From Aquabacterium sp. CECT 9606 (GTDB taxonomy: Bacteria > Pseudomonadota > Gammaproteobacteria > Burkholderiales > Burkholderiaceae_C): a stretch of 32,000 bases of DNA. The notes below the pieces were generated by a model that was not told the DNA's origin, made no database searches, and saw only the letters and a program-made list of their open reading frames with translations. This document shows positions 1 to 32,000 of the stretch, in pieces. Both the position numbers and the translations under genes were made by a program. The stretch spans positions 513,830-545,829 of the forward strand of contig NZ_CAKKNB010000004.1 of NCBI RefSeq assembly GCF_918741295.1. Direction: 5' to 3'. The number at the start of each line of letters is the position of its first letter. The stretch's first letter is position 1.

Positions 1-1660
1 CCCAAGCCTCCCAGGTTCCCTCGAACTCGGCCAACTTGATGCCGAACAGGGGCGCCATGCCCGAGGTCCAGGTGGTGCGGTCGGGCACGAACTCGTAATC
101 GAAAAAACCCACATGGCCAGCGGCCTGTGCCAGCTCCACCATGTGCTGGCTTTCACGCAGGCGGCGCTCGGCAGTCACCAGGGCCTCTTCGGCGCGCTTG
201 CGTTCGGTGATGTCGGTGTAGGCGCCAATGGCGCCGCGTGGTTGCCCGGCGTGGTCGTACAAGGGCACGGCGTGGGTGATCAGGCGCAGGGTGCGACCGT
301 CCTGGTGCACCACGTCCAGTTCGACGTCGCTGGTCTTGGCGCCAGTCAGCGCGGCGTGCTTGAGGGGTTGCTCGTCAGGCAGCAGTTCTCGTCCCTCTTT
401 GAGGACCAGGTGGGGCGGCAGGTGGCCGCCTTCCAATTCGTTGAACATGGCCGCCAAGGCGGGGTTGCGCAAGACGCTGTTGCAATCCTTGTCCTGGGCG
501 ATGGCCAGTCCAATGGGGCTGTTCTGGAACAGGGTTTCAAACTCATCGGCCTTGGCCTGCAGCCGCTCGCGGGCCAGTTCACGTTGTAATTCCAGTACGC
601 GGAGCGCGCTTTGCAGCAAGGCGAGTTCGCGGACCTCGCTGGGGCGTTGCACAGCTTGTGGCCCACCCACGGCCAACTGCTGCAGCGGTTTGGTCACGCG
701 CCTGGCCACCAACATCGCCAAGGCCAGGCCCGCAGCGAGGGACAACATGCCGGCTCCCAACGCCGTGGCGATCGACCGGGCATGGTTGCGGTCGATGGGG
801 GCGGCGGGTACACCCACGCCAATGCCCCATCCGGCCATGGGGACGCGCTTCCAGGCCACATACACCTCGGTGCTCTTGTCGCCCGCCATTTGCGCTCGTT
901 GAGTCCCAAAGAGCTGGTCACCCATCACTTGCTGCGCGGCCCGTGGAACCGGCTGGCCGACAAAGTGCTGGGGGTCCAGGCTTCGGGCGATGATCTGAAA
1001 GCGCGAGTCAAAAATTGACACGAACCCACCGGGCGCGATGGTCACCCCACTCATCAGCTTTTGCCAGTTGGCCGGCGTGATCCAGGCCCCCAGGGCATAC
1101 TTGACCTTGCCTTGAATGAAAACCGGCACCAACACCCCGGTGGTGCGCTGGCCGTTGGGGCCGTCCATGAGGCTGGTCACCTCGGGTTCGCCGGTGCGGA
1201 TCAGGCGCTCCAGGGCCGACCGGTCGCTGATTTTTTCGAGGGGTTTCCCCAGAGGTTGGCGGGTGTTGAAGACCACATCACCATTGAGTTCGACCAGGTA
1301 GGCGCTGCTCCAGGTGCTGCGCATTTTGGGCAGGGCGGTGAGGGTGGCGAAAAATCCGGCCACATCGTCGCGCTGCAGCGAGTCGGAGTAGGAAAGGATG
1401 GCCAGTGCGTCAATCGACGAAACCATTTCGCGCTCGACCGTGAGCGCGAAGGTGGACGCAGTGCGCAGCAAACTGTCTTCCAGCGCCCGGTTGCCGGCCA
1501 GGGTTTCCTGCACGACCAGGTAACAGGCCAAACCCGACATGGGCACTGTTGCCACGATGATGACCGCGGTGAGGTAGCCGCGCAGCGAGGCCAACGGCCA
1601 GTGGAAAAGGTCGTGTAACTTGCTCAGCCGGGATCGCAGATTTTGCAAGAGAGGGGGCAT
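1..1660 (-). CDS. Sensor protein, N-terminal part (TM, periplasmic Cache-like domain, TM, PAS-like repeats); 3' end runs off the left window edge
   Basis: Absent from the ORF track because it has no stop in the window. My reverse-strand translation from the ATG (complement of 1658-1660) stays open to position 1: MPPLLQNLRSRLSKLHDLFHWPLASLRGYLTAVIIVATVPMSGLACYLV..., then a long soluble segment and a second hydrophobic span (ALGAGMLSLAAGLALAMLVA). PAS-like segments follow, joined by the linker ...YTDITERKRAEEAL.... The listed plus-strand ORFs here (113..589, 228..902, 1061..1618) are shadow frames. Confidence 0.75.
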   Translation of the reverse strand, partial: MPPLLQNLRSRLSKLHDLFHWPLASLRGYLTAVIIVATVPMSGLACYLVVQETLAGNRALEDSLLRTASTFALTVEREMVSSIDALAILSYSDSLQRDDVAGFFATLTALPKMRSTWSSAYLVELNGDVVFNTRQPLGKPLEKISDRSALERLIRTGEPEVTSLMDGPNGQRTTGVLVPVFIQGKVKYALGAWITPANWQKLMSGVTIAPGGFVSIFDSRFQIIARSLDPQHFVGQPVPRAAQQVMGDQLFGTQRAQMAGDKSTEVYVAWKRVPMAGWGIGVGVPAAPIDRNHARSIATALGAGMLSLAAGLALAMLVARRVTKPLQQLAVGGPQAVQRPSEVRELALLQSALRVLELQRELARERLQAKADEFETLFQNSPIGLAIAQDKDCNSVLRNPALAAMFNELEGGHLPPHLVLKEGRELLPDEQPLKHAALTGAKTSDVELDVVHQDGRTLRLITHAVPLYDHAGQPRGAIGAYTDITERKRAEEALVTAERRLRESQHMVELAQAAGHVGFFDYEFVPDRTTWTSGMAPLFGIKLAEFEGTWEAW

Positions 1661-1766
1661 GGGGTTTGCATCAGCCAACACACCGCCATGTTGACACAGG
1701 CCAAATATCCTGACCGGTTGTAGACTGCCATGGATTCCCCGGCGATCGGCGTATCGGAGACAACGC

Positions 1767-4205
1767 TTGAGTGGTTCAGCTGAAAAAAGGTCGTGGCGCT
1801 GGTACGGCGTGGTGCTGGCAGGCGTGTTTGTGGGCATGGGCACTCGGGCCCTTCTGCAACCCTGGCTGGCCGATGCCGTTCCTTTTGTCCTCGCATTCAC
1901 CTCGTTGATCGCGGTGCAGGCCGTGGCCGGGCGAACGGCTGCGATCTGGACAGCCGTGGGCTGCGTGGCGTGGGCCCTCATTCCTGGCCTGAATCCTCAC
2001 CCCAGCCTGCTTCACGTCGCCATCTTCTTTGTGGCCGCCTTGGCGGTGGTCTTCTTCCTGGAGCGGTTCATTGGCGTGAGCCGGCCTGAGTCAATTCTGG
2101 ATGACGCCCCAGGGCGGCCTGAAGACTCCCTGTGGTGGTTGCGGGTTTGGATCGCCATGTCGCTGGTGCTGCCGGTGGTGTTTTTCTGCAGCATTGCCTG
2201 GTACACCCGCAGCCAAGTCTTGCAGGAAGGGCACGCCCGGGTGGAGCGGGCGGCCACCATTGTCCAAGAGCACGCCTCGCGCGTCATCGAAACCAACGGC
2301 GTCATCGTCAATTTCATTTTGAATGAGCTGGGCTCGCAGTCGGCAGCAGAGATTCGCGCCCAGGAAGAGGCATTGCACAGCAAGCTCAAGCAAGCCGCCT
2401 CTGAGGTGAAACAAGTGCGGTCCATCTGGGTCTGGGGGGCCGATGGTACGCCGCTGGTGTCCAACCGACTGTTTCCTGTGCCGCAGAACTTGAATGTCAC
2501 CGACCGGGACTACCTGGCTTTCTGCGACAAGCGCTCCGATGGGTTGTTCATCTCGAACCTGGCCATCGGGCGCACGACGGGCCGCACTTTTTTCAATGTC
2601 AGCCGATGCCGCCGGGCGGAGGATGGCGGCTTGCTGGGGGTGGTGGCGGTGTCCCTGCTGCCGCAGTACTTCACCGACTTCTACCGAAAGCTGGCCGAGT
2701 CCGAGCCAGGCTTGAATGTCTCCTTGATGCGCAACGATGGCACCGTCCTGGCCCGTTATCCGCAAGCAGGCGCCAATGTGCCTCCCGCCGCGATGCTCGA
2801 GTCCACGGACGACGACGCCGGCCTGGTGGTGTCTCTGCGGCGGCTGGAGCCGTACTCGGTGTATGTCGAGGCCTCGATTGACCGACGCACCTTGCTGGCC
2901 GAATGGCAAAGCCGCCTGGCGGTTCTGGCGGCGGCCACGTTCCCGGCTGGATTGGCGCTGGCTTACGTGGCCTCGGTGGCGTTGCGGCGGGCTTCTCGAG
3001 AGCTGAACGCGGTGAGGCGCCTGCAGGAAGAATCGGAGCAAAGACGGCGGGCGGAAGAAGCGCTGCGGCACTCACAAAAACTTGAAGCCTTGGGGCAACT
3101 CACGGGCGGCGTCGCGCACGACTTCAACAACCTGCTGATGGTGGTCAACACCAACGCTTACCTGATCGGGCAGTTGTATCCCAACGTGAAAGAGAGCAAG
3201 CCATTGGGGGCCATCAACCGAGCAGTGACAGCCGGCACGAAGCTCACGCGGCAGCTGCTGGCTTTTTCTCGCCGCCAAGCCCTCCGGCCCGAACACATCT
3301 TGCTGCAAGACACCTTGCTGGCGCTGGCAGATCTGTTCCGAACCACCTTGGGTGGTGCGGTTCAGTTGAGCATCGAGCTCGATCCCGACACCTCTGCGCT
3401 GTTGGTGGACCCGGCGGAGTTGGAGTTGGCCTTGCTGAACCTGGTGATCAACGCGCGAGATGCCATGCCCAGCGGTGGCCAACTGATCATCAGTTCGCGC
3501 AATCTCAGCACCGTTGACCTCGTGGCCGAGGGGTCTTCTCTGAGCGGCCCAGCAGTTGAACTGGTGGTGACCGACACAGGCACAGGCATCCCCGAGGCCA
3601 TCCGCGATCGCATCTTTGAGCCTTTCTTCTCGACCAAGGCGCCGGGCGAGGGCACGGGCCTGGGCCTCAGCCAGGTCTACGGTTTTTGCGTGCAAGCCAA
3701 GGGCGAGGTGCTGGTCCGGTCGAAGCTTGGCGAAGGCACCATGGTGCTGATGAGGTTGCCCGTGGAACGTTTGGCAGAGATCGAAGCCGCACCCGAGACG
3801 CCAGTGGCGACGGTGCCGCCCCTGATGGCCAGGGTGTTGCTTGTCGAAGATAACCCTGAAGTGGCCGAAGCCACCTGCGAGTTGATCCGCATGCTCGGTT
3901 GCCAAGTGACCCACCTGGGCAGTGCCGATGCCGCGCAGCCTTGGCTGTCGGCGCATCACGAGAGCGTGGACCTGATCATCAGCGATGTCATCATGCCAGG
4001 GCAGGCCAGTGGGATCGACCTGGCGGCCATGATCCACCGCGATTACCCGACACTGGCCGTGCTGCTGGTGACGGGCTACACCAAGGAATTGTGCCGCGCC
4101 ATTGAAGAGGGCATCGCCGTGCTGCCCAAGCCCTTTGGCGCCGAGACTTTGCAGCAGGCCATGCAAGGTGCTTTGAACAAGGCCAGCCGGGTGGTCACCT
4201 CATGA
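1767..4205 (+). CDS. Hybrid sensor histidine kinase / response regulator
   Basis: 812-aa ORF with N-terminal hydrophobic spans. Kinase motifs: H-box [12 protein letters not shown]-box [13 protein letters not shown]1 VTDTGTGI, G2 GTGLGLS. C-terminal receiver domain: [10 protein letters not shown]...[11 protein letters not shown]...LPKPF. The track start is a TTG, so the true start is uncertain. Confidence 0.9.
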
Positions 4206-5104
4206 ACAACCAGCTCGACCGGATTGACGCCATCCTTTTGTTCGTGGTGGTGCCAGCAATTGTGCTGGCTTCGCTGATTGAGGCGTGGGTGCTGTCCCGA
4301 CGTGCCCGCTACGACTGGCGGGCTTCGGGCATTTCCTTCATGGATTTGGTGCTGCGCATCCTCATCAACCTGATGGTGCCCTTGGCCTTGTCCACGCCCG
4401 TCACGCAATGGGCGCGCGAGCACCGCCTCACCGATCTCCGCCTGGATGGCTGGCAGACCGTGCTGTTGCTGTTCGTGGGCCAGGAGTTCTGCTATTACTG
4501 GTTTCACCGAGCCGCTCACCGTGTGCGCTGGTTCTGGTGCAACCATTCAGTGCACCACTCGCCCAATGAGCTGAACCTGACGGCCGCAGTGCGCATCGGC
4601 CTGTTCGGCAAGCTCACCGGCACCTTCATTTTCTTCGCGCCCCTGGTCTGGCTGGGTTTTGAACCCAGGCTGGTGGCACAGACCTTGACCTTGAACCTGC
4701 TGTACCAGTTCTGGATCCACGCCACCTGGATCCCCAAGCTTGGCTGGATGGAGTACGTGTTCAACACCCCCTCGGCGCACCGCGTTCACCACGCCAGCAA
4801 TCCCCAGTACCTGGACGCCAATTACGGCGGAGTGCTGATCATCTTTGACCGCCTGTTTGGCACTTATGTGGCCGAGCGCGATGACATCCCCATCCGCTAC
4901 GGCCTGGTCAAACCACAGCGCAGCTACAACCCTTTACGGGTGGAGTTTGACGCCTGGATTGATCTGGGGCGGGACATGCTCAAGGCGCCCAACCTGAGGT
5001 CGGCCTTTCTGCACCTGGTGATGCCGCCAGCTTGGCAGCCACCGGTACCGGTCAGGCCAGTTCCAGCACCGCCATCATCGATCGATACGGCGGCACGCGA
5101 CTGA
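4202..5104 (+). CDS. Fatty acid hydroxylase / sterol desaturase family membrane protein
   Basis: 300-aa ORF with an ATGA start/stop overlap with the kinase gene. Multiple TM spans and histidine boxes (HRAAHRV, HSVHHSP, HRVHH) typical of the di-iron fatty acid hydroxylase superfamily. Confidence 0.8.
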   Translation: MNNQLDRIDAILLFVVVPAIVLASLIEAWVLSRRARYDWRASGISFMDLVLRILINLMVPLALSTPVTQWAREHRLTDLRLDGWQTVLLLFVGQEFCYYWFHRAAHRVRWFWCNHSVHHSPNELNLTAAVRIGLFGKLTGTFIFFAPLVWLGFEPRLVAQTLTLNLLYQFWIHATWIPKLGWMEYVFNTPSAHRVHHASNPQYLDANYGGVLIIFDRLFGTYVAERDDIPIRYGLVKPQRSYNPLRVEFDAWIDLGRDMLKAPNLRSAFLHLVMPPAWQPPVPVRPVPAPPSSIDTAARD

Positions 5105-5248
5105 CCCAGGCTGGGCGCCGTGTCCATCACCTGTTGGAGTGGCCTGCGGGTCAGCGTTTGACAGCAACAATCGGCTTCTTTCCAGAAGCAGCTGCCGAGA
5201 ACGCTTGATGACCCACGACACCCGCCCACGTCGCGCCAGCAGGTTTGC

Positions 5249-7765
5249 ATGAACCTGTGGACGATGACCATGGCCGCCTGGGTGGTGGGTGTGGCGTTTC
5301 AGTTGCAGCAAGCCAGTTTGACTGCGCTGACTTTGGCCCAGGGCGCATGCGCCTTGGCCATGGTGATGGTGTTGGCGAGCGCTTGGCTCGGCCGTGGGCA
5401 CAGGCAGTATCGTGCGGCCTGGCCTTTGTTGTGGGCGGCGTGTACCTTGCTGGCCTGGGGCAGCACCACGTGGCGCGCCCATGAGGTCCTGCAACAAACC
5501 TTGCCGCCATCGTGGCAGGACCAGGACCTGTTGCTGGAAGGCCAGATTCTCGGGATGCCCACCTTGCAGGGCAACAGCCTGAGATTTGATGTGGCGGTGC
5601 GAAGCTTGACGCTCGAAGGCGGCGGTCTGGCTCAAGGCATGCCACGCCGCGTGGCGTTGTATTGGCGCTTGGAGCAGGACGCGCCGCGGCAAGTGCAGGC
5701 TGGCCAGCTCTGGCGTTGGACGGTGCGTCTGCAGCCGCCCGTGCCCACGGGCAACCCCGGTGGCTTCGACGCCGCACTGTGGTTGCTGGACAAAGGTGTG
5801 CGTGCAACGGGTTCGGTCCGCATCAAGAAAGGCCAACGAGCGCAGTTGCTGCAATCGCCCAGCCATTGGTGGTCGGCCGGGGCGGTGGACAGGCTCAGGC
5901 AATCCATCCGCGAAGCCATCCAGCGCCAAGTGCCCGATGTGGGCCAGGCCGGCGTGCTGGCCGGATTGACCGTTGGTGACCAATCTGCCATCGACCGCGA
6001 AGACTGGGACGTCTTCCGAAAAACTTCCATTGCGCATTTGATCAGCATCAGCGGCTTGCACATCGCCATGGTGGGCTGGCTGGGCAGCACATGGCTGGCG
6101 TGGCTGTGGCGGCGCAGTCCGCGCCTCATGCATGTGTGGCCCGCGCCGGCCGTGCAATTGCTTGGTGGCGTGCTGGTGGCCACAGCTTATGCCCTGTTGG
6201 CCGGTTGGGGGGTGCCCGCTCAGCGCACGGTTTGCATGATGGCCGTGTGGGCGCTGTTGAGAATCGGTGGCCGGCCCTGGCCCTGGCCACCGGTCTGGCT
6301 CGCTGCGGCGGTGGTGGTCACTGCGATGGATCCCTGGGCCCTTTGCCAGGCGAGCTTCTGGCTGTCATTTGTCGCGGTGGGCGTGCTCATGTCCAGCGGA
6401 ACGATGGCCTCGGGGCCCAGGCCTGAGGCCGATTCCCTGCCTGGGCGTGCCGCTCGCATGGGCCGCTCCATGGTGCACACGCAGTGGTTGACGACCTTGT
6501 CATTGACACCGTTGGCTGCCGTGTTCTTCCAGCAAGTGTCGGTGGTCGGTTTCGCGGCCAATTTGCTGGCCATCCCAGTGTTCACCGGAGTGATCACGCC
6601 TTTGGCCCTGGGTGGTGTGGTCTGGCCAAAGCTGTGGAGTGCGGCCGCGTGGTGCGTGGCCATGACCGTGAAAGCCCTCGCCTGGATGGCCCACTGGCCA
6701 TGGGCATCCGCGCACGTGCCCATGTTGCCCACCGGCTTGTCGATGCTGGTGGTTCTTGCCGCTGGCGCCCTGGTGCTGCCAGTGCCCTGGCGTTGGCGAC
6801 TGGTGGGCCTGCCAGCCTTGTTGTTGCTGCCGCTTCTGCCCGCTCAGTGGTCGCTGGTGCCTCCGCCAAAGCCTGGCCAGTTCAGCGTGGTGGCTGCGGA
6901 CGTGGGGCAGGGCACGTCGGTGCTGGTGCGCACGGCGCGGCACGCCATGGTGTTCGACGCTGGGCCCAAAGTTGGCGATCAGAGCGACGCTGGCCAGCGC
7001 GTGGTGGTGCCCTTGCTGGTGGCCTTGGGCGTCACCGAGCTCGACGAATTGATCATCAGCCACCGAGACGCCGACCACGTGGGTGGCGCTGCCTCGGTGG
7101 TGCGAGAGGTGCCGGTGAGGTTGTTACGCTCATCCCTGGAGGATGAGCATCCCTTGCGCCAAGCCACGGTAGATGGCGATCCTTTGCACCACCTTCGGTG
7201 CGAAGCCGGGCAGCATTGGCAATGGGACGGCGTCGATTTCACGGTGGTGCATCCCCGCGCAGAAGACTACGCGCGACGTGCTGATCTCTCGCCCAATGCC
7301 CTGTCCTGTGCCGTGCGGATTCAAGCCAAGCCCTTACCCGGGCATGAGGCCCCCAGCGTGTTCCTGGCCGGTGACATCGAAGCCCAACAAGAAGCCGATG
7401 TGGTGGCGCGGGCTCAAGCTTCAGGTGACGCCGCTGCAGCGGAGACGCTGCGCAGCACCGTGCTCATCGTGCCGCACCATGGCAGCAAAACCTCCTCAAC
7501 CGAAGCTTTTCTCAAGGCGGTGCGCCCGACGCAAGCCGTCGTCCAGGTCGGGCGACGCAATGGCTATGGCCACCCTTCGCCGGAGGTTGTTGCGCGCTAT
7601 GACGAGATGGCGGTGGCAAGGGTCGCCGCACCGGCCTGCGGCGCATTTCTGTGGAACAGCAGCGAAGCGCCGCTTGCCCGTGCACAGGCACTCAAGCTGG
7701 ATCCGGCGCAGCACCTTCGCGTGGGCGAATGCTGGCGCCAACGATCCCGGCGCTATTGGGACTGA
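5249..7765 (+). CDS. comEC: DNA internalization-related competence protein ComEC/Rec2
   Basis: 838-aa polytopic ORF. Competence-domain motif IAHLISISGLHIAMV, and a C-terminal metallo-beta-lactamase-like module (VVAADVGQGTSVLV...ISHRDADHVGG...VPHHGS). Confidence 0.85.
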   Translation: MNLWTMTMAAWVVGVAFQLQQASLTALTLAQGACALAMVMVLASAWLGRGHRQYRAAWPLLWAACTLLAWGSTTWRAHEVLQQTLPPSWQDQDLLLEGQILGMPTLQGNSLRFDVAVRSLTLEGGGLAQGMPRRVALYWRLEQDAPRQVQAGQLWRWTVRLQPPVPTGNPGGFDAALWLLDKGVRATGSVRIKKGQRAQLLQSPSHWWSAGAVDRLRQSIREAIQRQVPDVGQAGVLAGLTVGDQSAIDREDWDVFRKTSIAHLISISGLHIAMVGWLGSTWLAWLWRRSPRLMHVWPAPAVQLLGGVLVATAYALLAGWGVPAQRTVCMMAVWALLRIGGRPWPWPPVWLAAAVVVTAMDPWALCQASFWLSFVAVGVLMSSGTMASGPRPEADSLPGRAARMGRSMVHTQWLTTLSLTPLAAVFFQQVSVVGFAANLLAIPVFTGVITPLALGGVVWPKLWSAAAWCVAMTVKALAWMAHWPWASAHVPMLPTGLSMLVVLAAGALVLPVPWRWRLVGLPALLLLPLLPAQWSLVPPPKPGQFSVVAADVGQGTSVLVRTARHAMVFDAGPKVGDQSDAGQRVVVPLLVALGVTELDELIISHRDADHVGGAASVVREVPVRLLRSSLEDEHPLRQATVDGDPLHHLRCEAGQHWQWDGVDFTVVHPRAEDYARRADLSPNALSCAVRIQAKPLPGHEAPSVFLAGDIEAQQEADVVARAQASGDAAAAETLRSTVLIVPHHGSKTSSTEAFLKAVRPTQAVVQVGRRNGYGHPSPEVVARYDEMAVARVAAPACGAFLWNSSEAPLARAQALKLDPAQHLRVGECWRQRSRRYWD

Positions 7766-9060
7766 TAAGCCTCTTCTTCAGGCAAAGGTGAGACTAGCAA
7801 CTTGTCAATGCGCTTGCCGTCCATGTCCACCACCTCGAAGCGCCAGCCATCCCATTCGACGGTGTCGGTGGTTTGCGGCAAGCGGCCCAGCAGCATCATC
7901 ACCATGCCGGCCAGCGTGTTGTAACGGCCGCGGTCCTCGTCTGGCAAGGCCTTGAAGCCCAGCCTGTCCTTGAGTTCCGGCACGGGGATCAGTCCATCGA
8001 CCAGCCACGAGCCGTCCGCGCGTTGTACCGCCCAACTGTTTTCGTCCTGCGGTGTCGTGAACTCGCCGGTGATGGCCTCCAGCACGTCACGCAAGGTGAT
8101 CACGCCCTGCACCTCACCGTATTCGTCCACCACGAACACCATCTGCACGGACGACGCACGGAAGTGGTCCAGCAACTCCATGCCCGACAAGGTTTCGGGC
8201 ACGAACACGGCCGGTTGCAGGCCTTGCGACAGGTCGTTGCTCACGCCCTGTGTGATCTGGTGCAGCAACTGCTGCGCGGTGATCACGCCCACCACATCGT
8301 CCAGGCCACCTCGGCAAACGGGGTAGCGTGAATGCCCGTGCAGCGCGATGATCGCCAGGTTCTGCTTCATGGAAGCTTCCAGGTTCAGCCAGGCGATGTC
8401 GCTGCGCGGAATCATCATCGAACCCACTTGGCGGTCGTCCAGGCGGAACACATTGCGCACCATCTGGTGCTCGTTGGCCTCGATCACGCCAGCGTCCAGG
8501 CCTTCTTCCAGGCTGGCGTTGATCTCTTCTTCGGTCACGCCACGGCCGCCTGTGTCGTGCACGCCCATCAGCTTCAGCAGGCCCTCAGTGCAGATGGTCA
8601 ACAGGTAGACAAAGGGTTTGGTCAGGCGAGACAGCCATTTCATGGGCTGCGCCACCAGGCGGGCCACAGGCTCCGGGTACATCTGGCCCACCCGTTTTGG
8701 CACCAACTCGCCAAAAATGATGGTGATGAAGGTGATGATCATGACCACCAAACCGGTGGCCGTGATGGCGGAAACCTGCTCGCTGAGGTGAAACTGGGCT
8801 TGTAGCCAGACCGACAAACCGCCAGAAAAGGCCGCATCGCCCACGATGCCGTTCAGCACCCCAATGGATGTGATGCCAATTTGCACTGTTGACAGGAATT
8901 GGGTGGGGTTGTCATGCAACTCCATGGCCACCTTGGCGCCGGCATCACCGGTTTCAGCCATCACCTGCAGCCGCGCCTTGCGGCTGGCGGCCAGGGCCAT
9001 CTCTGACATGGCGAACAAGCCGTTGAGAATCGTCAGAAAAATTAAAAGCGCAACGTCCAT
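7753..9060 (-). CDS. Hemolysin-family / CNNM-type protein (DUF21 TM domain, CBS pair, CorC_HlyC C-terminal domain)
   Basis: I trimmed the ORF 7753..9090 to the internal ATG at 9058-9060, giving MDVALLIFLTILNGLFAMSEMALAASRKARLQ, the usual N-terminus of this family. The central CBS-like region and C-terminal transporter-associated region are recognisable by eye. The gene converges on comEC with a 13-nt overlap. Confidence 0.8.
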   Translation of the reverse strand: MDVALLIFLTILNGLFAMSEMALAASRKARLQVMAETGDAGAKVAMELHDNPTQFLSTVQIGITSIGVLNGIVGDAAFSGGLSVWLQAQFHLSEQVSAITATGLVVMIITFITIIFGELVPKRVGQMYPEPVARLVAQPMKWLSRLTKPFVYLLTICTEGLLKLMGVHDTGGRGVTEEEINASLEEGLDAGVIEANEHQMVRNVFRLDDRQVGSMMIPRSDIAWLNLEASMKQNLAIIALHGHSRYPVCRGGLDDVVGVITAQQLLHQITQGVSNDLSQGLQPAVFVPETLSGMELLDHFRASSVQMVFVVDEYGEVQGVITLRDVLEAITGEFTTPQDENSWAVQRADGSWLVDGLIPVPELKDRLGFKALPDEDRGRYNTLAGMVMMLLGRLPQTTDTVEWDGWRFEVVDMDGKRIDKLLVSPLPEEEAYQSQ

Positions 9061-9123
9061 GTGGGGCGCCGGGCATCGCCGGGCCATCAATTTTCACCGC
9101 CGAAGCGTAGCAGAATCGGTGCC

Positions 9124-9948
9124 ATGATCTACATCGTTGGCGACTTGCAAGGCTGTTGCGACCCTCTTGAGCGGTTGCTGGCCACGATTGACTTCTCTCC
9201 CTCGCGGGACCGGCTCTACGTTTTGGGCGACTTGGTGAACCGAGGGCCGGATTCATTGGGGGTGCTCAAACGGCTCCGCAGCCTGGGTGATTCAGCGGTT
9301 TGCCTGCTGGGCAACCACGATCTGCATCTGCTGGCCGTGGCGCACGGTGTGCGCAAACCGCACAGAAACGACACCCTGGACGCCATCTTGTCGGCCCCCG
9401 ACCGCGAAGACTGGCTGCACTGGCTGCGCCACCGTCGAATGGCGGTTTGGGAGCACGGCTGGCTGATGGTGCATGCGGGCGTGGTGCCTCAATGGGATGC
9501 CGCGCAAACGGTGGCCTTGGCCGGTGAGGTTGAAGCGATGCTTCAAAGCCCGGACATTGGCGACTTCCTCAATGTGATGTATGGCGCACAACCCAATCGC
9601 TGGCAAGACGATTTGCAAGGCGCGGATCGCTGGCGTTGCATTGTGAACAGCTTGACGCGCCTGCGCTTTTGCTCCGCCGATGGCACCATGGAATTTGCGA
9701 CGAAGGACGGTGCTGGCGAGGCTCCTGCAGGGTTTGCACCCTGGTTCATGCTGCCGGGGCGACGAACGGCCAATACCCCGGTGGCTTTTGGGCATTGGTC
9801 GACTTTGGGGTTGATCAACACGGACAAGCTGCTGTCGCTGGACACTGGCTGCGTGTGGGGCGGCCAGTTGAGCGCCGTGCGCATTGGCGACAAAGAGCGT
9901 GAGTTGATCCAGATCGACTGCCCGCAGTCGCAAAAGCCTGGCAAATGA
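9124..9948 (+). CDS. apaH: Bis(5'-nucleosyl)-tetraphosphatase, symmetrical (ApaH)
   Basis: Internal ATG at 9124 gives MIYIVGDLQGCCDPLERLL...GDLVNRGPDS...GNHDLHLL, the metallophosphoesterase motifs of ApaH. The 21 codons upstream in the track ORF overlap the divergent gene and look spurious. Confidence 0.9.
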   Translation: MIYIVGDLQGCCDPLERLLATIDFSPSRDRLYVLGDLVNRGPDSLGVLKRLRSLGDSAVCLLGNHDLHLLAVAHGVRKPHRNDTLDAILSAPDREDWLHWLRHRRMAVWEHGWLMVHAGVVPQWDAAQTVALAGEVEAMLQSPDIGDFLNVMYGAQPNRWQDDLQGADRWRCIVNSLTRLRFCSADGTMEFATKDGAGEAPAGFAPWFMLPGRRTANTPVAFGHWSTLGLINTDKLLSLDTGCVWGGQLSAVRIGDKERELIQIDCPQSQKPGK

Positions 9949-9980
9949 AGCCTGGCTTGGCTTACAATGCGGGCCTTCCA

Positions 9981-10070
9981 GGAAGTGTGGCCGAGTGGTT
10001 TAAGGCTCTAGTCTTGAAAACTAGCGTAGGGGCGACCTTACCGTGAGTTCGAATCTCACCGCTTCCGCCA
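9981..10070 (+). tRNA. tRNA-Ser, anticodon TGA (UGA), with long variable arm and encoded CCA
   Basis: GGAAGTG acceptor stem pairs with CGCTTCC (one G-U). D arm is GCC/GGC, anticodon stem CTAGT/ACTAG with loop CTTGAAA, T arm GTGAG-TTCGAAT-CTCAC, then discriminator G and CCA. The long extra arm is typical of a class II tRNA. Confidence 0.9.
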
Positions 10071-10316
10071 GTTCAATGCCTCTTGTAGGCGCGTCTTACG
10101 GTCTTCGCTTAGGCGCTCTGTAATTGCTTCGAGCAGTTCTTGCTCGGGGTCCTCCCCCGCGATTTTTGCCATCACAGCTCGTAGGTCTACTGGGCATGCT
10201 CTGTGGCCATTCTTCCAGTTGCTGAGGAGGGTTCTTTCAACCCCCAGTGATTGCGCCAGCTTGTAATCGCTTCCGGCTATTGCACTGGCTTTCTCAATAA
10301 GCGTATTCAATTGCAT
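10056..10316 (-). CDS. Phage HTH (Cro/CI-type) transcriptional regulator
   Basis: 86 aa with helix-turn-helix DYKLAQSLGVERTLLSNWKNG. The last codons and the stop lie inside the tRNA/att core. Confidence 0.7.
   Translation of the reverse strand: MQLNTLIEKASAIAGSDYKLAQSLGVERTLLSNWKNGHRACPVDLRAVMAKIAGEDPEQELLEAITERLSEDRKTRLQEALNWRKR
10058..10071 (+). repeat. attL core: 14-bp direct repeat ACCGCTTCCGCCAG (3' end of tRNA-Ser)
   Basis: An identical 14-mer recurs at 16871..16884. The sequence between the copies is the prophage. Confidence 0.8.
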
Positions 10317-10345
10317 AACGTATCCATTGTGATAACGTGCTTATG

Positions 10346-10364
10346 CGTATACAAAATGTATACG
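10346..10364. promoter_or_regulatory. Perfect 7-bp inverted repeat CGTATAC-N5-GTATACG upstream of the repressor gene (candidate operator)
   Basis: Read directly from the sequence. It lies in the 94-bp gap between ORF 10411..10683(-) and the repressor start at 10316. Confidence 0.3.
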
Positions 10365-10410
10365 TTAGGCATCTGGAACCATTATGCAACTGTTGGCGGT
10401 TTGTTGGGGA

Positions 10411-10683
10411 TCAGCATCCCATCTCGATAAAGAGTGTCGTGACTTCTCTTTGAAGGTTCTCGGTTCTTTGTTTGGGAAGCGCTTGCAGAACCTTATCCAG
10501 TCTTTCGCAGTGGCGTCGTTCATTCACGCTGAGCTTGCTACGTCGGTCGTCTTCCTGCTGCTTAAGGGTCTTGCGCAAGAGATGCGCGTTTGGGTGCTCG
10601 GCTTCCGACCCCATGGCTTTCTGCGTGACTCCCATTGCGAGTATCAGTCCCGCGATGGCTACCAGTTTGTTTTTGAGTCGCAT
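10411..10683 (-). CDS. Small secreted protein of unknown function (prophage)
   Basis: 90 aa. Strong RBS AGGAGG lies 7 nt upstream of the ATG (complement of 10691-10696). Signal-peptide-like N-terminus MRLKNKLVAIAGLILAMGVTQKAMG. Confidence 0.6.
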   Translation of the reverse strand: MRLKNKLVAIAGLILAMGVTQKAMGSEAEHPNAHLLRKTLKQQEDDRRSKLSVNERRHCERLDKVLQALPKQRTENLQREVTTLFIEMGC

Positions 10684-10771
10684 TGGCGCTCCTCCTATTT
10701 CATTTCACAAGCCCAGTCCTAAGCGGCTTGGGTGCCTTTGGCCGTCTGGCCTTTTAACCTGGAGATTTTCC

Positions 10772-11071
10772 ATGCAATCGATCATCCGTATCCTGAAGCT
10801 GAACGAGGTTCGCAAAGGTATTAGCCAAAAGAATGGCAAGCCGTACGAAATGCAAGATGCTGAATGCCTCTTGCTCAAGGACACAGGGGAGGTGGATTCT
10901 GTCGGGGTTTTGCAAATCCCGAAGTCGCTGATGGGCAAGGTGACTGAGGGTGATTTCATCGGGCATTTCGCCCTGCAGCCAGACATGCAGACCCGCAAGA
11001 TTGGCGCTGTGCTCACTGGCTTGCAGCCCTACGCCGCTGGCAAGCCTCCTGCCTCTAGGCCTGCTGCTTAA
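10772..11071 (+). CDS. Putative ssDNA-binding protein (gene V analogue), assigned by position and size only
   Basis: Internal ATG at 10772 is preceded by GGAG (10761-10764) and opens MQSIIRILKLNEVRKGISQKNGKPYEMQDAE.... It is 99 aa and is the first gene of the rightward structural operon. Confidence 0.4.
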   Translation: MQSIIRILKLNEVRKGISQKNGKPYEMQDAECLLLKDTGEVDSVGVLQIPKSLMGKVTEGDFIGHFALQPDMQTRKIGAVLTGLQPYAAGKPPASRPAA

Positions 11072-11080
11072 GGGTTCGCT

Positions 11081-11299
11081 ATGAACCCCACTCACCAGCG
11101 CGTAGTGCGCTCCTTCGCATTCGTGGATGGCCCTGATCCGTTGGTGATGGGTGTTCAAGCCCTCGTGACTCTCTGTGAAGCGCCTCCCGTTCTTTCCCCT
11201 GCTGTCTGCCCTACCTGCGGTTCTGACAACCTCGTTTTCACGTCAAACGACAAGTACGCCGGTTGCATGGATTGCGATTGGTCTGGGGAGGCTCCTTGA
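11081..11299 (+). CDS. Small zinc-ribbon protein (prophage)
   Basis: 72 aa with CPTCGS...N18...CMDC, a four-Cys ribbon. Confidence 0.5.
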   Translation: MNPTHQRVVRSFAFVDGPDPLVMGVQALVTLCEAPPVLSPAVCPTCGSDNLVFTSNDKYAGCMDCDWSGEAP

Positions 11300-11347
11300 C
11301 CGCCTTTGATGCACTCATTTTGGTCAACATTCCAGAGGTCACTTGAC

Positions 11348-11461
11348 ATGAGTTTTTCAATCGTTCTTCTTCTGGGAATCTTCTGGGGCCTTGCTTTTGT
11401 GGTGTGGCTCTATACGGTTGTTTGCTTTATCGATTTTTTGCGTACGGTGTTCCGGCCATGA
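11348..11461 (+). CDS. Small hydrophobic protein, 37 aa (g7/g9-like minor virion protein candidate)
   Basis: Below the ORF-track size cutoff. My translation is MSFSIVLLLGIFWGLAFVVWLYTVVCFIDFLRTVFRP. It has an ATGA overlap with the next ORF. Confidence 0.4.
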   Translation: MSFSIVLLLGIFWGLAFVVWLYTVVCFIDFLRTVFRP

Positions 11462-11604
11462 GCATTGAACACCCCGGCTTTGATGAGTCTGAGCCTGATG
11501 AATTGCCCGTGCTTACGCCTTTGCAGTTGGTGCTCTGCGTGCTCTGGTTCTTCACGCCGTTCATCGCGTTTTGTCTTGACGCACTGCTGAGTTGTCATGG
11601 CTGA
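11458..11604 (+). CDS. Small membrane protein, 48 aa (prophage)
   Basis: Internal ATG of ORF 11404..11604 gives MSIEHPGFDESEPDELPVLTPLQLVLCVLWFFTPFIAFCLDALLSCHG. It is translationally coupled on both sides. Confidence 0.4.
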   Translation: MSIEHPGFDESEPDELPVLTPLQLVLCVLWFFTPFIAFCLDALLSCHG

Positions 11605-11932
11605 CCTTGCCCCATCTGCCACCTGCATCACGATCTCGTACAACCCTGATACGAATCAGAAGGTCTACACGGTCGACGGTGCCTGGGACCCATCCTCTTG
11701 CTACGGGCAAGTGATGGTGATCCACACTGAATTCCGTGACCTTTTAGCCGCTTCAGGTACTGGCTCCGGCGCACCTGTTGATAGTACTGGCGGCGGTGGT
11801 TTCCCTCCTTTGTCAGTTGCTGATGGTGTCGAAATTTCCTGGCTCATTGGTGGTGCTTGGTCTATTGCCTTTGCTGCGCGACTTGTCATCCGCTCGCTTT
11901 GGCGGACTGCACAAATTTCTTCTGATCCCTGA
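11597..11932 (+). CDS. Prophage protein with Gly-rich linker and C-terminal TM segment (minor virion protein candidate)
   Basis: 111 aa. The start overlaps the previous stop. Contains GTGSGAPVDSTGGGG followed by hydrophobic ISWLIGGAWSIAFAARLVI. Confidence 0.4.
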   Translation: MADLAPSATCITISYNPDTNQKVYTVDGAWDPSSCYGQVMVIHTEFRDLLAASGTGSGAPVDSTGGGGFPPLSVADGVEISWLIGGAWSIAFAARLVIRSLWRTAQISSDP

Positions 11933-11988
11933 CTGATGCCGGCCAGTCAAGGCTTTTTCAACATGCCGGTTTTTTTATGGAGTTCTCA

Positions 11989-12186
11989 ATGAATAAGTTC
12001 ATTCAACGTGGCCTCGTTGCCGCTGGTGCCCTGGCTCTCTCTGTTGCCAACGCTGCTGTTCCCACCAATGTTTCCACCGCGATCACTGAAGGCGGTACCG
12101 ATGGTGCAACCGTTGCTGGTCTGGTCCTCGTGGCCATGGTCGGCATCTGGGTGTTCAGCCTGATGCGCAAGGGCATGCGCGGCTGA
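11989..12186 (+). CDS. Major coat protein (g8p-like)
   Basis: ATG at 11989 is preceded by GGAG. Signal peptide MNKFIQRGLVAAGALALSVANA. The mature ~43-aa peptide has an acidic N-terminus, a hydrophobic core VAGLVLVAMVGIWVF and a basic tail MRKGMRG. A strong terminator follows. Confidence 0.75.
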   Translation: MNKFIQRGLVAAGALALSVANAAVPTNVSTAITEGGTDGATVAGLVLVAMVGIWVFSLMRKGMRG

Positions 12187-12202
12187 TCTGTTGCACAAGC
12201 CC

Positions 12203-12224
12203 GGGCCCTTCGGGGCCCTTTTTT
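12203..12224 (+). terminator. Rho-independent terminator after the coat gene
   Basis: GGGCCC-TTCG-GGGCCC hairpin followed by TTTTTT. Confidence 0.75.
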
Positions 12225-12286
12225 ATCGGGGGTGTCATGGAAGCTTACGGCGGCTGGTTTGTTGTGTTGACGGTGTTGGGGGTTCT

Positions 12287-13612
12287 ATGGATTTTGTTTC
12301 GCGATTGATTTTTCTGCTGTGCATTGTCCTGCCATCCTTGGCGCGTGCTGAGTACACGTGGACTGATCCAATCTGGCAAAACCCTTTCACTGGTGTTACC
12401 GGTAGTGCTGCTGTAGCTTGTTCGTCTTCTTCGGGGCCTAGTAACAACACATATTGCACTGCGACGACTAATGGATATGACTCTGATGGTCGTGCTGCGT
12501 GTAGGTCAACTTGTGACGGTGGGTATGTAGGTAATTTTTCGCTCTCTCCTTCTTGTTCTACAGGTGAGTTGTTGCTCAATAGTGCGACAGGAAAAATGGC
12601 GTGTCGGCATTTGGTTCCGGTGAATGATTGCCCGCCTGCTGGCACTGTTGAGGGTGATGGCACAAATGCTTACGTTGCGTCTTCTATAAATCCAACGATT
12701 TGTATTGGTGAAGGCACGCAAGGTTGTGTGTGGAAGCCCGGTGGCACGGTGCCTGCGGTGTGTGCCAATGGCAAGTGTTATCAGTGGGGTCCTTTCACGG
12801 CCACTGGTGCAGCCTGTGATCCTTCTTCTACCGTCCCTGGTGCTCCTGAGACTGCGGCGTCAGCCCCCGTCACTGATGCGTCGTGTGTCGCAAAGGGTCA
12901 GTGCCCTGGCACGATCAATGGCACAACGACTTGCGTTCCTTGCAGCAGTAAATCTCAAGAGAGTGTGACCAGCTCGGCATCTGCTGCCAGCTCTGCAGCG
13001 TCCGGTGCATCTTCGCCAACAACGTCGGGTGAAAGCGGAACTACGACGACAAAGACTGAGTGTTCAGGTTCTCAGTGCACAACGACAACGACCACCAGCA
13101 CGCAAAAGTCTGATGGTTCAAGTGAGCAGAAAAGCTCAACCAAAACTGAGCCCATGTCCGATTTCTGTGCGGCCAATCCAAAGGCAGCAGTTTGCAAAGG
13201 TGATGATGAAAGCCAGTGGGGCGGGGCTTGTGCCGGTGGCTTCACATGCAAGGGGGACGCCGTGCAGTGCGCTCAAGCACAAGCTTCGTATGACCTGTCG
13301 TGTTCGATGAAGACTGATCCACAGAATTCAACCGTTTTTGCCGGTAACAGCGCTATCGGTGCCGGTAATCGTCCTGATGGACATCCAGCTAACGACGCTG
13401 GAGTAATTCCGTTTCAGTTGTCTTCAATGATCAGTTCGGTTCCGATGTTCGGTTCCTCTGGTTCATGCATTTCTGACAAGACATTCACTTTCGTTGGTAG
13501 CTCGTACACATTGCCGTTTTCAAGCTGGTGCCCGTACTTGCAAATGCTCGGCGCTGCCTTCTTAGCGTCTTGCTATATGGCCGCTGCTTTCATCGTCTTC
13601 AAGGGAGATTGA
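12287..13612 (+). CDS. Adsorption / minor coat protein (g3p-like)
   Basis: Trimmed to ATG 12287 (MDFVSRLIFLLCIVLPSLARA signal peptide). Cys-rich N-terminal domains, a Ser/Thr-rich linker (SSASAASSAASGASSPTTSGESGTTTTK...TTTTTST) and a C-terminal hydrophobic anchor. It sits between the coat and g6-like genes. Confidence 0.65.
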   Translation: MDFVSRLIFLLCIVLPSLARAEYTWTDPIWQNPFTGVTGSAAVACSSSSGPSNNTYCTATTNGYDSDGRAACRSTCDGGYVGNFSLSPSCSTGELLLNSATGKMACRHLVPVNDCPPAGTVEGDGTNAYVASSINPTICIGEGTQGCVWKPGGTVPAVCANGKCYQWGPFTATGAACDPSSTVPGAPETAASAPVTDASCVAKGQCPGTINGTTTCVPCSSKSQESVTSSASAASSAASGASSPTTSGESGTTTTKTECSGSQCTTTTTTSTQKSDGSSEQKSSTKTEPMSDFCAANPKAAVCKGDDESQWGGACAGGFTCKGDAVQCAQAQASYDLSCSMKTDPQNSTVFAGNSAIGAGNRPDGHPANDAGVIPFQLSSMISSVPMFGSSGSCISDKTFTFVGSSYTLPFSSWCPYLQMLGAAFLASCYMAAAFIVFKGD

Positions 13613-13613
13613 T

Positions 13614-13913
13614 ATGCCTGTCTTCTTGTCTGCTCTCGTTGGCGCGCTCGTTAGTGCTGTCGGCACTATCGTCGGTCGCGTTCTCGTCAGTCTTGGTATC
13701 GCCTACGTTACTTATCAGGGCTTGAATGCGTCACTGGAGTGGCTCAAGTCCCAGGTGGCCTCGAACATGGGTTCGTTGCCTTCTGAAGCGTTACAGGTCC
13801 TCTCTGCGTTGCAAGTTGGCGCTGGCCTTTCGGTGATCTTGTCCGCCTTCGCTGCAAGGCTGGTCTTGTCTGGCCTTACCTCTGACTCGTTGAAAAAGAT
13901 GGTGCTCAAATGA
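13614..13913 (+). CDS. g6p-like small membrane protein
   Basis: 99-aa hydrophobic ORF with an ATGA overlap with the Zot-like gene. Confidence 0.5.
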   Translation: MPVFLSALVGALVSAVGTIVGRVLVSLGIAYVTYQGLNASLEWLKSQVASNMGSLPSEALQVLSALQVGAGLSVILSAFAARLVLSGLTSDSLKKMVLK

Positions 13914-15025
13914 TCGTGTTAATCACTGGTGTTCCTGGCAGTGGTAAGACCTTGTTCACCATTGACGAACTGCGCAAGCTCGCCGAAAAGGATCAACGTC
14001 AGGTTTATTACTCTGGTATCACTGACATCAAGCTGCCGTGGATCGAGCACGATGCACGCGACTGGATGAGCCTGCCGCCTAACTCCATCATGGTCATCGA
14101 TGAAGCTCAGCGGTTTTTTAGGCCTCGCGCAAACGGTGCTACTGTCCCGCCTGAAATTGCCGCAATGGAGACCCACCGGCATCTAGGCGTTGACATCTAT
14201 CTGATCACCCAGCACCCAATGCTGATCGATCAAAACATCAGGCGATTGACAGGGCGCCATTTCCACCTTCATCGCATGTTTGGCATGCATGCGGCCACTG
14301 TCCATGAGTACCCGAAGGTCAAGGAAAATTGCGACAAGCATTCAGCCGATGCATTGAAGCGGACATGGAAATATCCGAAGGATGTTTTCAGCCTTTACAA
14401 GTCGGCTGAGGTGCACACGCACAAAGTTCGAATCCCTCGCCAAGCTTGGTATCTGCTGGGCTTGATCTTGGTTTTTGCCCTCGGCGCTACCTATTTGTAC
14501 AAGTCTCGTGTGTCACCGAAGAAAGAGCAGCAAGCGTCGGCGTCTGACTCGTTCAACGTGTCTGGCATCTCTTCGCCGGGGCCTGGGTCTTACCAGCGCA
14601 AGGCCTTGACGCCCGCTGAGTACGTCCAGCAGTTCCAGCCGCGAGTTGCTGGTTTGGCCTACACCGCGCCGGTTTATGACGAGGTCACAAAGCCGGTGAG
14701 GGCGCCTTACCCTGCGGCCTGTGTTCAGGGCAAAAGTCGGTGTCAGTGCTACACCCAGCAGGGCACCAAGCTTGAGACCGACAAAGCCCTGTGTGAAGGC
14801 ATTGTGGCCGGTGGTTTCTTCATGGCCTGGGACGAGAACAAGGGCCAGGAGCGTGTGCAGGTCAACAAGCCCCCGGTAATGGCTCCTGTTGCCACGCGTG
14901 AGCCGTCATCAGGCCTGATCAACGCTACACCCGGTTGGACCCCATCCAGCGCCCGCCCATTGGCCGAACAGATCGCAGATGGTCAGAACCTGCGGCATGG
15001 CAAAAACAACCGTATACCGGGCTGA
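13910..15025 (+). CDS. Zot / pI-like assembly ATPase
   Basis: Walker A ITGVPGSGKT at the N-terminus, Walker B-like IMVIDEAQ, a central TM segment (AWYLLGLILVFALGATYLY), and the expected position after the g6-like gene. Confidence 0.8.
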   Translation: MIVLITGVPGSGKTLFTIDELRKLAEKDQRQVYYSGITDIKLPWIEHDARDWMSLPPNSIMVIDEAQRFFRPRANGATVPPEIAAMETHRHLGVDIYLITQHPMLIDQNIRRLTGRHFHLHRMFGMHAATVHEYPKVKENCDKHSADALKRTWKYPKDVFSLYKSAEVHTHKVRIPRQAWYLLGLILVFALGATYLYKSRVSPKKEQQASASDSFNVSGISSPGPGSYQRKALTPAEYVQQFQPRVAGLAYTAPVYDEVTKPVRAPYPAACVQGKSRCQCYTQQGTKLETDKALCEGIVAGGFFMAWDENKGQERVQVNKPPVMAPVATREPSSGLINATPGWTPSSARPLAEQIADGQNLRHGKNNRIPG

Positions 15026-15389
15026 CCTTGCCCTGCCTCATTCAGTCAAGACAGACACCGGGGCTCGTTGCGGCCAGTGGTCGAGTTAGTGACCGGCGTA
15101 GCCGGTGTAGAGGCCTTGCTGCGGGCTGCGTGGTGTCAAACCCACCCTTATCAAATGAGCCAGCTGCCAGAGTGCCAAAGGACACGGCGGCCAGTTGGTA
15201 TGAGATGGGCGGGAAGCGACGGCCCGGGGCCGCTAGGGCACGAGGCCGGCGCAGCCGGCCTAGATTTATCTTAAGGACACATCTTGTATTCACCCCCTGG
15301 CTCACTGCCTCGGTGGTTCAGAAAAGAAAAAGCCCCTCAAGGCTGCAACCTTGAAGGGCTCGGTACAGGCAACTAGATCGGAGTCACCC
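15026..15389. promoter_or_regulatory. Phage intergenic region with GC-rich hairpins (candidate replication origin / packaging region)
   Basis: Hairpins read from the sequence: ACCGGC-GTA-GCCGGT (15092-15106), GGCCGGC-GCA-GCCGGCC (15244-15260), and AGCCCCTCAAGG-CTGCAA-CCTTGAAGGGCT (15331-15360, one mismatch). No credible ORF. Confidence 0.4.
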
Positions 15390-16223
15390 ATGCCAGCGAT
15401 GTTACCCCGTTTGACCGAAGGCGACAAGGTCGCCTATGGTTATCAAGAGTTCTATAGAGTTTCCCTAACAGATCTGGGAAATGGTCATAAGGAAGCGTCG
15501 ATAACCACGCACAGGACCCTTTCAGAGTTGCCCCACTGGTGGGGTGTCAAGGACCCTTTAAAAACGCCTCTCACGCCCGAAGAGAACCGCGCACGGGCAG
15601 GGCGCAGAGCGAAGACTCAGGTCCGCCAGAAGTGCAAGGTCATGGGCGTTGATTCCCTGTTTACCTTGACCTACAAAGAAAACGTGATTGATCGTGATTT
15701 GGTCGCCAAGCATTGGACAGCCTTTGTCAGGCGCGTGCGCAAGCTCATTCCCGCGTTCAGTTATGTGGCGACTCTTGAGCGCCAGAAACGAGGTGCTTAT
15801 CACATCCATATCGCAACGCATCGACTTCCTGCGTTGTTGCAGCATCATGGTGTCAAGGTCAAAAGCTGGAACGTCATGCGTGCAATCTGGCGCTCCGTTG
15901 TAGGCACGTTAGGTGGGAATTTTGATGAGGCCAAACGGAAGTTTCACGCCAAGAGCAGAAGCTTCAAGATTGCCCGCTATATCAGCAAATACGTGTCAAA
16001 AGCCTTTGACGAAGGTGGCGAAGAGTTAGAGGGAAAAAAACGCTTTTGGGTCTCTGAGGGGATCAGCGTTCCTCGTCCTCAAGTCATGCTTTTTGCACGT
16101 GAGAAGTTCGCTGATTTGATCGCCCTTGTGCATAGTGCTTGCGGTGGTCATGATGGAGAAAACACCTTGTATGTTGACCCTGGCCGGGGGGTGTTTTGGA
16201 TGTGCAGTGAGGCTGGGGGGTAA
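15390..16223 (+). CDS. Rolling-circle replication initiator (HUH Rep, gene II analogue)
   Basis: ATG at 15390 is preceded by GGAG (15380-15383). HUH motif GAYHIHIATH and a Tyr motif ARYISKYVSK. The track's TTG start at 15351 lies inside a hairpin. Confidence 0.7.
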   Translation: MPAMLPRLTEGDKVAYGYQEFYRVSLTDLGNGHKEASITTHRTLSELPHWWGVKDPLKTPLTPEENRARAGRRAKTQVRQKCKVMGVDSLFTLTYKENVIDRDLVAKHWTAFVRRVRKLIPAFSYVATLERQKRGAYHIHIATHRLPALLQHHGVKVKSWNVMRAIWRSVVGTLGGNFDEAKRKFHAKSRSFKIARYISKYVSKAFDEGGEELEGKKRFWVSEGISVPRPQVMLFAREKFADLIALVHSACGGHDGENTLYVDPGRGVFWMCSEAGG

Positions 16224-16235
16224 GCAGGGGGATTT

Positions 16236-16856
16236 GTGCTGATCGGTTATGCAAGGGTCTCGTCAACTGAGCAAGAGACCACGCTACAGCTTGACGCATT
16301 GAAGCGGGCAGGGGTCACTACGGTGCATCAGGAAAAGCGCAGTGCAGGGGTTCGTAGGCCTGTTCTTGAGCGCATGTTGGACGGGCTTCAGGCCGGTGAC
16401 GTGGTGATGGTTTACAAGGTTGATCGCCTCGCGCGAAGCCTGGCAGACCTCTTGAGAATTCTGGCTCGGATTCAGGCGGTCGGCGCGACCTTCAAGAGCT
16501 TGACCGAAGCCATTCAGACTGACACCGCGATTGGTGAGCTGATGATGCACATGCTTGGCGCTGTGGCTCAGTTTGAGCGGTCATTGATCAGGGAAAGAAG
16601 CATGGCCGGTCAGGATGCGGCCTATTTGCGCGGTGCGAAGATTGGCAGACCACGGTGCATGACCCCGGCGCAAGAGGCTGAGTGCGTGCAGTTGTTTAAG
16701 AGCGGTCAGTACTTAATGCCTGCGTTGGCCACGCGGTATGGCTGCCACCTGTCGAGCATCAAGCGGGTGATGCTTCGGGTTGACAGTCCGCAGTCGTCTG
16801 CCGTCATTCTTCGTATGCCGTCGCGTATTGCCCGCACAAAGGACAAGGCTGCGTGA
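16236..16856 (+). CDS. Small serine recombinase (resolvase/invertase type)
   Basis: 206 aa. N-terminal catalytic motif LIGYARVSSTEQ, then VYKVDRLARS and a C-terminal HTH-like region. Lies 14 nt from the attR core. Confidence 0.85.
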   Translation: MLIGYARVSSTEQETTLQLDALKRAGVTTVHQEKRSAGVRRPVLERMLDGLQAGDVVMVYKVDRLARSLADLLRILARIQAVGATFKSLTEAIQTDTAIGELMMHMLGAVAQFERSLIRERSMAGQDAAYLRGAKIGRPRCMTPAQEAECVQLFKSGQYLMPALATRYGCHLSSIKRVMLRVDSPQSSAVILRMPSRIARTKDKAA

Positions 16857-16870
16857 GCGGTTTGAAAGTG

Positions 16871-16884
16871 ACCGCTTCCGCCAG
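16871..16884 (+). repeat. attR core: second copy of ACCGCTTCCGCCAG
   Basis: Exact repeat of 10058..10071. Confidence 0.8.
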
Positions 16885-17111
16885 GAACCTAGGTTTTATG
16901 CGGGTTCTGTGACTTAAAGCTACGCATTGCATCAAATGCAAACTTTAGCTTTATTGTCCAAATGCAATTCTTAAGTTTATTTGCAGCGTGCACGTTCGGC
17001 CTTAGCCATCGCTAGTTGGCGACTGCACCAGCAGTTCCATTTAGGATAAATGGAATGGAAATCATTTGCTAGCAGATTTATTAATCTGCCACTGGATCTG
17101 AGGGGGTCTGG

Positions 17112-17291
17112 TCAACCAGTGTTGAATGGCATCTGCGTAGAAGCCAGTCCAATGTTTGGCCAATAGATGCTTTGGATGAGAGTCCCTGATGCAACTAGCT
17201 CTTTGCAGTAGCGAATTGCCTCAGTTAGCTTTGATGGGCTTGGGATCGAAAACTGCTTGATCGTTGCGCATTTTTTACAAGTCATTCGCAT
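17112..17291 (-). CDS. Terminal cassette ORF, 59 aa, unknown function
   Basis: Trimmed to the first ATG outside attC site 1 (MRMTCKKCATIKQF...). No recognisable attC lies downstream (to the left). Confidence 0.35.
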   Translation of the reverse strand: MRMTCKKCATIKQFSIPSPSKLTEAIRYCKELVASGTLIQSIYWPNIGLASTQMPFNTG

Positions 17292-17314
17292 TGCATCTAT
17301 GGATTTTATGAAGA

Positions 17315-17431
17315 GCCTAACGCCAAGGTTAACCGGCGCCGGAGCGCGAAGCGCGTAGGGCACCAACACTGGCCAATACAATGGCAAAGCCATGGCCAGT
17401 GTTAGCGTCCGTGTTGAACTTACAGTTAGGC
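17315..17431 (-). repeat. attC site 1 (117 bp)
   Basis: GCCTAAC...GTTAACC...GTTGAAC...GTTAGGC. Confidence 0.7.
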
Positions 17432-17506
17432 TCGGGCGGGTAGGCAGGATGGGCCAAGTTCACTCCGATAGCGTTAGGATCGAGTGTCCACAAAAGTTGG
17501 GCAATC

Positions 17507-17567
17507 GCCTCGAAGTTAAGGGGCAACGATGCGAAGCATTGTTGCCCACTTGAACGACCAGTTAGAC
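17507..17567 (-). repeat. attC site 2 (degenerate, ends GTTAGAC)
   Basis: GCCTCGAAGTTAAGGGGCAACGATGCGAAGCATTGTTGCCCACTTGAACGACCAGTTAGAC resembles the 67/70-bp family. Confidence 0.5.
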
Positions 17568-17628
17568 CGCGGCGCGAAAGCAGGGTGTTGCACCGCGCAT
17601 GGATCCAAGGCCCGCTTGATTAGACGGC

Positions 17629-18669
17629 CTAGCAGTTGCGGCGACGTGTAGCCCAACCCAAGCCAACCAACCCCATGCTGAGCATCATCCACGTCGATGC
17701 CTCCGGTACGGAACTAGCAAAATGCACCAGTTGGTTGGCGCTTCCGTCGAATGCCCAAAAATCGTTGCTGGTGCGCGAGAAGGCAAAGGCTGAAAAGACT
17801 CCGCCTAAACTGCCGATCAACGCTCCGGTTTCCTGGTTGTAGTAATTGCTGGCACTGAATGCATAGAGGGAATTGGCGCCAAGAATTTGCTCCGGAAATG
17901 TACGAAGCAAGGCATGCACGTCCAGTGGATCGAACTGTAGGGCACCGTAGTATACGTAGGCGTCATTGGATGAAAGCAATGCGCCGTTGCCCGCACCTGG
18001 AACATAGGCAGAGCCGTAGGTGCCTGATCCTTCCTGAGGGGTGAGGGTGTTGCCGGTGAGCTTGAATGCGCTCAACTCGGGGGAGCTGATGCCTGAACTG
18101 CCGTGGATCACACGGCTGTGCGTGGCGTCGTATTGAATGTTGCCGCTATACACGCTCCATGAGACGGTGTTGCCTACATTGTCGATCGCTCCGCCGGATC
18201 CCCATTGCTTGACACCAAAGTTGATCCATTGGTCAGTGGACTGTAAAATGAAGCGCTGATCATCCACAGTCTCAATGCGGCCTGCAACGCCATTGGTTGT
18301 TTGCGTCGCCCATGTGTTAGTGGCAAGATCCAAGCGATGCACATAGTGCTGACCAAGCGGTTCGCTATAGCCAATGTGTTCCCCAGCATAGTCAGCGGCG
18401 TATAGCACCAGCCCGCCAGGTGACAGCGACATGTCTGTGAAGCGGGCATTGGCCATTTCCGTCGATACGATGTTATGCGACGTTAGGTCTATGACCTTGA
18501 TAGCACTAGCGGAGTTGCGAACTACCAATTTGTTGGCATTGCTTGAGTAAGCCAACTGGCTGACACCGCCTGGCGCCGCAAAGGCTTCCAGCTTGGTCAA
18601 CTGCGCTGAAGCAGTGAAGGATCCGAACGACAATGCGGTGGCTATCGAGGCGGTGATCAACTTGGCCAT
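17629..18669 (-). CDS. Secreted repeat protein with C-terminal PEP-CTERM sorting signal
   Basis: Trimmed to the ATG at 18667-18669, which has an AAGGA RBS. Signal peptide MAKLITASIATALSFGSFTASA. The C-terminus VPEASTWMMLSMGLVGLGWATRRRNC has the P-E-x motif, a TM span and an Arg cluster. Confidence 0.75.
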   Translation of the reverse strand: MAKLITASIATALSFGSFTASAQLTKLEAFAAPGGVSQLAYSSNANKLVVRNSASAIKVIDLTSHNIVSTEMANARFTDMSLSPGGLVLYAADYAGEHIGYSEPLGQHYVHRLDLATNTWATQTTNGVAGRIETVDDQRFILQSTDQWINFGVKQWGSGGAIDNVGNTVSWSVYSGNIQYDATHSRVIHGSSGISSPELSAFKLTGNTLTPQEGSGTYGSAYVPGAGNGALLSSNDAYVYYGALQFDPLDVHALLRTFPEQILGANSLYAFSASNYYNQETGALIGSLGGVFSAFAFSRTSNDFWAFDGSANQLVHFASSVPEASTWMMLSMGLVGLGWATRRRNC

Positions 18670-18863
18670 GAGGTGTCCTTGTAATACAGGAGGCCAATGC
18701 AAACTATGGACATACTGTCCGCCTCCCAATGGTTGTGTTTTTTCGGTTGAATTGAGGGTTCAATCGACTGCTTGTAAATATACGCGATGTGAGCCTCGAA
18801 GCTGCCCCCTCATGTAAGGGTGGCGTCGTCAAACTGAATTTCTCTACGAAGTCATGCCTAGAA

Positions 18864-18933
18864 GCCTAACGCCAGAGTTAACAGGCGGCTGCCAGCGAAG
18901 CTGGAAGACGTCCTGTTGAACGACCAGTTAGGC
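18864..18933 (-). repeat. attC site 3 (70-bp family)
   Basis: GCCTAAC GCCAGA GTTAAC ...CCAGCGAAGCTGG... GTTGAAC GACCA GTTAGGC. Confidence 0.85.
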
Positions 18934-18980
18934 TGGTGAAAGATGCTGAGCTAGTTGATTGACTCATGCAGCTATTGCTC

Positions 18981-19589
18981 TCATCTAGGTGCGACGGGAA
19001 CAGGAATAAATATGTCGTACCTGTACCGATAGTCGCCACCAAGGCCATCGATTTTTGCGCCGTTTGTGATTGCTAACGCCAAAGGTGTGCGCTCTAGAAA
19101 CGGGAATCGTTTTTTGATGATTGGAAGGTCTCTATTGGACTTGTCCCTAAGAGATACGTTCTCCCAGTCTGGAGACCAATTGAAGGAACCCAAATATATA
19201 GCCTTGCCTGCTTCTACCGAAAATGGAATTCCGATGGGCATGGATGAGTTGGCTGTACGCGCACCTTGGCGAACTTGCCAGGACTTGATTACGTATTTTC
19301 CGGTGGGCAACTCGACAGCAAAGGTGTCACCTTTTGCTTGGAGATCCTCGTCAGTATTTTTTACAAATGGGTACCAGTCACCACTTCCAGCCTGGAGAAA
19401 GTAAGTCTTATCGCCGTTCTCTGGAGTGACGAGGACACGATAGAGCCCCAACCCACTTTCATAGGTGATCGAACCTATCACTACGCCGACGACCTTCTTG
19501 TCGTCAAACTTGTAATCTGACGGAACGTTAACACAGGCCGACAAAACAGCAATTACTACTGGGGCGATGAAGAATCGAAGCAATCGCAT
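18981..19589 (-). CDS. Lipoprotein, unknown function
   Basis: Lipobox in MRLLRFFIAPVVIAVLSAC. Confidence 0.7.
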   Translation of the reverse strand: MRLLRFFIAPVVIAVLSACVNVPSDYKFDDKKVVGVVIGSITYESGLGLYRVLVTPENGDKTYFLQAGSGDWYPFVKNTDEDLQAKGDTFAVELPTGKYVIKSWQVRQGARTANSSMPIGIPFSVEAGKAIYLGSFNWSPDWENVSLRDKSNRDLPIIKKRFPFLERTPLALAITNGAKIDGLGGDYRYRYDIFIPVPVAPR

Positions 19590-19609
19590 GATGATGTGTG
19601 TTTGAGTGG

Positions 19610-19617
19610 GCCTAGCG
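19610..19617 (-). repeat. attC site 4, R' end only (GCCTAGCG); the rest was lost with the IS remnant
   Basis: Same junction as at 22498-22505, followed immediately by the IS left end AATGAAAGGGACTTCCCCGTCCCGAAC. Confidence 0.55.
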
Positions 19618-19830
19618 AATGAAAGGGACTTCCCCGTCCCGAACTATCCGCCGGGTATTGGCGGCAAAGGTCTTGAAGGACCAAGATGGGAAGTGCAACG
19701 TTTCCATCGACGGTTCATTCGGAAGGGAAAGTCATGAGCATTATTGCCATCGGCCTGGATTTGGCCAAGAACGTTTTTGCAATGCACGGCATTGATGAGG
19801 CGGGCAAAACGTTGCTGATCAAGCCGGCAG
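19618..19830 (+). mobile_element. Truncated remnant (left end plus first ~31 codons) of an IS110/IS1111-family element
   Basis: AATGAAAGGGACTTCCCCGTCCCGAACTA... matches the left end of the full copy at 22506. MSIIAIGLDLAKNVFAMHGIDEAGKTLLIKP parallels MAILFVGIDLAKSVFALHGVDEHGKAVLVAP. Homology stops about 10 nt before the stop codon of the next cassette ORF. Confidence 0.75.
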
Positions 19831-19838
19831 CCACGTGC

Positions 19839-20330
19839 TCATTTGCTTGCTACTTTCTCGGTTACAGGCTGGTGGCTGTTTGCATCCTCAATCCAGACGC
19901 TTGAGGACTCCTTCGACAAAGTACCGACGACCATGTAATTGCCATTCGGCTCAGGCGTGAAGTCAACAGTTCCTTCTACTTCATGGAACGTCCCAACAGC
20001 TCGGCTGGCAAGCTCGTGTATGGGCGCTCCTGTGGCATGACTGCCGCGAATTTTCACTTTCATGGGAACTGCTGGAACTTGCCTTTTCGTCAAGCTTAAG
20101 TAAAGGATGGGGCCTTGGTTTTGACTTGCTATGCGGCTTGTCTGAAAGCTGCTTCGGATGTTGTGGCCGTCAATTTCTGTAAGAGCAAATATTTGCGCTT
20201 TGGTTGAGTCCTCTGACCGGCCACTGTCAGTGACGGTGGCGATCGGCCCCGTATAGTTTTCAGGAACAGGTTTGTAAACTGCGCAGCCAGAGATTGAGAG
20301 AACAAAAAGTGAAAGTATGAGTTTCTTCAT
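19839..20330 (-). CDS. Lipoprotein, unknown function
   Basis: Lipobox in MKKLILSLFVLSISGC. Confidence 0.7.
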   Translation of the reverse strand: MKKLILSLFVLSISGCAVYKPVPENYTGPIATVTDSGRSEDSTKAQIFALTEIDGHNIRSSFQTSRIASQNQGPILYLSLTKRQVPAVPMKVKIRGSHATGAPIHELASRAVGTFHEVEGTVDFTPEPNGNYMVVGTLSKESSSVWIEDANSHQPVTEKVASK

Positions 20331-20355
20331 AAGATTTATGGTGGTTGAAGGTGAT

Positions 20356-20449
20356 GCCTAACGCCCGCGGTAAGCCGCGCCGGAGCGCGAAGCACGGAGG
20401 GAACCAATAAGCGGAGCTTGTTGGTGTCGGCTTGACCAAACGGTTAGGC
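20356..20449 (-). repeat. attC site 5 (94-bp family)
   Basis: GCCTAAC GCCCGC GGTAAGCC ... GGCTTGACC AAACG GTTAGGC. Confidence 0.85.
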
Positions 20450-20491
20450 CGCTGGGCGAAGGCACCATATGCATTTTGACTTTGTGGGCGT

Positions 20492-21058
20492 TCAATTTTC
20501 TTGCCGCACCAAACGTACTGGCAATTTCGTGCGCTTTGAAATATCGCCACGCGCCTGTCCTGAGCCCATGTTTACGGCCCAGCCATGCAAGAACGCCATA
20601 CGGTTCACGCTTTGCTCCGTTATGCCTCGCCCAATGTTCCCATAGTCGTACTGGTTAATAGGCCTAGTATCAATGTTGGCAGAGACTGTCCAATGCCAAC
20701 CTAGTGGTGCTGCGGGGAACACCGGCTCTTCTTTCTCGGTGTTCACCAGGCGCTGAAGTTCCTTGACACGCGGGACACGCCAACTCAAGCCTTCGGTCTC
20801 TGCCCGTGCGCGGGCAAGCGAAAGAGCCTCAGCGTGACTAGCGAGTGTCGGCTTGCCCGTGCAGGTCTTGCCGTCCCACTGCATGCCCTCTACGCACCGG
20901 GACCAAATCAGTTTGCTTCGCAGATCTGAGACGTGAGTGCCATTCTTCGATACAACAAGGCTCGGCGACTCAGCCTGACCACTAGCTTTAGTTGAGTGCA
21001 TCGCTATTGCACACACTAAATATGTTCCGATTCGTAGGTATCGCATAGGCACTTTCAT
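20492..21058 (-). CDS. Secreted protein resembling the DUF1566 (Lcl C-terminal) family
   Basis: Trimmed to the ATG at 21056-21058 (MKVPMRYLRIGTYLVCAIAMHSTKASG signal). The segment WRVPRVKELQRLV resembles the W-R-L-P-x-x-x-E-L signature I associate with DUF1566. The start is uncertain (alternative ATG at 21044-21046). Confidence 0.55.
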   Translation of the reverse strand: MKVPMRYLRIGTYLVCAIAMHSTKASGQAESPSLVVSKNGTHVSDLRSKLIWSRCVEGMQWDGKTCTGKPTLASHAEALSLARARAETEGLSWRVPRVKELQRLVNTEKEEPVFPAAPLGWHWTVSANIDTRPINQYDYGNIGRGITEQSVNRMAFLHGWAVNMGSGQARGDISKRTKLPVRLVRQEN

Positions 21059-21076
21059 TTCTGAGTCCGCCAAGAG

Positions 21077-21127
21077 GCCTAACGCCAAAGTTGATGGGCA
21101 ACGATGCGAAGTATTTTGCGGTTAGGC
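21077..21127 (-). repeat. attC site 6 (short, 51 bp)
   Basis: GCCTAACGCCAAAGTTGATGGGCAACGATGCGAAGTATTTTGCGGTTAGGC. Probably internally deleted. Confidence 0.55.
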
Positions 21128-21225
21128 TGGTGCTATGTGCAAATTCGGTTGAGTTGCGCATTGTGTAGTACTAGCTGTTCTAGCCGGGGATGCTTACAAG
21201 CCTACAGTGGTTTACTTGCATGCCG

Positions 21226-21834
21226 TCAACGCCCAGGTACGTAAACATTGATGGTTTGTGGTGCTGGTCCTTCGCACCTCGATGCGGGTATCAACTGGAG
21301 ATCCAGTGGTACAAGCTCGTCCGTTAGATTGGGATAGCTTTCTTTAATATGTTTTCGCGCCGATTCAATGTCCTGGGTAACGCGCGGTCGAAGCACGTTT
21401 CCTACTTGCACGAACTCAATATCTGCGGCATAGGCGATCTTGCCAGAGGGGACCTCAAATGAAAGGAGCTTGGGGTTATTGCAGAACGAAAATTGCGGAC
21501 CCCATAGCGTGCCATTGATAGACATCTGAACCGATGTAAGTGCCAAGGCTTGACCTGTCTTCACTTTGGCGGTGACATAGCCATTGCTAGGAACATCATG
21601 AATCTTGGCGAAGGTGTCTAGAAGAACATTCTGCTTGAACTTGCCATCGACGATTTCGCCAGGGAACAAAGATAGCCTAGCGTTGTCTGGCTTTACGCCG
21701 AAAACGATAATGGATTCGTTCGGTTCTGGTCTTGTGGTGGTGCGACTGATGTTTGTGCTGCATGCTGGAAGCAGCAGCGCTGAAAGAGTGGTAACGATTG
21801 CGTAGCCGGAAAGCTTTCTAAATGTAGGTCGCAT
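21226..21834 (-). CDS. Lipoprotein, unknown function
   Basis: Lipobox in MRPTFRKLSGYAIVTTLSALLLPAC. Confidence 0.7.
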   Translation of the reverse strand: MRPTFRKLSGYAIVTTLSALLLPACSTNISRTTTRPEPNESIIVFGVKPDNARLSLFPGEIVDGKFKQNVLLDTFAKIHDVPSNGYVTAKVKTGQALALTSVQMSINGTLWGPQFSFCNNPKLLSFEVPSGKIAYAADIEFVQVGNVLRPRVTQDIESARKHIKESYPNLTDELVPLDLQLIPASRCEGPAPQTINVYVPGR

Positions 21835-21897
21835 AAGGTCGTATTGTTCAGAATTTGGACAAGTGTGAATGTCTTCTTGGTGCTAGTAATTATTGAA

Positions 21898-21991
21898 GCC
21901 TAACGCCACAGGTAAGCTGCACCGGAGTGCGCAGCACGGAGGGAACCTACAAGCGAAGCTTGTAGGTGTCGGCCTAATCGAAAAATTAGGT
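21898..21991 (-). repeat. attC site 7 (94-bp family, one core degenerate: ATTAGGT)
   Basis: Aligns along its full length with the other 94-bp sites. Confidence 0.7.
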
Positions 21992-22029
21992 TGGGGGCAA
22001 ATGATTGATAGGTTGAGGTACGCATAGCT

Positions 22030-22479
22030 TCAAGCGAGGATTCTTCGCAGAGGGAACATGGTTGATTGGGAGAAACCGTGCTTTGAATAAAAGCGCTGCG
22101 CTGATGTGTTCTCATGATCCGTGAGTAGCGTAATGCGTTTGACGCCACTTCGGCGAGCGAGGTCTATGGCGTGATTCAGTAAGTCAGATCCAATGCCTGA
22201 GCCACGGGCGCCAGGGGATACGACCATGTCCTCGAGAAGCGCAACACGCTCGCCAATTGCGGTAGAGATGGTAAACAGCAGGTTGACCATTGCCAAGATG
22301 GAATTGCCTTCGCGAGCAACCAAGATGACGCCAAGATCCGGGTTGCTAATGATGCTTGATAAGCCTTTGGATTGAGCTGCCGTGTCTGGCTTGAACTCAG
22401 TTTCTTGGGTGAACAGAATCGATAGCAACTCACTGAGTGCAGGGATGTCCGATGCAGACGCACGTTCAAAGATTGGCAC
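22030..22479 (-). CDS. GNAT-family N-acetyltransferase
   Basis: Trimmed to the GTG (complement of 22477-22479), which has an AAGGA RBS 5 nt upstream. Acetyl-CoA motif VVSPGARGSGIGSDLLNHAI and a C-terminal FYSKHGF. The track ORF's extra N-terminus reads through the attC remnant into the IS. Confidence 0.8.
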   Translation of the reverse strand: MPIFERASASDIPALSELLSILFTQETEFKPDTAAQSKGLSSIISNPDLGVILVAREGNSILAMVNLLFTISTAIGERVALLEDMVVSPGARGSGIGSDLLNHAIDLARRSGVKRITLLTDHENTSAQRFYSKHGFSQSTMFPLRRILA

Positions 22480-22497
22480 GGTGTTCCTTTTCGAGAA

Positions 22498-22505
22498 GCC
22501 TAACG
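22498..22505 (-). repeat. attC site 8, R' end (GCCTAACG), separated from the rest by the IS
   Basis: Joining 22498-22505 to 23956-24014 restores a 67-bp site nearly identical to attC site 19 (30855-30921). Confidence 0.8.
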
Positions 22506-22619
22506 AATGAAAGGGACTTCCCCGTCCCGAACTAGCCGCGTATTGCGGCGACCGGTCATGAAAGACCAAGATGGGAAGTGCGAATAACTCATCTTTGTTT
22601 CATTCGGAAGGAGAAGTCC

Positions 22620-23637
22620 ATGGCTATTTTGTTCGTTGGAATCGATCTCGCCAAGTCCGTGTTTGCGCTGCATGGTGTGGATGAGCATGGCAAGGCGGTG
22701 TTGGTGGCGCCCAAAGTGGCGCGCGACAAGTTGGTGGGCATGATCGCGGCGCTGCCGCCGTGCATCGTTGGCATGGAGGCGTGCTCGGGCGCCCACCACT
22801 GGGCGAGGCTGTTCGCCGGCTTGGGCCACACGGTGCGGCTGATGGCGCCGAAGTTCGTCGCGCCGTACCGCATGAGCGGCAGGCGAGGCAAGAACGATGC
22901 GGCCGACGCCGCGGCCATCTGCGAGGCCGTGCAGCGGCCCAACATGCGGTTCGTGCCAGTCAAAAGTCTTGAGCAACAGGGCAAGCTCAGCGTGCACCGG
23001 ATGCGGCAAGGCTCTCATCGAGCAACGCACGGCCACCATCAACCGCATCCGGGGGCTGTTGGCCGAGTTTGGGATCGTCCTGCCGCTGAAGGCGGCGACG
23101 GTGAGGCGCGAGGCCGGCGCCTGCCTGGAGGAACTGCCTGGCTGGGCGAACCTGGCCATTGGCGACGCACTGAGCGAGTTGCATCGGCTCGATGAACGCA
23201 TCGAACAATATGACCGGCACATTGCCCAGATGGCCCGCGAAGACGAGCGGGCGCGTCAGCTCATGAAGCTGTGCGGGATCGGCGAGACCACGGCATCGGC
23301 GATCGTGGCGATGGTGGGCAACGGGCATGAGTTCAGCTGCGGCAGGCAATTCGCGGCTTGGCTGGGATTGACGCCGGGGCAGTTCAGTTCGGGTGGCAAG
23401 AGTCGGCTGGGTCGCATCACCAAGGCCGGGGACAGCTACCTGCGCAGCCTGTTGGTACTTGGTGCCAGGGCCGTGCTCAACGCCGCGGCTGGCAAGGCCG
23501 ACCGCATCAGCACGTGGGCCAAGGCGCTGGCCGAGCGAAGAGGCTACTGGCGCGCGGTGATCGCCATTGCCGCCAAGAACGTCCGGATGGCCTGGGCCGT
23601 GCTGCGACGAGGCGAGGCCTTCGAGATGCCGAACTAG
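22620..23637 (+). pseudogene. IS110-family (DEDD) transposase, disrupted by a frameshift near 23005-23012
   Basis: The N-terminal half lies in the frame of ORF 22578..23195 (MAILFVGIDLAKSVFALHGVDEHGK...VKSLEQQGKLSVHRMRQG). The C-terminal half lies in the frame of ORF 22897..23637 (LIEQRTATINRIRGLLAEFGIV...GRITKAGDSYLRSLLV...). The junction CAAGGCTCTCATCGAG needs one base removed (or two added) to read ...RQG(x)LIEQR. Confidence 0.75.
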
Positions 23638-23692
23638 ACAGAGATACTTCCGCCGCGTGACGGCAAGCGTTGATGACAACAGGTTGGACCTG

Positions 23693-23762
23693 CGCGGGCA
23701 GTAACCGTTTAACTCGTGGGCAGCGCGTGTGCGCTTGCCGGCTAACAAATGGGTCGCCCGCG
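23693..23762 (+). ncRNA. Candidate guide loop of a bridge/seek RNA in the IS 3' non-coding region
   Basis: Outer stem CGCGGGC (23693-23699) pairs with GCCCGCG (23756-23762). Inner hairpin is GGCAGCGC-GTGT-GCGCT(T)GCC (23719-23739). These leave a 19-nt 5' strand (AGTAACCGTTTAACTCGTG) and a 16-nt 3' strand (GGCTAACAAATGGGTC) of a large internal loop. Both strands contain attC-like words. Confidence 0.35.
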
Positions 23763-23955
23763 TGCGTCTTGCATCAGGGTCTGCGGCACCTGAACTGCCG
23801 TGTTCATGACCGTTTGTAGTCTGGCCAGTCCGCACTTTGTTGTCGCTCCCTTTGCTCGCCTGATCTGCGTCGGCGTTGTGCATTGTTTGATGATGTTGGC
23901 TCGCTGCGCGAGCCTTGGGTCAGCTATTGTTTGACAGATGGAGAAGCCCTTGTAG

Positions 23956-24014
23956 CAAAAGTTAACGGGCGGCAATGCGAAGCATTGACGTCCCTGTTGA
24001 ACGATAAGTTAGGC
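23956..24014 (-). repeat. attC site 8, remainder
   Basis: CAAAAGTTAACGGGCGGCAATGCGAAGCATTGACGTCCCTGTTGAACGATAAGTTAGGC. Confidence 0.8.
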
Positions 24015-24084
24015 TGGTAGCCAGTGCCAGAAGTGTTGGCATGTTCAGGTTGATTTTCATTCTGAGTGTCTGCAAAAACTATAG

Positions 24085-24417
24085 CTAGCCTGGCCAGGTC
24101 CTGTGCCAGGTTAGGCCTCTTCTCGGCTTGGCAGAGCAATGGAGAAAGACCATTGCTGTGATTGATGCAAGCATGTAGCTTGAAAACAGAAATGGGTTCG
24201 TCTCGATAGAGCCATACTTAAAGCATGTTGGCGTGGTGAGCCCTCTTGCAGGTGGCGATACCCTAGCGCATTCAGGCGTCTTTGTGCCAAAGCGCTGTAT
24301 AGCCACATCGTGAGGCACTGAACTTAGCCAACCCAGAGTGGTTGATCCAAAGAATGCGAGGGCCAGTACCGCCACGACTTGACCTGCAATCCAGAGTGTT
24401 CGTTGTAATGAGTGCAT
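24085..24417 (-). CDS. Small membrane protein, unknown function
   Basis: 110 aa with two hydrophobic spans (LWIAGQVVAVLALAFFGSTTLGWL; FLFSSYMLASITAMVFL). Confidence 0.5.
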   Translation of the reverse strand: MHSLQRTLWIAGQVVAVLALAFFGSTTLGWLSSVPHDVAIQRFGTKTPECARVSPPARGLTTPTCFKYGSIETNPFLFSSYMLASITAMVFLHCSAKPRRGLTWHRTWPG

Positions 24418-24432
24418 GTTGGATAGCTAAAA

Positions 24433-24502
24433 GCCTAACGCCCGAGTTAACAGGCGGATACCAGCGAAGCTGGTAGACGTCCTGTTGAACGACCAGTTAG
24501 GC
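24433..24502 (-). repeat. attC site 9 (70-bp family)
   Basis: Near-identical to sites 3 and 16. Confidence 0.85.
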
Positions 24503-24541
24503 CGCGGCACGAAGGCACAGCGTTGTAAGTGATATGTGAAC

Positions 24542-25234
24542 TCATGTTCCCACCCAGCCCCACTTCACGGGTAATGTTGAATCGACATCGCTTTCAAGCA
24601 ATACGCTGAAATCTTGCATGTCCACCGAAAGACCTTTGAGACCAGAGGCGCCACCTAAAAGGTGATGAGCTTCTTCTACCAAAGCAAGCATGAAATTCAT
24701 TGCTTCAACACACTTGGAAATGACTTCACCTTCGCCTAGTTCTTCTACTACCCAAGTTCTTTCAACACCTGCTTGTTCGCCAACCTGCTCATGTTTGCCG
24801 CCTAGAAATAATTTACCCACAAACTCTGCTGTGAGTTCTAGAAGCCTACTCGTCTCGGCAAACGGTTCGATGTCGGCATTCATTGATAGCTTCATTCTGC
24901 GCCCTCTGAATAGGCCGCAAGCCACTTTGCTTTTTGAAGTGAGCGAGCTTTGCTTAACCACTATATTGCGAGCTTCCACGAAGCGGCGCAGAGCTGGCAT
25001 GTTCCTCATTTCCTGTTGTTTTGTCTCGTACCAAGCCTTAAACCCATTCAATTCACTGGCTTCGCTTTGCAGCATAAAAGTGATATTTCGGAAAGACTGG
25101 ATGAATGCATTTAGGTTGTGAAGGAACGGCTGAGGCAGGTGGTAGTTGATCAAGCATTGAATCAGAAAATATCGAGCTTCAGCGCACCTCTCATGCGTCG
25201 ATGGAATGGGGCAATTTTCTTCAAATGGGGCCAT
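24542..25234 (-). CDS. Cytoplasmic protein of unknown function, 230 aa
   Basis: The clean ORF fills the cassette and starts 10 nt from the attC core. I recognise no motif. Confidence 0.6.
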   Translation of the reverse strand: MAPFEENCPIPSTHERCAEARYFLIQCLINYHLPQPFLHNLNAFIQSFRNITFMLQSEASELNGFKAWYETKQQEMRNMPALRRFVEARNIVVKQSSLTSKSKVACGLFRGRRMKLSMNADIEPFAETSRLLELTAEFVGKLFLGGKHEQVGEQAGVERTWVVEELGEGEVISKCVEAMNFMLALVEEAHHLLGGASGLKGLSVDMQDFSVLLESDVDSTLPVKWGWVGT

Positions 25235-25244
25235 GATGTTAGAG

Positions 25245-25338
25245 GCCTAACGCCACAGGTAAGCCGCACCGGAGCGCGAAGCGCGCAGGGAACCCACAAG
25301 TGAAACTTGTGGGTGTCGGCTTGACCGACACGTTAGGC
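25245..25338 (-). repeat. attC site 10 (94-bp family)
   Basis: Near-identical to sites 12 and 14. Confidence 0.85.
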
Positions 25339-25889
25339 TGGGGCGAGAAGCAACCGCCTGTGAGAAAAAGCAAGCCTTGCTTTGCTGGCAGATGTTTGAC
25401 CTTGGCATGCCAAAACTCCCTTGGATTGATTGCAATTCTGCCTGATGCCAAAGCACCTGGCCAACCGGCGAATACTCGCAGACCGCCGACAGGCGGGCCG
25501 GTTCACTAAAACTTGTGGCCTGCTGCCTGCCAAGTTCGCCGCAGAGCTGGCAAACGCCAGGCAGTGATGGCCAAAGGCCATGACTGCGGGATGCCAAGTG
25601 CTGTGGCTTGCCACGGCATCACAGTGCACTGGCCGCCGAAGGACGGGCAGCCACAAGGCGATGGCGTATGGCACTTTGGCGCCGCACGGTGGTGAGCAGG
25701 CTGCCAAAGGACAGACAGCCAGATGAAAACTTGCCCAGCCACCAAGTCGTGACCCGCGAAGCCTGTTGATCTGTGCCTAGAAATGCGCGCAACGCTTGAG
25801 TACAAAAGGAAAGCAGCGCTGGCCACGACTAAACGTTGAAAGTATCAATGGCCAGACTTCGCCACATTGCTGATTGAAGGCAACCAAAA
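25339..25889. other. ORF-less cassette X1 (candidate structured RNA)
   Basis: About 90% identical to X3 and shares a ~110-nt core with X2. Only low-complexity Cys/His/Arg/Trp-rich frames are present. Confidence 0.5.
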
Positions 25890-25975
25890 GCCTAACGCCT
25901 AAGTTAACGGGCGCCCGCGTGGCGACGGCGAAGCGATGCAGGGTATCAGCGTCCCTGTTGAACGCCAAGTTAGGC
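25890..25975 (-). repeat. attC site 11 (86-bp family)
   Basis: GCCTAAC GCCTAA GTTAACGGG ... CCCTGTTGAAC GCCAA GTTAGGC. Confidence 0.8.
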
Positions 25976-26449
25976 TGGGGCGAGAAGGACCAGCGGATGA
26001 TCCGCAACGAGCAGTGCCTTGCTGACTAGCATTTGACCTGTGCACGCCAAAACTCCCTTTGTGTGACTGGATGGAATTGTGCCTGACGGGCGTAGAACTG
26101 TGAACCAGCGGCGCGGATTTATGCTCGTTGAATCATCGATGGCTTTGAAATGCGCATGAGAACCGGTGCGGGCCGAGATGATGCGCTGACTGCCGAAGGA
26201 CAGAAAGCCAGCCGCCGATGGCGTGTGGCACTTTGGCGCCGCACGATGGTGAGCAGGCTGCCGAAGGGCAGACAGCCAGATGGAGACTTGCTCCGCTGCC
26301 CGGCTGCGAACTGCTTCGCTTGTTAGCGCCGGACCTGGCCAGAATGCGCAATGCATGAGAGGCAAAGAAAGCAGCGCCGAAAGACGAGCAAGCGATTGAA
26401 GCTTCATGGCCCAAGACCTTGCCAGGAAGAAAAGGCAAGAGAACCGAAA
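25976..26449. other. ORF-less cassette X2 (diverged relative of X1/X3)
   Basis: Shares the core 26192-26290 with X1/X3, including both 18-nt direct repeats. Confidence 0.5.
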
Positions 26450-26543
26450 GCCTAACGCCACAGGTAAGCCGCACCGGAGCGCGAAGCGCGCAGGGAACCC
26501 ACAAGTGAAGCTTGTGGGTGTCGGCTTGACCGACACGTTAGGC
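26450..26543 (-). repeat. attC site 12 (94-bp family)
   Basis: As for site 10. Confidence 0.85.
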
Positions 26544-27099
26544 TGGGGCGAGAAGGAACAGCTGCTGAGGACAAGCCGACCTTGCTTTGCTGATAGATGT
26601 TTGACCTTGCCACGCCTGGGCCCCCTTGGCTTGAATTACAGAGATTCTGCCTGATGCCCGTGCGCCTAGCCAACCGGCGAATACTCGCAGACCGCCGACA
26701 GGCGGGCCGGTTCACTAAAACTTGTGGCCTGCTGCTTGCAAAGCCCGCCGCAAAGCTTGAAAAGCGCCAGGCAGTGATGGCCTTTGGTCATGACTGCGGG
26801 ATGCCATGTGCGGTGGCTTGCCACGGCACCACAGTGCACTGGCCGCCTCAGGACGGACAGCCACCAGGCGATGGCGTATGGCACTTTGGTGCTGCACGGT
26901 GGTGAGCAGGCTGCCGAAGGACAGACAGCCAGATTGAAACTTGCCAAGCCACCAAGTCGTGACCTGCGAAGCCTGTTGATCTGTGCCTAGAAATGCGCGC
27001 AACGCTTGAGTACAAAAAGAAAGCAGCGCTGGCCACGACTAAACGGTGAAAGAATCAATGGTCAGACTTCGCCACATTGCTGATTGAAGGCAGCCAAAA
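26544..27099. other. ORF-less cassette X3 (candidate structured RNA)
   Basis: See X1. Confidence 0.5.
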
Positions 27100-27193
27100 G
27101 CCTAACGCCCGCGGTAAGCCGCGCCGGAGTGCGAAGCACGGAGGGCACCCACAAGCGGAGCTTGTGGGCGTCGGCTTGACCAACCTGTTAGGC
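27100..27193 (-). repeat. attC site 13 (94-bp family)
   Basis: As for site 5. Confidence 0.85.
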
Positions 27194-27275
27194 TGGGGAG
27201 CGAAGGCAGGGTAGAGCAAGTTCACTCCTGATGCGTTAGGGTCGAGTGTTCACAAAAGTCGGCCAAGCGCCCAGC

Positions 27276-27863
27276 CTACTGGGCAGTGGTCTTGGCACGG
27301 CGACGGGCGACAAGAAAAATACCGAATATGAACGGCAACCCAACAGTGACTACGCTGATGCCAGCGATCGAAAGCGACATGCCCAATGACTCAAGGCGAT
27401 GGGTGCGGTGCCATTCGTTGCCTGGCAAAGACCAGATGAACAAAGAAAGGGCAGCCCAGACGGCACCGATGGAAACCGCCATGGTGCTGTACTGGAGGCA
27501 ATTCTTGCGGACTAACCAAGCCGATGCGGGAACCGCCAGAAGACCCAGGATTGGCAGCGCGATAGTCAGTAACAAAATCGAGAAATACAGCGACCAACTC
27601 GGGACAATTGTCCATCTCTGAGACTCAACGAGGCCTCCGGCTGCTACTCGCGAGGTGAACTCAATATAGGACCAAGTAAAAGTAGCTAGGACGAGACCAA
27701 GTCCCGCAAATGAATAGCCAGCGGCGAGCGGAGCGAATCCCGCAGGCCTGAACCGTCGGCCGAGCACCAGCCGCCAAATTGCGAACGGCGCTGCAATAGC
27801 AAACGCGATAGCGATGAGCCCGGCGGGGCGTGTCATCCAGTAAACGAGCCAGTCGGGAGCCAT
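27276..27863 (-). CDS. Polytopic membrane protein, unknown function
   Basis: 195 aa with about 6 hydrophobic spans. The start lies 8 nt from the attC core. Confidence 0.65.
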   Translation of the reverse strand: MAPDWLVYWMTRPAGLIAIAFAIAAPFAIWRLVLGRRFRPAGFAPLAAGYSFAGLGLVLATFTWSYIEFTSRVAAGGLVESQRWTIVPSWSLYFSILLLTIALPILGLLAVPASAWLVRKNCLQYSTMAVSIGAVWAALSLFIWSLPGNEWHRTHRLESLGMSLSIAGISVVTVGLPFIFGIFLVARRRAKTTAQ

Positions 27864-27870
27864 TTATGAA

Positions 27871-27964
27871 GCCTAACGCCACAGGTAAGCCGCACCGGAG
27901 CGCGAAGCGCGCAGGGAACCCACAAGTGAAACTTGTGGGTGTCGGCTTGACCGAAAAGTTAGGC
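27871..27964 (-). repeat. attC site 14 (94-bp family)
   Basis: As for site 10. Confidence 0.85.
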
Positions 27965-27990
27965 TGGTGACAGGTGCGCTGAAGGAAGAA

Positions 27991-28542
27991 CTATGCATTG
28001 CGGTGCCCATTAGTGCGGTCGTAGATGAGGCGAGCTACCAGGAGAGTGACACCGCCCAGTAGGCAGGGTAACCATACCCAAAGAAGCTCTGACACGAGCA
28101 CTTCGACGCCCTTCGGCCCGAATACGCGGCGAAGACTCAGTGGTGAGGCTTCAATGACTTGCCATGGAAGAAAAAAGCGTTCATTTGAAGCAGGCCACCA
28201 TAGGGCTACGCCGTGCCCTCCGTTTGTGAGCATGTCGAGGACACCGTGAGACGCCGCTGAAAAAGCAACGAACACGAACGCCAGGCCTCGGGTTGCACGT
28301 AAATGAGGCGCCGCCAGGGTAGCGATAAGCCCCATAAGCACAGCAAGAGCGAGAGAGTGCGATGCGCCGCGATGGCCGAAGGAGTCAGCGTAAGGGATGC
28401 CGAAGCGAAAGGCCAAAACGTCTAGGTCTGGCAGAACGGATACAAGGAGACCGACTGTGAGCAGGCGAGGAGAAACGGCCTGCTTACCTAAACCCAGGCG
28501 GAATGCAATGGGCGCAGCTATATGGGAGAAAACAGTTGGCAT
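27991..28542 (-). CDS. Membrane-bound metal-dependent hydrolase, YdjM/DUF457-like
   Basis: Trimmed to the ATG at 28540-28542 (MPTVFSHIAAPIAF...). Contains LPDLD, GHRGASHSL and SHGVLDMLT His/Asp motifs in a 4-5 TM protein, as I recall for this family. Confidence 0.6.
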   Translation of the reverse strand: MPTVFSHIAAPIAFRLGLGKQAVSPRLLTVGLLVSVLPDLDVLAFRFGIPYADSFGHRGASHSLALAVLMGLIATLAAPHLRATRGLAFVFVAFSAASHGVLDMLTNGGHGVALWWPASNERFFLPWQVIEASPLSLRRVFGPKGVEVLVSELLWVWLPCLLGGVTLLVARLIYDRTNGHRNA

Positions 28543-28551
28543 GGTGGGAAA

Positions 28552-28645
28552 GCCTAACGCCCGCGGTAAGCCGCGCCGGAGTGCGAAGCACGGAGGGTAC
28601 CTGCAAGCGAAGCTTGTGGGCGTCGGCTTGACCAACCAGTTAGGC
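28552..28645 (-). repeat. attC site 15 (94-bp family)
   Basis: As for site 5. Confidence 0.85.
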
Positions 28646-28710
28646 TACGGCACGAAGGCACGATGTTGACCTTGCCAATTGATAACTGGTTGGTTTTCAT
28701 TACTGGTTTT

Positions 28711-29199
28711 TTAAGTAGAGCCGGTCTTTTCAACGTGGCTTGCCGTGGCTTGAGCGAAAAAATTGCGGGCTTTTAAGCTAAATCCATATGCATAGAACCA
28801 ATACAAAATTGCTAGCAACTGCAATGCGCCCCCCAGAAGTTCGCCAAGCTCGCCCGTTGCAGGATCGCTGCACTTGAAGAATGGCTCAGATTTCGATTTG
28901 TTTAAAAATTGTATGTTGAATATAAATGCGTACAGTAGCGCAATGAAAAGCAAGCCGAGCCATCTTGTTATTGGTTCTGGCTTTGCTTTGAATAGTTTTA
29001 CTAGCGTGAATGCTAATGCCGCTAGTGCGAGCCATTGGCTCAAATTGATGAGAAGGATCGGAATGCCATTGTTGGCCCAAAACTGTATGAGCCCGGCAGT
29101 GGTCCTTACTGCGCCCACAGTGAGCAAACAGGTAATGAGTGCCCCCATTAGCTGGAAAACAATGACTGCCTTGGGTCGCTGGGCGTTCTCTTGCTGCAT
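28711..29199 (-). CDS. Polytopic membrane protein, unknown function
   Basis: 162 aa with 4 hydrophobic spans. Confidence 0.6.
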   Translation of the reverse strand: MQQENAQRPKAVIVFQLMGALITCLLTVGAVRTTAGLIQFWANNGIPILLINLSQWLALAALAFTLVKLFKAKPEPITRWLGLLFIALLYAFIFNIQFLNKSKSEPFFKCSDPATGELGELLGGALQLLAILYWFYAYGFSLKARNFFAQATASHVEKTGST

Positions 29200-29245
29200 T
29201 GTGTTGCGTTCGAATTGTCAATGTGGTGCTGCGTAAGCTAGAGAA

Positions 29246-29315
29246 GCCTAACGTCCGCGTTAACGGGCGGCTGCCAGCGAAGCTGGTAGACGTCCTGTTG
29301 AACAACCAGTTAGGC
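29246..29315 (-). repeat. attC site 16 (70-bp family)
   Basis: As for site 3. Confidence 0.85.
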
Positions 29316-29360
29316 CGCGGCGCGAAGGCACGATGTTGCAGTTCAAAGAGGTGCCATGCA

Positions 29361-29747
29361 TTAGCTTGAACTCCGAGAGCGGTAGGCCACAAGGTAACTG
29401 CAATAGTAGGCGGGCGCAAGGAAAGCTACGACGACGATTGCCACCACTAACCAAATTGCATGCGCCATGTTGAAGTCTTGAGGGATGGTGGCGTCCATTG
29501 CTAACCCTACCGCAAGGTCAATGCAACTTAGCCAAAAGATTGCAGGCCAATACTTGATAAGTCCCTGCGGGTGCCATCTCAGCGCGACGATGAGGACGGC
29601 AATGCACAGTGACAGCGCTGACAGAGATGTAAGGATTGCCAGGATGCCTGGGTAATGCAGATCAGAGCTATCAAAGGCCGCGTATTGGCCTATGACGCCG
29701 ACCGCTGCTGCGTATACCGTAGAGATGATCTGAACAACGAGCTTCAA
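29361..29747 (-). CDS. Polytopic membrane protein, unknown function (start uncertain)
   Basis: The track ORF starts inside attC site 17. The first possible start outside it is the TTG at 29745-29747. Confidence 0.45.
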   Translation of the reverse strand: MKLVVQIISTVYAAAVGVIGQYAAFDSSDLHYPGILAILTSLSALSLCIAVLIVALRWHPQGLIKYWPAIFWLSCIDLAVGLAMDATIPQDFNMAHAIWLVVAIVVVAFLAPAYYCSYLVAYRSRSSS

Positions 29748-29758
29748 GATTCTATGAG

Positions 29759-29843
29759 GCCTAACGCCCGAGGTAAGGGGCGCCCGCATGGCCTTGCCGA
29801 AGCGAGCAATGATGTAGGCGTCCCATTGACCGAAAAGTTAGGC
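29759..29843 (-). repeat. attC site 17 (85 bp)
   Basis: GCCTAAC GCCCGA GGTAAGGGG ... CCCATTGACC GAAAA GTTAGGC. Confidence 0.75.
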
Positions 29844-29995
29844 TGGGGCGAGAAGGAACAGCTGATGAGAACAAGCGGAGTTTGCCTTGATGGTGAATGA
29901 TGCATGGACTGTGCATACTCCAACTGTGGATGATTGGCTGTTGCATGAGGATGCGCGCTAGATTGTTTGGTGTGACGATGTCGCTAGTCGCCATT

Positions 29996-30286
29996 TCAGG
30001 TTTTACGCTGACAGGCTATAAAATCTTTGACGATTTCGCTGTCTCCGTCGACCACTTCCCCAGTTTCTAGTTTTAGCTTTATTGCAGACACCGGGCATAT
30101 TGCTGCAGCCCAAAAAAGACCCTCACTTTCGTTGCGTAGTAATTGAATATCAACGTCAGGCTTGATATGAACCGATACAGCGCCCTCGCGCTCCTCGAAT
30201 ACGCTAGGCACTTCATGAACGCAAAAGTAGTGAGCCAAACATACATCGGCGTCAACCCAGACTTTTATAACGGTGTGCTGTTTCAT
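29996..30286 (-). CDS. Small ferredoxin-like protein (three-Cys cluster pattern)
   Basis: Trimmed to the ATG at 30284-30286. 96 aa with VDADVCLAHYFCVHEVPSVF...AAAICPVSAI, i.e. C-x5-C...CP, resembling single-cluster ferredoxins. Confidence 0.5.
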   Translation of the reverse strand: MKQHTVIKVWVDADVCLAHYFCVHEVPSVFEEREGAVSVHIKPDVDIQLLRNESEGLFWAAAICPVSAIKLKLETGEVVDGDSEIVKDFIACQRKT

Positions 30287-30289
30287 AGA

Positions 30290-30383
30290 GCCTAACGCTA
30301 CAGGTAAGCCGCACCGGAGTGCGAAGCACACAGGGAACCTACAAGCGAAGCTTGCAGGTGTCGGCTTGACCGAAAAGTTAGGC
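30290..30383 (-). repeat. attC site 18 (94-bp family)
   Basis: As for site 10. An orphan GTTAGGC core also occurs at 30422-30428. Confidence 0.85.
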
Positions 30384-30422
30384 TGGGGCGCGAAGGCACA
30401 GTGTTGCGCTTTTTAGTTGAAG

Positions 30423-30746
30423 TTAGGCTGGTGGCAAACGCGAATTCTTTTTCCGTTGCCATGTTGATCCAGCCATAAACCAAAAAACTGGAATTGCGAA
30501 GAATGATTGAAACCAGTAAGTCATGTTGCCGTCGCCTCGTGACTTGCATAGATGTAAGGCATCAATGCACAGTCCATGCAGGAGAACTTGGGCAACCGTG
30601 AGACCAACTCCGAGGCCAATGGATGCGAGGAAAGCAGCCCCCCAATATGATGTTTGATTTGATTTTGCAGCATTTGATCCAAGTACTTTCGCTACCACAA
30701 TGCCTATTAGAGGAACCACGGCTGCGATAAAGGGTGAGAGTTCCAT
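30423..30746 (-). CDS. Small membrane protein, unknown function
   Basis: 107 aa with 3 hydrophobic spans. Confidence 0.55.
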   Translation of the reverse strand: MELSPFIAAVVPLIGIVVAKVLGSNAAKSNQTSYWGAAFLASIGLGVGLTVAQVLLHGLCIDALHLCKSRGDGNMTYWFQSFFAIPVFWFMAGSTWQRKKNSRLPPA

Positions 30747-30854
30747 CGAAAGTCCTGGCCTTTTAGGGTTGAAGAAGACTGTATTAAAAGATGAAATCGG
30801 TATAAGTCTGGCTAAATTGAGTAGCTTCCAAAGCTTGGCTTAAAAGAGCCAAAA

Positions 30855-30921
30855 GCCTAACGCCTAAGTTAACGGGCGGCAATGCGGAGCATTGACGTCC
30901 CTGTTGAACGACAAGTTAGGC
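30855..30921 (-). repeat. attC site 19 (67 bp)
   Basis: Intact counterpart of the IS-interrupted site 8. Confidence 0.85.
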
Positions 30922-30926
30922 CTTTG

Positions 30927-31748
30927 CTATGCGCCATCAGGTGGCTTGTTGACAGGGATTCCTGATTTGATGGCAAGTTGTTCGATGGCTTCAGCGCATG
31001 CCAAGCCGAACCGCCAAAGGGTGAAGATGGTGCTGAATGTTTCATAGGGTGTTAGTGAGATAGCCTCACCGAGGTTAAAGACTCGTTCGTGCTGAACAAT
31101 GTGCATTTCGAGCATTGCCTCCTCGTTCAGGCCCTGGCCCGGCTCGGTAAGGATGAGCTGTGCGCCAGTTTCCAGCCCGCGTAGAACCACCTTGCTTGTG
31201 ACCCATTTTGCAACTAGACGATCGCCATCGTTGGTATCAAGCGCTGTGACTTTGCCTAGGCGATGCACAAGACAAGTTCTGACTTTGTTTAACGAGAGAA
31301 CATGCTCGGCAAAGCTTGGTTGAATGCCATATTTACTTTCAAGCTCAGTTAACTTTGCAGGAAAATGAAGCTTGTGATGTTTGTGTGGGGCGATCCTGGT
31401 GACGTTATTCCAGATCTCATCGCTGATGACTCCTTTGCCTACTATTTGGATTGCATTGCAGAAGGAAAGGCACCGCCCCAGGAATTGATCCGTAGCTTCA
31501 ATTGAGTCTCGCAAGAAACTGTTGTTGAGCCACTCCAGTGCCTTCTCGCGTGCCTCCTCATGCGGAAGCTCTGCTCCATGTGCCGGGCTAAAGTTGTGAA
31601 AGCCTTGCGGTTCAGCCTCTTCGGCTGTTACGCGTTGCGCTCCTGCTATGAGTAAGGTGACGATGTCCAGTTGATGCTGAATTGCTCTAAGGAAGTGGCC
31701 TCGTGAACTCACGAAGTCTAGGTGGATGACGGTCTTGGCTTCGCTCAT
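30927..31748 (-). CDS. Cytoplasmic protein of unknown function, 273 aa
   Basis: Trimmed to the ATG at 31746-31748 (MSEAKTVIHLDF...), 8 nt from the attC core. I recognise no motif. Confidence 0.6.
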   Translation of the reverse strand: MSEAKTVIHLDFVSSRGHFLRAIQHQLDIVTLLIAGAQRVTAEEAEPQGFHNFSPAHGAELPHEEAREKALEWLNNSFLRDSIEATDQFLGRCLSFCNAIQIVGKGVISDEIWNNVTRIAPHKHHKLHFPAKLTELESKYGIQPSFAEHVLSLNKVRTCLVHRLGKVTALDTNDGDRLVAKWVTSKVVLRGLETGAQLILTEPGQGLNEEAMLEMHIVQHERVFNLGEAISLTPYETFSTIFTLWRFGLACAEAIEQLAIKSGIPVNKPPDGA

Positions 31749-31756
31749 GTCTGAAG

Positions 31757-31850
31757 GCCTAACGCCCGCGGTAAGCCGCACCGGAGCGCGTAGCGCGGAG
31801 GGAACCAACAAGCGAAGCTTGTTGGTGTCGGCTTGACCAACCAGTTAGGC
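31757..31850 (-). repeat. attC site 20 (94-bp family)
   Basis: As for site 5. Confidence 0.85.
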
Positions 31851-31888
31851 CGGTACGCGAAGGCACAGCGTTGCCTTGGTATATGAAT

Positions 31889-32000
31889 TCATGCAATTTT
31901 TGATTCCATTGATTGAAGGAAATGATTCAGCCTTTCAGTCATGCGGTCGAGTTGCCTTTGCATTTCTTCCTCGACTTCGGATAGATCACCGATAAGCGAG
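31889..32000 (-). CDS. C-terminal 36 codons of the next cassette ORF (5' end beyond the window)
   Basis: My translation of the reverse strand is ...SLIGDLSEVEEEMQRQLDRMTERLNHFLQSMESKIA*, with the stop at complement of 31889-31891. Confidence 0.4.
   Translation of the reverse strand, partial: SLIGDLSEVEEEMQRQLDRMTERLNHFLQSMESKIA

What the first reader, a model, noticed from the sequence alone, without database searches (positions are those of the whole stretch)
23638..23955. The IS 3' non-coding region folds into a stem / large internal loop / hairpin whose loop strands carry attC-like words; candidate bridge (seek) RNA programmed for attC sites
**Established background.** IS110/IS1111-family recombinases use an element-encoded guide RNA (bridge RNA or seekRNA, described in 2024). 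Its internal loops base-pair with target and donor DNA. In IS1111-type elements the long non-coding region lies downstream of the recombinase gene, as it does here (about 318 nt downstream versus 114 nt upstream).

**Seen in the sequence.**
- Outer stem 23693-23699 pairs with 23756-23762.
- The inner hairpin spans 23719-23739.
- The 5' loop strand contains AACCGTTTAACTC. Its complement GAGTTAAACGG resembles the attC L' region (A/G)AGTTAACGG next to the insertion point.
- The 3' loop strand contains GGCTAAC, close to the attC core GCCTAAC on the other side of the insertion point.
- Further downstream, TCCCTTTG (23847-23854) is complementary to the IS left end AAAGGGA (22510-22516), which fits a donor guide.
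- GAGAAGCC occurs both in the left target flank (22493-22500) and near the IS right terminus (23941-23948).

**Inference.** This RNA directs insertion one base from the R' core of attC sites. That would be a natural example of RNA-guided targeting of integron recombination sites.
Basis: partly seen in the sequence, partly recalled or inferred. Interest (0 to 1): 0.7.

Follow-up and report, generated by a model that had tools for sequence, protein, structure and literature searches.

The report
Guide RNA of attC-hunting insertion sequence
The non-coding tail of this insertion sequence encodes the kind of guide RNA (seekRNA/bridge RNA) already shown in 2024 to steer IS1111-type elements into integron attC sites; here it belongs to a different lineage that hits the other end of attC, and this particular copy is mutationally dead.

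Summary
Stem 23691-23699/23756-23764 encloses a 12+12 nt internal loop and hairpin 23719-23739. It is conserved in 140 of 162 related loci, with strong compensatory covariation.

The loop strands are target guides:
- The 5' strand (23707-23718) is complementary to the top strand of the right flank.
- The 3' strand (23740-23751) repeats the left junction, CTAAC-G-AATG.
- In relatives inserted elsewhere, both strands change to match the new flanks (permutation tests 0/3000).

So the main interpretation holds: a seekRNA programmed for attC, inserting one base from the R' core.

Three details fail:
- The proposed donor guide TCCCTTTG is a chance-level match confined to near-identical copies.
- GAGAAGCC is part of the right subterminal inverted repeat.
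- The IS starts at 22505/22506, not 22510.

Better donor-guide candidates are CUUGCAU (23768-23774) and UUGUAG (23814-23819).

The concept is published: Siddiquee et al. 2024 showed seekRNAs for attC-targeting ISKpn4 and ISPst6. What may be new is the lineage. It is ISCARN32-like, with only 35% transposase identity to ISKpn4, and it targets the 3' (L'-R') end of attC rather than the 5' end.

This copy is decayed, with a tnp frameshift and a guide core mutation.

The parts
22505..23955 (+). IS1111-family insertion sequence (ISCARN32-like). G22505 is also the target base, so the IS proper is 22506-23955.
   Evidence: Ends GAATGAAAGGGACTTCCCC and GGGGAAGCCCTTGTAG are conserved in more than 100 relatives with differing flanks. 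The intact sister attC at 30855-30921 has a 6-nt spacer, GCCTAAC-GCCTAA-GTTAAC.
22498..22504 (+). Left target flank GCCTAAC, the complement of the attC R' core GTTAGGC on the cassette (-) strand.
   Evidence: Cassette ORFs are all on the - strand. The 5-nt and 6-nt spacers and the extra base in GTTCAAC against GTTAAC set the attC orientation.
23956..24014 (+). Right target flank: the rest of the interrupted attC (spacer CAAAA, L' box GTTAAC ... R'' GTTAGGC as read on the + strand).
   Evidence: 96% identical to the intact attC at 30866-30921 (family D10).
22511..22523 (+). Left subterminal inverted repeat AAGGGACTTCCCC.
   Evidence: Read directly from the sequence. It is the inverse of GGAGAAGCCCTT with one indel. 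Conserved across the family.
23940..23951 (+). Right subterminal inverted repeat GGAGAAGCCCTT (family consensus GGGGAAGCCCTT).
22620..23637 (+). DEDD transposase gene, a pseudogene with one extra C at about 23014.
   Evidence: The repaired 338-aa product hits PF01548 and PF02371. The frameshift was located by alignment with four intact relatives.
23691..23699 (+). P2, 5' arm of the outer stem of the target-binding module.
   Evidence: Pairs with 23756-23764. 97% of cells paired, and 5 of 9 pairs have changes on both sides.
23756..23764 (+). P2, 3' arm.
23704..23706 (+). P2b, a 3-bp helix (ACC) pairing with GGT at 23752-23754. It closes the internal loop.
   Evidence: 100% paired. All 3 pairs are compensatory across relatives (ACC/GGT, CCT/AGG, CTC/GAG).
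23707..23718 (+). 5' loop strand GUUUAACUCGUG, the right-target guide. It is complementary to the top strand of the right flank.
   Evidence: 8 of 10 matches to its own flank CAAAAGTTAA and 9 of 10 to the attC at 24435. It covaries with right flanks across 61 distinct guides.
23719..23739 (+). P3 hairpin between the two guide strands.
   Evidence: All 8 pairs show changes on both sides. An example is GCGC/GCGC changing to GCAC/GTGC in L084.
23740..23751 (+). 3' loop strand GGCUAACAAAUG, the left-target guide. It has the same sense as the left junction CTAAC-G-AATG and so pairs with the bottom strand. A23747 is a private mutation of the consensus G.
   Evidence: The nearest relative L163 has CTAACGAATG.
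23768..23774 (+). Candidate 5' donor guide CUUGCAU (family consensus CUUUCAU). It is complementary to IS left-end bases ATGAAAG (22507-22513).
   Evidence: CTTTCAT occurs in 74% of 113 NCRs. ISKpn4 carries CUACAG at the same position and spacing, complementary to its own left end. This assignment is inferred.
23778..23811 (+). P5 (GGUC 23778-23781 with GACC 23808-23811) enclosing the P6 hairpin (23783-23787 with 23797-23801).
   Evidence: All 5 P6 pairs are compensatory. One P5 pair covaries (UA 50, AU 4, CG 2).
23814..23819 (+). Candidate 3' donor guide UUGUAG, identical to the last 6 nt of the IS (23950-23955).
   Evidence: Invariant in 113 of 113 distinct NCRs. ISKpn4 has AUAUGCG at the same position, matching its own end ATATGTG. 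This assignment is inferred.
23686..23689 (+). P0 5' arm GGAC. It may pair with GUCC at 23828-23831 and enclose a multiloop that holds the donor guides.
   Evidence: 99% paired but nearly invariant. One compensatory case was seen: L134 has AGAC/GUCU. Tentative.

Best explanation
Window 23670-23831, the 3' non-coding region of an IS1111-family insertion sequence (22505-23955), encodes the element's seekRNA/bridge RNA on the + strand.

Target-binding module. It runs from P2 through a 4-nt bulge and a 3-bp helix into a symmetric 12+12 nt internal loop with a central hairpin.
- The 5' loop strand base-pairs with the top strand of the DNA to the right of the insertion point. That DNA is the spacer and L' box of attC.
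- The 3' loop strand base-pairs with the bottom strand to the left, the complement of the conserved R' core. It continues through the shared G into the first four IS bases, which is a handshake-like extension.

Outcome. The DEDD transposase would therefore insert the circularised IS into the L'-R' spacer. The insertion lies one base from R' and the IS is antisense to the cassettes.

Donor-binding part. A second, multiloop part probably holds the donor ends. It comprises CUUUCAU, a P5/P6 arm and UUGUAG.

Basis of each step.
- Shown by comparative analysis: the structure, and the covariation of the guides with the flanks.
- Inferred from published work on ISEc11, ISKpn4 and IS621: that the RNA is made, binds the transposase and guides recombination.
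- Inferred, and weaker: the donor guides.

This copy. It is most likely inactive. It has a tnp frameshift at about 23014 and a G-to-A change at the core position of the 3' guide (23747).
For: - Family membership: the repaired Tnp carries PF01548 and PF02371. The long NCR lies downstream of tnp and subterminal inverted repeats are present.
- Structure: the local fold has z = -2.77. On 60 relatives, 92.4% of cells pair against 79.9% for shuffled and 35-47% for slid partners, and 22 pairs have changes on both sides.
- Fixed site: all close relatives (88-97% Tnp identity) sit at GCCTAACG|...TAG|N5-6 GTTAAC/GGTAAG in different attC sites.
- Retargeted relatives change both strands to match their new flanks:
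  - L096: GATTATCTTTGG and GCTATCCGAATG, against flanks CTCCTATCC|G and TAG|CAAAGATAATCG.
  - L153: GATCATGTCGAG against TTCGACATGAGC.
  - L030 and L021 also match.
  - L136 against L065 shows a compensatory A/G change.
- Permutation with one representative per distinct guide:
  - Right flank: 7.03 matches against 5.14 +/- 0.14 (0 of 3000).
  - Left flank: 5.57 of 7 against 3.05 +/- 0.42 (0 of 3000).
- Opposite-sense controls show little or no signal: left flank 3.34 vs 3.31 (670 of 2000); right flank a small excess, 4.11 vs 3.89 (8 of 2000).
- In the window, the guide matches the R'-side half-sites at 6-9 of 10 positions and the R''-side half-sites at about 4.
- ISKpn4 has a seekRNA that was verified experimentally (PMC11187229). 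It shows the same architecture and register in L162.
Against: - There is no direct evidence of transcription or processing. No sigma-70-like promoter was found in 22400-24050, and no Rfam family matches.
- Position-wise complementarity in natural sites is imperfect: 42-68% at flank positions +3 to +9, against 25-47% for the null. The register also varies by +/-1.
- The donor ends are invariant in this family, so the donor guides cannot be tested by covariation within it.
- The consensus CUUUCAU overlaps a possible alternative helix, UUGAUGA/UCAUCAG.
- The handshake after UUGUAG is only weakly supported (0.60 against 0.55; 74 of 3000).
- This copy carries disabling mutations.
Confidence: 0.88

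Rival explanations
1. The internal loop 23700-23755 binds the target, and TCCCTTTG at 23847-23854 is the donor guide that pairs with the IS left end AAAGGGA.
For: TCCCTTT is complementary to 22510-22516 and is conserved in the seven closest distinct NCR tails.
Against: - A 7-nt complement of this kind arises in 26% of shuffles (524 of 2000).
- The word is absent from the other 103 of 110 distinct NCR tails, although their left end is identical.
- UUGUAG and CUUUCAU are conserved and have positional counterparts in ISKpn4.
Confidence: 0.06
2. The region is only a structured 3' UTR, such as a terminator, a stability element or a transposase-binding site. On this view the attC-like words are chance or a compositional echo of the surrounding array.
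For: The whole-NCR fold is no better than shuffles. No promoter was found and there is no Rfam hit.
Against: - The loop strands track the flanks in relatives that target unrelated sequences, on both sides at once.
- The loop is kept single-stranded by flanking helices that covary.
- No terminator-like site was found on the + strand.
Confidence: 0.03
3. The NCR carries a captured attC fragment or an attC-like decoy. It is recognised by the integron integrase or arose by imprecise excision, and it is not a guide RNA.
For: Both loop strands contain attC core-like words, GTTTAAC and GGCTAAC.
Against: - Both words are in the same RYYYAAC sense, so they cannot pair with each other as R''/R' do.
- The 3' strand continues into IS-end bases (GAATG), which no attC contains.
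- Relatives targeting non-attC sites keep the scaffold with different loop words.
Confidence: 0.02

Closest known systems
seekRNA of ISKpn4, ISPst6 and ISPa25, the IS1111 elements that target attC (Siddiquee, Pong, Hall & Ataide 2024, PMC11187229)
   Same: - The RNA is encoded in the NCR downstream of tnp.
- The scaffold is identical: stem, bulge, short helix, 12+12 nt loop and hairpin. In ISKpn4 these lie at L162 2024-2088.
- The 5' strand is complementary to the right flank and the 3' strand repeats the left junction.
- The same downstream arrangement appears to match the element's own ends.
- The target class is attC, and the IS is antisense to the cassettes.
   Different: - The transposase is only 35% identical to TnpKpn4 and 39% to TnpPa25.
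- The IS ends are different.
- Insertion is in the L'-R' spacer, 1 nt from R' at the 3' end of attC. ISKpn4 inserts in the R''-L'' spacer near the 5' end.
- Relative to the local RYYYAAC half-site, the IS is in the opposite orientation.
IS621 bridge RNA (Durrant et al. 2024, PMC11208160; Hiraizumi et al. 2024, PMC11208158)
   Same: - An internal loop has two guide strands that each read a different DNA strand on either side of a shared core.
- A handshake-like extension runs into the partner DNA.
- A second module serves the donor.
   Different: - The RNA is at the 3' end of the element.
- The order of the guides is reversed: the right-target guide is 5' of the left-target guide.
- The shared core appears to be a single G rather than CT.
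- The donor guides seem to sit in a multiloop, as Durrant et al. noted for many IS1111 elements.
ISCARN32, ISPsy16 and IS1492 (ISfinder IS1111 members)
   Same: - ISCARN32 is the closest named transposase, at 73% identity.
- ISPsy16 (L165) has the same IS ends and the same RNA scaffold.
   Different: I found no description of their targets or guide RNAs in the held literature. ISPsy16 carries different loop words: GAAAAATCGTAT and GGTTAGCGAACG.

Membership tests
IS1111 family of insertion sequences | DEDD (RuvC-like) transposase with a PF02371 C-terminal domain and a GL-P----S(T)G motif | tested here: met
   PF01548 at 2.5e-16 and PF02371 at 1.3e-24 on the repaired 338-aa protein. GLTPGQFSSG was read in the translation. 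The gene carries one frameshift.
IS1111 family of insertion sequences | The longer non-coding region lies downstream of tnp | tested here: met
   318 nt downstream (23638-23955) against 114-115 nt upstream.
IS1111 family of insertion sequences | Subterminal inverted repeats with short terminal extensions | tested here: met
   AAGGGACTTCCCC at 22511-22523 against GGAGAAGCCCTT at 23940-23951. The extensions are 5-6 nt on the left and 4 nt on the right. Conserved in the family.
IS1111 family of insertion sequences | Site- and orientation-specific insertion | tested here: met
   All relatives at 88-97% identity sit at the same position of different attC sites.
seekRNA / bridge RNA | A conserved stem, internal loop and hairpin RNA structure in the long NCR | tested here: met
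   92.4% of cells paired, 22 pairs with changes on both sides, and the slid controls collapse.
seekRNA / bridge RNA | Two loop segments match opposite strands of the target on either side of the insertion point, in the IS1111 order | tested here: met
   The 5' strand is complementary to the top strand of the right flank. The 3' strand is identical to the top strand of the left flank. Opposite-sense controls: no signal for the left flank (670 of 2000); a small excess for the right flank, 4.11 vs 3.89 (8 of 2000).
seekRNA / bridge RNA | Guide segments covary with target sequences among relatives (natural reprogramming) | tested here: met
   0 of 3000 permutations on each side, using one representative per distinct guide. 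Explicit cases are L096, L030, L021, L010, and L136 against L065.
seekRNA / bridge RNA | Segments that recognise the donor (IS ends) | tested here: inconclusive
   UUGUAG is invariant and CUUUCAU is present in 74%. ISKpn4 has counterparts at the same positions that match its own ends. Covariation within the family is impossible because the ends are invariant.
seekRNA / bridge RNA | The RNA is produced, binds the transposase and is required for transposition | not testable with these tools
   This needs RNA-seq, RNP purification and transposition assays.
IS1111-attC group (ISPst6, ISPa21, ISKpn4; Tetu & Holmes 2008) | The transposase falls within the monophyletic ISPst6-related clade (at least about 74% identity among members) | tested here: not met
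   35% identity to TnpKpn4. The closest named relative is ISCARN32 at 73%. The group is described as monophyletic in PMC3001079.
IS1111-attC group (ISPst6, ISPa21, ISKpn4; Tetu & Holmes 2008) | Insertion near the 5' end of attC (the R''-L'' side) | tested here: not met
   Here the insertion is between L' and R', 1 nt from R'. ISKpn4 in L162 lies between R'' and L''.
IS1111-attC group (ISPst6, ISPa21, ISKpn4; Tetu & Holmes 2008) | Targets attC and lies antisense to cassette transcription | tested here: met
   tnp is on the + strand and all cassette ORFs are on the - strand.
Rfam families | A match to any curated covariance model | tested here: not met
   Nothing reached the gathering threshold. 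The only hits were noise at E = 3.8-6.1.

The most novel reading that the evidence does not exclude
This IS represents a large lineage of IS1111 elements that has not been described as attC-targeting. It has ISCARN32/ISPsy16-type ends and is widespread in Betaproteobacteria and in metagenomes. It evolved attC targeting independently of the ISPst6/ISKpn4 group.

Its 3' guide is anchored on the conserved R' core next to the integron crossover point. Its 5' guide diversifies with the L' box of the attC family found in each host.

If so, it is a natural series of reprogrammed seekRNAs that cut off the recombinogenic end of attC sites.
Probability: 0.5. Interest if true: 0.5.

Novelty: new member of a known kind. 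Interest (0 to 1): 0.35.

Why it matters
The mechanism and the target class are already published, so the finding does not open a new question.

Its value is comparative. More than 100 natural relatives share one RNA scaffold and one pair of IS ends but carry at least 61 distinct right-target guides and 14 left-target guides. That is a ready-made data set on which mismatches, register shifts and handshake bases IS1111 recombinases tolerate.

It also shows that attC sites were colonised at least twice by RNA-guided IS, at opposite ends. An insertion 1 nt from R' separates the crossover core from the rest of the attC. It should therefore freeze cassette boundaries in chromosomal integrons.

Tried and rejected
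- Whole-NCR folding gave no signal (z = 0.06). Only the local module is informative.
- Rfam gave nothing, at either the gathering or the permissive threshold.
- The 10-nt inverted repeat 22553-22562/23803-23812 was considered as the subterminal repeat. I rejected it because the left arm is a local hairpin that covaries within itself, while the right arm is invariant.
- Scoring guide against flank in a fixed register under-counts matches, because natural sites shift by +/-1 nt. I replaced it with register-free and best-of-three tests.
- I tried to classify every relative's site as attC by requiring a near-perfect inverted core. This recovered 24 of 81 sites against 4.2 expected. It is too strict, because sites that are clearly attC with degenerate R'' fail it. 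Some relatives really are in non-attC DNA: L013 sits in another IS, and L039 and L040 are also outside attC.
- The handshake after UUGUAG is only marginal.
- Helix P1 (UUGAUGA/UCAUCAG) and helix P0 cannot be tested, because their columns are invariant.
- ISPsy16 and IS1492 were fetched as distant comparators for the donor guides. ISPsy16 has the same ends, so it was uninformative. IS1492 (L166) was fetched but could not be read, so it was not examined.
- The papers by Tetu & Holmes (2008) and Post & Hall (2009) are not in the library. The published insertion point was therefore taken from PMC3001079 and from reading ISKpn4 in L162.

Full report
**Context.** The window from about 17.3 kb to 32 kb is an integron cassette array.
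- It contains about 20 attC repeats. They read GCCTAAC-N6-GTTAAC/GGTAAG ... GTTGAAC-N5-GTTAGGC on the + strand.
- All cassette ORFs are on the - strand.
- Three features match canonical attC polarity with the - strand as top strand: the 5-nt spacer, the 6-nt spacer, and the extra base in GTTCAAC against GTTAAC.
- On that reading, the GCCTAAC at 22498-22504 is the complement of an R' core.

**The element.** Between that core and the rest of the attC (23956-24014) lies an insertion sequence of 1.45 kb.
- The interrupted attC is 96% identical to the intact attC at 30866-30921.
- Its gene (22620-23637, + strand) is broken by one extra C at about 23014, as shown by comparison with four intact relatives.
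- The repaired 338-aa protein has the DEDD_Tnp_IS110 and Transposase_20 domains and the GLTPGQFSSG motif.
- Its identity to named transposases is 73% to ISCARN32, 58% to ISCfr26, 40% to ISKpn2, 39% to ISPa25 and 35% to ISKpn4.

**Boundaries.**
- The sequences GAATGAAAGGGACTTCCCC and GGGGAAGCCCTTGTAG are conserved in more than 100 relatives whose flanks differ.
- The intact sister attC has a 6-nt spacer.
- The IS is therefore 22505/22506-23955, and the G is shared by the target and both junctions.
- The subterminal inverted repeats are 22511-22523 and 23940-23951.

**The observation.**
- The whole NCR folds no better than shuffles (z = 0.06).
- The segment 23680-23775 does fold better (z = -2.77).

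**Relatives.**
- A protein search found thousands of relatives, with intact copies up to 97% identical.
- Scans of genomes and metagenomes gave 160 loci at 64-91% identity. They come mainly from Burkholderiales, Rhodocyclales and Gallionellaceae.
- In 140 of 162 loci (the 160 scanned loci plus L001 and the window) the same module is recognisable.

**Structure test.** I tested an explicit structure on an alignment of 60 diverse copies (A1).
- 92.4% of cells pair, against 79.9 +/- 0.5% when partners are shuffled and 35-47% when they are slid.
- 22 of 33 pairs show changes on both sides.
- Helices with compensatory changes:
  - P2: 23691-23699 with 23756-23764.
  - P2b: 3 bp, 23704-23706 with 23752-23754, seen as ACC/GGT, CCT/AGG and CTC/GAG.
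  - P3: the hairpin 23719-23739.
  - P6: a downstream hairpin, 23783-23787 with 23797-23801.
- P5 (23778-23781 with 23808-23811) has one covarying pair.
- P0 (23686-23689 with 23828-23831) is nearly invariant, with a single compensatory case (L134).

**What the loop strands do.** P2b and P3 enclose two 12-nt single strands.
- The 5' strand (23707-23718, GUUUAACUCGUG) is complementary to the top strand of the right flank.
  - It matches 8 of the first 10 bases of CAAAAGTTAA here.
  - It matches 9 of 10 bases of the neighbouring attC at 24435.
- The 3' strand (23740-23751) reads GGCUAACAAAUG. In all the closest relatives it reads GGCUAACGAAUG, which is the left junction CTAAC|G|AATG in the sense of the top strand.
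  - It would therefore pair with the bottom strand of the R'-core complement.
  - It then runs on into the IS end.

Relatives inserted elsewhere carry matching changes in both strands.

| Locus | 5' strand | Right flank after TAG | 3' strand | Left junction |
|---|---|---|---|---|
| L096 (also L095, L098) | GATTATCTTTGG | CAAAGATAATCG | GCTATCCGAATG | CTCCTATCC\|G |
| L153 group | GATCATGTCGAG | TTCGACATGAGC | – | – |
| L030 | GACCAGTGCAGG | CTGCACTGG | ACTTTCGAATG | GACTTGC\|GAATG |
| L021 | GAATGAAGGCCC | GGCCTTCAT | GATGTGAATG | CCGATGT\|GAATG |
| L136 | ...ATATTGT... | ACAATATGA | – | – |
| L065 | ...ATGTTGT... | ACAACATGA | – | – |

L136 and L065 differ by a compensatory A/G change.

**Permutation tests.**
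- With one representative per distinct guide:
  - Right flanks match their own guide at 7.03 positions, against 5.14 +/- 0.14 after permutation (0 of 3000).
  - Left flanks match at 5.57 of 7, against 3.05 +/- 0.42 (0 of 3000).
- A register-free test gives the same answer. The opposite-sense controls show no signal for the left flank and only a small excess for the right flank.
- Natural sites are imperfect, and the register shifts by one base in some lineages.

**Specificity within the window.** The guide matches the + strand (R'-side) half-sites at 6-9 of 10 positions and the R''-side half-sites at about 4. This explains both the end of attC that is hit and the fixed orientation.

**Donor side.**
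- A 7-nt complement to the left end occurs in 26% of shuffles.
- The word is confined to the near-identical copies, 7 of 110 distinct tails.

Two other words are conserved.
- UUGUAG (23814-23819) is invariant in 113 of 113 NCRs and identical to the last six bases of the IS.
- CUUUCAU (CUUGCAU here, 23768-23774; present in 74%) is complementary to ATGAAAG of the left end.

They flank the P5/P6 arm in the same way that the target strands flank P3. ISKpn4 shows the same layout and spacing with different words that match its own ends:
- CUACAG-AAU-GGCC ... GGCC-GG-AUAUGCG in the RNA.
- Left end GGCTGTAATGG and right end CCATATGTG in the IS.

I therefore propose these two words as the donor guides, held in a multiloop. 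Durrant et al. noted this arrangement for many IS1111 elements. This step is inferred. The donor ends are invariant within the family, and a handshake after UUGUAG is only marginal.

**Comparison with what is known.**
- Siddiquee et al. 2024 showed that ISKpn4 and ISPst6, which target attC, produce 82- and 86-nt seekRNAs. These co-purify with the transposase and carry matches to both target strands. The authors predicted the same for ISPa25.
- The scaffold here is the same as that of ISKpn4.
- Relative to IS621, the order of the guides is reversed, as published for IS1111.
- So the mechanism and the idea of RNA-guided attC targeting are known.

**What differs.**
- The published IS1111-attC group is monophyletic and inserts near the 5' end of attC, antisense to the cassettes (PMC3001079). 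ISKpn4 in L162 sits between R'' and L''.
- This element is outside that clade.
- It inserts in the L'-R' spacer one base from R', also antisense to the cassettes.
- Many, though not all, of its 64-91% relatives are also in attC-type sites.
- I could not find a description of this lineage's target in the held literature. The two founding papers on attC-targeting IS are not held.

**State of this copy.**
- It has the frameshift at about 23014 and a private G-to-A change at the core position of the 3' guide (23747). The 97% relative L163 sits in a different attC and has G at that position.
- A second, truncated left end of a related IS lies at 19617-19807, after GCCTAGCG.
- The array has therefore been hit at least twice, and both copies are now remnants.

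**Verdict.** Three details are wrong, and the concept is already published. This is a new member, and possibly a new attC-targeting lineage, of a known kind.

Noticed in passing
window 19617-19807: This is a truncated left end of a second, related IS. It begins GAATGAAAGGGACTTCCCC and runs into the start of tnp, about 74% identical to 22498-22693. It is inserted at the same attC position, after GCCTAGCG. The rest of the element, including any guide RNA, is missing.
   Followed up: partly
window 9981-16856: tRNA-Ser(TGA) lies at 9981-10070, and GC content drops from 0.61-0.66 to about 0.52-0.55 after it. The region that follows has a Zot-like gene (13910-15025), a G2P-type replication protein (15351-16223) and a serine resolvase (16236-16856). 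It looks like an integrated filamentous-phage-like element between the tRNA and the end of the cassette array.
   Followed up: partly
L002 and L095, right junctions: Two unrelated copies have CCCTTGTAGTAG at the right junction, an extra TAG compared with their sister insertions. This suggests occasional 3-nt slippage or an alternative crossover at the right end.
   Followed up: no
L013 (Pseudorhodoferax MAG), right flank: One relative is inserted after GCCTAACG but into the coding sequence of another IS110-family transposase rather than into an attC. This shows off-target use of sites that match only part of the guide.
   Followed up: no
window 19452-19552 (- strand): ARAGORN calls a 101-nt tRNA-Cys(ACA) with an odd anticodon position. 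Rfam does not report it. It lies inside a cassette ORF and is probably a false positive.
   Followed up: no
window 25236-28055 and 25552-27061: Neighbouring cassettes share long direct repeats at 78-93% identity (repeat families D5, D6, D8 and D9). These are duplicated or paralogous cassettes within the array.
   Followed up: no
L165 (ISPsy16, pPsv48C): ISPsy16 has the same IS ends and RNA scaffold as this family. Its 3' strand (GGTTAGCGAACG) matches its left junction CTTAGC|GAATG. Its 5' strand matches the right flank of this copy poorly.
   Followed up: no

Follow-up and report, generated by a model that had tools for sequence, protein, structure and literature searches.

A considerable share of the cassettes in chromosomal integrons contains no gene and is poorly understood; to our knowledge, promoter activity is the one function that has been demonstrated for such cassettes. 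Such cassettes are known to carry sense promoters that switch on the cassettes downstream, and translation has been linked to transcript stability (PMC11014356); small ORFs located in attI1 (ORF-11 and ORF-17) and in attC sites, as cited in PMC11511950, help translation across the recombination sites. The locus analyzed here holds three cassettes, X1, X2 and X3, which are copies of one gene-less cassette family, and the conserved element that they share is apparently undescribed.

The cassette array and the family

The window, i.e., the whole stretch of 32,000 nt that was analyzed, carries an integron cassette array between positions 18864 and 32000, with 14 attC sites as compared to none expected; the array continues past the right end of the window and intI lies outside it. 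The cassettes are bounded by attC sites (R″ box RYYYAAC, R′ box GTTRRRY) that keep a single orientation per array, and they are read on the minus strand. This orientation can be read from the sequence, where the extrahelical G lies in the plus-strand 3′ arm; it is also implied by the attC common to X1 and X3 and by a homologous locus next to intI (L028). There, the element occupies the first position of the array in sense orientation, and the divergently oriented integron integrase was confirmed (NF011946, 476 bits with a cut-off of 435). The original prediction had correctly recognized three consecutive cassettes in this region, while their ends needed correction: since the array reads on the minus strand, the true limits are those given in Table 1, with the attC at the low-coordinate end of each cassette. 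Under the corrected boundaries X1 and X3 have in common an attC of 94 nt that differs by one substitution.

Table 1. Positions in the window of the features of cassettes X1, X2 and X3.
Feature	Position	Strand	Remarks
Cassette X1	25251..25895	-	Read 25895..25251, from R′ TT at 25895 down to R′ G at 25251
Cassette X2	25896..26455	-	Read 26455..25896; attC sites and cassette alignment
Cassette X3	26456..27105	-	Read 27105..26456; attC sites and cassette alignment
attC of X1	25245-25338		attC-site detection
attC of X2	25890-25975		86 nt
attC of X3	26450-26543		94 nt
18-mer pair of X1	25635/25703	+	68 nt apart
18-mer pair of X2	26192/26260	+	68 nt apart
18-mer pair of X3	26845/26913	+	68 nt apart
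Core of X1	25624..25769	-	Full-length R1 match, 152 bits
Core of X2	26181..26326	-	R1 match, 143 bits
Core of X3	26834..26979	-	R1 match, 152 bits
HP1 of X1	25701..25714	-	CUGUC-CUUU-GGCAG; within 18-mer at 25703
HP2 of X1	25633..25646	-	CCGUC-CUUC-GGCGG; within 18-mer at 25635
HP1 of X2	26258..26271	-	CUGCC-CUUC-GGCAG
HP2 of X2	26190..26203	-	CUGUC-CUUC-GGCAG
HP1 of X3	26911..26924	-	Alignment and pair counts
HP2 of X3	26843..26856	-	CCGUC-CUGA-GGCGG
C-rich near-invariant linker	X1 25647..25700; X2 26204-26257; X3 26857-26910	-	Invariant columns
HP3	X1 25562..25586; X3 26772-26796	-	CAGUCAUGGCC-UUU-GGCCAUCACUG; absent in X2
Short ORF X1	25247..25408	-	53 codons; ATG 70 nt before R″; stop is the TAG in R′ (GTTAGGC)
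X1 ribosome-binding site	25416-25420	-	GGGAG
X1 -10-like	25435-25440	-	CAGAAT
Short ORF X2	25899..26045	-	48 codons, GTG start; stop 5 nt before R′
X2 promoter-like	26104..26076	-	TTCACA-17-CACAAT; only site above prediction threshold
Short ORF X3	26452..26613	-	53 codons, GTG start; stop at R′ TAG

In an alignment of 650 columns X1 and X3 are separated by 60 substitutions and 5 columns with indels, in agreement with the identity of about 90% noticed previously, and the higher GC content of the region was likewise found (G+C 0.57–0.58 in X1, X2, and X3 vs. 0.537 in the whole array). X2, which had been thought to share just a core of ~110 nt with the other two, aligns with them at the cassette start, over a core of 146 nt and over the last ~95 nt.

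Homologues were recovered by scanning for a DNA pattern and by searching for protein words; a covariance model (R1) matched 63 sequences (48 distinct) in 29 loci from Aquabacterium genomes and metagenomes; within any one of these loci all the copies lie on the same strand. The densest loci harbor six copies in 5 kb (L016) and six in 8 kb (Aquabacterium lacunae, L002). The cassette flanks are nearly unalignable and about 45 core columns are invariant across subfamilies that differ in attC class (94 nt vs. 111–120 nt). The genes downstream of the element vary among loci (Imm26-like, trypsin-like or unknown), hence no gene association can be assigned to it. A distant blastn search of a plasmid collection with the core gave no match, and 10-mers complementary to the core, searched in the window and in eight loci, returned only the opposite strand of the elements themselves and scattered chance matches; nor did the analysis reveal a protein partner, a ligand or a target of the element.

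The conserved core, its hairpins and the pairing strand

All three cassettes carry on the plus strand the previously noticed pair of 18-mers (GCCDMAGGRCRGRMAGCC) with the fixed 68-nt spacing, and the degenerate 18-mer, present six times in the window, never occurred in 100 dinucleotide-preserving shuffles. In a repeat search the repeat extends to ~35 nt, with successive spacings of 68, 489, 68, 585, and 68 nt. Every 18-mer corresponds to a stem-loop (NNG-Y-C / CUUC / G-G-C-N′N′) that the original prediction had missed, whose apex is invariant (G-Y-C / C-U-K-C / G-G-C) and includes a conserved G-U pair beside the loop. Each unit consists of such an extended stem-loop, prolonged outward to ~10 bp in HP2 of X1, and then of the C-rich, nearly invariant linker, which holds a mini-hairpin (GCGC-CAAA-GUGC). 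The two units of one element resemble each other, with z values of 10–12 in three homologous loci (L015, L025, and L026) and of 4–6.6 in the window copies, and judging from this likeness the 68-nt spacing is a relic of the tandem duplication of a 68–70-nt unit. Some relatives have both units intact, or a third hairpin added. The length of the repeat unit is also near that of the short attC class.

The earlier claim that the region forms base-paired hairpins proved right, and the hairpins show compensatory changes (U-A to A-U, C-G to U-A). In HP1, 27 copies carry U-A and 8 carry A-U at pair 58:69, and 19 carry U-G and 16 carry C-G at pair 60:67; in HP2, C-G is found in 26 copies and U-A in 8 at pair 129:143, U-A in 19 and C-G in 14 at pair 130:142, C-G in 30 and U-A in 3 at pair 125:147. 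When all the columns were scanned without bias, the three pairs with the highest mutual information were 130:142, 58:69, and 129:143, all of them nested hairpin pairs, and 92–93% of the cells were paired vs. 28–54% with the partners slid by 1–3 columns. Changes on both sides of a pair were counted in 46–57 cells, and the observed covariation score was reached by none of 500 shuffles, a control that overstates the significance because the compensatory changes stem from few independent events (clades). Seven sequence variants of HP3 were seen, and its L006 and L028 copies contain compensatory changes. Covariation is confined to HP1, HP2, and HP3; the 40-nt linker being invariant, its structure or contacts are not inferable.

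Fold energy was not unusual compared to shuffles (191 nt; z = −0.74 for the minus strand and +0.04 for the plus strand), and since neither strand is an outlier stability alone is uninformative. The register supported by the comparison differs from the minimum-energy register of single sequences, and is therefore not simply the easiest fold; the compensatory changes contradict the registers that folding of single sequences favors (GGCUGUC/GGCAGCC). The long-range helices proposed by RNAalifold (19-21/146-148 and 27-30/104-107) were also set aside, as column 20 covaries with them and with the local helix 19-21/28-30 equally, a signal traced to one clade, which makes a choice between the long-range and local helices impossible. 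The 5′ end was also considered as an attenuator made of a mini-ORF and a terminator-like site at 25826-25813, an idea that was discarded since the hairpin is not conserved in other subfamilies.

The strand on which the hairpins pair could be deduced from wobble positions. Read on the minus strand, HP1 and HP2 contain 53 G-U cells vs. one A-C cell, which identifies the window's minus strand as the pairing one; the mini-hairpin contains 36 G-U cells vs. one A-C cell, and all three changes in its stem preserve pairing on the minus strand alone. As far as the alignment tells, the pairing strand is thus the cassette sense strand and not the antisense one that had been proposed. The three C-to-T differences between X1 and X3 which had suggested a plus-strand RNA are indeed present; two of them, however, fall in helices that other members lack. 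The remaining one sits in the genuine HP3, where it is the sole A-C case.

A recurrent 3′ end and the possible roles of the element

Downstream of the core, promoter-like -35 and -10 hexamers, a GGGAG motif and a start codon recur in every subfamily. Of 36 distinct 3′ ends that were examined, 35 have a ribosome-binding site with a start codon, the latter lying in most copies 67, 70 or 73 nt before R″; this distance is 56 or 95 nt in L002-type copies and 97 nt in one. In the other cassettes of the window no start codon backed by a ribosome-binding site was found at that position, and their few in-frame starts in a context of this kind are 16–31 nt before R″. Of 34 copies, 30 have the -10-like CA(N)AAT and 25 a -35-like hexamer, both types being weak (4/6 matches for -10, 3–5/6 for -35). 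The ORF of ~50 codons that starts here encodes a peptide that is not conserved; it passes through the attC hairpin, and its stop is usually at the border to the following cassette, in 27 cases exactly at the R′ TAG. The cassettes had been described as ORF-less, which is accurate for the cassette body and not for the 3′ end, where this short ORF with its ribosome-binding site runs through the attC.

The cargo of these cassettes may be the conserved element of ~150 nt, working as a single-stranded nucleic acid of the sense strand, most likely as RNA, and we regard the chances of this reading as about even. The element would constitute a new structured RNA module of gene-less cassettes, probably linked to the expression of the array. 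The cassette could then serve as an expression-relay module, in which a host factor (possibly a dimer) or the transcription or translation machinery would bind to a platform made of the two similar hairpins together with the invariant linker. This binding would stabilize or regulate a transcript otherwise untranslated for ~450 nt, and the 3′ module would launch ribosomes through the attC to the next cassette. Should the predicted 3′ promoter be the main one, the core, being upstream of it, would fall outside the same transcript. A further reading, which we consider unlikely, is that the core represents a new functional RNA class and the sole cargo of a mobile cassette. Such an RNA might act on RNA polymerase or ribosomes and keep the distal parts of the array expressed, through processive antitermination or Rho protection, comparable to the two-hairpin put element of phage HK022, together with ribosome delivery via attC; alternatively, it might be a new ribozyme or ligand-sensing RNA with the invariant 40-nt linker as its active site.

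Among the explanations that do not involve a sense RNA, an element acting at the DNA level, either as ssDNA hairpins in replication or recombination or as dsDNA regulator sites controlling the 3′ promoter, is unlikely. Folded single strands are used in integron recombination itself, ssDNA and RNA motifs are bioinformatically indistinguishable (PMC5737381), and a role as ssDNA and one as RNA on the same strand are inseparable by sequence alone; moreover, the 40-nt linker, invariant and devoid of covariation, resembles a protein-binding site, and two similar sites at fixed spacing upstream of a promoter-like site have an operator- or enhancer-like layout. However, the covarying positions differ between HP1 and HP2 of the same element (CUG/CAG vs. 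CCG/CGG) and yet stay complementary, so that no shared protein would read them, and the toggling of T and C opposite an invariant G fits pairing rather than duplex recognition. The recombining strand is the bottom one, here the plus strand, and the pairing asymmetry favors the other. Nor does the repeat unit resemble an attC: the 68–70-nt unit compared with the attCs of the window on either strand gave no z above 3 and the core has no GTTRRRY box, and the element was rejected as an attC site or a derivative of one. A selfish or decaying repeat devoid of function, whose conservation would reflect recent spread or homogenization, is distinctly unlikely: the very high copy number within single arrays, the consecutive copies, the origin by tandem duplication and the unremarkable fold energy all agree with it, but the flanks have diverged until barely alignable while the core columns remained invariant across subfamilies with distinct attCs, and the stem changes are compensatory or preserve wobble pairs.

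An RNA transcribed from the plus strand, acting as an antisense or trans-acting small RNA, is improbable in light of the pairing counts given above. The C-to-T differences between X1 and X3 do leave G-U pairs on the plus strand, one of them within the genuine HP3, and a gene-less cassette with an antisense promoter was tested by Blanco et al. (PMC11014356); nonetheless, two of the three supporting helices are missing from the other members of the family, a plus-strand fold would have a C-A mismatch beside the loop in most copies, and a promoter-like site looked for on the plus strand was not found. In one version of this explanation the RNA would sequester CsrA/RsmA through GAAGGA motifs, and AAGGA does occur on the plus strand in both repeats. 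In 16 of 35 HP1 copies, however, GGA is changed to GGG, which is neutral for the pairing (U-G to C-G) and would destroy a CsrA site. Small RNAs that sequester CsrA/RsmA have several GGA motifs in hairpin loops of the transcribed strand; GGA being here on the plus strand only, at most twice per element, and the pairing asymmetry favoring the other strand, this class was rejected. A protein gene across the core, either one for a small Cys/His-rich protein or a known gene in decay, is very improbable. Several frames are open across the core in most copies and gene callers report ORFs of 146–262 aa, but open frames are expected at 57–65% G+C, and the called ORFs lie in three frames and run into the attC. 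The 46 database ORFs over the core fall in three different frames across copies, are all annotated as hypothetical and have no precomputed Pfam domain; a Pfam search with the eight ORFs of the window yielded nothing significant, its single listed match (E = 0.11) lying below the cut-off. Indels of 1 nt occur in the most conserved stretch of the core, and the column entropy per codon phase (0.64, 0.64, and 0.53) reveals no 3-base periodicity. The constraint, as already proposed, acts at the level of the nucleic acid: no consistent ORF spans the core, and no frame is conserved in the cassette body.

If the model of a sense-strand RNA holds, the family would add a conserved, structured and multi-copy RNA module to the gene-less cassettes, and its pairing with a ribosome-binding site and an attC-traversing short ORF would give a testable model of the expression of distal cassettes. 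As a candidate for a new RNA family the element is clean, since it comes with 48 distinct sequences, compensatory changes and a covariance model that works. A cultured host, Aquabacterium lacunae KMB7, has six copies on contig NZ_SIXI01000010 and makes experiments feasible.

Comparison with described elements

The element matches no family of Rfam 15, in line with the original prediction, in which no known RNA class had been recognized: there was no match over the region at the gathering score, the best hit of a permissive scan had E = 2.8, and seven homologous loci had no match at the gathering score. The guanidine-II (mini-ykkC) riboswitch consists of two hairpins with ACGR tetraloops upstream of genes for guanidine-related transporters, and it likewise has two similar small GC-rich hairpins in tandem; its linker, however, is free to vary, whereas the linker of the present element is long and invariant, and the loops CUUC, CUGC or CUUU in place of ACGR, together with the lack of a consistent transporter gene downstream, led us to discard this assignment. 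Type III antitoxin RNAs (ToxI) are tandem RNA repeats placed directly upstream of the gene for an endoribonuclease toxin. They share with the element the direct repetition of a structured RNA unit in two to three copies, but the unit found here is about twice as long (68–70 nt) and its repeats have diverged within one element; a ToxIN-like system was rejected, as the cassette contains no gene, no toxin gene is adjacent and the downstream cassettes are mutually unrelated. Neither a CRISPR array or mini-array fits, in which identical repeats alternate with variable spacers, the putative spacer here being the most conserved part and the two repeats differing within one element, nor a sigma-54 promoter (TGGCAC-N5-TTGC, with GG and GC 10 nt apart), given that in the plus-strand TGGCACTTTGGCGCC the GC is one base too near and TTGC is missing.

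The DUF1874 motif is also a conserved structure, found in successive intergenic regions of an integron-like arrangement and with the same ambiguity between RNA and ssDNA, but it is a suspected attC of unusual type that lies between ORFs, whereas the present element is inside cassettes with ordinary attCs (Weinberg et al., 2017, PMC5737381). The ORF-11 and ORF-17 of attI1 and the small ORFs of attC sites, as cited in PMC11511950, similarly have a ribosome-binding site and a non-conserved peptide, cross the recombination site and end at the junction; the ORF described here starts ~70 nt upstream of the attC in a gene-less cassette and ends at the R′ TAG. A similar layout is that of the promoter-active gene-less cassettes of Vibrionaceae superintegrons (PMC11014356) and of an oral metagenome (PMC6557892), which are also bounded by attC sites, contain no gene, stand in sense orientation in a chromosomal array and have a promoter-like site directed toward the cassette that follows. 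What defines them is promoter activity that was measured, and no conserved structure has been described for them, whereas in the present family the promoter is predicted and the cassettes share a 150-nt core with covarying hairpins and an invariant linker, present in multiple copies in arrays.

Orientation and boundaries of the cassettes

An integron cassette array occupies 18864-32000; it has at least 14 attC sites (GCCTAAC...GTTAGGC), none of which is expected there by chance, falling into three length classes (67-70, 85-86 and 94 nt). It terminates at 18864, adjoining an ORF for a PEP-CTERM-motif protein (17629-18729, minus strand).

Four lines of evidence make the minus strand of the window the sense strand of the cassettes. 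Neighbouring cassettes have their real ORFs on that strand. In the published attC model an extra G in one arm marks the bottom strand, and this G, read from the sequence, is present on the plus strand in the 3' arm of each site (GGCTT-G-AC vs. GTAAGCC), so that the plus strand is the bottom one. The near-identical 94-nt attC is common to X1 and X3, two of the three neighbouring gene-less cassettes (X1-X3) that carry the conserved core, only if each cassette's own attC is the one at its low-coordinate end. Finally, L028, a metagenomic homologue, has the element as its first cassette behind attI, divergent from an integron integrase confirmed by its NF011946 score (476 bits, cut-off 435). The true boundaries of X1-X3 (table) follow from this orientation. 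No integron integrase was found within the window, and that of its array must lie beyond position 32000.

A 3983-nt part of the array (20450-24432) has no clean attC, a degenerate candidate at 21077-21154 being the sole one; among its several minus-strand ORFs is one with an Lcl C-terminal domain (20492-21088), and the part may represent cassettes that have fused or decayed, or else inserted DNA. Most cassettes end in a shared motif just before the attC box R'' (GTGCCTTCGCGCCCCA on the minus strand, YGGGGCGMGAAGGCAC on the plus strand), and from its position attC conservation in this host seems to reach past the canonical boxes. The sole Rfam match in the window is a tRNA gene (9981-10067, plus strand).

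Coordinates of the cassettes, the repeats and related features (window positions unless a homologous locus is named)
Feature	Position	Strand	Remark
X3, true cassette	27105..26456	minus	
X2, true cassette	26455..25896	minus	
X1, true cassette	25895..25251	minus	
X1 short ORF	25408..25247	minus	
X2 short ORF	26045..25899	minus	
X3 short ORF	26613..26452	minus	
18-mer pairs	25635/25703, 26192/26260, 26845/26913	plus	68 nt between members of each pair
HP3 (separate hairpin), X1	25562-25586		in about half of the family
Shared cassette-end motif	e.g. 25339-25352, 29316-29330		~12-16 nt, high-coordinate side of most attC R' boxes
Ferredoxin-like ORF of cassette 30289..29844	29996-30331	minus	real ORF
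Copies with both units alike	L015 837-1030; L025 1298-1490; L026 229-421 and 756-949		one subfamily
Third hairpin in relatives	L006 12430-12475; L015 2819-2883		

Repeats, tandem units and relatives of the core

The paired 18-mers of the original prediction, 68 nt apart in all three cassettes, were recovered at all six positions; these were the only occurrences of the degenerate motif in the 32-kb window, all on the plus strand and all within X1, X2 and X3, and none appeared in 100 dinucleotide-preserving shuffles of the sequence. A repeat finder lengthened each copy to ~35 nt. Over 650 aligned columns, X1 and X3 are separated by 60 substitutions and 5 columns with indels. X2 had been thought to share only a ~110-nt core with them; the homology held, but its extent had been underestimated, as X2 is a more distant homologue across the entire cassette and shares with both its initial ~30 nt, a core of 146 nt and its final ~95 nt. 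The G+C content is 0.57-0.58 in the three cassettes vs. 0.537 in the array.

When the 68-70 nt from the start of HP1, the stem-loop inside the repeat that comes first on the minus strand, were aligned against the following 68-70 nt, the two units gave z = 10-12 in the L015/L025/L026 subfamily, where they are ~80% identical over their full length, and z = 4-6.6 in the window copies, where likeness is left in the hairpin part only. A third hairpin (GCGCGTCCTTCGGCGC) is present in two relatives, and repeat spacing over the family ranges from 68 to 70 nt. The similarity between units, together with the third hairpin, marks the element, on sequence comparison, as two or three hairpin-plus-linker units arrayed in tandem, and the 18-mer repeats are reinterpreted as duplicated stem-loops. 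The two 70-nt units of the L015/L025/L026 subfamily also include a second copy of the GCGCCAAAGTGCC segment.

Genome and metagenome collections scanned with the exact core pattern yielded Aquabacterium lacunae KMB7, one Aquabacterium MAG, one Moraxellaceae-labelled MAG and six metagenome contigs. A wider search, in which five-frame translations of the core were aligned and a protein database queried, returned 46 predicted "hypothetical" proteins, none with a Pfam domain, whose contigs gave 20 further loci. A covariance model built on 35 distinct cores found 63 matches (48 distinct) in the 152 kb searched, exactly three of them in the window, all on the minus strand. Copies within any one locus share a strand, called genes neighbouring the element are always on its own strand, and copies are clustered: six in 5 kb in L016, six in 8 kb on the A. 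lacunae contig, and two at the start of L028. The contig binned as Moraxellaceae (L003, JAUSND010000023.1) carries a near-identical copy with the same 94-nt attC type, reflecting either mis-binning or horizontal transfer of the cassette; the other named relatives are all Aquabacterium.

Pairing, strand and coding potential of the core

Read on the minus strand, every 18-mer holds a stem-loop, 5'-NNG-Y-C / C-U-K-C / G-G-C-N'N'-3'. In an unbiased scan of mutual information over all column pairs, the top three were nested hairpin pairs: 130:142 (U-A in 19 copies, C-G in 14), 58:69 (U-A in 27, A-U in 8) and 129:143 (C-G in 26, U-A in 8). The stem of HP2, in the other repeat of each pair, reaches ~10 bp, with more exchanges at 125:147 (C-G to U-A) and 128:144. 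Cells were paired in 92-93% of cases on the named structure and in only 28-54% when partners were slid by 1-3 columns; cells changed on both sides numbered 46-57 vs. about 16-19 in shuffles, and none of 500 shuffles matched the observed covariation score. The compensatory changes pick a register other than that favoured by single-sequence folding, which argues against pairing as a by-product of composition. Such changes also occur in HP3, in L006 and L028 copies. Folding energy is ordinary on both strands (z = -0.74 and +0.04), and since the exchanges map to a handful of clades, the independent events are few.

The original prediction of a structured RNA thus stood as regards a structured nucleic-acid element with compensatory changes, but not as regards its strand. 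It had tentatively favoured a plus-strand, antisense transcript on the basis of three positions at which X1 and X3 differ by a C-to-T change. Of these, two lie in helices absent from other members, and the third is the sole such case within HP3. HP1 and HP2 cells hold 53 G-U vs. 1 A-C on the minus strand, the loop-adjacent position toggling between U-G and C-G (19 vs. 16 in HP1, 34 vs. 1 in HP2), and every change seen in the stem of the linker mini-hairpin GCGC-CAAA-GUGC (G-U to A-U once, C-G to U-G twice) keeps pairing on that strand only. Pairing thus takes place on the sense strand of the cassettes, and an antisense RNA is improbable. A protein is less probable still: several frames are open across the core, as expected at ~60% G+C, and the 46 database ORFs read it in three different frames, continuing into attC; column entropy shows no 3-base periodicity (0.64, 0.64 and 0.53 per phase), the most conserved stretch carries 1-nt indels between subfamilies, and a Pfam search of the window ORFs gave no significant match. 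The core is not protein-coding, and the predicted constraint at the nucleic-acid level is upheld. An element acting as DNA is unlikely, and a functionless selfish repeat more so, both ranking ahead of the antisense reading. The explanation given moderate confidence is that the gene-less cassette carries a structured RNA element on its sense strand; any specific function is given much less.

The 3' module, a possible relay and known systems

Near the 3' end of the cassette, all subfamilies keep a -10-like CA(N)AAT (30/34 copies; in 25/34 a -35-like hexamer precedes it by 16-18 nt) and a GGGAG-type ribosome-binding site followed after 4-10 nt by a start codon (ATG, GTG or TTG). Of the 36 distinct 3' ends examined, 35 have both the ribosome-binding site and the start codon, a combination that no other cassette of the window has at the equivalent position. 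The distance from start to R'' is mostly 67, 70 or 73 nt (56 or 95 in L002-type copies, i.e., those of the A. lacunae type, and 97 in one). The resulting ORF of ~50 codons runs through attC; in 27 of these copies its stop codon is the TAG that lies within R' (GTTAGGC), the junction to the next cassette. As its position is conserved and its peptide poorly so, the act of translation, rather than the peptide, is predicted to matter; array transcripts have been proposed to be protected by translation (integron literature), and sense promoters are documented in gene-less cassettes (PMC11014356). A related ~95-nt module follows the stop codon of the ferredoxin-like gene (29844-29939, minus strand), so that the 3' module is common to unrelated cassettes. 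At the cassette start, around 25830-25868 (minus strand), there is also a mini-ORF of 12-13 codons (X1 MWRSLAIDTFNV, relatives MLQKPLAIDASTV), with homologues in L004, L008 and L009 and copies differing by an in-frame 3-nt indel; X2 and the L002 and L006 subfamilies either lack it or have a different one.

Under the structured-RNA reading, the cassette might be an expression-relay module, in which the hairpin pair and invariant linker would serve as a platform to which a host factor or the transcription/translation machinery binds, acting on a transcript otherwise untranslated for ~450 nt, and ribosomes sent out from the 3' module would pass through attC into the next cassette. The element is followed by differing genes (Imm26-like, trypsin-like and others of no known kind), which disfavours a riboswitch for one pathway.

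The element matched no Rfam family and lacks defining features of a guanidine-II riboswitch, a CsrA sponge, a type III antitoxin, a CRISPR array, a sigma-54 promoter and an attC site. It is taken as the putative RNA core, previously undescribed and supported by covariation, of a gene-less cassette family. Among known systems this family is closest to gene-less integron cassettes that act as promoters, its own promoter being a predicted one. In its consecutive repeats it is reminiscent of the DUF1874 motif (PMC5737381), and the short ORF traversing attC resembles ORF-11, ORF-17 and the small ORFs described for attC sites.
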